Shown here: positions 1 through 64,000 of the stretch, piece by piece | Numbering within the stretch: the first letter of the stretch is position 1 | Layout: the number at the start of each line of letters is the position of its first letter | Origin: Wickerhamiella versatilis | Lineage: Eukaryota | Direction: 5' to 3' | Length of the DNA: 64,000 bases | NCBI GenBank assembly: GCA_030867685.1 | Contig: JAQOWU010000008.1 | Coordinates: 3,100,001 to 3,164,000 of the forward strand | Position numbers and translations under genes: made by a program | Notes under the pieces: generated by a model | Databases searched by the model: none | What the model was told of the DNA's origin: nothing | What the model saw: the letters and a program-made list of their open reading frames with translations, nothing else

Positions 1-3000
1 AACTCTTGCACCAATCTAAGCTCATGTTCACTTAGGCGCAAAGCTACTGGAGGTACTGTTGCCTTTACTTTCATGGGTCCTGAGGAATAGTCCGCCGATA
101 GACTGAGGTCTATGGCTTTCAGGAGATAAGAATTTTGTTGGTTAAGAACAGCTTGAACGAACGTATTACGAATGCCAGCCTCCAAACAAGTTTCTGAGGT
201 ATGCGAAATGTAAAGTTCACCGAGTTGAGCTATTAAAGTATCATCACCCCAGGGAAAGACCACGACTGGGGCACGCATAAGCACATCGAAGTTCATCTTA
301 CCTGGCTCCACCTGAATTGCCTGGTTGAATGCCAACATTCGCGCTTGATCATATACAGTTTTCATTTGATTGAATCGCGAAAAAAACCGGGCAATACGAG
401 CACAGGGGAGCTCTTCCAGATTGAGACGTACCGCGCCACTTCTAAATTTCACATAAGATCGCTCTGGACTTGGTGCATCGTAAGTGAAATCAGCCAAGTC
501 ACCACCCCCATCAATACTTAGAATTTTGTGGTCTTCCACGTCCTCTAAAGAAAGTGCACCCAATGTAGCATCGAAACGCATTCCCTGAGGTGCCATTAAT
601 TCTGTCAACAACCGTGCATGCGTCAATTGAAAGTTACCCAGTACATCACCATCGTCATTCAAAACCACATTTATACCCTCCAAGTTTACGCAGACTTTTC
701 GAGAACTAGCAGAGTTCTCCGAGGACGCAATACTTTCTTGTTCGGTTGGGTTCTCCTCAGTTGCCTCAGGAGGGGGGCCAGGTGGAGCAAATGTACTCAT
801 AACAAAATCATAAATTGCCAATATCGAATTGGGTGTGAGAACAAATCGAATAGCTGCCAAATCAACGTCTACGGACTGTGTTTCATCAGCTTGCTTTGCC
901 CAATTAACAATAAATAAATCCCGTCCTTGGTCCTCAGAGAGATGGCCTGCACTTTCTGCTATTTTACGAAGGTCCTCATCAGCATCGCTATTAACGTAGT
1001 CATTTATCAAGAGGTCACGAACACGAAGCTCGGTTCCCTGTTTTTGTGACTCAAGGAAGTAAGTCAAGCTGAATTGATGTAGGCACATACCTAGCAGTGG
1101 ATTCCCAGCCCATCCGCGTCGTAATGCAAGCTCTGCACGCGATACTTGAAAGCGCAACTCGAATATACGCTGATTCTGATCACTGTGCGTGCCTCCATCA
1201 GAGCGAACGTGAGGCTTCTCCTCATTCGAAACTGAACTTTCAGGGGAAGATGTAGTTGTATTGGGAATGGCAGCAGAGAGAGTCTGAAGCAGTAATGTGT
1301 ACTGAACATTGCTCAATGCCATATGCAAATCGGGCATATTTATTGACAATCGGCATCGTGTGAGCTGCAGAGCACGAGGAACTATGGAGAGTTCGAGAAG
1401 AAACTGAAGGGTGGTCTTTTCTAGTAAGCGTAGAGGCGAGTATTTTTCACTTGACAGAGTCGACAGAGCAACACCAACATCATCAGCCAATGTGACCTGG
1501 GTATTATCCAAATTGATAGTGAATCTATCGTACATCAATTCTTCCAACTTCTCCCAATCAGTCCGTTCCCGAACCTCTTGAATAACATCCGGTGGCACGA
1601 GATCAGATGACATGCCAAGAGAACCTACATCCAAGACCAAACCCGGGCTGTGAGCGGAGCCCGGAGAAAGAGGAATAATTATTACAGGTGATTTGACATC
1701 TATTTTCAGATTGAGTGTCTTATGCTCACTCAAAGCATACTCGAGGCCCATACGTGTTTGCTCTCTTAGTTCTTCGACAGTCTTATTTGCTGCTGATAAA
1801 ATAGCATCGACAGTTTCCCCCTGATCAGGTGGAGCTTTAAATAAATCAAGGATTTCTTCGAGAAAGCGTGCATTTTGTACAATTTTAACACTCTTTGACT
1901 TTAAAAATAGGTTACTGTCAGCGAGCCGATCCATCGGATGGTGCTCAAACATAAACCAGAAGAAGGGTTCCTCAGATGAAACGGCTTCATTGACTGAAAT
2001 AATATCGCGGTATTCAGGCTGGAAACGTGATGTTTGGTCAGCGACACTGAATTCAGTAACACTCATATTTAACATGAATGCATTGGGGCGTTGCACAAAT
2101 CGTAAATGTACACCATTAAGTGCTACGGTGGCCAAGGGCTCAAGGCGAACTGATGCACCACGTAATGTAAATTCTGTCTCCAAGAGAACCTGATTGGCAC
2201 TAGATGTCTCTGCGGGATCAGTAGCGTTTACATCAAGAGCGCTGTATAGCTCTGCTCTCTGCTCTTCGGTAAGCTCCAAAGGCCCATCGGCTTTTAACTC
2301 GGAGCCACGACCACTGGAGCTGCCCCAAAGCCATTCACCCCAGCCTTGCTGTCTTGACTTATCAGGCACGGCTGACGGCGTACCACGTAACAACGTTTTG
2401 GCAAGCGTTCGGAAAAATACTAGGTCTTCGAAGCTATAGCGATCTTGGATTGTATCAAATTCACGACGATCGGCACCAGTGAGTTCTCCAGATGCCAGCT
2501 TCTTGTATAGCTCAACGTATAGCTTCATATCGCGAAGACGAGTGCCTATGTAGTCCCAAGTCCATTTACGCCTGCGCTCACGTACTTGAGACAAGACAGC
2601 TTCAAATGCATAGCGTGACCAAGCACGGGGGTCTTGTAAAGGTGTTTTGTGTGGTCTCAACCGACGAAATTGACGTGTTCGAACATAGGTTTGAAACTGG
2701 TCCGTAATCTGGATTATATTCACGTATTGCGGTCGGTTCATACTCAAGGCCAACTCCTCAAATTTTAGTTCAGCTTTAATCTTTGGTGTGGAGTCTAGAT
2801 TCGGGCGTTTGGTGAGGGTCACAAAACCTTGTCCATTAATTGGACGTAACATATCATGCTCACCAATTGAGTCGCCAATCGCAGCACGGAATGCATCCAG
2901 ATCGTCACCTAACGTTTCAGCTTCTGGATCCCAATAAAATGCTAGTGAATCTAAGGTCACCAGTTTGTGACTAGTATTGCCAACATTGGCAATAAATGCC

Positions 3001-3554
3001 GGCTCCCAATCCTTCGTCGTACTTAGAGCAGAAAGCTCACCCAGAGTCAGCCCGACGCCAATAGGCTGGACACCATCCTCGTAACGCAGGTGAATATTCT
3101 TGATTGTTACCTGCAAGTTCTCAATAATACGCGTAACCAGTGAGGTTGTGAAGTTTGATTTATCCTCAGCAGGTTCCTTCTGTGAATCTCCCAGTTCCCA
3201 AAGCTCAAGCTTGTCCAACTTAGCGGCTTGGTCTCGTCTCTTTTGACTACTATCATCTTTTCCATCTCCCGCATCAACGTCAGACTTCGCAAGAAGAAAT
3301 ACATCTTCAATTAGGATCTTAACTGGCTTTGACTTGAGATTCGAGTAAGGAATCTGAAGCACAAGGCTACCAATGTGGCCTGAAACAACGTCAATTGGTA
3401 ACTGTAACTGGTCCAGAGCTCCCCGCTTAAGACGGAGATTGCCGAGTTTTACATCACCACTGAGGAGCCCAATATTGAGATGTTTGGGGTCAAAATTCTC
3501 AATATAAGAGCCCAGTACGCGATTCAGGATCGACGCAACCAACGACTCCAGCAT
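1..3554 (-). CDS. VPS13: Vacuolar protein sorting 13 (chorein family lipid-transfer protein), 5' portion; runs off the left edge
   Basis: Hand translation from ATG at 3554 gives MLESLVASILNRVLGSYIENFDPKHLNIGLLSGDVKLGNLRLKRGALDQLQLPIDVVSGHIGSLVLQIPYSNLKSKPVKILIEDVFLL, the Chorein_N signature. It is absent from the ORF track, presumably because the stop lies outside the window. Confidence 0.95.
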   Translation of the reverse strand, partial: MLESLVASILNRVLGSYIENFDPKHLNIGLLSGDVKLGNLRLKRGALDQLQLPIDVVSGHIGSLVLQIPYSNLKSKPVKILIEDVFLLAKSDVDAGDGKDDSSQKRRDQAAKLDKLELWELGDSQKEPAEDKSNFTTSLVTRIIENLQVTIKNIHLRYEDGVQPIGVGLTLGELSALSTTKDWEPAFIANVGNTSHKLVTLDSLAFYWDPEAETLGDDLDAFRAAIGDSIGEHDMLRPINGQGFVTLTKRPNLDSTPKIKAELKFEELALSMNRPQYVNIIQITDQFQTYVRTRQFRRLRPHKTPLQDPRAWSRYAFEAVLSQVRERRRKWTWDYIGTRLRDMKLYVELYKKLASGELTGADRREFDTIQDRYSFEDLVFFRTLAKTLLRGTPSAVPDKSRQQGWGEWLWGSSSGRGSELKADGPLELTEEQRAELYSALDVNATDPAETSSANQVLLETEFTLRGASVRLEPLATVALNGVHLRFVQRPNAFMLNMSVTEFSVADQTSRFQPEYRDIISVNEAVSSEEPFFWFMFEHHPMDRLADSNLFLKSKSVKIVQNARFLEEILDLFKAPPDQGETVDAILSAANKTVEELREQTRMGLEYALSEHKTLNLKIDVKSPVIIIPLSPGSAHSPGLVLDVGSLGMSSDLVPPDVIQEVRERTDWEKLEELMYDRFTINLDNTQVTLADDVGVALSTLSSEKYSPLRLLEKTTLQFLLELSIVPRALQLTRCRLSINMPDLHMALSNVQYTLLLQTLSAAIPNTTTSSPESSVSNEEKPHVRSDGGTHSDQNQRIFELRFQVSRAELALRRGWAGNPLLGMCLHQFSLTYFLESQKQGTELRVRDLLINDYVNSDADEDLRKIAESAGHLSEDQGRDLFIVNWAKQADETQSVDVDLAAIRFVLTPNSILAIYDFVMSTFAPPGPPPEATEENPTEQESIASSENSASSRKVCVNLEGINVVLNDDGDVLGNFQLTHARLLTELMAPQGMRFDATLGALSLEDVEDHKILSIDGGGDLADFTYDAPSPERSYVKFRSGAVRLNLEELPCARIARFFSRFNQMKTVYDQARMLAFNQAIQVEPGKMNFDVLMRAPVVVFPWGDDTLIAQLGELYISHTSETCLEAGIRNTFVQAVLNQQNSYLLKAIDLSLSADYSSGPMKVKATVPPVALRLSEHELRLVQE

Positions 3555-3876
3555 TGACACCCTTAGTCACGTAAGCTTGGGGCTAAGCTGTTTACGTCTT
3601 TGCTTTTTGCCTTGTACCGAATAAGGTAGTCGTTGGGTAACAAGGATCCTCTGCAGAAACATAACAGAGAACGAAATCCTAGATGATCTTATTACAGCAG
3701 TAGCAAAAGCGACATATGGATATTAACTATCGATTTAAGGGGAATAAAGGATTACAATTGAAACACGGGCTAACAGTATAGAAGTATCTTCTTCCGCATT
3801 AGATATAAGCCCAAATTATATATTCCTACCTAATGAGGTCACAAGGTTCTTGAATTAGCACTTTTGGCAGCCGCTC

Positions 3877-3885
3877 ATGACTCAT
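3877..3885. promoter_or_regulatory. Perfect Gcn4/AP-1-type site ATGACTCAT upstream of cysteinyl-tRNA synthetase
   Basis: Exact consensus ending 20 bp before the CysRS ATG; aminoacyl-tRNA synthetase genes are typical general-control targets. Confidence 0.6.
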
Positions 3886-3905
3886 ATACGTGCAATGACT
3901 AAACG

Positions 3906-6167
3906 ATGAAAAAGAGATTCAACCTCTCGCTGGTTCATAAACAGATGGAACGAGTGCAGCAACCGAAATGGCATATTCCAGAGGGATCGAACAAACATGA
4001 TTCGCTCAGAATATTAAATTCGCTAACACGAACCAAGACTGAGTTTGTACCATTGCGCGCTGGTCATGTCAGCTGGTACTCTTGTGGACCCACCACATAT
4101 GATACAGCACATATGGGCCATGCTCGAAACTATGTGAGTACAGATATTAATCGTCGATTGATTCAGGATTATTTTGGATACAATGTTAACTTTGTGCAAA
4201 ACGTCACCGATATCGATGATAAAATTATTATACGTGCGAGACAGTCATATCTCTTTGAGAAATTTTCTGAAAGCATCAGGCAGACAGGAGTGACACAGGA
4301 GGCTGTTGCTAAAGCTGAGGATGCTTTGCATGACTATGCGAAAGTATTCGCTAAGGTGGATGCCAGTCCGCCGCTCACGTCTTTGCAAGCGTTCTCTGAC
4401 TGGAAAGCCACTCTCGATGTTGCTTCTCTTACAGAAAAAGAGCCTAAGATAGGCGTTTGGATTCCTGCTGTTGAGAATGCCTTGCGTGGATTGGATTCTA
4501 GCAACACTGATACCTTTTTAGCTGGGGTGGAGCAGGTATTGCTACCATTACTTGATAAGGAGCAGGGTGCATCGGTTACTGATCCCGCAGTATTCCGCGA
4601 CCTCAGTGCTTATTATGAGGCTGATTTCGATTCTGACATGAGAGCCCTAAATGTACTACCACCCACAGTGACCACCCGGGTTTCTGAATATATACCAGAG
4701 ATCATTTCTTTTGTGAAGAAAATAGTCGATCAAGGTTATGCCTATGCAGGTTCAGATGGTAGTGTTTATTTCGATGTCCAGGCTTTTGAGAATTCCAGCA
4801 AGCATGACTATGCAAAGCTTCAACCTTGGAACAAGGGCTCACAAAGTCTTATTGAAGAGGGCGAGGGATCTTTGGGCGCAAAGCTTCAGACAAAGCGCAA
4901 TAGTGCAGATTTCGCCCTATGGAAGTCATCTAAGACAGGTGAGCCTTCATGGGAGTCACCGTGGGGATTGGGCAGACCAGGCTGGCATATCGAATGTTCG
5001 GTTATGGCCTCCTACGTTCTGGGCGAGAAAATTGATATCCACACTGGAGGTGTTGATCTTGCCTTCCCTCACCATGATAATGAGATTGCCCAAAGCGAAG
5101 CGTGCTTTGATAGCGATCAATGGGTCAACTATTTCATGCATACAGGGCATATGCACATTGAAGGCTTGAAAATGTCAAAATCACTGAAGAATTTTATCAC
5201 GATCAAGGAGGCTTTGAATCTATTCTCGGCACGACAACTTCGTCTTGCATTTGCTTTTGTGCCCTGGAACATGCAGCTAGACTTTAAGATGAGTCTTCCT
5301 CATGTCAAGTCATACGAGGCTTCCTTATCGAAATTCTTTAATAATGTACGGGCGTTATCTTTGGAGTCTACCCCTAAAACTTCGAAACGTCTCGGCGACG
5401 CTGAACTTTCCCTGTTGAACCAGCTTTACGCAACAGAGGACGAGGTTGATTCTGCATTCCGTGATAACCTGTCAACTCCGAAGGCTCTTCAGTCGATTGG
5501 GTCGCTCATTCAGTCCGCGAATGAATACGTATCCAGCAGGGCGGGCAATACGAAGGTGGAGCCGCTAGTGGCTGTTGCAAGATATATCACAGGCATCCTT
5601 CGGATCTTGGGCTTTAGGATGAGCAATGATTACGGTTGGGAGAGAGAAACATCTAATGAGACCAATGCAGAGGAGGCCGCATTGCCGTTCGTACAAGTTT
5701 TAGCGAAATTCCGCGACCAAATCCGAGCTGCTGCTATTGACAAAAAACTGGACTCCGATAAGGTACTCGGGCTATGTGACGCCCTGCGTGATGTTGATTT
5801 GCTGCAATTAAATGTCAGTCTTGACGATCGTAGGCCGCCTGAACCTTCTCTTGTCAAGTTCATTACTGAAGACGAAAAGGTGGAGATTCTCAAACAACGA
5901 GAGACACTTGCGGCTATAACTGCTGAAAAATGGGCTAAAAAACAGCAAGCGCAGGCGCAGGCTGCTAAACAGGAGGCAGAAAAGATAGAGCGTGCTAAGG
6001 TTCCAGCCACCGAAATGTTCCGTGGAGCCAGCGAGTACTCTAAATTTGATGATCAAGGAATACCTACTCATGACGCTTCTGGTGAGCCTCTCTCCAAATC
6101 TGCTGTGAAGAAGCTGCAAAAGGCGTGGGCTGTACAGGATAAGCTTCACAAACTACATTTCTCGTGA
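3906..6167 (+). CDS. CRS1: Cysteinyl-tRNA synthetase
   Basis: [13 protein letters not shown] (HIGH motif), [41 protein letters not shown] and KMSKS motifs. Confidence 0.97.
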
Positions 6168-6689
6168 TTGACGCGTAAACCTATGTCTAGTTCATACTCG
6201 TATGATAGCTAATAAAAAGATTATACTAAAATGAATGTGATCTCTCCTTTGATTATTAGATTCTTGTGGATGGTGAGTTAAGAGAGGTGGCGGACATTTA
6301 TACGACATATGTTGCTATCAGGTATTGTCCTAAGAGTATTGCTATAAATAGATCGGACCAAACGGATCTGAGAATATTGCTTGTATCATAATAAGCGTTC
6401 CTTGGTTTCTTCTGTCCAACCTCACTATGTATTAGCAATATACCCGGGCAAGGGTTGTACCTGAAAAGGGAAAATGAAAACAAACCACCGCCTTTTCAAA
6501 GGTTTGCTTGAAAACTGTTGGCGTGGAAATTTAGCGGTGGATTATGTCTAAATAAGACTAAATTAGGCCAAATAGTGTTTTGCCTACAATTGTAAGCCCC
6601 ACATCACTAATTTGAAACATTGGTGGTACTTTGTTGACCTTATTGTCAGAATTGGGAGAGCTACACATACACACATTTTCCAACCACGC

Positions 6690-9600
6690 ATGCGAAAGCG
6701 GAAGTCGTTTTGTACGCTTTGTGCATGGCTAGCACTGGGTAGTGCGAATATTGTGCGCCCCCAGCAGCTGTCAACCCTCAAATTGAATGAGAGTCTGCTT
6801 GGTGACCTCGCTGTGATAGGCGACTTCGATGCCATATCAACATATTCTTATACCGGACAGGAGACTATCCTCCAGAATCCTAATGATGAAGACGAGGTAA
6901 TATTACAGACAGGGCCACTGGTTTTCACACGTAGCTCTTTCACGGATGGAAAGGTTATAGACTATTGCGACTTCGGAAATTCATCGGTGGCAATCACTGG
7001 AAACTTCACAAATGTTGGCTCTGTGGATAATACTAGCTATGCCGCAGTAATCAACTTAGAGTCAGGATCGACGACAGCATTACCTGGCCTCCCCCATGAG
7101 GGCTCAACAATATGGTGCAATTCCTCCGAGTTGTGGGTAGGTGGAAGATTCGGTACCCGCCGGTGGAATGGAGAGAAGTGGGTTGAGCCTGTTGAATTTG
7201 GTGGTTTCTCCGAGGGTACAGTGATTAATGCTATCACACCGTGGCAGGGAAATATTGTCTTTGGAGGTTCCATTACTGGACTTCGTAAAGCAATAAATGA
7301 CTCAAAATTAGATCCCGGTACGCAGGAAGTTAGTTTTGCAATGTCACAAGCCCGTGGATACACGGAAAAAGGAGCCACTCCAGATGATGCCTCGGCTATA
7401 TTCTGTCAGTCTGGATGGAGTTCCGGATTGGATTCCACCACTGGTTATATCGATGTCTCTCTAGGCTATGAGGTCTTTCCCACCAAAATCAAGCTCTCGA
7501 ATAGCGATGGTGATGATTCTACAAAAACTTGGAGATTAAGTTCCAATGGTGGAATTTTAAATCTTACGTATACCGACGAAGAGGGCAACGTAGGATCTTG
7601 CGATGCTTTCTGCTCACTGCAGAAGGGTGAATCAAAATTCTACAAGCTGGTGAACAATGTACCTCTTACGAACTTCACGCTGGAGCTTCTCGACTTCTAT
7701 GGCTCTCATGCGAGTATACAAGGTGTCGAATTGTACCATGAGGGCATCGTAACATATGCCAATAATACTTTTGATCTGCCTAGGAGCTGCCAAAAAACGA
7801 TGAAAGCTAAGCAGGATAAGCCAGCTGCACTTATAGGAGACTGGCAGTCTCAAGGTGATTTTATGTTTGCGAATTTGACTGAAAAAAATCAACTATCCGG
7901 AGATAACACTCTAGCAAGATTTTTCCCGACAGTATCTACACAGGGAAACTATGAGATTCGGTTATTCACGCCCGGTTGCCAGCAAGATGGGACATGTTCG
8001 CAACGGGGGCCAGTGAACGTTACTGTGGTGCCTGGTCTGGGTTTATCCAATAGCACGACCACCCTGTATCAGACAAACAATCTGCTGAAATATGATCTCG
8101 TCTATAATGGCACTTTAAGAGATGGCGCATATGTTGATCTCAGGCCTGCAGGTGATTTCCCACTACCCCGACAATTTATAGCGTATCGCATAGAGCTGAT
8201 GCTCACCGGAAATATATCAACGGCTTCAGGACCACTTTTCGAATATGCACCTAATAACTGGACCTTGGCGTCGGCAAACCAGTCATACAACCCCATTGGC
8301 GGCCCTATCAATTCGATAAGTCACTCACTTGGCGATGATGCGAACGTAACAGGAATAGTCAATGTGAACAATTCCTTAGTTATTGCAGGGGCAAATTTCA
8401 CCAACTATTCACCGATCTTCTCTATGGATAGTAACGAGGCTGTACATCAAGTGTCAAATATTTCAGCTACCAAGTTGCAGAGCATCGACGACGTAATTGC
8501 TATTTCAACGTCAAATGGCACCTACAGGATGCTGCTTGGTGAGGATCCTGAAAAAGTAGGACCAGGTTCTGGGGGCGTCGTGCCATTGAGTTTGAATGGG
8601 ACAACATTCTGGGCTATCAACGCCGATGATGGTTTGAAGGTCGTCAGCATGACGGATTCAACCCCAAATCTCACCGTAAAAGGTCATTTATCTGCATGCA
8701 TTCCACTCAACGGCTCCACTAACTTCTATTTTGGATCTTTGCAAGTAGCAGATAGTTCTGCCACGGATTTATCGTTAATTCGGAATGGAACTCCTGTTTC
8801 CAGTAATGTTGAGGGTTCTAAACATCTTTCAAAGAGAGATGTGTCACCAGCAATCAATTTTCAATATACTTCAGCGGTATATCTTAATGACTCGACCGCC
8901 GTGGTCATAGGTGACTTTAACGGAACGAGTACTATGGTGTTGAAAAATGGTGATCAAAGACCTATTTCAGAAGCTTCAAACACTCATTTTGAAGTACTGG
9001 CAGCTTCAAAAGATTTAGCAATTCTCGGCGGGTCCGAATTTGCTCTTTTCAATGCGACGGAAGATAAATTTTCATCACCTCAACAGCCGGGTGGAAGAGT
9101 GCAGGCCCTAGCTCCAAAACCGAATTCATCGGAGGTTGCAGTTGGTGGGCAGTTTGGATTGAAATTTTTCAATATCAGTGACCAATCGTGGTTCAGCAAA
9201 ATAAAGACTTCTGTCAGTGGAAACGTGTCGCAAGTGCAGTGGACAGGAGATGGATCAGTTTTGGTAGGAGGAAATTTCAGCATTGATGAGAAATTGGCAT
9301 ACTTAGCTTTAGCAAATTCTACTGGGTCACAAATAATAGCTCGATCTCAGGATTTGCGTGGGCCTGTGAGTAGTGTTATATCAACCGGTGACAGTACTTA
9401 TATCGTCAGCGGCATGGATTCAAAAGACTCCAGCAAGAACTTTGCAAGCTGGTACTCAAATGGCATCTGGTCCGATATTGATTTACCTTTCTCAGGGACC
9501 ATCACTAGCATGGCATTGATGCCCATTGGCTCAGACAACAACCCCTCTTCATCTCCTTTGAATAATGATAGAGTGTTGGCTTTCAATGGAGCTCTTTCTT

Positions 9601-10052
9601 TGAACTCAGCCAATGTCTCTTCTATTGTATGGGATGGTGCATCTGATTGGAAACCTTTCATTCTGACAGCCGATACTTCCCGAACGAGTGGTTTCATCAA
9701 ACAATTTTCATCGCAAAAAGGGTTCAGTTTAGATGGAAGCCCAACAAAAATTAGAGAGGAGAACCCATCTACAACTTCTAGCCAGCCTAGTTCATCGGGC
9801 ACCTCCTCTACCCCCAGCCCCTCTTCACAGCCTGGGGAGCATCGGAAAATGATGTCCGTGGGGCATGTGGTTGGTGTCTCATGTGCCATTGCAATTGGAT
9901 GCCTATGTCTTTTTGTCATTCTTTATCTATTACTTGCCTACATCGTGGAATTGAAGGAGCGCGATCATGAGGGCAACATGCGTGTGGCCTACCAGAGTCT
10001 CTATAAAGCTGCCCCTCCAGACTCTATGGTGGGCGCCGAGCCAAAACAATGA
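6690..10052 (+). CDS. RAX2: Rax2-like polarity/bud-site selection type I membrane glycoprotein
   Basis: Signal peptide after ATG 6690 (the ORF track starts at an upstream TTG). Contains GILNLTYTD..CDAFCSL, FTPGCQQDGTCSQRG and TLYQTNNLLKYD Rax2-type motifs, many N-glycosylation sequons, a Ser/Thr stalk and a C-terminal TM segment (GHVVGVSCAIAIG). Confidence 0.9.
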   Translation: MRKRKSFCTLCAWLALGSANIVRPQQLSTLKLNESLLGDLAVIGDFDAISTYSYTGQETILQNPNDEDEVILQTGPLVFTRSSFTDGKVIDYCDFGNSSVAITGNFTNVGSVDNTSYAAVINLESGSTTALPGLPHEGSTIWCNSSELWVGGRFGTRRWNGEKWVEPVEFGGFSEGTVINAITPWQGNIVFGGSITGLRKAINDSKLDPGTQEVSFAMSQARGYTEKGATPDDASAIFCQSGWSSGLDSTTGYIDVSLGYEVFPTKIKLSNSDGDDSTKTWRLSSNGGILNLTYTDEEGNVGSCDAFCSLQKGESKFYKLVNNVPLTNFTLELLDFYGSHASIQGVELYHEGIVTYANNTFDLPRSCQKTMKAKQDKPAALIGDWQSQGDFMFANLTEKNQLSGDNTLARFFPTVSTQGNYEIRLFTPGCQQDGTCSQRGPVNVTVVPGLGLSNSTTTLYQTNNLLKYDLVYNGTLRDGAYVDLRPAGDFPLPRQFIAYRIELMLTGNISTASGPLFEYAPNNWTLASANQSYNPIGGPINSISHSLGDDANVTGIVNVNNSLVIAGANFTNYSPIFSMDSNEAVHQVSNISATKLQSIDDVIAISTSNGTYRMLLGEDPEKVGPGSGGVVPLSLNGTTFWAINADDGLKVVSMTDSTPNLTVKGHLSACIPLNGSTNFYFGSLQVADSSATDLSLIRNGTPVSSNVEGSKHLSKRDVSPAINFQYTSAVYLNDSTAVVIGDFNGTSTMVLKNGDQRPISEASNTHFEVLAASKDLAILGGSEFALFNATEDKFSSPQQPGGRVQALAPKPNSSEVAVGGQFGLKFFNISDQSWFSKIKTSVSGNVSQVQWTGDGSVLVGGNFSIDEKLAYLALANSTGSQIIARSQDLRGPVSSVISTGDSTYIVSGMDSKDSSKNFASWYSNGIWSDIDLPFSGTITSMALMPIGSDNNPSSSPLNNDRVLAFNGALSLNSANVSSIVWDGASDWKPFILTADTSRTSGFIKQFSSQKGFSLDGSPTKIREENPSTTSSQPSSSGTSSTPSPSSQPGEHRKMMSVGHVVGVSCAIAIGCLCLFVILYLLLAYIVELKERDHEGNMRVAYQSLYKAAPPDSMVGAEPKQ

Positions 10053-10157
10053 CTTCATTAGTTGATTAGCAATTTCTTAGAACCTTTATTAAATTATTTT
10101 ATGTTCCTAATTCTTTTTTGACGCCAGAGAGATATTGATTCGTAAGCAGATATCCTG

Positions 10158-10631
10158 ATGGCCGCGACTTCGAGGTCAATGTTAGCTCGAGAGGGCCGAG
10201 AAAACCAGATTTATTGTGAGGATGGTCGCAGAGTAGTCTGTGGTACTGTAGTACTAAATGAGGACAACTCCAAACTACTCGTGGTGAGTAGTGAAGCACA
10301 TCCTGAGAAATGGGTTCTTCCAAAAGGTGGGGCAGAGAAGGATGAATCTCTAGAGGAGAGTGCTCTCAGAGAAACCTGGGAAGAAGCTGGTGCTATAGGT
10401 AAAATTGGGCAGCATCTGGGAATCTTCAATGACACGAGGTCACAATATCATTTTTGGGAAATGCATATCGGTAAATTGGAAGACGAATGGCCGGAAAAAT
10501 ATAAGCGAAGACGGCAGTGGATGACTCGAGAGGAGGCGCATAGTGCCATGCTGGCAAATGGCCGGGTATCCCTTGCAGAAGTCATTGAGCAAAGTATAGC
10601 TGTGGGCGCAAGAACAGGACAAGTTATTTGA
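10158..10631 (+). CDS. DDP1: Nudix diphosphoinositol-polyphosphate / diadenosine polyphosphate hydrolase
   Basis: Nudix box WVLPKGGAEKDESLEESALRETWEEAG, AREGRENQ N-terminus and WPE..RRRQW. Confidence 0.9.
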   Translation: MAATSRSMLAREGRENQIYCEDGRRVVCGTVVLNEDNSKLLVVSSEAHPEKWVLPKGGAEKDESLEESALRETWEEAGAIGKIGQHLGIFNDTRSQYHFWEMHIGKLEDEWPEKYKRRRQWMTREEAHSAMLANGRVSLAEVIEQSIAVGARTGQVI

Positions 10632-10841
10632 TAACAAGTGGCCCAAAGATAACCAAAATCACCAGTCACGTCAATGAACTAATAAACAAAAGTTAAGAGT
10701 AGGTATGGGGAAGTATATATGATAGATAATCTATAGTGAACGAAGTATTTTTTTCTATCATTGAGCTTATTTTGATGGGGGAGGAGTTTACGTTAAATTG
10801 GATCAAACTAAGTATCAACAGGCTTAAACACAAATGAAAAA

Positions 10842-11642
10842 TTAGCCAAACATGCCACCCATCATATCCATTATATTAGGCTGTCTCTGTGGCTTTATAT
10901 CGAAGAAGTTCTCCTGAATGGACGATATGGCCTGGTTCCAAGTAGCATACTCATTTGGATTGTAATGTGCTGCAAGCTTTTGCCATAACAATGCATTTTT
11001 GGTCTGACAAGTGGGAACCAGCAACCGGAAGAATTCCACCCACTTATCAGGAGTAGAGACAAGTTCCATCATCCGCTCCACGTAGTTTTCTGCACACCAT
11101 ATATTCATGACACTCAAATAACCTAGCACACCACGTGAATAATATAGAGATGCGTGCAAAGGGTCCTGCTCGCCCCACCTGTGATGAATTTCAGCAAGGG
11201 CCCGTGCTGAGTCCCGAGTCCCACGTAGTAGCCATAGCTCTGCCTCATAAACCAACCCTGCCCGAGCTAATTGGATTCCGAGTACATGGGAAAGTTCAGG
11301 ATCATTTTGGGGGGCGTGCCCAACAACCTGTTTCAGAGCCGGATCCTCGGGGTCCATCATCCAAACTATTTGGGCAATGCGGCCCCTGGGGAACTCTTTA
11401 GGCTTCTCTTCATTGATAACCTCAAACATATAGCATAGCAAGTCTGCCACTGACCCATACTGCTGGGCACGAGCTAGCAGCAGCGAACTGGTGTATAGTA
11501 ACCCAAGCGCCTCATCATACTCATGTTTCCGGACGTAGCGGGCAACAACCGTTCTTACTGCCTGATGTGCTTCATAGTACTCATGTGCCTCAATACGCTT
11601 GTGGATGCGTGCCAAAGTGCGATCAATGGCGCTCGCTGGCAT
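10842..11642 (-). CDS. GET4: Golgi-to-ER traffic protein 4 (GET pathway)
   Basis: YYEAHQAVRTVVARY, DPELSHVLG and C-terminal NIMDMMGGMFG typical of Get4. Confidence 0.9.
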   Translation of the reverse strand: MPASAIDRTLARIHKRIEAHEYYEAHQAVRTVVARYVRKHEYDEALGLLYTSSLLLARAQQYGSVADLLCYMFEVINEEKPKEFPRGRIAQIVWMMDPEDPALKQVVGHAPQNDPELSHVLGIQLARAGLVYEAELWLLRGTRDSARALAEIHHRWGEQDPLHASLYYSRGVLGYLSVMNIWCAENYVERMMELVSTPDKWVEFFRLLVPTCQTKNALLWQKLAAHYNPNEYATWNQAISSIQENFFDIKPQRQPNIMDMMGGMFG

Positions 11643-11888
11643 CGATACAAACAGTCGATGTTAGGGTTGGAATATATTTGACATGTATGGCGTGCACTGT
11701 TCGTAAATTTGAGAGTATATTGAGGATTTCTGCTCTAATTTTAAGCTAATACTTTGAAATGAGTGATATCAAGAGGTATAATACTTTTTTTTTAATGGCA
11801 AGCTTGGAAGATATCTGTGGTTCCTTGCCACCCTTGTGTAGCTCTGCCAATTCCGGTGTGCGGGTAGGATTTATCAACTGATATTCGA

Positions 11889-13319
11889 TTATTGTATCTC
11901 TTTGAGGTTTGAATTTAGCTCTCTCAGAAGCGGCAATACAGTAGAACTAGCGGGGCCTACCAGCAAAACCCAGGAGACAACCATCCCGACAGGCACAAAG
12001 AAATAAACTGAAGCCCAAACCTTCATACTGGGTATGAGATCCAATAAGACAAATGGCTGTACCGCAAATGCGAAAGCCGTTTGTGTTACAACCCAAGAGA
12101 TTATATCGTAAGGTAGCTTAAACGAGGTACCCAAAACCACTGGACGAATACATTTTCGGTATATTTTGCCAAACATTTGGAGGAATGCAGCTAGGATAAA
12201 GGTAAGGTAATAACCTGGCCGTGTGCCATGCCATAACGCACTTACAAGAAACGTGAGGGTCGTAGCAAACGACCCGGGCTTTTTGCCCTTCGGTGTCACT
12301 CGCAAGTAGACATAATGGCGGAGCCATTTCGAAGTGTTGATATTCCAAGCTCCTATCAGACCATGCGTATTCTGCGCTATTTCGACACTTAAGGCACGAA
12401 CATTGGAAACCCGGTCCCATTTCAATTTCCCATCTTTGGTCATGCCATTGTATCCAAGTCCTGACTGGATGCACGCTGCCTCAGATATGCACCAAGCGGC
12501 GTAATACCGAGTTCTATAGGAAATAGAAAGCGCCCAGAGATAGGCAACCCTGGCTGCCCAGGAGAAGTTCACATAAGGCGGAACTTCATAAAACTCAGGA
12601 GTTATAAGCTTCGAAGATTGGATATAGAGGAAAGCCCAAATAGCGCCTTCGCCTAACTTGAGCCAAGTAGCGCTCAGTGACCGAGGATAACCACCCATGG
12701 TCATGTGATGTGCAGGCACTCCCGAGTAAAGCTTGACCTCTACCCAATCACTATACTCTTTGAAGCCACAAGAAGGTCCAGTAAGTACTGCCGGAAAATA
12801 AAAAGCCCAACTCAGCAATCGCAATATACCAGGTTTTTGAGTGACTCGAGATTGCAACAGAGCTGGCGGTAATTCTTTTGCAGGCCGCGTACCATCGTAA
12901 ATATCCCATCCGAGAGACGTCAATTTGATGACGAGAATCATCTGGGTGCCTGAGATCCCAATGGTATCAACGAAATCACCCCCGCTGAATTGTTCGCGAC
13001 AGTGCGTCACGAACAGAATCGCCATCTGCAACAAGAAGTTAAGCCACGGCATAAACCATCTATTACTCCATTTTGTAACAAGGAAATAAGTTAAGAAAAT
13101 GGCGAAAAATAACTGGCAGGTCTCCTTCAGCAAGTCAAATATTCCCACGAGGAACCACAGACCGGTCAAAAAAATCATTAGATCCTTTGCCACCGTCGCA
13201 TTGCTAGGAAACCGCTTCAGAAGCGCACATAATGGAAAGCTAAGCAGCAGACATGTTGCAATGCGCACTATATCGGGTGGTAATCCCAATTCAGTCGCGA
13301 CCACGTTGAGAATCGTCAT
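11889..13319 (-). CDS. ALE1: MBOAT lysophospholipid acyltransferase
   Basis: Multi-TM protein; WNINTSKWLRHYVYLR, VSALWHGTRPGYY (catalytic His), YYAAWCISEAAC. Confidence 0.93.
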   Translation of the reverse strand: MTILNVVATELGLPPDIVRIATCLLLSFPLCALLKRFPSNATVAKDLMIFLTGLWFLVGIFDLLKETCQLFFAIFLTYFLVTKWSNRWFMPWLNFLLQMAILFVTHCREQFSGGDFVDTIGISGTQMILVIKLTSLGWDIYDGTRPAKELPPALLQSRVTQKPGILRLLSWAFYFPAVLTGPSCGFKEYSDWVEVKLYSGVPAHHMTMGGYPRSLSATWLKLGEGAIWAFLYIQSSKLITPEFYEVPPYVNFSWAARVAYLWALSISYRTRYYAAWCISEAACIQSGLGYNGMTKDGKLKWDRVSNVRALSVEIAQNTHGLIGAWNINTSKWLRHYVYLRVTPKGKKPGSFATTLTFLVSALWHGTRPGYYLTFILAAFLQMFGKIYRKCIRPVVLGTSFKLPYDIISWVVTQTAFAFAVQPFVLLDLIPSMKVWASVYFFVPVGMVVSWVLLVGPASSTVLPLLRELNSNLKEIQ

Positions 13320-13680
13320 TAGGGCTAGGTCATATCTTTCTGTCGATTTAAGGAAATTTAAGAATGTGCTACACTATGCACTAACCCGAGACCCAACCTC
13401 CCTGAACGCTTTGTAGCTACTTGATTTATAAAAAACACAGGTCTTCGAGTCAGAAAGTGCAATAGCACTTATGCCGACTGGGGAGTTAACCTATGTGCTT
13501 CTTCTTGTTCACAGCTCTGTGTACCTCAACTTACTAGGCTCCACTTAATCAGTACAGCAGCCCCTTCCAGCCTTGCCAATGGTCCATTTCTTGGTCACTG
13601 GGTTGTTGAATTAATACTTCTTGAGGTACTGGAGTCATATCGACCCTAACCACAGATCCATTCTTGCTCAGCCGGTTGAA

Positions 13681-14760
13681 ATGCTCTCGCGGGTGTGTCT
13701 TCGTGCTGCGAGTACCGCTTCAAGGGGACCCTCGGGGGTGCTCCTTATGAACATGGGTGGACCATCAGTTGTTAGTGAGACATACGACTTCCTGTATCGC
13801 TTGTTCAGTGATAAAGATTTGATCCCGCTAGGTCCATTTCAACAATACACAGCCAAGTTTATCGCTACTCGAAGGTATAAAACAATCGAAGAGCATTATA
13901 ACGAGATCGGAGGTGGATCCCCGATTCGGAGATTTAGTGAAGCTCAGGCTAAGGCCATGTGCGAGTTGTTGGACAAACAACACCCCGAGACAGCACCTCA
14001 TCTCCCCTATGTGGCTTTTCGTTATGCAAGGCCCTTGACCGAGGAAACGTTGGCTCAGATGCTGAAAGACGGAGTCCAGCGTGCCGTGGCGTTTTCGCAA
14101 TATCCCCAGTACTCGTTCAGCACCACTCAGTCAAGCGTCAAGGAGCTGAAAAAATTTGCAGCTCAGATGGATCCTGAAGAATCAATTAAGTGGTCTTGGC
14201 TATTACGATGGCCCACTCATCCAGGATTTATCAGTACTGTTGCCCGGCATGTTCGAGATGCTCTATCCAAGTTCCCCGAGGAGACTCGTTCAGAAGTCAC
14301 GGTGCTATTCAGCGCTCATTCGCTTCCCATGACAGTAGTGAACCGCGGAGATCCTTACGTTGCTGAGGTTGCTGCCTCTTCGTACGCAGTGATGCAGAAG
14401 CTTGGGTTCAGTAATCCTTACAGGGTGGTTTGGCAATCCCAGGTTGGGCCACAGCCTTGGCTTGGTGCTCAAACCGTTACGGCGATCAAGACTTTGGAAA
14501 AACAGGAAGACTATCATGGTGTAGTCGTCGTGCCAATAGCATTTACTTCAGATCATATTGAGACTCTGCATGAGATTGATATTGAGATGAAGGAAGAAAT
14601 TAAACATCCTGATCTGCTTGTTCGGGCTGAATCACTCAATGAGGATCCGGAGTTCCTGCAGGCAATGGCTGACATGGTCATCGAGCATCTCGATGGCAAC
14701 AGGGAAGCTGAAATCAAGTCTGGTGTAGCTATTCGACCCTCGTTCGCGAAGTTGAAGTAA
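13681..14760 (+). CDS. HEM15: Ferrochelatase, mitochondrial
   Basis: LMNMGGP, IGGGSP, FSAHSLP, WQSQVGPQPWLG, FTSDHIETLHEID; presequence MLSRVCLRAASTASR from ATG 13681. Confidence 0.96.
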   Translation: MLSRVCLRAASTASRGPSGVLLMNMGGPSVVSETYDFLYRLFSDKDLIPLGPFQQYTAKFIATRRYKTIEEHYNEIGGGSPIRRFSEAQAKAMCELLDKQHPETAPHLPYVAFRYARPLTEETLAQMLKDGVQRAVAFSQYPQYSFSTTQSSVKELKKFAAQMDPEESIKWSWLLRWPTHPGFISTVARHVRDALSKFPEETRSEVTVLFSAHSLPMTVVNRGDPYVAEVAASSYAVMQKLGFSNPYRVVWQSQVGPQPWLGAQTVTAIKTLEKQEDYHGVVVVPIAFTSDHIETLHEIDIEMKEEIKHPDLLVRAESLNEDPEFLQAMADMVIEHLDGNREAEIKSGVAIRPSFAKLK

Positions 14761-14805
14761 AACCAGGTTTGACTTGACTCCCGAGCTAATCACTAGAGCA
14801 ATCTA

Positions 14806-14903
14806 GATAAAATCAATCCACATATGATAATTACGAAATCCTGCGTGCCGCGGTCCTTCCTGAGAAAATCCCTTTTCCCAGTAGGTTATCTGCGAAGCTT
14901 ATC
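14806..14903. promoter_or_regulatory. Cluster of four GATAA/TTATC sites upstream of the NCS1 permease
   Basis: GATAA at about 14806 and 14826, TTATC at 14886, CTTATC at 14898. These could be GATA-factor (nitrogen/iron) sites; the region is also the HEM15 3' flank. Confidence 0.35.
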
Positions 14904-15353
14904 TGTGATTTGTCATATATATCCGTTTTCGGGAAGGACCTGTAGAGACCATAAAACCAGTTGCCTTGATGAAAGTAAGCTGATACCAACTGGTATAATC
15001 CCCTTCGCATCATAACGTGGTGCTCAAGGAAATTTGTCGATGGCCCACTGGCATCTATCCAGATTTAAAAAAAATTTTAAAACAAGGGTATTTGTCAATA
15101 ACCCTTGCCTTCTCTGTAATACGACATGTTACTTTCCACCAAGACGTATATTCAGACTAATACACAGTAAATTTGAATAAAACTTCATTTTCATGGGCAT
15201 TGGCAACTAGAACACTTAATTTCATCAAGTTGTATCTGTACATTACTCTTAAATATCAGCCGGTAACAAAGACCTACCCTTGCCTTGTTCCCAACTAGAA
15301 AAGATATGGAAGAGAACATATTAGTAGCTCTCGCTGCACATATCAGGTGAGAG

Positions 15354-17201
15354 ATGGGTTTTCTAAAATTTGGTTCCTCAGAAAAATCAGTGGAAAGTGA
15401 TCCTGAAACAGGGCTAGATAAAAGTGAAGGGCTGGTAACAAAAGCAGATTATCTACGAGATGACCCACGTCGTACTAGTAACAACCCATGGTATAGGTTG
15501 AATTACTGGATGGATTGGTTGAATGGTGAGACTCGCAGTGTGGATCGTGTTCCGGAAGATGAGCGGTTTGATGATTCGTACTGGAACTCAGCATCGATGT
15601 GGCTTGGGGCTAATCTGGTGCTTCCGGCTTACTCGCTTGGTATGCTGGGATCTACCACTTTTGGCCTTACATTCTGGGATTCTACACTTGTTATTATTTT
15701 CTTCTCACTCCTGGGTGCGCTTCCGGTAGCATCATTGAGTCTCCTCGGGCCGCCAACTGGTCTTCGTCAGATGAAGCTCACGTCATACATCTTTGGCTAC
15801 TATGGGAGTTGTATTTGCGCGCTTCTAAACTGTGTGACTTGCGTTGGGTGGTCTGCAGTCAATGTAATGGCAGCTGTCAATACGCTGAAGTTAGTGAACA
15901 CGGTTTACGACCAAAGCTCTATTCAAGAAAGCGGATGTGACGTGAACAATGACCCTAACAAAGCACATTGCTACACTTTTCATGGCAATGATAATCTTCC
16001 AGGCTGGGGTGGAATCATTGTCATTAATATTGCTTCTATGCTCATCGCCATTTTTGGCTACCGGATCGTCCATGCCTATAATAGGTGGGCGTGGCTCCCC
16101 AACTTTGCAGTATTGATTGTTATTGCAAGTCGTTTAGGTATGTCAAAAGATTTTACATTCTCTCATCTTGGTAAACAATTTGTAGAAGATGACGGCCTCT
16201 TCCATTCTGTACCCACAGCTGTAGAGGCATCGAAGGTTCTGAGTTTTGGATCCACGATTTACGGGTTTGCGGCTGGTTGGGGGCCATATGCTTCTGACTA
16301 TACCTGTTATAAACCAAAAAATTCCAGCCGGTCAATTGGTTTCCTATGGATTTGGATTATTGAATCACTTGCTTGTATTATCCCTTTCATACTAGGCGCG
16401 GCTAGTGTGTCAATGGTTGGTCAAAATGTCCCCAGCTCCCAAACGTATGAGGATGCTTATAATGCTGGAGGTCCCGGTGGCGTCTTATATATAATCCTCA
16501 TAAAAGACTCCCTTCATGGATTTGGCCAGTTTTGTATGGTGCTATTCCCGCTTTCGGTTATTGCCAACAACATACCCAATCTCTATACATTCACGTTCTC
16601 AGCACAAGCAGTGCTTCCATGGTTCAAATATGTGCCAAGCTGGTGTTGGACCGTATTGTGCACAGGTATTTCATTCGCGATTGCTGAGCCTGGTTACGAT
16701 CATTTTACTACGTTTATGACAAACTTCATGGACGCCATTGCCTATTGGGTTTCTTTCTATTATGGCGTGTGTCTCGCAGAGATGCTTTTATTCCGACGGT
16801 CATTTTTCAATTTCAATCTGGATATCTATGACGACTGGAAACGTATGCCCATCTCCATTGCTGGGATATTCGGAGGACTAATGGGTGTTCTTGGCACAGG
16901 AGTTGGAATGTCTCAGACTTATTATGTCTCGCCGATTGCAAGCCTTGTTGGCGTCAACCCTACGTTAGAGGGTTTTGGTGCCGACCTTGGGTTCGAGCTA
17001 TCCTTTGGCTTTGGATTTGTAGGAACCGCAATTCTGCGTTGGATCGAGATCATTGTTCTACCTGATGATTCTTACATTAAACCATTCGATGGTATCTGGT
17101 GGTATGAATTGGGGAAGAAGATATTACCAAAGAAACTCGTTGCTCATGGGGAGCAGAAAAGGATGGAGCTTGCTTCCACCGCATCCGATGAGCCTAAATA
17201 A
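15354..17201 (+). CDS. Purine-cytosine permease family (NCS1, Fcy2/Tpn1-like) transporter
   Basis: ETRSVDRVPEDER, GPPTGLRQM, CVGWSAVN, GFAAGWGPYASDY, ANNIPNLY, GMSQTYYVSPIA, GADLGFEL; about 12 TM segments. Confidence 0.9.
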   Translation: MGFLKFGSSEKSVESDPETGLDKSEGLVTKADYLRDDPRRTSNNPWYRLNYWMDWLNGETRSVDRVPEDERFDDSYWNSASMWLGANLVLPAYSLGMLGSTTFGLTFWDSTLVIIFFSLLGALPVASLSLLGPPTGLRQMKLTSYIFGYYGSCICALLNCVTCVGWSAVNVMAAVNTLKLVNTVYDQSSIQESGCDVNNDPNKAHCYTFHGNDNLPGWGGIIVINIASMLIAIFGYRIVHAYNRWAWLPNFAVLIVIASRLGMSKDFTFSHLGKQFVEDDGLFHSVPTAVEASKVLSFGSTIYGFAAGWGPYASDYTCYKPKNSSRSIGFLWIWIIESLACIIPFILGAASVSMVGQNVPSSQTYEDAYNAGGPGGVLYIILIKDSLHGFGQFCMVLFPLSVIANNIPNLYTFTFSAQAVLPWFKYVPSWCWTVLCTGISFAIAEPGYDHFTTFMTNFMDAIAYWVSFYYGVCLAEMLLFRRSFFNFNLDIYDDWKRMPISIAGIFGGLMGVLGTGVGMSQTYYVSPIASLVGVNPTLEGFGADLGFELSFGFGFVGTAILRWIEIIVLPDDSYIKPFDGIWWYELGKKILPKKLVAHGEQKRMELASTASDEPK

Positions 17202-17370
17202 TTAATTTGAGGAAAAACAACCACTTTATTATAATTTGATTCTGGTGCGCAAACTAGTAGCTACATGGCTAAATTTTTATCAAAAGCATTTCATAGTTGC
17301 AGAATTAAGATCCCTTGCTAATCTACCATAAAATTGTGTAATGCTACGGCGAATAAATCTAATATTTAAT

Positions 17371-18162
17371 TCAATTCTTATAAGAAGAATCACAGTACTC
17401 TTCATATTCCAAGTCAGGTAGAAATTCGAAGTACATCAAATCCGGATAGAACTGAGCATCTTTCGTGTATTGGGCTTCTTGATGGGGGATTAGCTTCTTA
17501 GGGAATTTCGAAGAATCTGCAAGAAGTTGGACCTCACAAGTTTGCTCAAGAAGCGTGAAAAGAGAAGCTGCCTCGCCAACCGTACGCCCACAGGTTAGTA
17601 GCCCATGATTTTGCAAGATCACAGCAGCATTATCACCAAGTGCTCGGGCAATATGCTCTCCCTCCTCACCATTCAGCACGATGCCTCCAAAGCTGCTGTA
17701 CACAGAGTGGTTATTATAAAAGATACATGCATCTTGATTCAGCATTTCTACTGGCTTGCCAAAGGTCGAATATGCTTTACCATAAGTGGAATGTGTATGG
17801 CAAGCTGCAATTACGTCTGGACGGGCGGCATGAACATGCGAATGGATCATGAATCCAGCCTTGTTGACTGGCAGCATACTGCCGCCAACAACGTCACCGT
17901 CATGGTTTACAAGAACCATATCGCTGGCCTTGAGTGTACCAAAGTGGCGGCCAACAGGATTGAGCCAAAACTTGGTAGGATCCTCTGGATCCCTCACACT
18001 GATGTGGCCAGCAGAGCCAACGCAATACCCCTTACGCGCGAAAACACGGAAAGCACCCGCCATATGCTCCAGCAACCATTTGCGATGCTCAGAGATACTA
18101 TTGAACTTGGGGATAGTCGTGGGAACTGGGAATAAATCTTTCGATTCCGTCTGGGTCACCAT
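17371..18162 (-). CDS. Class II aldolase/adducin-family metalloprotein (fungal mug14-like)
   Basis: AGHISVRDP, FWLNP, NKAGFMIHSHVHAARPD, metal ligands CHTHS and LQNHGLLT. Confidence 0.9.
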   Translation of the reverse strand: MVTQTESKDLFPVPTTIPKFNSISEHRKWLLEHMAGAFRVFARKGYCVGSAGHISVRDPEDPTKFWLNPVGRHFGTLKASDMVLVNHDGDVVGGSMLPVNKAGFMIHSHVHAARPDVIAACHTHSTYGKAYSTFGKPVEMLNQDACIFYNNHSVYSSFGGIVLNGEEGEHIARALGDNAAVILQNHGLLTCGRTVGEAASLFTLLEQTCEVQLLADSSKFPKKLIPHQEAQYTKDAQFYPDLMYFEFLPDLEYEEYCDSSYKN

Positions 18163-18168
18163 CGTCTT

Positions 18169-18307
18169 GATAACGCTGAATAAGGGTGATGTGGGAAATG
18201 GTGGTAATATAGCCCTCCCCCACCTTGCCCTAAATCTTTAGCCGCTTGCCGCTTGCCGTCGATAACCGCTATCTGATAATTTCATAGAAAAATAGGTGGA
18301 ATGATAA
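18169..18307. promoter_or_regulatory. Cluster of four GATAA sites upstream of the class II aldolase, one in ATCTGATAA context
   Basis: GATAA at 18169, 18261, 18275 and 18303; ATCTGATAA at 18271-18279. Confidence 0.4.
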
Positions 18308-18965
18308 AGGTGATGTTAGAGATATCTTCTAGCGAATCTACTGGGATTCTATCTAGGTAGCACTCTCTATAGAGAAGCCATAGGTTTGCCTGGGCACAAA
18401 ATAACAATATCATCGTGAATCCTGAAATCACGCCTAGTTTTACCAATTCGGTATCGAATATGCAGATAGATACATTTTCAAGAACTGGATTAGAATGGTG
18501 CTAGCAAACCTGTCTAGCATTTTTGAGTTGCAAGAATACTGGTAAGAAACACTTGGCAGATCATTCATGTCAATTCAGCATAGCTCTAATCAAAAAGAAC
18601 ATTTTTACAACATCGATTAGACTGGTTTCATGCAACTATTCAGAGGCTCTACCCCCTAAGCTGAGAATTACCGCGAAGGTAGAGTCGGTAAGGAATTTAG
18701 AGAAAGTTAAGGCACAGTTCAACTGATGAAACTTCTCTTACAACTCTTGTTGATTGAAAAGTTCTTGCTAATTGTTTGGAACTGAATACTCGTTAACAGA
18801 GTGTAAGCAATGCTATCGCATGCACTGACGCTTTCAGCAAGACTTGCTGTAAAAAATAAAAAAAGGCTATTTGTTTTAATCTCTTGGCAGTATTGAATGG
18901 CATACCGTAAATAACTACCGTCTCTTTATTTTCACCGGTGCTTCACCCAACATTCAGCCGCTGAC

Positions 18966-20183
18966 ATGAGAGTGGTTGTCACGGGAATAGGCGTTGTGAG
19001 CCCGCTTGGAATCGGTATTCGAGAGGCATGGACTGCACTCCTTCGCAAAGATGTGGGTATTGTACATTTGGGTGAAGACTACAAGGAGCTCCCTAGCCAA
19101 GTCGGTGGGAGAGTCAAAGGATGGGAACCTGCCAAGTTTATAGATAAAAAGGAGCTGCGACGTATGCCGCTCTTTGCCCAGTACGCACTAGCAGCTTCAA
19201 AACTTGCTTTGGATGATGCTTCTTATGTGCCAAAAGACGATAATGCTTTAAGGCGGACGGGCGTCGCTATTGGTTCGGGGATAGGTGGTTTCGATGCAGC
19301 CTACGAAAATTCCGTCAATTACTTTAATGGTGGCTATAGAAAGGTGCAGCCGCTATTTGTACCCAACCTTCTTTCAAATATGGCTGCCGGTCACGTATCA
19401 ATCGCAACTGGCTTTCGAGGACCGAATCACTCGGTCGCAACGGCATGTACAACAGGTGCCCATGCGATTGGCGATGCATACCATTTTATCAAGCTAGGGA
19501 AGGCTGATGTTATGCTTGCAGGTTCCACAGAGGCTGCGATCCACCCGTTGTCTGTCGCAGGATTTGCTCGAGCCCGGAGCCTTGCAACCAAGTACAACGA
19601 CCAGCCACACCTTGCTTCCCGTCCATTTGACCAGTCAAGAGATGGTTTTGTGATCGGTGAAGGATCTGCGGTGCTCCTTCTAGAATCAGAGGAGCATGCA
19701 AAGAAGAGAGGAGCTGAGATATACGCGACCGTGGACGGTTATGGCCTGTCTGGCGACGCAAACCACATTACAGCACCTCACCCGGAAGGCCGTGGTGCCT
19801 ACGAATGCATGGAAGCAGCTCTGAGCGACTCACCAAATGCCCAGGTGAGATACGTCAATGCACATGCTACATCCACGCCTCTAGGTGATGCTATTGAGGC
19901 TTCGGCAATTCACAGATTGTTTGGAGATAAAACTGCCGTCTCGTCCACAAAAGGAGCAACTGGCCACCTACTAGGAGCCGCAGGTTCCTTGGAGGCTGCC
20001 TTTACTATCATGGCCCTCAAGTCCCAAACCCTCCCACCTAGTGTTAATCTCGTGGAACCAGACGAGAATTGCAAATGCTGTAACTTCGTGACAGAGGCTT
20101 CGGATGCAGACATTCCCCAGGCCCTTTCGAATAGCTTCGGATTTGGAGGAACTAATGCATCATTACTATTTGGCAGGGCTTAA
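18966..20183 (+). CDS. CEM1: Mitochondrial beta-ketoacyl-ACP synthase (FabF-type)
   Basis: RVVVTGIGVVSPLG, TACTTGAHAIG (catalytic Cys), NAHATSTPLGD, STKGATGHLLGAAG, NSFGFGGTN. Confidence 0.95.
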   Translation: MRVVVTGIGVVSPLGIGIREAWTALLRKDVGIVHLGEDYKELPSQVGGRVKGWEPAKFIDKKELRRMPLFAQYALAASKLALDDASYVPKDDNALRRTGVAIGSGIGGFDAAYENSVNYFNGGYRKVQPLFVPNLLSNMAAGHVSIATGFRGPNHSVATACTTGAHAIGDAYHFIKLGKADVMLAGSTEAAIHPLSVAGFARARSLATKYNDQPHLASRPFDQSRDGFVIGEGSAVLLLESEEHAKKRGAEIYATVDGYGLSGDANHITAPHPEGRGAYECMEAALSDSPNAQVRYVNAHATSTPLGDAIEASAIHRLFGDKTAVSSTKGATGHLLGAAGSLEAAFTIMALKSQTLPPSVNLVEPDENCKCCNFVTEASDADIPQALSNSFGFGGTNASLLFGRA

Positions 20184-20331
20184 AAAATTACTGTTGTCAT
20201 ATGGCGTGTACATAGGTTTTATTCGCTACTTCTTAAACACTTCGCAATGCTTAACCACAGACTGGTGACTGGACGCCATGCCCTCACCAGCAAGTTACCA
20301 GCAAGTTAACGTAATCAAATACCTTACGCGG

Positions 20332-20727
20332 ATGGCAGACCAGCCTGAGGAAGAAAAACCAACTGAGCGAGTCATCAAGACACAGTTCCCAGTCGTAAGT
20401 ATATAGGCTTCAGAGATACAATTATTGAACGCGAGATACTAACCGAAGGCCCGTATCAAGCGACTTATGCAAAGCGACGACGATATTGGCAAGGTTGCAC
20501 AAGCAACGCCGGTAGTCGTCGCCAAGGCCCTTGAGCTGTTTATGATTCAATTAGTCGACGAGGCTTGTAAGCGTGCACGCGACAAACAGGCAAAACGGGT
20601 TTCGTTGGCCCACCTTTATTCAGCTGTCATGGATGTCGAGCAATTTGACTTTCTACGAGATGTGATGGAGAAATATGAGGCCCAAGTAACGGAGCCAAAA
20701 AAGCGTGGAAAAGGATCTAATGAGTAA
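20332..20727 (+). CDS. BUR6: NC2 alpha (DRAP1) histone-fold repressor; exons 20332-20394 and 20449-20727
   Basis: Splicing restores the conserved IKTQFPV|ARIKRLMQSDDDIGKVAQATPVVVAKALELFM; the ORF track shows only part of exon 2. Confidence 0.92.
20395..20448 (+). other. Spliceosomal intron (54 nt) in BUR6
   Basis: Donor GTAAGT at 20395, branch point TACTAAC at 20437-20443, acceptor AAG ending at 20448; removal gives an in-frame conserved junction. Confidence 0.9.
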
Positions 20728-20954
20728 CTAGAAATGCGGGACCGTGACTAATGTATGTGGTCCCTTTAATCGAAATGATTTTCGTTCATGTATTGCTGCA
20801 TGATTATTGCTATTTAGAGAGAAATTGAGACTGTGTATACCTATACTGTCTACCAAATGGAGGTTTGACCTAAAAATATTCGAAACTTCTCCCTCTTCAT
20901 AAGCAGTTTTTTTTATTCTTGTCGGCCGATGTTCGGGTAATTATACATGTACAC

Positions 20955-21833
20955 ATGTACCATGCCAGAAGAATCTTCACCCTAGCAATCTCAAAGTCAG
21001 CTTGCCCAAAGGCCTCTTTGGATTGTTTAGGTGCCTACTCGGGAGATGACGCTATTCTTCATTCAACGTGGATAGCCCCCGGCCCGCTTCAGGGTGTAGC
21101 CATAGCCGGTGTTGCAGATGGTGTGGCTGGATGGCGACAATATGGTATAGACCCGGGAAAATTAAGCAGAGCCCTCTGCAGAAGTATAGCGGCTGAGTTC
21201 CGGTCAGGGGAGGACTCGAAAATGATGGAGCCTCCCACGCCGATCAATCTTGTCCGCAACGCATTTTCAGCTCTAAAAAGACGTCCTGATCAGTACGCCG
21301 GAGGCTCCACCCTTTGTTTCGGTGTATTCAATTCTTCCACCGGTACTATAAAATTGCTTAATATAGGTGATTCTGGCTGGCTAATTTTGCGGAATAATAG
21401 CATCTACGCCCAGTCCACGCCGAGCCGCAGCGGCAAAGCACCCTGCCAGCTTGCCATTGTTCCGCACACATTCCCACATAAAAACGATTTGTGTTCCAAT
21501 CATGAATATTTCAACCCAATTTGGGTGCAGAGCAGCGTGGAAGATTTGGTAACACAAGAATTTGAGCTGCGGAATGGTGACAAAATCGTATTTGGGACAG
21601 ATGGGTTATTTGATAACGTTTATCCAAATAAACTAGCTGATCTCGTGTGTCATTGCGCTTCTGCTGAGCGTATTCTTAGGGAAGCCTACACTAATTCACT
21701 TGATCCTAATTATGCATCTCCGTTGGCCATTCGGAATTTTGAGGAGGGAAATGTTAGTCTATCGGGGGGGAAGCCAGATGATATCGCAGTGGTTGTAGCA
21801 AATGTCAAAGAAATAACCCTAGATTCTGGTTAG
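20955..21833 (+). CDS. PTC7: PP2C-type protein phosphatase, Ptc7 family
   Basis: GDDA, GVADGVAGW, NIGDSG, GTDGLFDN, GGKPDDI; first ATG at 20955. May be a divergent paralog rather than the ortholog. Confidence 0.8.
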   Translation: MYHARRIFTLAISKSACPKASLDCLGAYSGDDAILHSTWIAPGPLQGVAIAGVADGVAGWRQYGIDPGKLSRALCRSIAAEFRSGEDSKMMEPPTPINLVRNAFSALKRRPDQYAGGSTLCFGVFNSSTGTIKLLNIGDSGWLILRNNSIYAQSTPSRSGKAPCQLAIVPHTFPHKNDLCSNHEYFNPIWVQSSVEDLVTQEFELRNGDKIVFGTDGLFDNVYPNKLADLVCHCASAERILREAYTNSLDPNYASPLAIRNFEEGNVSLSGGKPDDIAVVVANVKEITLDSG

Positions 21834-22041
21834 CGTATGTTATCTGCATTAAGGAGGTTTTGGGTCATGTTACACTGTGACTCACGTTTGGTCATCTTAG
21901 TTATTTTTGAAAATGGTTTTTTTTGGTTAGTTAACGAAAAAAATTTCTTCACCTACCCTCTAGAGGACTTAGGATATCGATTTATTTTTATCTATAATTA
22001 GTCTATTAGGATCAGTCCCACTACCTTAGTCACTCACCAGC

Positions 22042-25000
22042 ATGGGGGATAGCAGCGACTGGATCGCGTTGCGAACTATCGCGCCTTCTCCCCCATCCTC
22101 AACACCTATTGAGGAGGAAAATCATGATGCAGACCATGAATCTCATGATCTTGCACATTTCAGAAATAACATTCTTGATGTTGCACAGAGTGAAGGACGA
22201 TGGCTAGGCCCTGATCAAGCTACACAGCGAGAACGCAAGCCTAGTGCTTCTCGAAGCGATCATCTCTCGATAGATGAAAATTTACGAAAAGAAGGTTCAC
22301 GAACTCCACAGCTTCGTGTGCGTGTACCGAGTCCACAGCCACGGCTAAGAGCACCGTCTCCTGTGCAACGTGTGGTTCGCCATTTAAATGTTGTCGCGGT
22401 GCCAGATCTACAGCGCCAACCTAGTGCTCGTAGTAGCTGGGTTAATGCCGGTGAAGACTCTCCAGATTCATCTAGTGCATTGTCAGACACACCACATAGT
22501 CCATACCGGCCGGACCCGGTACTTGGCAGAACAGAACCCCCGCGAAGCAGTGGTGACACCTTTGAATACCTTCCTCCTGGGTCACCTTTAGAAGATGATG
22601 GGGTATCTGACCTGGAAAACCAGCAGAATATGGCTCTTTCAGGTAGGACCTGCTTTTATTTTGGAGTCCAAAGCAACTTACGCCGAAGTCTGATTGTGCT
22701 CCTAACGTCAAAAGGCTTTTACTATGGTAATATTGTTGTTACTCTTTTTCATATGGTATTGCTCATACTTGAAACCAGGTCCATATATGAGCCAGTCGGA
22801 GTATATGACCCGGGTTTGGGATATCAAAAAAGTTGGGTTGATATTGTATATATGGTACTTTTCTCAGTATATACATTATGGCTTGTTGCCTATTTGGTGG
22901 CTTTTGGTGGGTTCACCGTGCAATATATTTTTGGGTGGCGTGACGCAGCCGACTACACCATCCAGTATTTCCGTAATATGTTCCTGAAAAAACGTGAGAC
23001 AAGTTTCGTAAATCAACACTGCTTTTTTCGTAAAAGCTGGAATCGCGTTGAAATAGCTGGAATTATCTGTTATTGGGCCTATTTGGCTTCAGGAAAGCAT
23101 GAAGTTCACTCTCTTACACGCTTTTTAGCAGGCCTCGCACATCTCAGAGTTCTGCGTCTGTTAGATTTCTTTGAAAATACGCGAGTCGTATTGCAAGCCT
23201 TGAAAACTGCGCTTCCTTTTTTGCAAAACGTTTTTCTTTTTATTGGTTTCTTTTTGATAGTTTTTGCAATAACTGGACTTCAGTCATTCAATACCTCGCT
23301 TCAAAGACATTGTGTTTGGTTCGACCCTCAGGATGGATCAAACTATACGACTTCACAGAAATGTGGCTCATGGTTTGACGGAAGCCCAGGATCAGTAAAG
23401 AAACGTCCTTATCTTGATTCTAATATGAGGGAGGGTCTCACGGCCAAAGGTTTTACTTGTCCATTAAATTCGAAATGTATTGCTGGCACGAATCCTAGTG
23501 GAAACACCGTGAGTTTCGATAATTTTTTCAATGCACTAGAGCAGGTATTTGTGATTATGTCGGTAAACACGTACTCAGACATAATGTATGATATTATGGA
23601 CTCCGAATACCTTGTCAGTTGCCTTTTCTTTATTTCAGGTGTTCTTGTTTTGGGAATATGGCTGATGAATTTACTTGTTGCCGTAATGCTTTCCTCTTTT
23701 GCTGCTGTACGTGAGTCTATGGGGCTAAGCAAAACACGAAGCTTAGAAAAAAAAGATAATGAATGGATTTACAAAAGGAACATCATTGGGAAAGTGTACT
23801 TGTGGATCCATCCAGCGATTGCTATCTTGCCACTAGTGGACATCATCCTTCAGGCACGCATGGATTATATGAAACTTGTTCAATGGGAAATAGCTTTGGC
23901 AGTAGTCTTTTCGTGCGAGATAGTCGCAAGATTTGGCATATTTCTTCCATTCTGGCGCCACTTTTTATCAGAGTCCTGGTTTGATTGCATATTGGCACTT
24001 GCAAATATAGCTATCTTACCTTGCTATAAGACTCAAGTGTATCCTTGGCTGACGGTAATACAACTTTCTCGTGCTTATCGTTGTGTCGCGCTGTTTAAAT
24101 TTGCTCGACAATTGTGGGATCAGCTTTTTGGTGATTACATGGTGATTATCAACTTAACAGTCTTCTATTTCTCGTTAACATTTCTGACCTCTCTTATTCT
24201 GGTTAAGATTCTCAGGGGATTTTTTCCGCCCAGTGACGATGGAAATCTTGACCGTAAATCATTTTTCAGCCTGAGTGCATCATTTTTGAATATGTATCAA
24301 ATTTCTTCTACGGAAAATTGGACAGATATACTCTATAATGCAACATCAGAGGCTGGAGGTCTGGTTGAAGCAATTTGCCTGGGTATACTTTTCTGCCTCT
24401 GGCTGGCATTTTCCAATTTCGTAGTGTTGAACCTGTTTATAGCTACTATGATGGAATCAATGAGCAGCTCTGTTGCTATCAAACGCCGAGAGCAGATAAA
24501 GCAGTTCACTCGAGAACTCATGAGTTATCTTCATGCTCCATTAACTCCTAGAGGCGTCCGAGTTGTTGTTGAGCGCATGCGCGGTAAAAAAAGTGCAGAA
24601 CCGCAAATTGGTGAGAACAACGAAGTCATTCAGTCCATTGAAAGACTGTGTATGGCCGAATTCCTGGAAAAGAATGTGTTAGATGAACCGAAACCACCAC
24701 GGCGTATGACCACTTTGGCTGAACATCCATTGGGTCGGCACATTCTCAAATGGTGCAGAATCCTCTTTAGTAGGCTTCGTCCTCGCACAAAGGGGTTCCG
24801 TCAAAATATCATTGGTAACGAAGGAATGGCCTTTATCGAGAGTATGTATGGTGAAGCGCCTATAGATGATGGTGGTTCTTCGCTATTCATCTTCAGCTCT
24901 AATCACCCCATTCGTCGTTTTTGCCAGCATATATTCCCACCATCCTCTGGAATCAGATCAACCAGAATCACCCCCGGAAAGCGTACACATTCTGTTGTTA

Positions 25001-27303
25001 CTGCTCTTCTGCTCTTATTCACTGTGGCAATGGTTGTCTGTACGTGCGTCTCTACCCCATACTATTCCATGATGCAAAATGTTCACGCCGGTCAATGGCA
25101 GTGGTATCGCATAGTTAATTTAATGTTTGCGGTGATATTCTTGATCGAATTCATCATCAAGGTTGTAGCTGATGGGTTTCACTTCACACCAAATGCTTAT
25201 ACACTCAGTCCATGGAATTTGGTTGATTTAGTTGCACTTATATCAATGTGGATAACTTTTATTGACGATACCGTGGGCGGGCCGGTATCTCGTTATTCTC
25301 GTGGATTTATGGCTTTTCGTGCTCTCAGACTAATTTCTTTTACAAGCCGAACTGATTCTGTATTCCGAGCAATGATAACCATGGACTGGAAGAATGTTGT
25401 TGCAGCAGTACTTATTTCGCTTTCTCTTGTTATTCCATATTCGATTTGGGGCATGAATCTATTCGCAGATAGGCTTGAGTACTGTAACGATTCAGACATT
25501 CGCAACCTTAATGACTGCATGTATGAATATCGTGCGAGTCCTTACAATTGGGATATATGGGCGCCAAGGGCTACTGTTGAGCCATATTTCAATTACAATT
25601 CATTCGGAAGTGCCCTGTTAATTCAGTTTGGCGTACTTTCACTTGAAGGTTGGGTTGATGTTATGGATGCAGTCACATCGATTGTGGGTATAGAAAATAA
25701 CGAGATTAGCTTCACCTCGCCTGGAAATGCGGCATACCCCGTTCTTTACTGTTTCCTTGGTACTGTCCTAATCATGACTATGTTCATCGCTATTGTGATT
25801 CGCAATTATACTGTGGCCTCCGGCACTGCATTTCTTACAAAAGATCAAATTGCTTGGAGAGATATCAAACGAACACTCAGGATATACAAGCCTATGCCAA
25901 AACCACCTGTCTATCCAGAAGGGTCTGCACGCAGATTTCTACTCAATGGATTTGGCTCATACGGTTGTCTTTCTATTCTCGAGATATTGCTATTAGCGAT
26001 TCTCACAATTTTGTTCGCGGTTTACTTTGGTTCTCTTTCACCAGCGACGGAGAAATCGTTTTTCATCGCTTTACTAGTATGTGGTTTAGCTCTCACGGCA
26101 CTGTGTGTGATTCGCTTTCTTGTGATGAAACGACGTCTATTTATTTCAACATGGTGGAATGTTTTTGGCCTACTTGTATTGCTACTTTTTGATTGCAGTA
26201 CGATTAGCATACTTTCATATGGTAACAAGCCAAAACCATCGGCACAAAATTTGAGTCGAGTTTCATGTATACTTACTTTGACGCTTTGGATTCCTCGGGT
26301 AACGAGTTTAAAACGCCTTATCTCTGTGCTTGGTGCTTGTATTCAGGATATAGTGGCGCTTCTTGCAACATGGTTGACATTTTTCCTTGCTTATGCCATT
26401 GCATTCAACCAAAGTTTCGGACTGACGAAATTAGGTGAAAACTCGACTCAAAACCAAAATTTCCGAACAGTCCCAAAAGCACTCATCTTGCTGTTCAGGA
26501 TGAGTACTGGTGAAGGTTGGAACGAAGTCATGGAAGATTTCACGATATCATCCCCTTATTGCTATGAAGTTGTAAAAGCTGGTAACTCGACTTCCAGCGA
26601 GTGCGGCAATGCAGCACTAGCTTATTTTTTGTTTATTACGTGGAATGTCTTGTCAATGTACATTTTTGCTAATCTCCTGATCTCACTTATTGTTGAAAGT
26701 TTCTGGTATCTTTTTCAGCATACACCGCTGTCAGGTCAAAGAGAAGTAGACATTAAAAACTTTTTGAAGCTTTGGCAAGAATATGATCCCCATGCGACAG
26801 GTTATATTCCATTGCGTAGCTTTCCAGACTTTCTCAGTCGATGCACGGGTTACTTTGAAATGGGTATTTATAGCATAGACCCGCATTACAGCGTTTTTAA
26901 AATTGTGAACGCTCTGCCCATTCCCCGACTTGGTGACCCATATAATCTTGATGGACAGGCTCTAATCCGATACTTGGATAATCTACCTGTTGAAGAGATT
27001 CGCAAGCGACGCGAATTGTATGAACTTTTCTGCATGCATGTCAAAGTAACTGCTGATAGCCAGGGTGTTTCATTCAGAAGACTTTTGAAGCTCTTTCCTA
27101 TGTATAAGGATCTTGATCCCTCTAAGGTTTTGACATTACCGGAATTTTTAAGGCTCAAGATCGACCTATACAATGCCCGAATGCACTTAGCTACCGACTT
27201 GCTCATTCGAAAGTGGCGTGCTAGACATGGGGCTGGCGAAAGCTCTGGCTCTACATTGGGATCTCCCGAGACAGAAAGCGATAAGTCCATGACCTTGATT
27301 TAA
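22042..27303 (+). CDS. CCH1: Four-domain calcium channel alpha subunit
   Basis: Four TM repeats; pore loops MSVNTYSD, SSTENWTD, LSLEGWVD and STGEGWNE give the N/E/E/E filter typical of fungal Cch1. Confidence 0.95.
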   Translation: MGDSSDWIALRTIAPSPPSSTPIEEENHDADHESHDLAHFRNNILDVAQSEGRWLGPDQATQRERKPSASRSDHLSIDENLRKEGSRTPQLRVRVPSPQPRLRAPSPVQRVVRHLNVVAVPDLQRQPSARSSWVNAGEDSPDSSSALSDTPHSPYRPDPVLGRTEPPRSSGDTFEYLPPGSPLEDDGVSDLENQQNMALSGRTCFYFGVQSNLRRSLIVLLTSKGFYYGNIVVTLFHMVLLILETRSIYEPVGVYDPGLGYQKSWVDIVYMVLFSVYTLWLVAYLVAFGGFTVQYIFGWRDAADYTIQYFRNMFLKKRETSFVNQHCFFRKSWNRVEIAGIICYWAYLASGKHEVHSLTRFLAGLAHLRVLRLLDFFENTRVVLQALKTALPFLQNVFLFIGFFLIVFAITGLQSFNTSLQRHCVWFDPQDGSNYTTSQKCGSWFDGSPGSVKKRPYLDSNMREGLTAKGFTCPLNSKCIAGTNPSGNTVSFDNFFNALEQVFVIMSVNTYSDIMYDIMDSEYLVSCLFFISGVLVLGIWLMNLLVAVMLSSFAAVRESMGLSKTRSLEKKDNEWIYKRNIIGKVYLWIHPAIAILPLVDIILQARMDYMKLVQWEIALAVVFSCEIVARFGIFLPFWRHFLSESWFDCILALANIAILPCYKTQVYPWLTVIQLSRAYRCVALFKFARQLWDQLFGDYMVIINLTVFYFSLTFLTSLILVKILRGFFPPSDDGNLDRKSFFSLSASFLNMYQISSTENWTDILYNATSEAGGLVEAICLGILFCLWLAFSNFVVLNLFIATMMESMSSSVAIKRREQIKQFTRELMSYLHAPLTPRGVRVVVERMRGKKSAEPQIGENNEVIQSIERLCMAEFLEKNVLDEPKPPRRMTTLAEHPLGRHILKWCRILFSRLRPRTKGFRQNIIGNEGMAFIESMYGEAPIDDGGSSLFIFSSNHPIRRFCQHIFPPSSGIRSTRITPGKRTHSVVTALLLLFTVAMVVCTCVSTPYYSMMQNVHAGQWQWYRIVNLMFAVIFLIEFIIKVVADGFHFTPNAYTLSPWNLVDLVALISMWITFIDDTVGGPVSRYSRGFMAFRALRLISFTSRTDSVFRAMITMDWKNVVAAVLISLSLVIPYSIWGMNLFADRLEYCNDSDIRNLNDCMYEYRASPYNWDIWAPRATVEPYFNYNSFGSALLIQFGVLSLEGWVDVMDAVTSIVGIENNEISFTSPGNAAYPVLYCFLGTVLIMTMFIAIVIRNYTVASGTAFLTKDQIAWRDIKRTLRIYKPMPKPPVYPEGSARRFLLNGFGSYGCLSILEILLLAILTILFAVYFGSLSPATEKSFFIALLVCGLALTALCVIRFLVMKRRLFISTWWNVFGLLVLLLFDCSTISILSYGNKPKPSAQNLSRVSCILTLTLWIPRVTSLKRLISVLGACIQDIVALLATWLTFFLAYAIAFNQSFGLTKLGENSTQNQNFRTVPKALILLFRMSTGEGWNEVMEDFTISSPYCYEVVKAGNSTSSECGNAALAYFLFITWNVLSMYIFANLLISLIVESFWYLFQHTPLSGQREVDIKNFLKLWQEYDPHATGYIPLRSFPDFLSRCTGYFEMGIYSIDPHYSVFKIVNALPIPRLGDPYNLDGQALIRYLDNLPVEEIRKRRELYELFCMHVKVTADSQGVSFRRLLKLFPMYKDLDPSKVLTLPEFLRLKIDLYNARMHLATDLLIRKWRARHGAGESSGSTLGSPETESDKSMTLI

Positions 27304-27396
27304 AGATGCTTTAACCCGGCATATTCCACCTTATTTATTATTTAAAGATTTGAATTTTTTATGCAATTATGTATGTATAGAGTAGATTGCATACCT

Positions 27397-27735
27397 TTAC
27401 CGACGTTTCTTTGGATCAACTTCGCGTTTCTCCTTAAGTTTTTTCGGAGCACCTTTTCCTTTGCGTTTCAAGTGTTCCACACGCATCACACGCTGATATT
27501 CCTGAGGATCAAAACAGTTCATCCCATCGAGCTTATGATTTAATTGTTTCGGTGTTGGAATAAGTTTCAAAGAGGGATAGTAGTAATCCTTGAGCAGCGG
27601 GCCCTTGAGAGGCTTCTTGAGGACCTGAGTACCAATGCGTCTTCTTTCAGGATTATATGGTTGGCCAAAAATCCAGCATCGAAGCTTGTATAACTCCTTC
27701 AGGCGTCCCGAAGGAGGCGGTGCTGCTATCCGCAT
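27397..27735 (-). CDS. RSM27: Mitochondrial small ribosomal subunit protein mS33
   Basis: IFGQPYNPERRRIGTQVLKKPLKGP..DYYYP and RKGKGAPKK; first ATG at 27735. Confidence 0.9.
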   Translation of the reverse strand: MRIAAPPPSGRLKELYKLRCWIFGQPYNPERRRIGTQVLKKPLKGPLLKDYYYPSLKLIPTPKQLNHKLDGMNCFDPQEYQRVMRVEHLKRKGKGAPKKLKEKREVDPKKRR

Positions 27736-27852
27736 TAAGATGACTAAACAAGTGGTTTTCACAGGATCATTATCATCATTGCGAAACAGACCAACCCAAT
27801 GTTAAGATTGTTCTCTTCCCTAATATTGGTTTTTTCATTTTAAGAATCCCGG

Positions 27853-29100
27853 ATGGCAAATAAGCTAAATTACGTATTTAAACTTAGTTCGGTATTATTA
27901 TATCTTCATGTTGCCAGGAATATTTCGTGGCAACGTTTCATGGCAACATCACTACGGTTTCATCCACACCCCCATAATAAAGATGGTCATCATGTTCATA
28001 TTTTCGGCAACCAGGTTGTTCATTTCTCACTTATAGGCTTGCATCATCATGAGAAAAGAGACGCTATTATTTTAGAAAAAAAACAAACCATCCAGCATCC
28101 TTGGCTTAATGCATTAGTTAGAAAATTGCTGCATCATTCCACCCTTGCTGATGCTAATATGGTACATATCAGGGCGCCTCGTTACCACTTACCTCAGCAA
28201 GCCGTGGAGATGTCTACAGTGGAATCGTTGGCCCCTGGAACCACGGGCACCGTAACAGATGATCCCATAGCACGTCAAAAAGTATGGGAAATTCTCAGGA
28301 AACAGGAAGAGGAGGAGAAGAAAAAGGAAACTCAAGGATCGGGGTTAGTTAGTGCGGGGCATTGGGTTTGGTATTTAGGCCATCTCTACGTTGTATTTGC
28401 GGCGTTGCCTTCGCTTTTCGCGTGTATAACTTACCATGGCTCCTATGGTAAAGGAGGCCTTATCTATAAGTCCTTTTTCTCTGCAACCTGCATCACTTAC
28501 ACGTTATCCTTAGTCCACGCGTTGGACGGTGAAACCCCAGGATTTTACTCTCTTCTGCCCCTCAGAACATTCCAGTATGGCTTCTTGTCTTTCCTCTGGA
28601 TTTGGACGTGGCCGCATGCTATCAAGATACTGCCATTTGCCCTTTACTCATTGCTGCACGTATCTGAGTTCGCCAAAAACTATCTATCTCGCACTGGTAA
28701 GCATACTGGTACGATATTCCATGGCTTGGCGGATCACTTTGGCCCGCAAGCTGCCCAAGTAATTGCTTATCTCGATATGGTCATGTTGTTGCAACTGATT
28801 TGGGATTTTATTCTTATCCGCAGAGGAGCCGTGGTATCATTGATTGTGTTTGGATTCTTTTATCGAATTCAGCTAATGTATTCTGCAATTAGTTACAATG
28901 CATTCAAAGATGTATATTCTCGTGTAGATGCACAGCTTTCGAAACCCTCAATGCCAAAGTCTATCCAACAGCCTTGGATTCGGCTGCGGAATCGTATCGA
29001 AGAGTCCCGTGCAAGGAACTCGCAGCTTTATGCGAAAGATGTGTCTGAAGCCATTGAGCAAGAGAACTTGGAGGCTAGCGAGCATGCGAACGAATCTTAA
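27853..29100 (+). CDS. Pom33/Per33 (TMEM33)-like membrane protein with a long His-rich N-terminal extension; start uncertain
   Basis: WYLGHLYVV..YKSFFSATCITYTLSL..TFQYGFLSFLW..LPFALYSLLHV resembles the TMEM33/Pom33 core. Alternative ATGs at 27940, 28159 and 28210. Confidence 0.7.
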   Translation: MANKLNYVFKLSSVLLYLHVARNISWQRFMATSLRFHPHPHNKDGHHVHIFGNQVVHFSLIGLHHHEKRDAIILEKKQTIQHPWLNALVRKLLHHSTLADANMVHIRAPRYHLPQQAVEMSTVESLAPGTTGTVTDDPIARQKVWEILRKQEEEEKKKETQGSGLVSAGHWVWYLGHLYVVFAALPSLFACITYHGSYGKGGLIYKSFFSATCITYTLSLVHALDGETPGFYSLLPLRTFQYGFLSFLWIWTWPHAIKILPFALYSLLHVSEFAKNYLSRTGKHTGTIFHGLADHFGPQAAQVIAYLDMVMLLQLIWDFILIRRGAVVSLIVFGFFYRIQLMYSAISYNAFKDVYSRVDAQLSKPSMPKSIQQPWIRLRNRIEESRARNSQLYAKDVSEAIEQENLEASEHANES

Positions 29101-29246
29101 GGGTTTGCTGGGCTCTAACAAACCGGTTTTTTGTGCTATACTTATGCCTGAAATCTAAATTGGCGATCGCGCCAGAAATTATATTGATAGACGTTTATAT
29201 CCAACCCTAGAATTATGTATTTGCGTTTCGTAAGTCTTCATTACAA

Positions 29247-31208
29247 TTACATCTGCCTTAGAAGTGACGCCAGCTTCTGCTTCCAGTCTTCTGTTGCATT
29301 GGACGATGCTTCACGTACCAGGTTTTGCAGCTTTTGTTGCCATCCTGGACATGCTTTACTGCCTTCTATGCGGCCTTCACAATCCCCATATCGTGAATAC
29401 GCATCTCCTAGAATGTAGGCATATTCCGGTAGACGATCCTGAGCATGTTCGACAGCTTTTTCATAATCCAATATAGTGGCCCAGAATCTTCCACGCCATT
29501 CTTCCACCTTACCTGCAGTTCTCCAAACAGCAGCGTTATGGGGTTGATGCTGAGGCAAGCTGCCAGCAGCTAGATCGCAAAAGGTTACTTGAGTATGTGA
29601 TGCAGCGTAAGGCTCGCTGGTAAGGGCTAGCGTGAGCTCTTGGACCAGGACTGGTGGCACACTTTCCGGTGGTATTTGCTTGATTCCCACTAGAACATCC
29701 TGCCATTCACCTAAACGAGCTGCGACGGACACATAGTTGGCCAGGATTCGGGGCGACGCCTGCTGGTTTGAATCAACTGCTAAAGCCTGCCGTAAAGCCT
29801 GCAATGCCTGGCTGTACTGGCCCAATTGAGTGTAAGCTGAAGCTAAATTGGACCAGCTTTTTGGATCATCGTTGCAGATACGAACACAGGATGTAAATAG
29901 CTGTGTCGCTTTCTCCCAGTTTCCCTCTTCCATAGCCACAATTCCTAGAGTGAATAGGGTCTGGTGGTTTTGAGGGTCTCTGTCTAGAGACAGGTTCAGC
30001 CAGTATGACGCGTTAGTGAGATCTTTCTTTTTTAGTGCATGGCTTCCAAGAGACAATGCCGCAGGTACATATTTCCCGACATTCCAAGCTTTCTCCCAAT
30101 ACTCTGGGTTTTGCGTAAGGTCTCCTCTTATAGAGAGCTGGCGAGCACTTGACGGATCCGCATGAGCATCTAAAATCGAAAGACCTTTCTGTGCTTGTCC
30201 AACCAGTCCACAACAAACAGCTGCATCTGGCCACATATGAAGTTTTTCATATACATTTATTGCGTCTTTGAACAGGCCGAGGGTCATAAATTGCTTTACC
30301 AGCAATTGCCACAATCCCCACTTGGGCAATGGTATCACACTATGAAATAGAGAACTATTTCCACCTTCTGTCAAAGCATCTGACAATGCTTTAAGCTGTA
30401 GGGCAGCTCGCTCTATAGTGTGAACAGACTCTAACTCAAGAAGAGAGGACCGTTCCCATAGTGCCCTAAAAAGCACACACCAATCACCTCTGGCTTGTGT
30501 TAGGCAGACACGCTGAATATAGCAGCCATACTGCTGTTGAGCCATGGTATCATTGTGGGGATTCTCTCTCTGTATAAGATTTGAACGCAAAAGAAGAAGT
30601 GCTGCATCCAAATCATCCAATTGCTGCTCCTCAGGACCATCCATATCTGGTTTTTCGAAGAGAAGTGATGAATTATGCTCTACTGTTTTTATGTTGTTTT
30701 CACTCTCTTTCTTGGGCTGGAAACTACAAGCACTTTTTGCTTTGACAACAAGTACCAATCTCCCCTCGTCTTGGTGCTTTGTCGCCCGTACCTGAGCTCC
30801 AGTGACCTCCACATGAAAATTGTTCAGCTGGGCGGCCATATTGAGCCACTCATCAGCCTCCGAAGTTTCGTCAAATATTAAATGGGCCCGAGCTACTTCA
30901 AGACAGGCCTCTACTTTGCTGATTTTTCTTGTCTCTAGGTTCTCATGTCCATAGAAGCCAAAAGCAATATCATGGAGAGTATCGGTTGGATACTCTAGGA
31001 GAGACTGGTGAATCACCGCTGCCCGAGCACGAACGAGAGGGTCGGGAGACCGCTCAGCTTCCAAGAGAAGATCAGGCCTCTGCACCAGTTCGGACACCTT
31101 CTGTCCCTCTACGTCTAGTATATCCTTTGGATAACTTCTGGTTTCATCCTCTCCCAGCAAGGGGCCAGTATAATTCAAGCGAATGAACTCGTCCAGCGCC
31201 TGAAACAT
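29247..31208 (-). CDS. EMW1: TPR protein of the TTC27/Emw1 family
   Basis: FIRLNYTGP, RATKHQ, RALWERS..LE..HTIERAALQL, AINVYEKLHMW, EYWEKAW, KSWSNLASAY TPR repeats. Confidence 0.8.
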   Translation of the reverse strand: MFQALDEFIRLNYTGPLLGEDETRSYPKDILDVEGQKVSELVQRPDLLLEAERSPDPLVRARAAVIHQSLLEYPTDTLHDIAFGFYGHENLETRKISKVEACLEVARAHLIFDETSEADEWLNMAAQLNNFHVEVTGAQVRATKHQDEGRLVLVVKAKSACSFQPKKESENNIKTVEHNSSLLFEKPDMDGPEEQQLDDLDAALLLLRSNLIQRENPHNDTMAQQQYGCYIQRVCLTQARGDWCVLFRALWERSSLLELESVHTIERAALQLKALSDALTEGGNSSLFHSVIPLPKWGLWQLLVKQFMTLGLFKDAINVYEKLHMWPDAAVCCGLVGQAQKGLSILDAHADPSSARQLSIRGDLTQNPEYWEKAWNVGKYVPAALSLGSHALKKKDLTNASYWLNLSLDRDPQNHQTLFTLGIVAMEEGNWEKATQLFTSCVRICNDDPKSWSNLASAYTQLGQYSQALQALRQALAVDSNQQASPRILANYVSVAARLGEWQDVLVGIKQIPPESVPPVLVQELTLALTSEPYAASHTQVTFCDLAAGSLPQHQPHNAAVWRTAGKVEEWRGRFWATILDYEKAVEHAQDRLPEYAYILGDAYSRYGDCEGRIEGSKACPGWQQKLQNLVREASSNATEDWKQKLASLLRQM

Positions 31209-31441
31209 TCAATACCTTATGAAATTTATTTTGATGTTAGGGTTATTTATCACATCTATATTGATTTTGCCTCGAAAGCAGAATTGAATAATTTAAATTT
31301 GCTAGCTGTTGTCCTGAACAATATAGAGCCTGGGCTCAATTGACTGCATGTTCACAAATAGCATTCGCTTAAAACCCACGTGCGTGACTAACATTTTATT
31401 TTCACACTCTCGAAATAGTAGCCACCCAGGAATGGTGAACA

Positions 31442-33025
31442 ATGTCCTTAGCAGAAGAGGACAAATCACAGAGACGCAATTCAGGGAAATTTAAGTTCTC
31501 TCGGCGTTTGACCCAGAACAGCGTCGACAGCGACAGCAGCCCTAGTGAGGAGAAGACCAACAGCAGGCGACCCCGGGGGTTTTCACGCTCCTCTGCTCGT
31601 AGTGTACAAAGCGATGCGATTAGTTTTGGAACTGTGGATCATTCTGCTGCCCATGCGTCCAGGAAAAGCAATGCAGATGATAGCGATGTCGAATCGTCCA
31701 ATGGCTCTCTGGGGCAAACAGAGGAGGACGTGTGGTTTCCTATTGACAATTCCCATCGCGATGATGTGAAGGTATCTGAATTAGATCAATTGTTAAATTT
31801 GAGCAGCGAGTCTGACGTAGACCGCAAAGAGGAGGAGGATGAAGCGCCACCCCGGGACGAGACGCAGGAGGAAATTCCAACAGAAGAGCCCAAGACTCCG
31901 CTTTCCCGCCAGGATACCAATAGTACGACGGAAGAAAACCGAACCAATGCAGATGGTGAAGATGTTTCTAATGAAAGTTTACGTTTCTCTTTTTTTGCAA
32001 GCAAGATGGATGCCACTGTGCATGCCCCTGACCTAGGAAGTCTTGTTGACGACAACGAAAGCTTTACATCTCTATTTAATGACAAGCATGGTGATTGGTG
32101 GCTAGACTGCTATTGTCCAACCCCTTTAGAAATGAAAATTCTAGCCCGTGCTTTCGGTATTCATCCTTTGACTGCAGAAGATATTCGCATGGGCGAATCG
32201 CGGGAGAAGTTTGAAATGTTCCGCAAATACTATTTTGTGGTATACAATACTTTTGAAAATGACCCCAAGGAAGAAAATTTTATGGAGCCAATTCAATTTT
32301 ATTTGGTCGTTTTTTCTGGAGGTGTTTTATCATTTCATTTCCATCCAGTCACACACTGCCGCAACGTACGAAAACGGATGAGGCAGCTACGTGACTATGT
32401 TAATGTCACGTCAGATTGGATTGCTTATGCTGTAATCGACGACATTACGGATTCGTTCGCACCGGTAATCCATGGTATCGAGCATGAGGTTGATTGGGTA
32501 GAGGAGACCGTATATGTTCATTCCCACGAGGCAGATACTAAACTTGTATTAGCACGGTTGGGAGAATCTAGGAGAAAAACAATGATGATGATGAGACTAC
32601 TCAGTGGCAAGTCTGATGTAGTCAGAGGATTTGCGAAGCGCTGTTCTGAGGCGCCGAATGCTCCATCAGAGGAAATGGCACTCTATCTTGGTGACATTCT
32701 GGACCATCTTGCAACTATGTATCAAAGTTTGTCGTCTTTTGAGAATATCCTTGGACGCTCGCACTTCAACTATATGGGTCTTCTTCAAATGGAATTTGTC
32801 GACTCCAGCAACAGAATGACTACAGTCCTAGGAAAAGTGACCGTTCTTGGTACGATCCTTGTCCCAATGAATCTGGTCACAGGTATGTTCGGCATGAATG
32901 TCAAAGTTCCAGGGCAGGACGGTTCAAATCTAGGATGGTTCTTCGGGATCCTAGGATTTATTCTCTTCTTGATAGTTAGCCTTTCAGTTCTGGGCACAAT
33001 ATACTTTCGCCATATTTCGAAATAA
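31442..33025 (+). CDS. ALR1: CorA-family Mg2+ transporter (Alr1-like)
   Basis: EEDVWFP, WWLDCYCPT, AFGIHPLTAEDI, DWIAYAVIDDITDSF, GMFGMNVKVPG (GMN motif) and two C-terminal TMs. Confidence 0.85.
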   Translation: MSLAEEDKSQRRNSGKFKFSRRLTQNSVDSDSSPSEEKTNSRRPRGFSRSSARSVQSDAISFGTVDHSAAHASRKSNADDSDVESSNGSLGQTEEDVWFPIDNSHRDDVKVSELDQLLNLSSESDVDRKEEEDEAPPRDETQEEIPTEEPKTPLSRQDTNSTTEENRTNADGEDVSNESLRFSFFASKMDATVHAPDLGSLVDDNESFTSLFNDKHGDWWLDCYCPTPLEMKILARAFGIHPLTAEDIRMGESREKFEMFRKYYFVVYNTFENDPKEENFMEPIQFYLVVFSGGVLSFHFHPVTHCRNVRKRMRQLRDYVNVTSDWIAYAVIDDITDSFAPVIHGIEHEVDWVEETVYVHSHEADTKLVLARLGESRRKTMMMMRLLSGKSDVVRGFAKRCSEAPNAPSEEMALYLGDILDHLATMYQSLSSFENILGRSHFNYMGLLQMEFVDSSNRMTTVLGKVTVLGTILVPMNLVTGMFGMNVKVPGQDGSNLGWFFGILGFILFLIVSLSVLGTIYFRHISK

Positions 33026-33108
33026 TGAATATCACTACTTTTTTGTGACGTTTCACTTAATTAACTAAGAGTAATTTTGGTGTATAATCTGATAGTTTAA
33101 TGCAACAA

Positions 33109-34335
33109 TTAAAATCGCTTCTTAAGTGGCCACTTCGACTCTGAAATAAATTGCTCAAGTGAAGCGGTTCTTCGTTTGACATAGGCAATTAGAGGTGTTG
33201 AAGGTTGGCCTGCAGCATGATGAAAAATAAGCTTCTCCGTAGCCTGCTCCAAATCGTTTACGTTGTCCTCAAGAATAAGACGATTATTGCACTGATCGCA
33301 AAAGCACAGAAAAGCAAAACTCCAGGCCAAAACCTGATGCGCTTTTGGTACCAAACCTTCCTGATGGGCATGCGTATCGTATCGGAGAGAATAATATCGT
33401 ACTCGTGACTTCCAGCGTTTACCCTCCTTCTGGGATTGATCCGAAGCCGGGACATACCTCACGCAATTGAACGTAGACCCTGTATGCTGATCCCATTCAA
33501 GCCCACACATCCAGCAAAACTGATTTTGACATCTGTAGCATATCATATGATTGCATCCCTCGGCCTTTTCGATTTGAGCATGACACTTTGGACATCGCTT
33601 CGTGTTTCTCAGTATCCAATCTCCGGAACGATGTTCTGAATCGACTAACTGAAGCCATTCTTTTGCAAAATCACATGGTAGGCTCAGATGAGGAGTCTCT
33701 CCGCAGTCAGAACAGAAACTGTGTCCATTCGCACAGACACTGCCTTGAGTCACCAGTTCGCATTCAGGGCATTGATGGAACTCTGGTAACGACATTATAT
33801 ACAAATCGGTTGCAATTTCCCAAAATTTTTCTTTCAAATCACTTGAAACGGCATCAAGGGTGACAGGAAGTTGGCACTCAGCATTGCCGAAACACGTGAT
33901 CCGAAAAATCCGCCTCAAAGCCATTTGATCCTCCATAATTAGCCTATAGCACTGAGGGCACACATAGTGGTGGCATCCAAGGGCTATCCCGCTTGTCTTC
34001 CTATCACAACAAATAGGACATTCGTTAATAGTCCTCTTGGTCACGAGTGAAAGTTTTTGGATGTCTTCCTCGGTAAGCCCCACGCGATTCAACATTTTTT
34101 TAGGATCATCAAACCACATGGAACTGACAACAGTTATATTGAAATGAAATTCGCTCAGCAAGAGAAGGGCAAGACCTGGGGATAACCTTGTTGTCTTATG
34201 CAGACTTAGGACATTTTCCTCGATTTTTTGCCGGAAATCTGCTTTCGTCAATTTCTTTGGCCTGTCCTCGATCGTGAGTTCGTCAAATTCATCTAGAAGA
34301 AGATCTTGGTCGCTCCATTCATCGCCACTGCTCAT
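33109..34335 (-). CDS. HEL1: RBR (Ariadne-type) E3 ubiquitin ligase
   Basis: RING1 CPICC..GCHHYVCPQC, compact IBR, RING2 TKRCPKCHAQIEKAEGCNHMIC..FCWMC, shortened Ariadne domain; first ATG at 34335. Confidence 0.8.
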   Translation of the reverse strand: MSSGDEWSDQDLLLDEFDELTIEDRPKKLTKADFRQKIEENVLSLHKTTRLSPGLALLLLSEFHFNITVVSSMWFDDPKKMLNRVGLTEEDIQKLSLVTKRTINECPICCDRKTSGIALGCHHYVCPQCYRLIMEDQMALRRIFRITCFGNAECQLPVTLDAVSSDLKEKFWEIATDLYIMSLPEFHQCPECELVTQGSVCANGHSFCSDCGETPHLSLPCDFAKEWLQLVDSEHRSGDWILRNTKRCPKCHAQIEKAEGCNHMICYRCQNQFCWMCGLEWDQHTGSTFNCVRYVPASDQSQKEGKRWKSRVRYYSLRYDTHAHQEGLVPKAHQVLAWSFAFLCFCDQCNNRLILEDNVNDLEQATEKLIFHHAAGQPSTPLIAYVKRRTASLEQFISESKWPLKKRF

Positions 34336-34482
34336 AAAATGCTTACGCACCACGACCGATTAGACTTGATGAAGTACATGAACTGGAAAAATACTCCATT
34401 CTCTAAAATGCTGTCGAAGAATCGAATTGCAATAAGACAACTCTAACTAGATTAAATCTCTGCAACCTACATAATGATGTCT

Positions 34483-34911
34483 CTATCTGACAGATCCCTT
34501 CGTGATACACCAATCTATTAGCTGTAATGCAACCTGACGATCAGCACTCTCATAGAGCCACAGTCCATAAACACGATTCTCTGCCTGAAGCATCAAAAAG
34601 TTTTCCTGTAATTTTACTCCGATCGGTGTTTCTCCCTTCCGCAAGGCCATGACAGCAGGTGTGATGCCCAACGACCAATCCTGGATATTTTGACGATTCA
34701 AAACGAGCAATGTATAGGGATACTCATCTGCGGCTATACGCGAGTATAGAAAGAGTGTACCCTTGGTTTCAGTTCCCCGCCAATCATTTATAGAGTCATC
34801 CCAGATAAACACATCGCAAACAGAACTTGTGAATATTAGCTGGGATAATGCCGGGTCATGCCTTGCAATTACTGCGTGGTTATATTGCTCTTTACTAGGG
34901 CATTCATCCAT
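34483..34911 (-). CDS. DCP1: mRNA decapping enzyme regulatory subunit (EVH1 fold)
   Basis: YNHAVIARHDP, W...ETKGTLFLYSR, LLVLNR, VYGLW. Confidence 0.88.
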   Translation of the reverse strand: MDECPSKEQYNHAVIARHDPALSQLIFTSSVCDVFIWDDSINDWRGTETKGTLFLYSRIAADEYPYTLLVLNRQNIQDWSLGITPAVMALRKGETPIGVKLQENFLMLQAENRVYGLWLYESADRQVALQLIDWCITKGSVR

Positions 34912-34990
34912 CCGTGCCTAGCCTCTCTCACACTTTCTCTGTTACGAATACGTTTGCTAACTAATCTATGGTTGTCTAAGGGGGTGGTCA

Positions 34991-35551
34991 CTAGGGGAGC
35001 TCTCCAAGAACCTTATCAGCTTCGGAGTCCTTAATTCCGGTTCCATCCTCCTCAATCCAAGCCTTCTGAACCTCTCCGTTCTCAACTAAAGCAGCGTAGC
35101 GCTGAGACCTCGCATTGCCAAAAAACTTCGTAGCATCAAAAGTAGCATCTACAGATTTAGAGAATTCGCCCTTAGGGTCAGCAAGAACGTGCAGCCATTG
35201 CTTCACCTCCTGGGGAGCATCTTGAAGTAGATACTCCTTCCAAGCAGACGTTACGAAGGCATCGTTTACTGAAACAACGACCAATTCAGAGATCCCTTTT
35301 TGCTTGAAGGCGACGCTCTGGGATAGGTATCCAGGTATGTGGCGCTTGCTGCACCCAGGACTAAATGCACCAGGCACGCCAATAAGAAGATACTTTCCCT
35401 TGTTCTCGCTCAGGTTCACCTTTTGCGATGGGGCATCCTCATCTAGAGAAACACCAGGAATCTTGGATCCCTTAGCAATAGATTGATACGCACTGGCGTG
35501 GAACGTCCTCCTGAGTGTAGAGCCTGCAGAACCAGTTACAAGCCGCAACAT
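34991..35551 (-). CDS. Prx5-type peroxiredoxin with a predicted mitochondrial presequence; single Cys
   Basis: VPGAFSPGCSKRHIPGY, SVNDAFV, LADPKGEF, RSQRYA; N-terminus MLRLVTGSAGSTLRRTFHAS. Confidence 0.92.
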   Translation of the reverse strand: MLRLVTGSAGSTLRRTFHASAYQSIAKGSKIPGVSLDEDAPSQKVNLSENKGKYLLIGVPGAFSPGCSKRHIPGYLSQSVAFKQKGISELVVVSVNDAFVTSAWKEYLLQDAPQEVKQWLHVLADPKGEFSKSVDATFDATKFFGNARSQRYAALVENGEVQKAWIEEDGTGIKDSEADKVLGELP

Positions 35552-35591
35552 GGTGGTCAGAATTCTGGGCGAGGGTATTCTGGTTTACGTG

Positions 35592-36050
35592 ATGGCAACA
35601 AAAATCCGGTTGTTTCTCGGTCAATTCTCGGAAAAGTCCATACCAAGGAGTCAATTCACTTTAAATTTCAGTAGATCCTCTGGTCCAGGTGGGCAGAATG
35701 TGAACAAAGTTAATTCAAAGGCTACAGTAAGACTTGATCGCGAAAAATGGGCTAAATGGTTGCCATTAGAAGTACAAAACCAAATATCTCAATCAGGAGA
35801 GTTTCCATATTTCACAAAGCGTGGAGATGTACTAGTCACATCAGAATTATCAAGATCGCAAAAGAAAAATCTAGATGATTGCTTCCAGAAGTTGGCTGAG
35901 GCAATCCGTCATGCAGCGTTTATAGGCAAGGAAACAAGTGAAGATACTTTAGAAAAGTGGAAGCAAATCCACCGCACCGCGAATCGAAAGAGACTGGATG
36001 CAAAGCGATTTCAAAAACAAAAAAAGCAATCGCGAAAAGTAGATTCCTAG
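35592..36050 (+). CDS. PTH4: Codon-independent mitochondrial peptidyl-tRNA hydrolase (ICT1/YaeJ family); alternative start at 35550
   Basis: SRSSGPGGQNVNKVNSKATVR, RSQKKNLDDCFQKL and a basic C-terminal tail. Confidence 0.88.
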   Translation: MATKIRLFLGQFSEKSIPRSQFTLNFSRSSGPGGQNVNKVNSKATVRLDREKWAKWLPLEVQNQISQSGEFPYFTKRGDVLVTSELSRSQKKNLDDCFQKLAEAIRHAAFIGKETSEDTLEKWKQIHRTANRKRLDAKRFQKQKKQSRKVDS

Positions 36051-36051
36051 C

Positions 36052-37836
36052 CTAGTATGACCTGGGGGCAGGGCGTGCCGTACGTTTTCCGTCACCATCT
36101 TGAGCTCGGGGTGGGCGACGTGGGAGACCAGAACGGCCACCACGGGTGCTACGGGGTGGCACATCACCGCCTCTTCCCGTGGGTCTTGGTCTACCCGCAG
36201 GTCCACTTGGAATTTCCCTGGTAGGGGGATCCCACTTAGCGGGCCCTCTAGAATCCCGCTGTTCCCTGTGCTCCCGCTTGGGGTCACGCCGCGGCTCACG
36301 ATCTCGCCGGGCGTCTCTTCTAGGCTCTCCTCGGCGACCTTCCCGTCTTGGACCTGGACCGTCACGTTCTGCTTCACCACCCCAAACTTTATCACCCTTA
36401 TTATTCCTATTTCCACCTTTGAACCGTTTGGCAGGAGGTTTATCATGCCTATCAGACATTCGATGAGGAGCTGGTTTTTCAGTGTCATTAAATCGCCTCT
36501 TCCTGGAGGGAGCTTTATCCTGAATCTCAGGGGTCGTTTTGTGAACCGATTCAGTTTCTGATTCTGCCTCCCACTCACTTTCGTCGCTGAAAACCTCAGC
36601 ATCAGGCTCGTCGTCGAAGCCGTCAAGAGACTCGACCAATTCTCTGGTTTTAGACTCATGGGCCTCACCAAATTTTGGCGATAGTCTTAATTTGGACCAT
36701 GCATCAAGATTATCACTGGTTTCAATGTCTGCATCTTCCCCAATATTGTCAAGTCCTGTCTCGGTCTTCCAGATCCTTGATAGCTTGGGATTGCCCATGG
36801 GATTAAAGTATTTGGGTCGACTTTTGGCGATTGCGTCCCATTTTTCATTAGGAATTGGACCCGAGACCTCGGCTGTAAGACTGTGGCTCTCATTGTTCCG
36901 TGGCTCCACCACTTCAGCAATATCTGGTTCAGGCATCCGCTTTTTGGATGCTGCTTCAACCCAGTCTCTGTCGCGTGAGAGCAATTCTTCATAGAAAGCA
37001 TCACATGCTGTAATATCATCACTGGGCCATACATCACGAAGAACAGCCTGCCAAACTTTACGCGTTTCATTAATCCTTGACAGATAAGGAGAGTTTGGAG
37101 GCAGATTCAGGGACTGAAGTACAGAAAGTATTTGAAATGCAACAATACGCCATACAGCATGATCCCGGCAGAGGATTTCGAGAACCTCAGGCTCAGTATT
37201 CCACAATCGACCTACCCGTAATCCTACGGGCAGTGGAGTGGGATTACGCTGGTTTCGCACATTCGCTATTGCCTGCAATAACTCCTGTACTTTCGCTGGA
37301 TTTGCCGTCCGGCACAGTCTCTGAAGGTCCCAGAAGGGCCCCTCCGGTAGGCTTGGGAGCTCGACATCGGCATTCTTGGGGAACAGTATGGGTTGTTTAT
37401 AAAGTGGAACCCACGCACTAACCCAAAGACAAGCACGGCCTGAGTGTTGAGAACTCTCCAGCTTTGTTCTTAAAAGCCTTGTCGTTGCAAGAACAGTCTC
37501 TACAGTAGAACTGCGCCATTGATTCAAACGCGTCTCAGGATACGTCAAGAACTCGGCCGCACTACTAGATGGTAGATTTTCAAAAATGCGATGCTGCAAA
37601 TGAACGGGCATATTACTTTGCTCTCCTGAGTCGTCATTTCTTACTGCGTTCAAATGAGCAAAATCGAGCAGGGCTGCTAGTTGGTTCAGATCTTTTTTCG
37701 CACAAATATCGCACGCAAGATCTGAAAACTCACTCCATTGGTAATTTATATCACCTTGAAAATTGTCTAGAGGATGCTCAAGAATATCCCGCGGTGGAGT
37801 TTCGATTAGCCGTCTCAACTCCAACTGCGATGACAT
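36052..37836 (-). CDS. Probable THO complex subunit 1 (Hpr1/THOC1)-like protein with an Arg/Gly/Asp-rich tail
   Basis: WRIVAFQIL, LLSRDRDWV and PMGNPKLSRIW resemble THOC1 conserved blocks; strongly diverged. Confidence 0.6.
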   Translation of the reverse strand: MSSQLELRRLIETPPRDILEHPLDNFQGDINYQWSEFSDLACDICAKKDLNQLAALLDFAHLNAVRNDDSGEQSNMPVHLQHRIFENLPSSSAAEFLTYPETRLNQWRSSTVETVLATTRLLRTKLESSQHSGRACLWVSAWVPLYKQPILFPKNADVELPSLPEGPFWDLQRLCRTANPAKVQELLQAIANVRNQRNPTPLPVGLRVGRLWNTEPEVLEILCRDHAVWRIVAFQILSVLQSLNLPPNSPYLSRINETRKVWQAVLRDVWPSDDITACDAFYEELLSRDRDWVEAASKKRMPEPDIAEVVEPRNNESHSLTAEVSGPIPNEKWDAIAKSRPKYFNPMGNPKLSRIWKTETGLDNIGEDADIETSDNLDAWSKLRLSPKFGEAHESKTRELVESLDGFDDEPDAEVFSDESEWEAESETESVHKTTPEIQDKAPSRKRRFNDTEKPAPHRMSDRHDKPPAKRFKGGNRNNKGDKVWGGEAERDGPGPRREGRRGEPRRDARRDREPRRDPKREHREQRDSRGPAKWDPPTREIPSGPAGRPRPTGRGGDVPPRSTRGGRSGLPRRPPRAQDGDGKRTARPAPRSY

Positions 37837-38002
37837 TATTGATTACGATAGCATATTGTGTTAATATATAGGGCGGCAATATTTCTCGCCTTATCTGTAT
37901 ATATATCTGATAATCTTATTACAGTCGACTCCCAAAAATTAAATTAAAGTCAACTTAAACACTACCTGCTCTCCAATTGGATAAATGGGGAAGCACAATG
38001 TA

Positions 38003-38562
38003 TCAGTTTGGATTCGGTGGGAACGGCTGCTGGCCAAGTTGTGGGGAAAACATCGGCATACCCATCCCCCTCATACCACCTGTGGGTGTCTGTGACCTTG
38101 CCTGAGCTTGCGCTTGCGCTTGTGCCTGTGCCTGAGCTTGTGCTTGAACTCTTGCTTGCATTAATTGTCGAGTCTGCGCAGGAGTTACACCAGCCATCCG
38201 TGATTCCGGTCTAGTTTGAGGGTTCAGTCCCTGGTTCTGCATTCCAACTGCCGGCGAATTTGCCATTCCCATACTGCGCATCATCTGAGCCTGTCGGACT
38301 CGCTGCATCATCAGCTGCTGTTGCTGGGGCGTTAGTTGCGGCATCTGTGCATCCATCATTTGTGGATTTTGCATTTGCCCTGTGCGGGGCTGGTTATGTG
38401 TCTGGCTTTGGGCGGCAACTTGTGCTTGCGCGGCTGCAACCTGTTGCTGATGCAAAACGCGAGCTTGCTGGGCCATTTGCTGAGCTTTTGTGACCTGCTG
38501 CTGTAATTGAGCAGGGGATTGAGTGTCTGAAGCAGGTGCTGGTGGTAGTCGTGCTGCCTGCT

Positions 38563-38594
<32 letters not shown>

Positions 38595-39331
38595 TGCTGT
38601 CTCATACGCTTCCGTCTAATTTGTTCAATAAAACTAAGACGTACAGCTTGGTGATTTGGCATTGAACCGCGTTGTGGCTCGTCAAGCACGAGCATGAAAT
38701 CCTCGTATGCAGAGCCATGATGTGGGGCTGTTTCCTCATGGGGACGCCGCAGTGGAAGTGGCTTCGTGACGCGGTGCCATGCATAGGGCCGCCGGAGTTT
38801 CTTTTGAAGGTAGGCCTGAGTATCCCATCTTTTCCGATCAGGCACACGCAAGTCCAGCTTGCGATGTGTCAAATTGAGAACCTCACTCTCGATATTGAGA
38901 GCCATTGTATCATTGAATCGGCCCTGGCTCGTGTCAGTGGTATACATCATGTCATGCCAAAAGCTTAGATCCGTGGGCCGCAACAGCACGCGATAACTTC
39001 GTGACTCTTCTGCCGTCTCGGAATCACTCGGCGGGTCACGTTCATCAACCACTTTCAGAATTACACAGCCCTCAAAAAAGCGGATTCCAGAGTCTCGAAT
39101 CACTACTGTGGCCTCTGGGCTAATAATACCCTCGCGAACATCTTCAAGAAACAGTTGGATAGTGGGATTGTCACGGGGTATAATGCCATCCTGTCCACCA
39201 AACCGGAAGTGTGTTTTGAATACATGAAGCTCGATACTCGGTGGTTCATTCACGTACTTCGCAAGAATTCTCCCGGGATCTTCTGCAAAGTGGTCTGTTG
39301 CCGAGCCGTTAACTCGTGGCTCACTAGCCAT
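38003..39331 (-). CDS. SPT20: SAGA subunit Spt20
   Basis: ILAKY..PPSIELHV..HFRF..QDG, IRFFEGCVILKVVDER, YRVLLRPT, IESEVLNLT; Gln-rich tail. Confidence 0.88.
38558..38599 (-). repeat. CAG/CAA tract encoding 14 Gln in Spt20
   Basis: (CTG)4(TTG)5(CTG)5 on the + strand. Confidence 0.9.
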
Positions 39332-39543
39332 AAACTGCTATACCACTGCTGAATAATTCACTCTTACTATAGTGAGTATCATCGAGTTCACAGCTTCACC
39401 TGGTGGTCCTATTTTGATCAGTTACAAAAATTATCCAGAAAATCCTATCCACCTTCTAAATAGTCAGGCATAGATCCTCATATAATTGCTCCTAACGCTA
39501 AAGATTTCTTATTGTCCACCCGTGGCCGTGAATGATGCTGGAT

Positions 39544-40236
39544 CTACCACAACTCGCGGATGCCAAGGTATGCGGTAATTGTACCAGCCAATCCTACAAT
39601 ACCATCATTGAAGCCAGTCACTCCAAGGGCTGTAAGCGGAATAGAAAGATCCAAGACTTGCCAGACGACGTGGGTGATCTCGCGTTTACGAAGTTCCCTG
39701 GCCTTCGAAATGGCAGTGGTATCCTTCTCACTTTCCTGTGACAGTGCTCTGAGCTGAGCATCCGCGTGGTACGACTTGAAAGCCGCTTCGACCAAAGCAC
39801 CTACAAGTGCGACAGCCCAGAATCGATTCTGTGCAGTAGTCAAGCGGGCTGCAGTACGAGGCCGGAATTTGTAGACGCCACCATTGTTAATCCACGCCAA
39901 AGTATCCAAGGACAGGAACCCGGTTGTGCCTACATTCTTGGCAATCCCAGCTACCCAAAGCAAAGGATTGCTTGAACGTGCACTCAAGAGTCCAACAAGT
40001 GCCTTGATGTTGTTAAGTGGCTTGGCTGCACGGAACAGCTTTCGTGCTGCACTTACATTCTTCGTCAACAATTTCAGGCGCTGGACCACGATGGGCGAGA
40101 AGCCTCTCTGCGACAAGTACCAGCTCAAGAAGCGACTGAAGTATTGAACAATACGTCCAAGCTTGTCTCGAATGGCTGTACGCTCAAGATTTGATGTGGT
40201 TTTGACGTATAGAGGGTGACTTGTTACCGTCGACAT
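39544..40236 (-). CDS. PEX11: Peroxisomal biogenesis factor 11
   Basis: RDKLGRIVQYFSRFLSWY, RKLFRAAKP, LDLSIP, NDGIVGLAGTITAYLG. Confidence 0.92.
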   Translation of the reverse strand: MSTVTSHPLYVKTTSNLERTAIRDKLGRIVQYFSRFLSWYLSQRGFSPIVVQRLKLLTKNVSAARKLFRAAKPLNNIKALVGLLSARSSNPLLWVAGIAKNVGTTGFLSLDTLAWINNGGVYKFRPRTAARLTTAQNRFWAVALVGALVEAAFKSYHADAQLRALSQESEKDTTAISKARELRKREITHVVWQVLDLSIPLTALGVTGFNDGIVGLAGTITAYLGIRELW

Positions 40237-40402
40237 GATATGTGGGGAAGTAGTACGGAGGTCTCTCGGCCGAAGTTATTAGAGACAGTTATTAGATAAC
40301 TTTTTGTCATCGTATCTGATCTGTTTGTCATCTCGATGAGACTTACTTCTTCAATTTAGAAAGCAGATACTCAGCAATTGTATCTTCTAAAGTTTAGACA
40401 TT

Positions 40403-43400
40403 TTACACAATAGGCTTACCACCTACAAACTCAGACCAGCGACGAACCTCGGGAGGTACTTCCTTTTGGCCAAGCTCGGGCAGTTTCGCTTCAAGAACGC
40501 GAGCAAAAAGCATAGCGGTGCGCGGTTCGTTGAACAATGGCAAGCCAAAGTCAATGACATTACGACGCATAATGTAATCCTCATCCTCAAGCGACTCAGC
40601 CCTGGAATGCGCCAGGTTGATCACGCCTGTGATCTTGTACTCTTTGAACTGCTCGCCCAATGTTCTCTTATCCGTCGCGAGCTCGATAAGCCTACTCGGG
40701 ATGCCGGCCTCTGCGAGATAACTCTGAACCTCAGGCTTAGCAACAAGGATCTCAAAGCCCAAAGGTTGCAAGATTTTCACAACGTTGACCAAATTATCAG
40801 CGTTAGTGTCGCCGCCTACCAGCAATGACGACGGAGGCTTGGGGACCTTGAAATTCATGATCGACTGGAGAGTCATCCAGTATGCTTCAATAGTATCTCT
40901 GCCGAAACAGGCGATCTCTCCAGTTGACGACATCTCGACACCTAAGAAAGGGTCAGCACCAGCAAGACGCGTGTAACTGAATTGAGGTGCCTTTATGGCA
41001 ACATAGTCACGAGACTCCGCCATCAGATCGCGGGGCGCGGGTACATTATGGTCAATGATAGCTCTCGTAGCCACATCAATAAGATTCACACCCAAAACCT
41101 TGGAACTGAATGGGAATGATCGCGATGCACGCAAGTTACACTCAATGACCTTCAATGCATCTCCGTCACGAATGACCTGCATGTTAAATGGACCTGTAAT
41201 CTTCCAAGCCTCCGCGACCTTTTCAGCAATCACCTTCATTCTAGCAAGTATACTTTCTGGGAGGTTCTGAGGAGGCAGAATTAGTGTTGCGTCACCACTG
41301 TGAACACCGGCATTTTCAACGTGTTCGCTGATTGCGTGAGCTAGCAATTCGCCACGGTGGGCAACGGCATCGATGTCAATTTCCTCAGCACCCTGGATGA
41401 ACTTTGTTATGACGACAGGATAGTCCGGTGACACAGCAGCAGCATTTGTGAGCTTCTGTTCCAAGTCCTGCTCAGAGTGGATTACGTTCATAGCTGCACC
41501 AGAGAGTACATAGGATGGGCGCACAAGAACGGGGTAGCCCACCTCATTTGCAAAGTCTTTCGCCTCATCAATTGAGGCCAATTCCTTCCAAGCTGGCTGG
41601 TCCACTCCAATAGAGTCAAGAATCTGAGAGAACTTGTGACGGTCCTCAGCCTTGTCTATGTCTACTGGATCAGTACCGAGGACATTCGCCTTACCTTCCT
41701 CCTGGAGACGCAACGCGATGTTCTGTGGCAACTGTCCGCCAACGCTCACCACAACACCTGCAGAGTTCTCAAGCTCGTAGATATCCATCACCCGCTCATA
41801 ACTAAGTTCTTCAAAGTACAACTTGTCCACTTCGTCAAAGTCTGTGGATACAGTTTCCGGGTTGTAGTTCACCATAATCGTCTTGCGACCATTTTGACGC
41901 AGCGATCGTGCAGTCGAAACTGCACACCAGTCGAATTCTACAGACGAACCGATACGGTAGACACCAGAGCCAAGTACCATGGTGCCTCTATCCTCAAAGG
42001 TAACATCGTGCTGGGATCCGTTGTAGGTAGTGTAGAGGTAGTTGGTGTCTGCAGGGAACTCAGCAGCCAGAGTGTCAATCTTCTTGACCCACGGATGGAT
42101 ATCAAGAGATTTTCGGAAACTTCGGACTTCGGACTCCGATGCGTTAAGACACTTCGCAATCTGAATATCTGAAAAGCCTAGCTTCTTCGCTGAGAGAAGT
42201 GTCTCGCGGTCGACCCCTGTCAAAATCCCAATCTTTTCAAGAGTCTTGTACATTTTGACAATATTCATAAGTTTGTATAGGAACCATTTGTCTATCTTGG
42301 TGAGTTCATGCACCTTGTCAACAGAATAATTCTCATGAAGGAGAGCCTGTCCAACCGCAAGCCAACGACGGTCGGTGGGATCACGCAAAACATCGTCAAG
42401 GCTGTCACCAAATTCAGAAGAGCCTTGGAAGCCCAACATAGATGGATCGACCATACGTATCGCTTTCTGAATGGACTCTTCAAATGTTCTTCCAATTGCC
42501 ATTACCTCACCTACCGACTTCATCGCCGATCCAATAGAGCGGTTTACGTGGCGGAACTTCGCCAGATCCCATCTTGGGATCTTTGTTACGACATAGTCTA
42601 GGGATGGTTCGAAATTAGCACTTGTTGTCTTTGTAACCGCATTAGGCAGCTCTGGCAAAGTGTGCCCAAGGGCGATCTTGGCCGCCGTGTATGCCAATGG
42701 GTAGCCGGTAGCTTTTGATGCAAGTGCCGAACTACGTGACAAACGGGCATTGACCTCAATCACACGATAGTCGAGTCCGTCTGGTTGCAGCGCATACTGA
42801 ACATTGCACTCACCCACAACACCCAGATGGCGAATGATTTTAATTGCAGCTGATCGCAGCATATGATACTCTTCATCAGACAACGTTTGAGATGGGGCAA
42901 CTACGATGGAGTCACCAGTGTGAATTCCCAAAGGATCAAAGTTTTCCATATTACAGACAGTAATGCAATTGCCATCGCTGTCACGTACAACTTCATACTC
43001 TACTTCCTTCCAGCCCTTGAGTGACTTTTCAACTAGAATTTGAGGGGACAGAGACAACGATTGGGCACTCAAACTACGAAGCTCACCAGGGTTAGCAGCG
43101 AACCCAGATCCCAATCCACCCAAAGCAAATGCTGACCGCACAATGATAGGATAGCCGACAGTCTCAGCAGCCTCAAGAGCATCGTTAACCGTCGAGACTG
43201 CAATGGATTCTGCGATGGGAATATCGATTTCTTTCAGAGCATCGGCGAAGAGTTCACGATCCTCACTAGCTTCGAGGGTGGCGATAGGAGTTCCCAGTAC
43301 CTTGACACCGAAACGATCGAGGACGCCCATCTTATCAAGAGCGATACCGACATTCAGACCTGTCTGGCCTCCGAACGTCAAGAGAATTCCGTCAGGCCTC

Positions 43401-43786
43401 TCACGTTCAATGATGTATGCTACATAGTCCGGAGTTACGGGAGCGAAGTAAACCTCGTCAGACAATGCGTGACTGGTCTGATTCGTTGCAATATTAGGGT
43501 TCACTAAAATTGTTTCCTTGTTTGCTTCCTTTAGAGCCTTGATTGCCTGTGATCCAGAATAGTCAAACTCACCTGCCTGCCCAATACTGATTCCACCACT
43601 TCCAATGACCAAGACTCGCTGGACATCAGCAAGTTTTTGAGGACGCGGATTCAGAATACCCGCTCCAGCATAAGCCTTGCGCTCAGCAGTACTCTGGAAA
43701 CGCAGAGCATTTACTGGTTTTCTAATTTTCCACGAACTGCTTTGGGTAGCCCGTAGCAACTGTGTGAACGGGCGCCTCCAAAACAT
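40403..43786 (-). CDS. CPA2: Carbamoyl-phosphate synthase (arginine-specific) large chain with an N-terminal presequence
   Basis: IGQAGEFDYSGSQA, two ATP-grasp domains, GSGVYRIGSSVEFDW and MGS domain; not fused to ATCase, so not URA2. Confidence 0.96.
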   Translation of the reverse strand: MFWRRPFTQLLRATQSSSWKIRKPVNALRFQSTAERKAYAGAGILNPRPQKLADVQRVLVIGSGGISIGQAGEFDYSGSQAIKALKEANKETILVNPNIATNQTSHALSDEVYFAPVTPDYVAYIIERERPDGILLTFGGQTGLNVGIALDKMGVLDRFGVKVLGTPIATLEASEDRELFADALKEIDIPIAESIAVSTVNDALEAAETVGYPIIVRSAFALGGLGSGFAANPGELRSLSAQSLSLSPQILVEKSLKGWKEVEYEVVRDSDGNCITVCNMENFDPLGIHTGDSIVVAPSQTLSDEEYHMLRSAAIKIIRHLGVVGECNVQYALQPDGLDYRVIEVNARLSRSSALASKATGYPLAYTAAKIALGHTLPELPNAVTKTTSANFEPSLDYVVTKIPRWDLAKFRHVNRSIGSAMKSVGEVMAIGRTFEESIQKAIRMVDPSMLGFQGSSEFGDSLDDVLRDPTDRRWLAVGQALLHENYSVDKVHELTKIDKWFLYKLMNIVKMYKTLEKIGILTGVDRETLLSAKKLGFSDIQIAKCLNASESEVRSFRKSLDIHPWVKKIDTLAAEFPADTNYLYTTYNGSQHDVTFEDRGTMVLGSGVYRIGSSVEFDWCAVSTARSLRQNGRKTIMVNYNPETVSTDFDEVDKLYFEELSYERVMDIYELENSAGVVVSVGGQLPQNIALRLQEEGKANVLGTDPVDIDKAEDRHKFSQILDSIGVDQPAWKELASIDEAKDFANEVGYPVLVRPSYVLSGAAMNVIHSEQDLEQKLTNAAAVSPDYPVVITKFIQGAEEIDIDAVAHRGELLAHAISEHVENAGVHSGDATLILPPQNLPESILARMKVIAEKVAEAWKITGPFNMQVIRDGDALKVIECNLRASRSFPFSSKVLGVNLIDVATRAIIDHNVPAPRDLMAESRDYVAIKAPQFSYTRLAGADPFLGVEMSSTGEIACFGRDTIEAYWMTLQSIMNFKVPKPPSSLLVGGDTNADNLVNVVKILQPLGFEILVAKPEVQSYLAEAGIPSRLIELATDKRTLGEQFKEYKITGVINLAHSRAESLEDEDYIMRRNVIDFGLPLFNEPRTAMLFARVLEAKLPELGQKEVPPEVRRWSEFVGGKPIV

Positions 43787-43840
43787 AGCAGTACAAAAAT
43801 CTCTGCTGAGTTGATACGCAGGTTATCTCGACTTTTTAAG

Positions 43841-43849
43841 ATGAGTCAC
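43841..43849. promoter_or_regulatory. Gcn4 site (ATGAGTCAC) upstream of CPA2
   Basis: TGACTCA core about 55 bp upstream of the CPA2 ATG; CPA2 is a known Gcn4 target in S. cerevisiae. Confidence 0.6.
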
Positions 43850-44274
43850 CCCTCTTAAGCCGCTGGCTGGGATCCGGAATTGCTTAGATCGGGCTTATCT
43901 CGATCTGCGTATACACTAATATCTACTTTCTGAATTTAAATGTTTGTGTGGAAACTGCTATCTGGGCTCTCCACGTTCCGAAAGTAATTGTCATGACTAT
44001 TTTTAACCCCTACCCAATAAGAAATCTCACATCATCAATGATCGTTATAGGCCACAATCTAATGGAGTGACTCGATTCTTTTACGACGAATAACATTTTT
44101 ACTGAGCTTTTTTTGAATTTTACAATATTTTCAAATTAGCATCTCTGACCTAACGTATGACTAGAGTAGCGTTTAGATATTCTTATCGCGAAGTAAAATG
44201 TCACTGTAATTCCTATCCTGTCTACACTAATAGAGATTCATAGAGGCAGAATGACAATGACAGTATTTCAGTAT

Positions 44275-47200
44275 TTATTGACTTAGCATCATATTTGCGG
44301 CATCAGCCACATTGCCATTAGTGCGTTCCAACGCTTCCCGAGCTGCGTCGGGATCAAATCCCATGAGTGTTAGCTCCTGAATTGGGGCACTTTGTTCCGG
44401 CTGCGTTGGCTGAGTGGACTGAAATAATTGTTGCCACTCATCAGGTCCGGCACTGCCAGTTTCCGTACTTGGGGGGTACGCACTCGGACTTTGGCCTGAG
44501 GGCAAGCCAGCAGTCTCTACATTTTCCTCTTCATCAGGCTTGGTATCCACAAGATCATCAAACCCCTCGTCAAAATCATCCACACCAGAATTAGGCCTAT
44601 TAGTCTGTAATCCGGAAGTACCGTACTGCTGAGGAATAGCGCTTACAGGAGGTTCGTCATCGGAAGAAGATATATCGCCTTGGCCTTGAGGACCTTCGAC
44701 GCCTTCCTTGGCATCAACAAATTCAAAGCTGTCATTTTCCTCTCCTTGGGCACTCGGCTCCCGTGTTTCCTGCTCTGTTTCTGTTTCATCGAGATCTCCA
44801 CGGACACTTTGTGGAGCATTATTAGCTACAGAGCTTGAAGCACTCAGGGGACGGCCCATTGGCAAGTTCCAAGGTGCGGTAGCCAGACCACCACCAAATT
44901 CAGAGCCTGGAGGCGACGTGCGAGGTGTTTCATTGTAAGATGTTGCTGCTGCCACAGAGCCATCCACAGATACTGCCGAATTGGCAGGTTCCGCATTAGA
45001 ACCAAGTTCTTTCGAATCCGGCGCGGCACTCTCTGAAGACGCATTGCTGGCCAGAGTAGATCCTACTGCCGCTGCTGCCGCTGCCGCTGCTGCCGCTGGA
45101 GCAGCATTCGATGAGACCGGCGGATTCACACTCTTCTGCTGCGTTGGCATTTCGTATTGGGATTGTAGCCGAGAACTGTCATGTGCTTTCTTTGCATCTT
45201 CCAGCTGTTTCTCAGATTGTGCTGCGGCCACTGCTGCTTCATGTTCGCGAGACTGTGCCTCTTCGAGTTGACGCGCACGGGAATCCGCCAATCGATTTGC
45301 CTCAGCTGCTTCGGCTGCAAGTTGCTCCCTACGACGCCGATATTCCTCAGTCCTCGCAGTAACATTCTTGAACCCTTCCTCTGCCTGAGATGCGCGTGAC
45401 TTAGCTGCTTCAATATCGAGCAGGAACTGCTGTATAGCTGATTCGTGCCCTGCTATACTGTTACGATGTTGTTCAACTTGAGCCTGGTGTTCCTGTGAAG
45501 CCTTCGTGAAACCATCTACTGTTCGGGAATGTTCATTTCGCTGTGACTCAAGTGCTTCCTTCCTCGTAATCAATTCAGCTAGTGTGTTTTTGTCTTGTTC
45601 GTGCTGTTTTTGAAGGGCATCCAAAGCTGTCGAACGAAGCTTAGCGTCCTTTTCAAGCTGGGCAATCTCATCACGGGTCTGACGAAGTTGCTGCTGTGTA
45701 CGATGTACTGAAGAAGCCTCTTGGTCATATTGAGTCCGCAGTGACTCAAGCTGCTTTTCAAGTGTTGCACGATCACCCCGTACCTTATCCAGTTGTGACC
45801 CAAGCACAGCCTTCTCTTTGTGACTCTGTTGCAGCTGCTCTTGAGCAGCACGTAAACTTTCCTGGTGTCCAGTGTTTTGTGGTGCTGCCCCTGTTGAGGT
45901 TGGCGATTGGACAGCGGCTGCGGCTGGTGCTGGTGCTGGTGCTGATACCGGTGATGCAACTGGTGCTTCCTGTGCCCCCGTCGCTCGTGGTGACTGCACA
46001 CTTGGATGAGAACCCGGGGCACCCATGAGCGATTGACCAAACTGGGAAGAGGGTACGAAAGCTTTTTCCTTTGGTTGAGCAGGTAACTCTTGCTTTGTAG
46101 GTTCTTCCCTTGCAGGCTCTAAGGGTTTAAAGAACGCATCACCAAGGCTAACAAGGTCGTTTAAGGAACTTGTGCTCTGCTGGCTAAGGGCAGGCTTAGC
46201 TGCATGTGCACTGCCCTGAGTTGGAGCCTGAACTGAAGCCTGACTTCTCGCGGTCTCCTCACGTGGGGGTGGTGGGCCCGGTGATTGTACCTGAGTACTG
46301 CCCTGACGCGATACTGGAGCTTGAGGTGGGACAGTTGCTGAGGCCGACTCCAGCAGATGTGAAGGCAGGCTTGCTGGGAGCGGTTGGCCATTGAGTGTCA
46401 TCTTCATAAGAAACATTGCTATAGAAAAATCTTTATGATCAAGCTGACCACGACCCTGAGTATCTGCCAAGTCCCAGATGCGAGCGAGCACATCCTCACT
46501 GAGCTTAGATTGCGTGAACAACGGGACGGCTTCCTGGGCAGCAAGAATGCCGTCATGATTAGAATCGAGGCTGTCAAAAATGCCATCAAACCTTCGCTTC
46601 TCGTCAGGGTTGATTATCCAGTCATTTTGAGGGTGGGAAGCCGAGGCTGGAGGTGTCGCAGAGGACTTGGGTGCACCTTTCTCAAGCCATGGTATCCAGA
46701 CGCTAGGTAAAGATGCCGGAATTTGCGGTAGGGTGCGACTAATAGTGCATTGAATAAGATGCATTGCGAGAACAAACTCGTTGCAGGTGAGTCTACCCCT
46801 TTCCTTGACATCAACTAGATTCCAAATCTTTCCTAAAGTTTCTGCAGGCAGGCGCGCCTTCATGAATATGTCCTTGGCAGGCACTCCATCAATTAGGCCA
46901 TCACTTGATTTCGCACGATCAAATAAAGGCTCAAATCGTTGTTTATCTGCTTTTGTCAACATCGGAATGCCTCCAGTAGCTTGAGATTGCAAAGACACAC
47001 CGGTAGTATTCTGATCTAAGGAAGCCTGTGGAGTACCCGCTTGGGCCGACGGACTTCCCAGCTGGGAACTGCGATCCAACGCTGGTAGACCGGCTGGGAT
47101 ATTCGCTAGTCGGGGACTAAGTTGCTGGCCATGCTGAACATGGTATAACATACGCAGGCTCCGCACAAATCCCGCTTGATCCAAAAATCCTCTGTTGTCG

Positions 47201-47373
47201 GGATCAGCAACCTGCCATATTTGACCTAGTTGTGCTGCAGGAAGACCACTTCGCTCCATCAGTGGCCGCATTTTATCACCAAGAACAATCATACTACCAT
47301 CCTCCTCATACTTTTGGAATAGTGGACCGAACACACGCTGCTCTTCAGGCGTTAGTGCGATCCCATCAGACAT
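44275..47373 (-). CDS. EDE1: EH-domain endocytic scaffold (Eps15-like)
   Basis: Three EH domains (LGQIWQVAD, LGKIWNLVD, LARIWDLAD), a coiled coil and a C-terminal UBA (ELTLMGFD..AREALERTNGNVADAANM). Confidence 0.93.
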   Translation of the reverse strand: MSDGIALTPEEQRVFGPLFQKYEEDGSMIVLGDKMRPLMERSGLPAAQLGQIWQVADPDNRGFLDQAGFVRSLRMLYHVQHGQQLSPRLANIPAGLPALDRSSQLGSPSAQAGTPQASLDQNTTGVSLQSQATGGIPMLTKADKQRFEPLFDRAKSSDGLIDGVPAKDIFMKARLPAETLGKIWNLVDVKERGRLTCNEFVLAMHLIQCTISRTLPQIPASLPSVWIPWLEKGAPKSSATPPASASHPQNDWIINPDEKRRFDGIFDSLDSNHDGILAAQEAVPLFTQSKLSEDVLARIWDLADTQGRGQLDHKDFSIAMFLMKMTLNGQPLPASLPSHLLESASATVPPQAPVSRQGSTQVQSPGPPPPREETARSQASVQAPTQGSAHAAKPALSQQSTSSLNDLVSLGDAFFKPLEPAREEPTKQELPAQPKEKAFVPSSQFGQSLMGAPGSHPSVQSPRATGAQEAPVASPVSAPAPAPAAAAVQSPTSTGAAPQNTGHQESLRAAQEQLQQSHKEKAVLGSQLDKVRGDRATLEKQLESLRTQYDQEASSVHRTQQQLRQTRDEIAQLEKDAKLRSTALDALQKQHEQDKNTLAELITRKEALESQRNEHSRTVDGFTKASQEHQAQVEQHRNSIAGHESAIQQFLLDIEAAKSRASQAEEGFKNVTARTEEYRRRREQLAAEAAEANRLADSRARQLEEAQSREHEAAVAAAQSEKQLEDAKKAHDSSRLQSQYEMPTQQKSVNPPVSSNAAPAAAAAAAAAAVGSTLASNASSESAAPDSKELGSNAEPANSAVSVDGSVAAATSYNETPRTSPPGSEFGGGLATAPWNLPMGRPLSASSSVANNAPQSVRGDLDETETEQETREPSAQGEENDSFEFVDAKEGVEGPQGQGDISSSDDEPPVSAIPQQYGTSGLQTNRPNSGVDDFDEGFDDLVDTKPDEEENVETAGLPSGQSPSAYPPSTETGSAGPDEWQQLFQSTQPTQPEQSAPIQELTLMGFDPDAAREALERTNGNVADAANMMLSQ

Positions 47374-47782
47374 GCCGACGCGTTGATTATGTAATGTATT
47401 TATAGCGACTCAGATGTTTAACGCTATAAGTGATGATTTCGGGGCATTAATCACATATAATTCTAGATTAACTTCATTCTATGATATAACTGGTGAATCC
47501 TCCCCCATAAATCACATATTGACCTCCATAAATCACTGATTTTGTCACAAATCAAAGCCCCGACATGGCTTGACGGCATGCGGGGTATAGGGTTCTATAA
47601 ATCCTAGCGTTTAGCAAGAATCGGTAAACACCCTTAAACATTGAATTGAGATGTAAAAATCGCAAGCACTTTCTAAAAGTATCCACATAAATACTAAAGT
47701 ATACTAGCTTCAGAACCCAGCGCTAGCTAACCTGAGACTCGCTCGGAGGTACATGAAAAAGGATACGACAACTACCAATTTA

Positions 47783-49801
47783 TCAGTCTCCAATATCAGC
47801 ATCATTTGTACTCACAATGCAATTACAGGCATGTATAAATTCATCAACCTTATTCCCATTGCGAGAGCTATCAATACTGACAAACTCCTCAATGTCAATT
47901 AGATTTGTTTCATCAACCTCAGGAAACAAAATGCGTACTTTAGCACCTCCATCATTATTATCGTACCTGGGATTTATTCGGCAAGCACGAACGTCCTGGA
48001 ATGTACCAATTAGCTGTGATTCCGAAAAGGTGCTCCACACATGAAGCGGTTCATTCGCAATAGCAATCAAGCGCAACCTGCGAGCATGGTGGGAATATAA
48101 CCCTCTGACGCAAGATCGCGGTTTGTTGGTTCGTACATCCACAACATCATTAGTTCGCAATGACAGCATTCCAGGTTCCAGATAAGTGCGAGACAATACA
48201 ACCACAAGAGCATCCCATAAGTAGGCTTCTTTCAAATATGTAAGGTCGCGATGTAGGATTGACGACAAATCGTCGGCCCTCAGGTTTCGCTGCATGTCTC
48301 TAAACCCAGATTCGGTGTGTTCATGAGCGACCCGCGCATTAGCGGCAAGCGGACCCAGAGATGACCTTCCTGCCGCCATCATGCTAAATACATGGTCAAT
48401 TCGCCGCATTCGTGCCACAGGAAGACGGATGTATTCAGCCACCTCTGCGTCGATGGGCGCAGGGGATGGTGCAAGCCGCGCAAGGACATTATCGGTTCCA
48501 CCTATCGTCAAAACCTGTCGGTCCGTTCTGCCCGCACATCTCATCAACTCCCCAAGTTCTACATAATCGGCACGGCCATAAAATAGTGCCGTACTTAGTT
48601 CCCGCACTGCCAGCTGCAGAGTGGAGTCATCGTCCACTGATGGTTCTTGATGTTTATACATTGCAGCTGCAGACGCTGCTGCAAACTGGGAAAATGCGCG
48701 TCTATAATATCTCCGATGGGGGTGGGTCAAGTTTGAAAGCTTCTCAATAAGTAATTGGAATGTTCTCGGCAAAGATCCCCTTCGCCGTTTTGTCACAGTG
48801 TTGTCTGCCTTATCAAGCGCCTTGATATAAACATCCTCCTCTATCAGTAAATCCTTGGCAAGCTGAGCAATTTCTCTCCATTTGAGAATCCGACTCGGCA
48901 TTTCCATAAATTGTCCAGGGAATTGATGCTGGCGGCAGATAACACACCCACTCCGATGCGGCCCTTTAGTGATGTGCCATATATCTGATAAAGTCTCTAG
49001 TACTACACGGGACTGAGCAATAGTACTCTTGCTGCTTGGTGTGGCCACGTTTTGAAGTGGCGGTGGAAAGGTCCCCTGTCTCTGTTCTACAATGTTAGGC
49101 TCGAGCACCGTTAATACACCATCTTTATCCGGCCCAGGCGGTATCTGTTGAGTATATATACCACCACAATAGAAGCCACGAAGATATGGAGGAATAGTGT
49201 CCTGGAGCTGCAGGCGCTGGGCTGCTGCTGCTGGCCACTCCGGGCCACGGATCGTCGAAGGGACAGATTTATACACCTCCAAATGTGAAGTTTTAAAATT
49301 GAAGTATGCTTCGCGAAAACTATTATCCTTCGCAAATGCAAGTTCTAGACAAGGATTTCCCTGGATGCTGATTATAGTCAGATTTTTTAATTCAACAAGA
49401 AACCAAGGCCATGTCGCTATGTTGTTGTACTCAACGTACAACTCTTTGAGTTCCTTAAGCTCAAGCAGCCAAGGTTCAATAACAACCAGGCCACACTGAC
49501 CCGCACGCAATCGCTCGAGCCGATTCAAGTGGCAAAGCCATTTTGGCAGCCGACCAGTCCGCCACATCTGCTCTCTTGCCTCTGGCATAGAGGCCAAGTC
49601 AAGTTCCTTAACACTGGATAAATCCAGTCCTTCATCGTTCTCCCTGGGGCGGCGATATTTGCTCTCAGCTTCGGAGTCAGAGTTTGAATCGGGCTCACTG
49701 TCATGCTGATCACTGGAATCATCGCTCTCCACTGGTAAATTTAGACGGAACGCATTGGCTGCCGGAGTCCGGCGGTAAAGTCGTCGTGACAACAACCCCA
49801 T
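47783..49801 (-). CDS. Uncharacterised leucine-rich-repeat protein with a possible degenerate DH(RhoGEF)-PH region
   Basis: About three LRRs ending in IQGNP; KDLLIEEDVYIKAL and YIRLPVARMRRI resemble DH conserved regions. Confidence 0.6.
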   Translation of the reverse strand: MGLLSRRLYRRTPAANAFRLNLPVESDDSSDQHDSEPDSNSDSEAESKYRRPRENDEGLDLSSVKELDLASMPEAREQMWRTGRLPKWLCHLNRLERLRAGQCGLVVIEPWLLELKELKELYVEYNNIATWPWFLVELKNLTIISIQGNPCLELAFAKDNSFREAYFNFKTSHLEVYKSVPSTIRGPEWPAAAAQRLQLQDTIPPYLRGFYCGGIYTQQIPPGPDKDGVLTVLEPNIVEQRQGTFPPPLQNVATPSSKSTIAQSRVVLETLSDIWHITKGPHRSGCVICRQHQFPGQFMEMPSRILKWREIAQLAKDLLIEEDVYIKALDKADNTVTKRRRGSLPRTFQLLIEKLSNLTHPHRRYYRRAFSQFAAASAAAMYKHQEPSVDDDSTLQLAVRELSTALFYGRADYVELGELMRCAGRTDRQVLTIGGTDNVLARLAPSPAPIDAEVAEYIRLPVARMRRIDHVFSMMAAGRSSLGPLAANARVAHEHTESGFRDMQRNLRADDLSSILHRDLTYLKEAYLWDALVVVLSRTYLEPGMLSLRTNDVVDVRTNKPRSCVRGLYSHHARRLRLIAIANEPLHVWSTFSESQLIGTFQDVRACRINPRYDNNDGGAKVRILFPEVDETNLIDIEEFVSIDSSRNGNKVDEFIHACNCIVSTNDADIGD

Positions 49802-49897
49802 AGAAAGTTAAAATTAAGATTGCCGAGCACTACGCTTAATGAGCCCTGGCACCATCATTGACTATATATACTGTTCGCAAATTAGGTTCTTGTCAGA

Positions 49898-50353
49898 TCA
49901 TTGAGTGGGCTGCGGTATCTCTGCCTCTGGCTCAACGTTGGTCAACTCAACTTGTTGTTCCACCTCCGATCCAAGGTTTGACCGCAGGCGGTTGTACCGT
50001 GCCTTACGTCTCCGTTCAACCAAACGGCCGTGATACCATGAGCTCATCACTGTCGCAAACAGGCTACCCGCGATGTTGGCAGCAATATCTCGGTAGTCGA
50101 ACTCTCTGTTGGTGAAAAAGTGCTGCAAGAACTCTGAACCAATGCCCATGATCGCAGTAACCACTAAAAGAGTTCCGTTAACTGCACGTTTCCGCGGGAG
50201 GTCCACTGACCAGTAGCATAGCAAGGCTAGCACAAAAAATGCTAGGCCATGGGCCAGCTTATCGTTCGGAACCTTAATATCAGTGAACCCGAGATACGCC
50301 GTTCCAATACACGCAATAACAAAGGCAGCAACTATGCTGAGACGTACTTTCAT
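49898..50353 (-). CDS. VanZ-like family membrane protein
   Basis: NDKLAHGLAFF, GSEFLQ, REFDYRDIAANIAG. Confidence 0.85.
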   Translation of the reverse strand: MKVRLSIVAAFVIACIGTAYLGFTDIKVPNDKLAHGLAFFVLALLCYWSVDLPRKRAVNGTLLVVTAIMGIGSEFLQHFFTNREFDYRDIAANIAGSLFATVMSSWYHGRLVERRRKARYNRLRSNLGSEVEQQVELTNVEPEAEIPQPTQ

Positions 50354-50598
50354 ACCAACCCACGTAGGCTTGTGGCTTGTGTCAGCGGCTATTGATTACT
50401 CGCGTGCCTGAAAATTTATAAATTTAGGCCTGAACGTACTACTATAGAAAATAAAGTTACAGTATGTATTTCCTAAGAGCAAATGCGTTACTGGGGCCAT
50501 TCTAGTTATTGCCCTATTTTCCCATAGCTATCACAATGGCGCTCCCTCGCCCCTAGCTATGGGAAATGGCACTGGGTAAGGTTTGACCTGCCCTGCAA

Positions 50599-51306
50599 AT
50601 GGGAATCGCGGTATACCCGCGATCCGTCCCGCAGAAATACAGTGATGCGGCAGCTAAACTCTTTGCCAGAGGCCCTGCAATTCTCAGGGATCAGTTTGGG
50701 GAGTCGAGTGACATGAAGCAGGTTCGCAGCGTTCCCGAGTTTCTTTTCCTCGGCAGCACCAATGCAGGTAAAAGTTCCGTCCTTTCATCATTATTGAGCC
50801 CACCGAGGTCAATTTTCCCCCGGTCCTTGCCACGAGTTTCCAAGCGGCAGGGATTCACCCGGACACTTTCTGCATGGACCATTGGTGACCAGCTGCGGCT
50901 GCTAGATTCCCCGGGATATGGTTTTAAGAGTAAGGCCGAGCAAGGGCTTTTGGTCTCACGATATCTTGAGAAATTCTCCCCGAATGTGGTGAAGGCCTAC
51001 ATTCTTGCCCCCGTTCAGAGAGGTATAGCGTCGGGTGATATCTCCGTCATTGATATGCTTTCGAGGTATGGCGTCCCCTTCACATTTGTTTTCACCAAAT
51101 GTGACCTATTGCGGGAAGTGAACCTAGAATCTCTATTCAAACAGAGCTGTGATGCAGCCAGAGAATGTGGTGCTGTGCCTCCTGGTGAGGCATTTGCCGT
51201 GAGTGCCCTAGGGAAGAAACCGTTTGGGATCAGGGAGCTCAGAGGAGATATATATGCCTCTTCGGGCCTCGCTGAGATAAAAAGCATTAGCATGAGATCT
51301 GCATAA
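50599..51306 (+). CDS. EngB/YihA-type GTPase (Mrx8/GTPBP8-like)
   Basis: G1 FLGSTNAGKSS, G2 GFTR, G3 DSPGYG, G4 TKCD, G5 SA. Confidence 0.85.
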   Translation: MGIAVYPRSVPQKYSDAAAKLFARGPAILRDQFGESSDMKQVRSVPEFLFLGSTNAGKSSVLSSLLSPPRSIFPRSLPRVSKRQGFTRTLSAWTIGDQLRLLDSPGYGFKSKAEQGLLVSRYLEKFSPNVVKAYILAPVQRGIASGDISVIDMLSRYGVPFTFVFTKCDLLREVNLESLFKQSCDAARECGAVPPGEAFAVSALGKKPFGIRELRGDIYASSGLAEIKSISMRSA

Positions 51307-51371
51307 GTATACACTGAGTCAAGTGGAAAAGATAAGCTACATATATAGAGAACAGAGCATTAATACATTTT

Positions 51372-51959
51372 TTAAAAACGACGGCCTCTACCACGGGGGC
51401 TACCGAAGCTTCCGTTACCACCTCGGCCGCCACCGAATCCACCACCAAATCCGCCGCCGCGTGAAAACCCACCGCGGCCACCGCCGCCAAATCCTCCTCG
51501 GCCGCCGCCGCCAAATCCACCACGGGGGCCGCCACGGCCGCCTCCACGACCACCACCACCAAATCCACCTCGCTTGGCAACTCCACCAGTGCGTGGCTTC
51601 TTAACCTTTGGCTGCGGAGGCTTTGGTAGAAAGCGCTCGAGGGGAAGCAACTTGTCGGTGCCTATGAAAAATTTGTCTCCCTCCTTAAAGCTCGACGCCT
51701 GAATGCCTTCACCGGCCTTTACAGTGAAAAATACTTCATTAATGGGTCCCAATATCTCGTCTACCTTTCCTACAAGGCTCTTGTTCTCAAGATATATCGG
51801 TGCATTGAAGTACGGAATCTTGGGATTAGTACTTCTTAGGACGAGTTCCCCTTCACAGGGCTGGAGAAAACTTCCCATCTCTACTACCTCTGCAGGAGGT
51901 CCTTGAGAGGCCTGAAAACCACCACGACCTCCCCTAAATGCTCCCCGCCCTCGGAACAT
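51372..51959 (-). CDS. GAR1: H/ACA snoRNP protein Gar1
   Basis: RGG boxes at both ends; [41 protein letters not shown]. Confidence 0.97.
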
Positions 51960-52431
51960 TTTTTATGAGCTTTGAAATTTGTTAGGTTAGGGTTGAGGAT
52001 CGTTAGCAGCACTTCAGAGTTGAGAGAACAAAAGTCACGAGAGCAACCTGCCGTGGGGTGGGGAGTTGGACTGTTTTGAAAGGAACACGAGCCATTGAAG
52101 TATCCATTACATATTCCAGACCATTCCTATCCTATCCTATCCTGCTCTATGCTATCCTGTGGGTCTAACTTACCCCCGGACCCACATCTTGAACGGCCAC
52201 GAATGTCCCGATTTCGGGCGTCTTTGCATGGAGAACAATATTTTTTTACTAAAAACTTAGTTTACAAAATATTTTTTACATGAATATTTTCAGAAAACCA
52301 GAAAGCTAACGTCATTACTGGTCAGTCTACTGTTCTGACAAATCAGTGGAGTCATTAACAACCCGTGTAGGTTGGTTTAGTCAAGAAGTCTCGTAGATCC
52401 TCCTCACTTCGGTCCCGAAACTCTCAGAATC

Positions 52432-55400
52432 ATGGAGGAAGAAGTATCGTTTACGGCGTTGACGACGCTGGATACAATGCGTCGTGATACCTCCATTTTG
52501 GGGGCTAACAACAAGATTCTTGTAGCAAATCGCAGTGAAATTGCTATTCGGGTATTCCGATCCGCACATGAACTTTCCATGATCACTGTAGGTATCTACG
52601 CACATGAGGATATTTTGAGCATGCATAGGCTCAAAGCTGATGAAGCATATGTCATTGGCGCTGCAGGACAGTATACACCTGTCGCAGCCTACCTCCAGGT
52701 TGATGAGATTATCAACATAGCCAAGGAGCATGGGGTAAATATGATTCACCCGGGCTATGGCTTTTTAAGTGAGAACTCCGAGTTTGCTCGCAAAATCGCT
52801 GAGGCTGGAATGATCTGGATTGGACCTCCCCCTGAGGTTATTGATTCGGTCGGGGACAAGGTAAGCGCAAGGCATCTGGCTAAGGCTTGCAATGTGCCCA
52901 CCGTGCCAGGAACGGAGGATGCTATCGAGTCTGTTGAACAAGCAGAAGCTTTTGTCAAGGAACACGGCTATCCTGTCATTATGAAGGCCGCCTATGGTGG
53001 TGGTGGTCGAGGAATGCGTGTCATTCGTGAAGGCGAGTCAATTTCGGATGCATTCACCCGAGCATCGTCGGAGGCCAAGACGGCTTTTGGAAATGGCACA
53101 ATTTTCATAGAACGGTTTTTGGACAGGCCGAAGCACATTGAAGTTCAACTCTTGGCCGACAATTACGGGAACGTCATTCATCTGTATGAGCGTGATTGCT
53201 CTGTACAGAGACGTTACCAGAAGGTCGTTGAAATGGCCCCATCGATCTCCTTGCCTCCGAAGACCCGTGATGCTATTTTGACCGACGCAGTTAAGCTGGC
53301 GAAACACGCTGGCTATCGCAATGCAGGCACTGCCGAGTTCTTAGTTGACACACAGGGTCGCCATTACTTTATTGAAATCAACCCGCGTATTCAGGTAGAG
53401 CACACGGTAACTGAGGAAATCACAGGAATTGACATCGTGTCATCTCAAATCCAGATTGCTGCAGGTGCCTCACTCGCTGACCTGGGACTCACTCAAGATG
53501 CTATCATGTATCGTGGATGTGCAATTCAGTGTCGTATCACCACTGAGGACCCAACACAAGGCTTCAAGCCCGATACTGGCAGGATTGAGGTTTACCGATC
53601 AGCGGGTGGCAATGGTGTGCGTCTAGATGGTGGTAATGGATTCTCGGGGTCCGTCATCAGTCCCTACTATGACTCGCTTCTTGTTAAGTGCACGTGTCTC
53701 GGATCCAGTTTTGAGGTTGCTCGAAGAAAGATGCTCCGTGCATTGATCGAGTTTAGAATTCGAGGTGTGAAGACAAATATACCATTCTTGATTTCCCTTC
53801 TCACGGCCGATATCTTCATGAAAGGAGACTGCTGGACTACCTTTATTGACGACACTCCATCTCTGTTCAACCTTCTGCGTTTCCGTAATCGTGCTCATAA
53901 GATTTTGACGTATCTCTCAGAAGTTCTCGTCAATGGGCCAACGATTGCAGGTATTCGTGGCGAGCCGCGAGTTAAAGACGTCTCAGTGCCTGTCGTTCCA
54001 GAATTAGGACCCAAGGTTCAACCGTCAACTGTGGGCTGGCGCAATATTCTAAAGAGCGGTGGTCCAGCTGCATTTGCCAAGGCAGTACGTGAGCACGATG
54101 GTTCTCTTATTATGGACACAACTTGGCGTGATGCCCATCAATCCTTACTCGCGACCCGTGTTCGGACAAAGGATCTTCTTGCCATTGCTCCACTGACATC
54201 GCATGCACTTCAAGGAGCCTTTGCCCTTGAGTGCTGGGGTGGTGCCACCTTCGATGTGGCCATGCGTTTCCTCTACGAAGACCCATGGGACCGCTTGAGG
54301 AAAATGAGGGAGCTTGTGCCGAATATTCCCTTTTCTATGTTGCTGCGTGGTGCAAATGGTGTTGCATACTCTTCCCTACCTGATAATGCAATTGACCATT
54401 TCTGTAAACGAGCCTATGAGAATGGTGTGGATGTTTTCCGCGTTTTCGATGCCCTAAATGATTTGGAACAGCTTGAGGTTGGTGTTAAGGCAGCCCGAAA
54501 GGCCGGTGGTGTTGTAGAGGCGACAGTTTGTTATTCCGGTGATATGCTTACCCCGGGCAAGAAATACAACCTAGACTACTACCTGGAACTCGTACGTGAG
54601 ATCGTAAAACTTGGCACCCATATCTTGGGCATTAAAGATATGGCTGGTACCCTTCGCCCCCCTGCCGCGACTAAGCTTATTGGTGCCATTCGTCGTGAGT
54701 TCCCTGACCTCCCAATTCATGTACACACGCATGATTCTGCTGGTACCGGTGTAGCTTCCATGGTTGCCTGCATCAGGGCCGGTGCTGATGCCGTTGACGC
54801 TGCGTCCAATTCCATGAGCGGAATGACATCCCAGCCATCTATCAGCGCTATTATTGCGTCTTTGGATGGTGAGATAGATCTCAAGTTGGATCCTGCGCTG
54901 GTGCGAGCACTTGATCAGTATTGGGCGCAAATTCGTCTTCTGTACTCGCCATTTGACGCAGACCTCAAGGGGCCGGACCCAGAGGTCTATGTCCATGAGA
55001 TTCCTGGTGGGCAACTCACTAATTTGCTCTTCCAGGCGCAACAAGTTGGGCTTGGATCTCAGTGGGCTGAGACAAAGAGGAAGTACGTTGAGGCCAACCA
55101 GCTTCTTGGTGATATCGTTAAAGTAACACCAACCTCTAAGGTGGTTGGTGATCTTGCCCAGTTTATGGTTTCCAATGATCTGAGTCCTGAAGATGTCGAG
55201 CGACGCGCTGATGAGCTCAGCTTCCCTGACTCTGTGCTAGACTTCTTCCAGGGAATGATGGGCACACCATATGGCGGATTCCCGGAGCCGCTAAGAACCA
55301 ATATCCTGCGTGGCGCGAAACGGAAGCCATTCGACAAACGTCCCGGTGCGTTGCTTCCTCCCATTGACATTGATGGTGTACGCAAGGAGCTCACGTTGAA

Positions 55401-56013
55401 GTATAAGGATAACATTACGGAGGACGATGTGGCTTCATATATCATGTATCCCAAGGTTTACGACCAATACCGTGAAACGCGCGAGAAATTTGGAGATCTT
55501 TCCGTGGTTCCCACAATTCTTTTGCTGCAGCCAGCAGAAATCAACCATGCTTATGAGGTAGAAATCTCTCCAGGTAAGGTCTTAGTAGTGAAATGTCTCG
55601 CTGTTTCCGCCCTCTCGCAGGTCACTGGTACCCGAGACGTCTTCTTCGAGCTCAATGGAGAAATCCGAAAGGTTACTGTTGAAGACCGTAAGAGCGTTGT
55701 TGAGACGATCACTCGCCCTAAGGCAGACCAATCGAACCCAAGTGAGGTCGGAGCGCCAATGGCTGGTGCCGTTGTAGAGATCCGAATTCACGAGGGACAA
55801 GAGGTCATGAAGGGTGATCCATTGGTTGTTATGTCCGCAATGAAGATGGAGATGGTGGTGTCAGCTCCTGTTCATGGATTTGTCCGCAATGTGGAGGTTA
55901 AATCTGGAGACTCTGTTGATTCTGGAGACTTGATTTGCAAAGTTGTTCATGAATCTGAGCCAGAACCTGTGCGTAATCCCATTGACAACGTGGAGAAGCT
56001 GCATGATGAGTAG
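52432..56013 (+). CDS. PYC1: Pyruvate carboxylase
   Basis: ANRSEIAIR, HPGYGFLSE, RDCSVQRR, DTTWRDAHQSL, IKDMAG, HVHTHD and biotinyl site AMKME. Confidence 0.97.
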   Translation: MEEEVSFTALTTLDTMRRDTSILGANNKILVANRSEIAIRVFRSAHELSMITVGIYAHEDILSMHRLKADEAYVIGAAGQYTPVAAYLQVDEIINIAKEHGVNMIHPGYGFLSENSEFARKIAEAGMIWIGPPPEVIDSVGDKVSARHLAKACNVPTVPGTEDAIESVEQAEAFVKEHGYPVIMKAAYGGGGRGMRVIREGESISDAFTRASSEAKTAFGNGTIFIERFLDRPKHIEVQLLADNYGNVIHLYERDCSVQRRYQKVVEMAPSISLPPKTRDAILTDAVKLAKHAGYRNAGTAEFLVDTQGRHYFIEINPRIQVEHTVTEEITGIDIVSSQIQIAAGASLADLGLTQDAIMYRGCAIQCRITTEDPTQGFKPDTGRIEVYRSAGGNGVRLDGGNGFSGSVISPYYDSLLVKCTCLGSSFEVARRKMLRALIEFRIRGVKTNIPFLISLLTADIFMKGDCWTTFIDDTPSLFNLLRFRNRAHKILTYLSEVLVNGPTIAGIRGEPRVKDVSVPVVPELGPKVQPSTVGWRNILKSGGPAAFAKAVREHDGSLIMDTTWRDAHQSLLATRVRTKDLLAIAPLTSHALQGAFALECWGGATFDVAMRFLYEDPWDRLRKMRELVPNIPFSMLLRGANGVAYSSLPDNAIDHFCKRAYENGVDVFRVFDALNDLEQLEVGVKAARKAGGVVEATVCYSGDMLTPGKKYNLDYYLELVREIVKLGTHILGIKDMAGTLRPPAATKLIGAIRREFPDLPIHVHTHDSAGTGVASMVACIRAGADAVDAASNSMSGMTSQPSISAIIASLDGEIDLKLDPALVRALDQYWAQIRLLYSPFDADLKGPDPEVYVHEIPGGQLTNLLFQAQQVGLGSQWAETKRKYVEANQLLGDIVKVTPTSKVVGDLAQFMVSNDLSPEDVERRADELSFPDSVLDFFQGMMGTPYGGFPEPLRTNILRGAKRKPFDKRPGALLPPIDIDGVRKELTLKYKDNITEDDVASYIMYPKVYDQYRETREKFGDLSVVPTILLLQPAEINHAYEVEISPGKVLVVKCLAVSALSQVTGTRDVFFELNGEIRKVTVEDRKSVVETITRPKADQSNPSEVGAPMAGAVVEIRIHEGQEVMKGDPLVVMSAMKMEMVVSAPVHGFVRNVEVKSGDSVDSGDLICKVVHESEPEPVRNPIDNVEKLHDE

Positions 56014-56398
56014 TCAAATAGTTAAGCAACCTAGTCTTCAATTAATGTTTTTTTGTTCGCAAGGAAGTGGTGATATTAGATTGAAAACCGCCGAATGAAC
56101 CAAATTCTTATCCATTGTGTTTGAGAAATTGGGTCCCTAAAAGCAGACCCTAATATTGAAATTACGATGCTAATTTGGACAACGTAATTTGAACAAGTCT
56201 ATCATGATTTATAAAAACACAGATATTTACAGCATTATTTAGGTACTGCTATTTAGAAAAATTGAATGCTCGTTAACCCTACCTTTTAAGAAAATGATAA
56301 TTTAGAACAAACACAAGTGATACTGTAAGGGGGTATTAAAGCGAAAAAAAATATTGAAATTTAGGGTATACATCCATCCATCAACTCATTCTAGCTAC

Positions 56399-57760
56399 TC
56401 AAGCTGCCACCTCATCCATAGCCTCATCTTCATATACTACTTCACCTTCCACATCATCCACTTGATCATCAACCGTTGCATTCTGATACTGATCATATTC
56501 TTGAACAAGGTCCAGGAGGTCCGAATATGCCTCAGTAAACTCTGATTCGTCCATTCCCTCACCGGTGTACCAGTGCAAGAAGGCTCTCCGACGGTACATC
56601 TGATAGAATTGCTCATTGGTTCGATTGAAAAGTTCCTGTACAGCTGTTGTATTAGCAACAAATGTGGCTGATGTATCTAAGCCCTTTGGTGCGACATTGC
56701 AGACTGAGGTCTGGAAATTATTCGGAATCCACTCAACAAACAGTGACTTATTACGCTCGTAAGCTGCCTGATTGCAGTCCTCCACCTCTTTAGTCGACAC
56801 ACGTCCACGGTATATGGTCGAGATTGTGAGGTAACGGCCATTTTGTGGGTTACACGCAGCCATCACATTGCTAGGGTTAAAAAGCTGTTGCGTGAGTTCA
56901 GGTACGCTCAGATTGTGGAATGCGCGAGTATTTGCGGCAAATAGAGGAGCAAACGCCGTTGTAAAGAAATGCAGACGGGTAAATGGCACGAGATTCACCG
57001 CCAACTTTCTAAGATCGCCATTTAATTGTCCTGGATAGCGTAGACAAGTAGTGACTCCGCTCATGAGAAGCGCGATTAAGCGATTCAGATCCTTGTGTGT
57101 AGGATGCTCAATCTTAAGGGTTCGCGTACATATATTGTACAATGCCTCGTTGTCTAGACAGTAGGTCGCATCGCTGGCCTCGACCAGCTGATGTAGTGCC
57201 AATACAGCATTGTACGGCTCAGTCACGGTCTCACTCACCCGTGGGCTAGGAAGAACAGAGTACGTAGAAATCATACGGTCAGAATACTCATCCCGGATTC
57301 TACTCATGAGCAAGGTGCCCATACCACTACCTGTACCACCACCAAGGGAGTGAGCAATTTGGAAACCCTGGAGTGAATCAGTTTGCTCGACCTCACGACG
57401 CACAGCGTCTAGCACAGGTTCCATGAGTTCTGCACCCTCAGTATAGTATCCCTTGGCCCAGTTGTTACCAGCACCACTCTCACCCGAAATGAGATTGTCC
57501 GGCCTAAATATGTTGCCAAGAGGCCCAGCTCGAATAGCATCAAGCGTGGCAGGCTCCAGATCAACAGCTACAGCACGAGGGACGTGCTTATTACCACTGG
57601 CTTCATTAAAAAACACGTCAATGCGGTCGCGGTTGGCATGGCTTGACGGATCCAGATGACCCTCTGCATCGAGCCCATGTTCCTGTGTAATAGTTTCCCA
57701 GAATGCAGAATATACCTGGTTACCTGCCTGGCCGCACTGCACAGACACGATTTCACGCAT
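56399..57760 (-). CDS. TUB2: Beta-tubulin, strongly divergent
   Basis: MREI start at 57760, [32 protein letters not shown] and an acidic tail; collinear with canonical beta-tubulin numbering. Confidence 0.95.
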
Positions 57761-57877
57761 CGCCTTTTGTTTGTGTGGTGTGGGTGAAACTAACAACAAA
57801 TATTCGATTACAAATACGCGACAAGAAAACCCTAAGCCTATGAGAGTTACGAATAAAATAAACGGATAGAGCATAGA

Positions 57878-58705
57878 TCATTCCGGTATACTTGAAAGCT
57901 TGCTCAATCTTCGTGCAGGATTTCTATAGAGTGTTTTGGGTGGCCGAACGTGGACTGGCATCTGCCAGGGGCGTATTGTTCGACGTTTCGCAGGCAGATA
58001 GCTCTGCCTTTGGTGTGACTTCCTCGATGCATTGGTTATCGTGCTTTTGAAGGGAGCTCCCGACGTACGAGTGTCCTTCTTCTGCACAATGCTAGGTCTA
58101 GGTGCTATTCGTGGCTTCAACCCTTTTCCCTGTGGTGGAGCTCTTGCAGAACTAGCAGCAAGGGCCGTAGCCCTGACATTCGCATTAGCAGGAGTAGCAG
58201 TAGTGACAGCTATGGGCCCAGCTGGTTTTTTCGTGAAGGAGGGGGCATCCTTAACCAACCTTCGTTTTCTCTGCAACTGTTGTGGGTGCAGCAACGATGG
58301 ATTTTTATTTGGTGCTGGCACTGAATTGCTGTTTCCTGATGTGGGATGCTGGTTGTTTTGGTCATTAGATTGCTTTTTTTCCCGTTTAGTGTCAGGGGCA
58401 GCTAAATCACAAAAAACCTCATTCCTGACACTATTGGAAGCCTCAATATTTTGCTGCGTGATACGTTCTCTTTGCATGCGCACGGACTCGATACTTTGCC
58501 CTTGCCATCTGGGGTCAACAAGCTTCGCGCGGACCCGGGCGGTTTGCCCAATTAATTTTGACCATTGCGTAAACGTGTGAGATGCGCGCTTACTGGAATG
58601 CCTGGCTTTATGTGAGCAATTGAGCGCCATATCGAGAATTCCAACCGCTTTCTCAAAGAAATCAATGAGTCTATCGGCACTTTCAATCTCGTCCTGGGCC
58701 CACAT
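57878..58705 (-). CDS. Uncharacterised protein with a helical N-terminus and a basic Pro/Lys/Arg-rich tail; start could be 58795
   Basis: Open frame of 275-305 aa filling an otherwise gene-sized gap; no recognisable family. Confidence 0.6.
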   Translation of the reverse strand: MWAQDEIESADRLIDFFEKAVGILDMALNCSHKARHSSKRASHTFTQWSKLIGQTARVRAKLVDPRWQGQSIESVRMQRERITQQNIEASNSVRNEVFCDLAAPDTKREKKQSNDQNNQHPTSGNSNSVPAPNKNPSLLHPQQLQRKRRLVKDAPSFTKKPAGPIAVTTATPANANVRATALAASSARAPPQGKGLKPRIAPRPSIVQKKDTRTSGAPFKSTITNASRKSHQRQSYLPAKRRTIRPWQMPVHVRPPKTLYRNPARRLSKLSSIPE

Positions 58706-58987
58706 AGAGCCAATTATATAAGCGTACACACTGGAGTGTCTTTCTAGGCCAGATATTATCATGTAGCACAATGGGAAGCACCTACTATTAACCATGCTAA
58801 TTCTATATAGTGGATACCGAGTTGGAATGCTAATTCACGCAGTGTTTAAAACAGACACAAGAGCTATGACTTTGGACAGAAAATCCCTCATGTAGTAAGG
58901 TGAGTGATTAGGCTGAAAAAGTATCTTGACGGCGTATCGTCCTCAATCAGCAATAATATTTTTTTTGTTTGCTCTCAAGTTGCCGTT

Positions 58988-59015
58988 ACGCGCTCTAACG
59001 CGTCCCGCGACGCGT
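58988..59015. promoter_or_regulatory. Tandem MCB (MluI cell-cycle box) elements
   Basis: ACGCGT at 58998-59003 and 59010-59015 (6-bp spacer), plus ACGCG at 58988 and an internal CGCG, in a divergent intergenic region. Confidence 0.65.
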
Positions 59016-59350
59016 CACCTGGATTAGGGTGATCTGCGGCCTAACCCCTGGCCGAGCCACGAAAATAAAGCGATGGAGCAGGTAAACAAGGTAAAAACCC
59101 TCAATTAAAACTGTCAGGAAGTAGCATTCAAAACATAAAACCAGTATATATACTCTAAAAGGTACAAAAAAACTGTCTCGCACTGATTTCCTAAAAAAGG
59201 AGGAAAAAATTGGGCTACCTGTAAGGGTTAGGTCACAGCCCACAGTCTTTCCACCAAGGGGGATCGAACTTACCAACAGACGCCATTACCGGATCGCGTT
59301 CTCATTGACTGGGGAACAAAACAGAAGGTAATTGAAGCGTTTATTCCTGC

Positions 59351-61828
59351 ATGGTTGAATATGACTTTAGCCGTGCTGCGGCTCTAGAAACTGGTGAACC
59401 ATGTGCAGTTTCTCCTTTTGGTAAAGCCGACATTGTCGACCGCGATGTCTTACGTTCAGAATTGCTTAGAGGATCCGGGACAAGAATTCATTCAGGAAGC
59501 ACGGAGCTGTTGCTACTTTCAGGTAACAGGCTTGCTCTCTGCACGGATTCAGGCGAACTTATCTGCCCGGTGTTTCGAGGACCCGAGGTACCAGCTGATG
59601 TGAAGGTGAGCCAGTCATCGATTGTGGTCGAGGGAATTGGAAGCAAGTGGTCTTTTAGTGTTGATGGCATGCCGTCGGTGATTAGGCACTGGGCACCCAT
59701 TTTTAAAGGCATTTTTGGCACCAATGCGTCCCAGGAGGCTCCAAATAAATACCTGGACGGCCTGGGGATCTCTCTCAGTAGCGAAAAGCTGATTCCCTGC
59801 ATACCTACTTCCGCCGCTCTCAATACAGCCGGAAGTCGTACGAGTGTGACGACAGGATTCGAATCGGAAATCAGCCAGTTGCTCAGTGCTAACCCGGCCC
59901 TTGAACTGATGGCTCCGTCGATGCCTTGGTCTGATTCACCGGGTGACGTTACGCCCTCGCCAAATTCCCTTTATATTTCAGGAGAGGAAGAAACCCCCAA
60001 GAACACTAAGATGGAGCAGTACTCTTCAGAGAAGAGCACACCTACCCAAAAGAAGCTGGAAAGAGCGCCAGAGCGGCCGCCACCAATAATGCCACCGCCA
60101 GTCCCAGAACCTACTGAAGTCCCCGAAGTGAATGTGGGGTACGAACGTTTGGAGAAGCCCAAGCTACCGGCTGCCGCCACAGAAAATGCACCATCCACAC
60201 CAACATCTCTTAATTCGGTGGATTCGCAAAGTAAGTTACCGCTCAAGGTACGTAAGTCTTTTCAAACAATGATAAAACGTTTGCGCAAGCCGAAGTCGCA
60301 AAGGAATCTCACTACCAGGACAAGCCAGAGCGAGCCAGAACATCCAAAACCTGCCGAAAACAGTCAGAACCAATACAGACCTCCCAGTCCAAATTCCATT
60401 GAGAGTTCTAAGGAAACAGACGAAGACTCAATAAAGACTCCCATTGAAAAACACCAAAGAACAGAGTCAGCGGGCGGTGAGGTAGAAAAGCCTGAAGTAA
60501 AGGAGGATGTTTCCGCCGCGAAGACCGAGAATTCTAACGATAGTAAGGCACCAGAGCAATTGCCAAGCATACATCTCGACCGCTGGGATGATATCAGCCT
60601 TGATAACGAAGATGAAGGGAGCTCGGTGAAGCAAGAGACCAAGAATCAGCCCACCGAGGAGCCTTATAATTTGAGAAATTCGACCCGGTTTGGCTCAAAT
60701 GATTCAGGATTCGTCACTGCGTCTGAATCGGACGCGGGGTCTGCTCAAGCGGTGTCATTCGAATCTCATAATAGGACTGTCGAAATAGGAGCATCCAAGT
60801 TCTCCTCCCAGAGCTCGGGACTCTCATCCTTGTCTTTCCGATCCCACAAGTCTCAGAAATCGCACGCATCTAAGGCCTCTTCGACGCTGGAAACGTTACC
60901 GGAGGCTGATGAAGTGCCTGACTTGATTGCGGATTCCAGTGTGGACTCGCAATTTTCAGATTTTCTTGCCAGCGTGCGATCTAAGGCCAGATTAATCGAG
61001 CAGCAAAAGGAGAATGAAGAGATGGAAAAGCGCAGAGCGGCTCGAATTCAGGAACGTGAAAAGCAGACAGCAGCAGCGGTAATTGCCTATGAGAATGCGA
61101 GGGCGGTTTCCTCTGTTCCAAATTTGGAGCGTCCCATGTCAATGGCTGCGCCATCGTCTGTACCTCCTCCTCGTCCCGTTGCTCCTCCAATGATGTCTGC
61201 AAAACCGATAAAGCCAAAAACAACCGTATACCCAACCCTGGATCCGAAGAAACTTGATGCCCTTCCTCCAGCTGGCCGACAGAGACTTTCGGAAGTTTCT
61301 ATGAATGCGAGCACACCAGCCCTTAATTACCAACCAAATAAGAATACATTATTTGCTGGAGCAATGTGGGTTTCCAGGTGGACATTCGATCGGTGGACTC
61401 CGCTCTCCCAACTAGAGCTGGACACCCAGGTCGCTGTTACCGACCGCAATTCATCGCGTATCTTTGTGATGGGACCCCGAGGAACCAGTCCTACAGTATT
61501 CAGGTTCGGTAGACGCAGTAGTGTGCGTCGTGTGGGGGCTCATGATATCGAGGTTCGCATAATAGATGGCGAGACATACATGTTCAGATCCCGAGATCCG
61601 GAACGTGCTCGCCAATTCTTTGCCTCTTTGGCAACCCTACAGGGAGATGCTCGCGATTCAAACCAGACTTCAAAGTTCCGACATTCAAATAGAGAAAGTG
61701 TGGTTTCATCAACTTCCAGCAGTAGTAGCATTGATAATTTCGAAACGTGGCGACGAAGGGTGGCACCACCGCCCCTGGCAAAACCGAGATTTCTTCGGAC
61801 TCCTCCATGTACTATAATTGAGGAGTGA
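59351..61828 (+). CDS. Uncharacterised 825-aa protein, mostly low complexity, with a probable C-terminal PH-like domain
   Basis: Long ORF; Ser/Pro/Glu-rich centre with PxxP motifs; C-terminal beta-rich block ending YMFRSRDPERARQFFASL. Confidence 0.75.
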   Translation: MVEYDFSRAAALETGEPCAVSPFGKADIVDRDVLRSELLRGSGTRIHSGSTELLLLSGNRLALCTDSGELICPVFRGPEVPADVKVSQSSIVVEGIGSKWSFSVDGMPSVIRHWAPIFKGIFGTNASQEAPNKYLDGLGISLSSEKLIPCIPTSAALNTAGSRTSVTTGFESEISQLLSANPALELMAPSMPWSDSPGDVTPSPNSLYISGEEETPKNTKMEQYSSEKSTPTQKKLERAPERPPPIMPPPVPEPTEVPEVNVGYERLEKPKLPAAATENAPSTPTSLNSVDSQSKLPLKVRKSFQTMIKRLRKPKSQRNLTTRTSQSEPEHPKPAENSQNQYRPPSPNSIESSKETDEDSIKTPIEKHQRTESAGGEVEKPEVKEDVSAAKTENSNDSKAPEQLPSIHLDRWDDISLDNEDEGSSVKQETKNQPTEEPYNLRNSTRFGSNDSGFVTASESDAGSAQAVSFESHNRTVEIGASKFSSQSSGLSSLSFRSHKSQKSHASKASSTLETLPEADEVPDLIADSSVDSQFSDFLASVRSKARLIEQQKENEEMEKRRAARIQEREKQTAAAVIAYENARAVSSVPNLERPMSMAAPSSVPPPRPVAPPMMSAKPIKPKTTVYPTLDPKKLDALPPAGRQRLSEVSMNASTPALNYQPNKNTLFAGAMWVSRWTFDRWTPLSQLELDTQVAVTDRNSSRIFVMGPRGTSPTVFRFGRRSSVRRVGAHDIEVRIIDGETYMFRSRDPERARQFFASLATLQGDARDSNQTSKFRHSNRESVVSSTSSSSSIDNFETWRRRVAPPPLAKPRFLRTPPCTIIEE

Positions 61829-61943
61829 GCTTGCCTAACAACACTCTTTTTTATACACTATTTTTTGAACGAGGGTTCTCGTTATAATTTCATTCGTTTA
61901 ATTTTTATACTCTTAGACTGAACAAAAAAAACATTAGATTATA

Positions 61944-62765
61944 TTAGGTCTCGAGCGCATTAATATAAGCAGCGCCCAAAAGCCTTCGAATGTCCGCGTG
62001 GTCCACATCGTGTGTGTCTTCCACTTCACCCCAGACTTCCGTTTGATGCTTCACGTCCAGCGTGGCTAGTATTGCAAGTTCCTCAACAGGCCGTTGTGCG
62101 AGAGCGACATTCATACCAATGATGAGAGATTTTGAGGCCGTGGTAGCACGCTCAAGACTGGCAAAGCGCCATGGGTCCAGACTGTTGATCCATTTCTCTA
62201 TAGAAAGCTTTGTGGAACCCTGCTGGTAATTGCCAAAAAGTTGAGTTTCCTGGTCTAGTACAGTCAACGATGGTACTTGCCATACTTTGCAAGCATCAGA
62301 AATTACAGGTGGAAAAAGAGCGTCTTGTGCTTTTCGAAGGGCACCCTCACAATCCTTATGAGGAGCCAGGACGACCAAGGTGTCAGTGTCAATGTAAGGA
62401 AGTAGCATTGCAGTGGCCTCCTTGCGTTCAGTGGGCGTGATATCCACAGCTCTTGCCGCGAGAGACGTTAGGGGTATCAAGTGTGACTTCAGCTTGAGCG
62501 AGGGAAGTACAGACCATTCCTGTGCGATGAGATGCGCTAATATGGGCTTATTTCGGGGTATTTGCAGTAAATTTCCCGCAGGAGTTCGAAGACATTGCCC
62601 AGCGAGCTTGACTTGGAAGCCATCCGGCTTCTCATCCACGGTGATCTTATCCCAGAAATTTCCCACTTTTTCCAACGTGCTAGTTGTTGATGCATAACGT
62701 CGAGGCCTCAAGACAGTCCTCGTTAAACATGGTACCGAAAAAAATGATCTCATGGTCGGTGACAT
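61944..62765 (-). CDS. ATP12: F1-ATPase assembly factor
   Basis: LRTPAGN, LAHLIAQEW, PLTSLAARAVD, YIDTDT, LERATTASKS, QTEVWGEVEDTHDVD. Confidence 0.94.
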   Translation of the reverse strand: MSPTMRSFFSVPCLTRTVLRPRRYASTTSTLEKVGNFWDKITVDEKPDGFQVKLAGQCLRTPAGNLLQIPRNKPILAHLIAQEWSVLPSLKLKSHLIPLTSLAARAVDITPTERKEATAMLLPYIDTDTLVVLAPHKDCEGALRKAQDALFPPVISDACKVWQVPSLTVLDQETQLFGNYQQGSTKLSIEKWINSLDPWRFASLERATTASKSLIIGMNVALAQRPVEELAILATLDVKHQTEVWGEVEDTHDVDHADIRRLLGAAYINALET

Positions 62766-62786
62766 ATTCTATCGTAATCACTCCAT

Positions 62787-63116
62787 ATGTCGGCTCAGGA
62801 GCTTCAGCTACGCCTCCAGCATACCAGGTCTGAGCTTGAGAGTGTGAGAATGCAGATGGCATCAGTAAAACGTTCTACAGCCATAACACAAGCAACGCAG
62901 CACCATTTTCATGCTGAAGTGGCGGACCCGCATGCGAGACTTTGGCAAGGTGTCGGAAAGGCGTTTTTCCGCACGTCAACCGAGGACTACGACAAGTCGG
63001 TTGCTGAACGCAAAGCTAGTGCAAATGAACAGCTAGATGCACTGGAAAAGAAGGAACGCTATTTTAAAGTGACCCTTGATAATCTTATCAAGGCAATTAC
63101 AGAGATGGCTGCTTGA
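62787..63116 (+). CDS. PFD1: Prefoldin subunit 1 (beta-type)
   Basis: Coiled coil, WQGVGKAF hairpin, then coiled coil LDALEKKERYF. Confidence 0.8.
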   Translation: MSAQELQLRLQHTRSELESVRMQMASVKRSTAITQATQHHFHAEVADPHARLWQGVGKAFFRTSTEDYDKSVAERKASANEQLDALEKKERYFKVTLDNLIKAITEMAA

Positions 63117-63223
63117 CGAACGCTGAACGCATGACGAACGCACGCAGATTTAAAGAGAGATACAATTAAAGCAAAAAATTAGATTAGCCTATGCTTATTC
63201 CACGATAAGCATCCTTAATTTAC

Positions 63224-63994
63224 TTAGATAGCACTATATCCCGATCGACCCGCACCGGCAAAAGTATCTGCTAATTTGCGCAGGAAATCACGCACCAGGT
63301 AAGGCACATCGCGGACCAGCTCTGCAATCGACTCGAAATCTATGCGTCCTCCACCAAAGTCATGTGCATAATTCGTGCGCCAGAACTGGAATGCATATAC
63401 CGCGGTACCAATGAAAAGAAGGAAGAAAAACCAGGAGAAAAAACCCCATCCTCCACTTTTTTCCTTTTTAGGCGGTGATGGTGGTGTCGTGCCCGAATTG
63501 ACACAAATCTCAGGCGAGGAAATTTGTAGAAAGACATTACTTGAGAAATAAGGGCGTGAAGGCCACTCTACATAAAGTTCTTGAGAACAACGATATGATA
63601 TTTCGGCAAAAACTTCTTCATCACCCCACTTTGTTCCACTATATTCGACATCAAAGCCTTGCTCGCCATTGAAACCCGGTATGATCGTGGAATTGGTCCC
63701 AAGCTCCTCTGAAGCCACATTAACCACCTTTGTGACTATAACTTTTTTATCAAGCTTTATGCGTTCGACTAAACAAACTTGTGCATCATTGGCGCATTCC
63801 TTCACGTCCACAGGCCCACATGGGTTGATATAAACAGTAATGTTGGTGATACTAGGAGGCGTCTCTGCTTCGGATGTTGCCAATATTGTATGATCAAGCC
63901 CACTAAGATCGTAGGTATTACCACCGGCTTTAATATTTGAGCATGAGAACAATGCCCAGGAGAAGCCTGTTACTATCAGCCACCGGAGGAGCAT
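63224..63994 (-). CDS. ATG27: Autophagy-related protein 27 (MRH-like luminal domain, type I membrane protein)
   Basis: Signal peptide, YDLS..TPPS..INPC, GWGFFSWFF TM, VRDVPYLVRDFLRK and C-terminal GYSAI sorting motif. Confidence 0.9.
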   Translation of the reverse strand: MLLRWLIVTGFSWALFSCSNIKAGGNTYDLSGLDHTILATSEAETPPSITNITVYINPCGPVDVKECANDAQVCLVERIKLDKKVIVTKVVNVASEELGTNSTIIPGFNGEQGFDVEYSGTKWGDEEVFAEISYRCSQELYVEWPSRPYFSSNVFLQISSPEICVNSGTTPPSPPKKEKSGGWGFFSWFFFLLFIGTAVYAFQFWRTNYAHDFGGGRIDFESIAELVRDVPYLVRDFLRKLADTFAGAGRSGYSAI

Positions 63995-64000
63995 GACTAA

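Follow-up and report, generated by a model that had tools for sequence, protein, structure and literature searches.

The beta-tubulin gene of Wickerhamiella versatilis described here is best read, with a probability of about 80%, as the Wickerhamiella/Starmerella orthologue of 'beta2', a paralogue in which the pocket that receives benzimidazole drugs was remodelled anciently and in steps, probably in the course of specialization and with drug insensitivity as a by-product. The protein combines Y167, A198 and Y200 (PDB alignment and codon read-out), the residues of the common benzimidazole-resistance alleles F167Y, E198A and F200Y (bioRxiv 10.1101/2020.09.15.298828). A preliminary description of this DNA had treated the protein as 'the' fungal beta-tubulin; it is in fact a divergent and already catalogued beta2 paralogue, which falls in a clade with 100/100 support and is ~63–65% identical to canonical 'beta1' proteins. 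The beta2 type has long been known. Judged from sequence, the W. versatilis gene is a further copy of it, and the 'resistance' residues are a trait of the family.

The gene and its product

The gene and the features discussed below lie in the window, the whole 64-kb stretch of DNA that was analysed, as listed in Table 1. Translation of the minus strand begins with the ATG at 57760 and ends with the stop codon at 56399–56401, which is counted within the CDS. The 453-aa product matches the Pfam families Tubulin (PF00091; E 2.7e-62, 210.9 bits against a cut-off of 33) and Tubulin_C (PF03953; E 5.5e-36, 124 bits against a cut-off of 26.6), and in a phmmer search of PDB chains its residues 1–439 align with residues 1–439 of Drosophila beta1 (6tis_B; E 1.4e-198). 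All of the best 60 matches shown in the PDB search carry the name beta-tubulin, and in the ESM Atlas 'Tubulin beta chain' clusters alone were matched. Against solved beta-tubulins the alignment has zero gaps across residues 1–431, and canonical numbering is therefore valid. The collinearity with canonical beta-tubulin from MREI onward that had been proposed earlier thus stands, with no offset over these residues, and the codon read-out finds Y167, A198 and Y200 where they had been placed. The MREI start, the GGGTGSG motif and an acidic C-terminal tail are all present (translation and alignment); GGGTGSG, at residues 140–146, we take to be the nucleotide-binding signature of tubulins.

Table 1. 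Positions of the features in the window, with the evidence for each
Feature	Position	Strand	Evidence or remark
Intronless CDS, 453-aa beta2-type beta-tubulin	56399..57760	(-)	ORF and translation, Pfam, PDB alignment, RNA reads
mRNA 5' ends; 5' UTR ~21–25 nt	57781..57785	(-)	Poly-A RNA run X24
Upstream in-frame ATG, giving a 491-aa ORF	57872..57874	(-)	ORF list
Codon 6, TCT = Ser (canonical His)	57743..57745	(-)	Codon read-out
Codon 50, TTT = Phe (canonical Tyr)	57611..57613	(-)	Codon read-out
GGGTGSG, residues 140–146, intact	57323..57343	(-)	Translation and PDB alignment
Codon 165, TCT = Ser (fungal beta1 Ala, animal Asn)	57266..57268	(-)	Codon read-out
Codon 167, TAC = Tyr (fungal Phe)	57260..57262	(-)	Codon read-out
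Codon 198, GCG = Ala (canonical Glu)	57167..57169	(-)	Codon read-out
Codon 200, TAC = Tyr (fungal Phe)	57161..57163	(-)	Codon read-out
Codon 257, CTC = Leu (Met in most canonical beta-tubulins)	56990..56992	(-)	Codon read-out
Codon 352, Ser (canonical Ala)	56705..56707	(-)	Coordinate computed from CDS start
Pyruvate carboxylase (PYC) gene, intronless, 1193 aa	52432..56013	(+)	Convergent with the beta2 gene

RNA reads from a near-identical strain cover the bins over the site codons at a depth of >100 per orientation. In two RNA runs (99.4%-identical strain) the depth over the beta2 CDS is ~2–4 times that over the neighbouring PYC gene, and the absence of splice joints inside the beta2 gene in these reads indicates an unspliced transcript. 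Reads of run X24 with a non-genomic, adaptor-like tail, presumably the template-switch oligo, number 39 at 57781, 8 at 57782 and 13 at 57785, and RNA depth drops from >100 to <20 upstream of 57772. A public gene call (P0290; 491/491 match) starts at the upstream ATG; this ATG lies beyond the mapped 5' ends of the mRNA and is probably not the start codon.

In a non-exhaustive check of 40 listed differences between the strains, out of the 45 in run X12, none falls between 56703 and 57980, and the single one in the CDS (56702 G>T; V353) is synonymous; the adjacent PYC CDS (3.6 kb) has 19 listed differences, against this one in the beta2 CDS (1.36 kb). W. versatilis beta2 is an intact, transcribed tubulin that has kept the GTP-binding signature and the acidic tail at its C-terminus. 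Presumably it forms heterodimers with alpha-tubulin and assembles into microtubules; we infer both because the gene is conserved and expressed.

Could the gene nevertheless be a decaying, non-functional relic, its odd residues the product of relaxed constraint? The long stem of the clade, branches longer than those of beta1, and a divergence of ~35% from canonical sequences would all fit such decay. The ORF, however, is intact and collinear, with GGGTGSG whole; the transcript level is above that of a housekeeping neighbour, and the only listed strain difference is synonymous; and the type has been kept across three yeast orders together with 11 fixed signature residues. We consider a relic very improbable. 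Sequencing error, a doubt raised in the preliminary description, is ruled out: nothing was found in its favour, and over these codons the assembly is matched both by the RNA reads and by a DNA contig obtained independently.

In five relatives, matches to beta2 and to PYC come with equal longest-contig sizes (44334; 11237; 124424, Trichomonascus; 43832; and 2369405, W. sorbophila), a hint that the linkage of the two genes seems to be conserved. Between the PYC proteins of W. versatilis and W. sorbophila identity reaches only 75%, which sets the two apart as different species. A tRNA scan of the 64-kb window returned none. A scan of JGI metagenomes with the beta2 protein returned 79 loci, the best at 58–69% identity; these were generic beta-tubulins, and none was of the beta2 type.

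The beta2 clade

The closest named matches to the protein are Geotrichum TBB2 (74% identity) and sequences from Trichomonascus, Magnusiomyces, Nadsonia, Lipomyces and Tortispora, and the nearest clusters include the W. sorbophila 'Tubulin beta-2 chain' and proteins of S. bombicola and S. bacillaris. These last three (PRT55286.1, ALN12049.1 and GMM52654.1, respectively) are its nearest named orthologues, 80–81% identical; they carry the full set S6/F50/S165/Y167/A198/Y200/L257/S352 and belong to the same 100/100 group. The literature searched records a phenotype for none of the three. Geotrichum beta2 was first described by Gold, Casale and Keen in 1991, both genes being present (as cited in PMC5381371). 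The Geotrichum candidum protein, TBB2_GEOCN, is also 453 aa long, belongs to the same clade, and is identical to W. versatilis beta2 at sites 6, 50, 134, 165, 167, 198, 200, 257 and 352. TBB2_GEOCN belongs to another lineage at family level; W. versatilis beta2 lies within Wickerhamiella/Starmerella, on a further long stem (0.26).

In a careful maximum-likelihood (ML) tree of 45 rows, all 24 beta2 rows form one clade (support 100/100; stem 0.55). Lipomycetales branch first within it, followed by Tortispora, by Nadsonia, and then by a crown in which (Trichomonascus, Geotrichum, Magnusiomyces) stand beside the Wickerhamiella/Starmerella group (100/100), which includes W. versatilis beta2. A quick tree agrees: the W. 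versatilis protein is placed within the beta2 clade and apart from the beta1 proteins of the same yeast orders. The yeast beta2 clade lies inside Ascomycota, in a three-way split of the ML tree, and its branching mirrors the phylogeny of the yeast orders. This phylogeny indicates that beta2 originated at or before the base of the budding yeasts and descended vertically; the inheritance would have run through Lipomycetales, Trigonopsidales and Dipodascales. According to Zhao et al. (2014; PMC5381371), the extra beta-tubulins of Yarrowia and Galactomyces cluster with basidiomycete beta2, which is also a long-branched second beta-tubulin, and horizontal transfer is allowed for. Our trees contain no basidiomycete beta2, and they are compatible with an origin that pre-dates the ascomycete–basidiomycete split, or with transfer.

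Eleven of 430 positions are conserved but different ('type-II' sites) between 21 beta1 and 24 beta2 sequences, and these define beta2: S6, A12, F50, A65, Y167, T180, V186, L202, I229, L293 and S352. As a test of membership the signature is partly circular, W. versatilis beta2 being among the 24 sequences from which it was derived; S6, A12, F50, Y167 and S352 were read directly in this protein.

Residues of the benzimidazole pocket

Residues were tallied in 40 beta2-type rows and in a comparison set of 21 canonical fungal beta1 sequences. Site 6 is S in 30 of the 32 beta2-type rows with an aligned residue (the remaining two have F, and both have mis-predicted N-termini), and H in 21/21 beta1. 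F50 occurs in 39/39 beta2-type rows and Y50 in 21/21 beta1; Y167 occurs in 38/40, and F167 in 21/21. Site 352 is S in 23/24 beta2 and A in 21/21 beta1, which makes A352S clade-defining. The other sites vary more within the 40 beta2-type rows: site 198 is A in 32, E in 7 and S in 1 (E in 21/21 beta1), and site 200 is Y in 28, F in 11 and H in 1 (F in 21/21 beta1). S165 is found in 33/40, and A165 in 20/21 beta1, the exception being Blastobotrys (S165); L257 is likewise found in 33/40, and beta1 has M257 in 15/21 and L in the others. The preliminary description had set S6, F50, S165 and L257 apart from the fungal norm. All four are present, but canonical yeast beta1 also has S165 and L257, and these two are therefore not special. 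At sites 6, 50 and 165 the beta2 residues differ from the published resistance alleles (H6Y/L, Y50C/N/S and A165V).

The same residue set is present in 27 of the 40 beta2-type sequences, including those of Wickerhamiella, Starmerella, Geotrichum, Trichomonascus and Magnusiomyces, and a relative with 96% identity has these residues too. Recurrence in that relative, in several genera and in so many rows rules out recent mutation or error; nothing was found in favour of either, and we give virtually no credence to the proposal that these residues are fungicide-selected novelties or faults of assembly or sequencing. That the remodelling was ancient, and not a response to fungicide, had been supposed in the preliminary description; the survey of related species bears this out, with the changes falling stepwise on the tree.

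The single-site alleles F167Y, E198A and F200Y produce just these three residues at these sites, and the effect expected on drug binding is the same. They are recent single changes in a canonical, sensitive protein, whereas beta2 has all three at once, acquired long ago and fixed in several genera, on a background that is ~35% different from canonical beta-tubulin. 'Resistance residues' in natural isotypes are not unprecedented, since animal isotypes have them: most human beta-tubulins have Y200, and TUBB1 has A198, as the wild-type state (bioRxiv 10.1101/2020.09.15.298828), and an insect beta1, like beta2, has Y167 and Y200 as its normal state. Unlike beta2, the animal isotypes examined have one or two such residues and keep H6 and Y50. 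Y167, A198 and Y200 occur together in none of the 3 animal rows and in none of the 21 fungal beta1 rows.

Stepwise remodelling

Comparison of the beta2 sequences shows that the deep pocket in which benzimidazole carbamates are seated, with the N-terminal domain on one side and the intermediate domain on the other, changed in steps. H6S, Y50F, F167Y and A352S belong to the beta2 stem. M257L followed once Lipomycetales, whose beta2 retains E198, F200 and M257, had split off; E198A and A165S arose at the base of Dipodascales; and F200Y was acquired in the crown that holds Geotrichum, Trichomonascus and Wickerhamiella/Starmerella.

Three of the 11 type-II sites (6, 50 and 167) are among the eight pocket residues of the literature (H6, Y50, Q134, A165, F167, E198, F200 and M257; PMC8145593), an overlap with P = 6.5e-4; a fourth, 352, is at the lining of the cavity seen in a crystal structure (PMC9033620). 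Compared with a canonical Sordariales beta-tubulin (P0098), beta2 differs at 151/430 positions and at 7/8 pocket residues (hypergeometric P = 0.0034); compared with yeast beta1 references it differs at 5–6/8 (P = 0.034–0.11). With our own, wider 11-site list of resistance positions, 5–7/11 differ depending on the reference (7 against two Pezizomycotina), and P = 0.05–0.35. On these sequence comparisons the enrichment is real and modest, and it varies with the site list and the reference. On a tentative reading, the concentration of founding beta2 substitutions in the pocket suggests that selection at the birth of the paralogue acted on this buried region rather than on the surface, and the pocket might then have a natural function in tubulin, in regulation or in the binding of a ligand.

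Natural antimitotics that bind at the benzimidazole/colchicine-deep site might have exerted such selection, as the preliminary description suggested, and beta2 would then be a dedicated drug-proof tubulin. Such a history would account for the clustering of clade-defining changes in the pocket, and for later pocket changes that continue in the same direction. No natural ligand was found in the searches made, however, and E198, F200 and M257 are still present in Lipomycetales beta2. Buried core residues, moreover, also set microtubule stability (Y50S, for example, stabilizes microtubules; PMC8145593). Pocket mutations alter stability, and so selection on microtubule dynamics accounts for the same pattern. 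We regard selection by antimitotics as rather improbable. Most likely, we infer, the paralogue specialized functionally, and insensitivity to drugs came as a by-product.

Predicted insensitivity to benzimidazoles

In a crystal structure of parbendazole bound to tubulin, the carbamate of the drug makes hydrogen bonds with N165 and E198, and M257 and A352 line a hydrophobic cavity (PMC9033620). E198A reduces the binding of carbendazim, and the resistance is transferable to S. pombe (PMC5940828); Y50S abolishes the binding of thiabendazole (PMC8145593). Any one of F167Y, E198A and F200Y makes fungi and nematodes resistant (bioRxiv 10.1101/2020.09.15.298828, PMC5940828), and modelling has classed those human isotypes that have Y200 or A198 as insensitive (bioRxiv 10.1101/2020.09.15.298828). 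In beta2, the Glu198 carboxylate, the hydrogen-bond partner of the carbamate, would be gone from the pocket, and two added tyrosine hydroxyls would constrict it. With the one lost and the others gained, poor binding is to be expected of benomyl, carbendazim, thiabendazole and nocodazole-type drugs, and there are good grounds for predicting that W. versatilis beta2 is intrinsically insensitive to benzimidazoles. Occlusion of the pocket is contested as a mechanism, because sites 198 and 200 have been argued to lie outside the carbendazim site and to act via conformation (PMC5940828). Thiabendazole fails to control Geotrichum (PMC6723504), a field insensitivity that could have other causes.

Canonical beta1 beside beta2

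Canonical beta1, with H6/Y50/F167/E198/F200, is found beside beta2 in Nadsonia, Lipomyces arxii, Kockiozyma, Limtongia and Dipodascopsis uninucleata, and it occurs also in Blastobotrys and Yarrowia. Since related yeasts keep this protein, insensitivity of the organism does not follow from the beta2 gene alone. In nematodes, sensitivity is dominant, and resistance ensues when the sensitive isotype is lost. The retention of sensitive-type beta1 in related yeasts and the nematode precedent both count in favour of the protein or the organism being benzimidazole-sensitive still, either through epistasis in the divergent background or through dominance of a poisoned, coexisting beta1. We think this unlikely: in many species of fungi and nematodes any of E198A, F167Y and F200Y is enough by itself (bioRxiv 10.1101/2020.09.15.298828, PMC5940828), and Geotrichum, reported to have both genes, escapes control by thiabendazole (PMC6723504).

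Among the best 120 of 8000 scored matches to a Nadsonia beta1 query, none is attributable to Wickerhamiella/Starmerella, and the same is true of a tree of beta1-type matches; both results are silent on absence. The contigs from a DNA run of the near-identical strain total ~9.4 Mb. Yeasts of the Wickerhamiella/Starmerella clade have small genomes. As a tentative possibility, Wickerhamiella/Starmerella might have lost beta1 and run all their microtubules on beta2 alone.

Implications

In the literature searched we found no link drawn between beta2 and the residues of the pocket, and such a link may already have been drawn by Gold and co-workers in 1991. The one study that our searches found to treat the paralogue is that of Zhao et al. 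(2014; PMC5381371), and the parts of it consulted leave these residues undiscussed. Benzimidazole data for Starmerella, Wickerhamiella or Yarrowia were not found in the same literature.

With these comparisons a false alarm can be set aside: the stacked alleles are what this old paralogue normally carries, and they mark neither fungicide selection nor an odd strain. They also provide a sequence-level ground to expect tolerance of benzimidazoles (MBC) in Dipodascaceae and in Wickerhamiella/Starmerella yeasts, which are common in food fermentations, in nectar and on fruit; the expected tolerance is consistent with the failure of thiabendazole on Geotrichum sour rot. The natural series S6/F50/Y167, then L257, then A198/S165, and then Y200 is a ready set with which to dissect how the pocket tolerates multiple changes. 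And if Wickerhamiella/Starmerella do rely on beta2 alone, an entire clade, with its yeasts of food, nectar and fermentations, would be constitutively benzimidazole-proof.

The gene and its neighbours

The tubulin encoded in the window is intact, transcribed and conserved, with a nucleotide-binding signature and an acidic tail, and we infer that it pairs with alpha-tubulin and polymerises. Its tubulin GTPase and C-terminal domains match Pfam at E = 2.7e-62 and 5.5e-36, respectively, and the best 60 matches in a search against all PDB chains are beta-tubulins without exception. The top match, Drosophila beta1 (6tis_B; E = 1.4e-198), aligns residue 1 with 1 and 439 with 439, free of gaps to approximately residue 431, so canonical numbering is valid for this protein. 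Together with the codons, this alignment confirms S6, F50, S165, Y167, A198, Y200 and L257 at the positions assigned to them in the preliminary description. Canonical states are kept at Q134, L240, R241 and L250.

The stretch has a full word share in nine public DNA runs (food, food-fermentation, sediment and unspecified metagenomes), and a share of 0.95 in the run of organism A, a cultured, near-identical strain. Reads were compared over window positions 52000-59500, using organism A data (two RNA runs, X24 and X21, and DNA contigs) together with a single additional run. An organism A contig of 72,434 bases covers this entire region (7,501 bases), differing from it at 45 letters and by 6 gaps. 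Among the 40 differences listed (five more lie outside the list, so the check is not exhaustive), one is in the tubulin CDS (56702 G>T, synonymous, V353) and 19 are in the 3.6-kb CDS of the adjacent pyruvate carboxylase gene, PYC. RNA read depth, a rough measure only, is ~105-170 (X24) and 200-255 (X21) per orientation across the tubulin CDS, and ~13-105 and 38-200 across PYC. The two RNA runs show no splice joints within the tubulin gene.

Reads of the poly-A run carry non-genomic, adaptor-like tails: 39, 8 and 13 at 57781, 57782 and 57785. We take these to be template-switch oligo, a marker of mRNA 5' ends, in which case the 5'UTR is ~21-25 nt. A public gene call starts at an upstream in-frame ATG and is identical to the long ORF (491/491). 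Because the RNA 5' ends fall so close to the MREI ATG, its N-terminal extension of 38 residues is probably a product of misannotation.

Features of the window. Residue states were read from codons; the last column gives states among 40 beta2-type rows, which are not independent, as they include the window protein, its identical long-ORF twin and multiple members of the same 90% clusters
Feature	Position or codon	Strand	Remarks
beta2-type tubulin ORF	ATG 57760 to stop 56399-56401	-	uninterrupted; 453 residues; N-terminus MREIV
In-frame upstream ATG	57872-57874	-	opens 491-aa ORF; outside tubulin mRNA
S6	TCT	-	S in 30/32 rows having a residue; two F are mis-predicted N-termini
F50	TTT	-	F in 39/39 rows having a residue
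Q134		-	Q in 40/40
S165	TCT	-	S in 33/40
Y167	TAC 57262-57260	-	Y in 38/40
A198	GCG 57169-57167	-	A in 32/40, E in 7, S in 1
Y200	TAC 57163-57161	-	Y in 28/40, F in 11, H in 1
L257	CTC 56992-56990	-	L in 33/40
PYC	52432-56013	+	tail-to-tail with tubulin gene
Four-repeat Ion_trans gene	22042-27303	+	1753 aa; voltage-gated calcium-channel-like (Cch1-type)
ORF	47783-49801	-	672 aa; no Pfam family at E <= 1e-5
ORF	57878-58795	-	305 aa; without Pfam match
ORF	59351-61828	+	825 aa; no Pfam family at E <= 1e-5

As chromosomal yeast DNA the window is unremarkable and compact (GC content 0.41-0.51); a tRNA scan found no tRNA genes in it. Its long, intronless housekeeping ORFs include cysteinyl-tRNA synthetase, Rax2, GET4, MBOAT, ferrochelatase, CorA, carbamoyl-phosphate synthase, an EH-domain protein, PYC and the four-repeat ion channel, the last in the most AT-rich part (GC 0.41-0.43). 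PYC has its nearest named protein in W. sorbophila (75%). The longest contig recorded for the tubulin match equals in length that recorded for the PYC match in Trichomonascus, W. sorbophila and three other relatives, one in the S. bacillaris cluster (five in all), which hints that the linkage is old and conserved. A 5.4-kb contig from X17, a run labelled as a different organism, B, spans 52367-57756 with both genes at ~98% identity (103 other letters), and so a close sister lineage has the same arrangement. Eleven poly-A RNA reads have a forward adaptor-like tail immediately before 57888. They suggest a divergent promoter, with a plus-strand transcript beginning ~105 bases away from the 5' ends of the tubulin mRNA. 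Of the 40 strain differences listed, 19 fall in <0.6 kb of the region 57888-58776, which also holds a 182-aa plus-strand ORF; their density in the tubulin CDS is far lower. Transcription of the 825-aa ORF is seen in read depth that climbs from 59279 and in adaptor-tailed reads at 59275.

Relationship to other beta-tubulins

The view of the residues as an exceptional accumulation of resistance alleles, taken from the preliminary description, is not supported. The gene is a further member of a known paralogue family, beta2, and its named public orthologues share these residues. Identity to canonical fungal beta-tubulins (beta1) is only ~63-65% (151-161 differences in 430 positions). The closest relative stands at 96%, and others follow at 74-81%. 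Clusters of the 79-81% matches include the W. sorbophila 'Tubulin beta-2 chain' and proteins of S. bombicola and S. bacillaris. Among named proteins the top match is the Geotrichum candidum 'Tubulin beta-2 chain' (TBB2_GEOCN, 74%), followed by those of Trichomonascus, Magnusiomyces, Dipodascopsis, Nadsonia, Lipomyces, Kockiozyma, Tortispora and Limtongia. A second, canonical beta-tubulin is also present in Limtongia, Dipodascopsis uninucleata, Nadsonia, Lipomyces, Kockiozyma, Blastobotrys and Yarrowia. Passages of Zhao et al. 2014 (PMC5381371) describe an extra, long-branched beta-tubulin in Yarrowia and Galactomyces, grouped with basidiomycete beta2, and cite Gold, Casale & Keen 1991 for two Geotrichum beta-tubulin genes.

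In a maximum-likelihood tree of 45 rows (LG+C20; no basidiomycete beta2 among them), all 24 beta2-type rows group in a single clade with 100/100 support, whose stem measures 0.55 changes per site. This clade falls within Ascomycota, its branching order relative to Saccharomycotina beta1 and to Pezizomycotina plus Saitoella being unresolved. Within it Lipomycetales branch first, then Tortispora, then Nadsonia; in the crown, a Trichomonascus/Geotrichum/Magnusiomyces group stands beside a nine-row Wickerhamiella/Starmerella group (100/100), in which the window protein groups with its 96% relative and, at weak support (82/85), with W. sorbophila. A quick tree is consistent with this. The branching matches the order-level relationships accepted for budding yeasts and so speaks for vertical descent.

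History of the drug pocket

S165, Y167, A198, Y200 and L257 occur together in 27 of the 40 beta2-type rows, including those of W. sorbophila, S. bombicola, S. bacillaris, Geotrichum, Trichomonascus and Magnusiomyces. Mapped on the tree, the pocket changes accumulated stepwise. S6, F50 and Y167 are common to every beta2 lineage (F167 is found in Tortispora and one further row); L257 is present from Tortispora onward and A198 from Nadsonia onward; S165 occurs in most Dipodascales beta2, and Y200 is restricted to the crown. Lipomycetales beta2 retain E198, F200 and M257, with S198 in Dipodascopsis tothii. Beta1 proteins from the same orders have H6, Y50, F167, E198 and F200 in 21/21. Recent fungicide selection is excluded, and the shared residues and their stepwise order bear out the earlier proposal of ancient remodelling.

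The modelled benzimidazole site, as quoted in PMC8145593, comprises H6, Y50, Q134, A/S165, F167, E198, F200 and M257. Compared with Sordariales beta-tubulin, the window protein differs at 7/8 of these sites and at 151/430 overall (P = 0.0034). Compared with yeast beta1 it differs at 5-6/8 (P = 0.034-0.11), the weaker enrichment arising because some yeast beta1 have L257 and S165. Enrichment is marginal (P = 0.05-0.35) using a wider list of 11 resistance sites. More informative is a comparison that rests on more than the window protein. In it, only 11/430 sites are clade-defining, that is, at least 90% conserved in both the 21 beta1 and the 24 beta2 rows, yet different between them: H6S, C12A, Y50F, L65A, F167Y, V180T, T186V, I202L, V229I, M293L and A352S. 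Of these sites, three belong to the pocket (P = 6.5e-4), and I202 is two residues away from 200. A352 borders the hydrophobic cavity seen when parbendazole-bound tubulin was crystallised, a cavity to which M257 also belongs (PMC9033620). With three sites in the pocket and A352 in the crystal cavity, the substitutions that founded the paralogue have a hotspot in this buried pocket. At position 12, another clade-defining site, all beta2-type proteins have Ala (GQAGNQ) versus Cys in beta-tubulins (GQCGNQ). Residue 12 adjoins the nucleotide base, and Ala is the alpha-tubulin state.

Implications for drug binding

With the Glu198 carboxylate absent and both tyrosines present, poor benzimidazole binding is to be expected, and we put the probability that this tubulin is a poor binder at roughly three in four. 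To our knowledge, S6, F50 and S165 are not published alleles at positions 6, 50 and 165. Recurrent resistance alleles are F167Y, E198A and F200Y, according to bioRxiv 10.1101/2020.09.15.298828, where Y200 is modelled as constricting the pocket and insensitivity is predicted for human isotypes carrying Y200 or A198. E198A lowers carbendazim binding ~30-fold in vitro and transferred resistance to S. pombe, and 198 and 200 are argued to act via conformation, not as contacts (PMC5940828); Y50S abolishes thiabendazole binding (PMC8145593). The literature searched yielded no link between the beta2 paralogue and benzimidazole residues; Gold, Casale & Keen 1991, outside that search, may make it. For the organism as a whole, the outcome of benzimidazole exposure depends on the presence or absence of a sensitive beta1.
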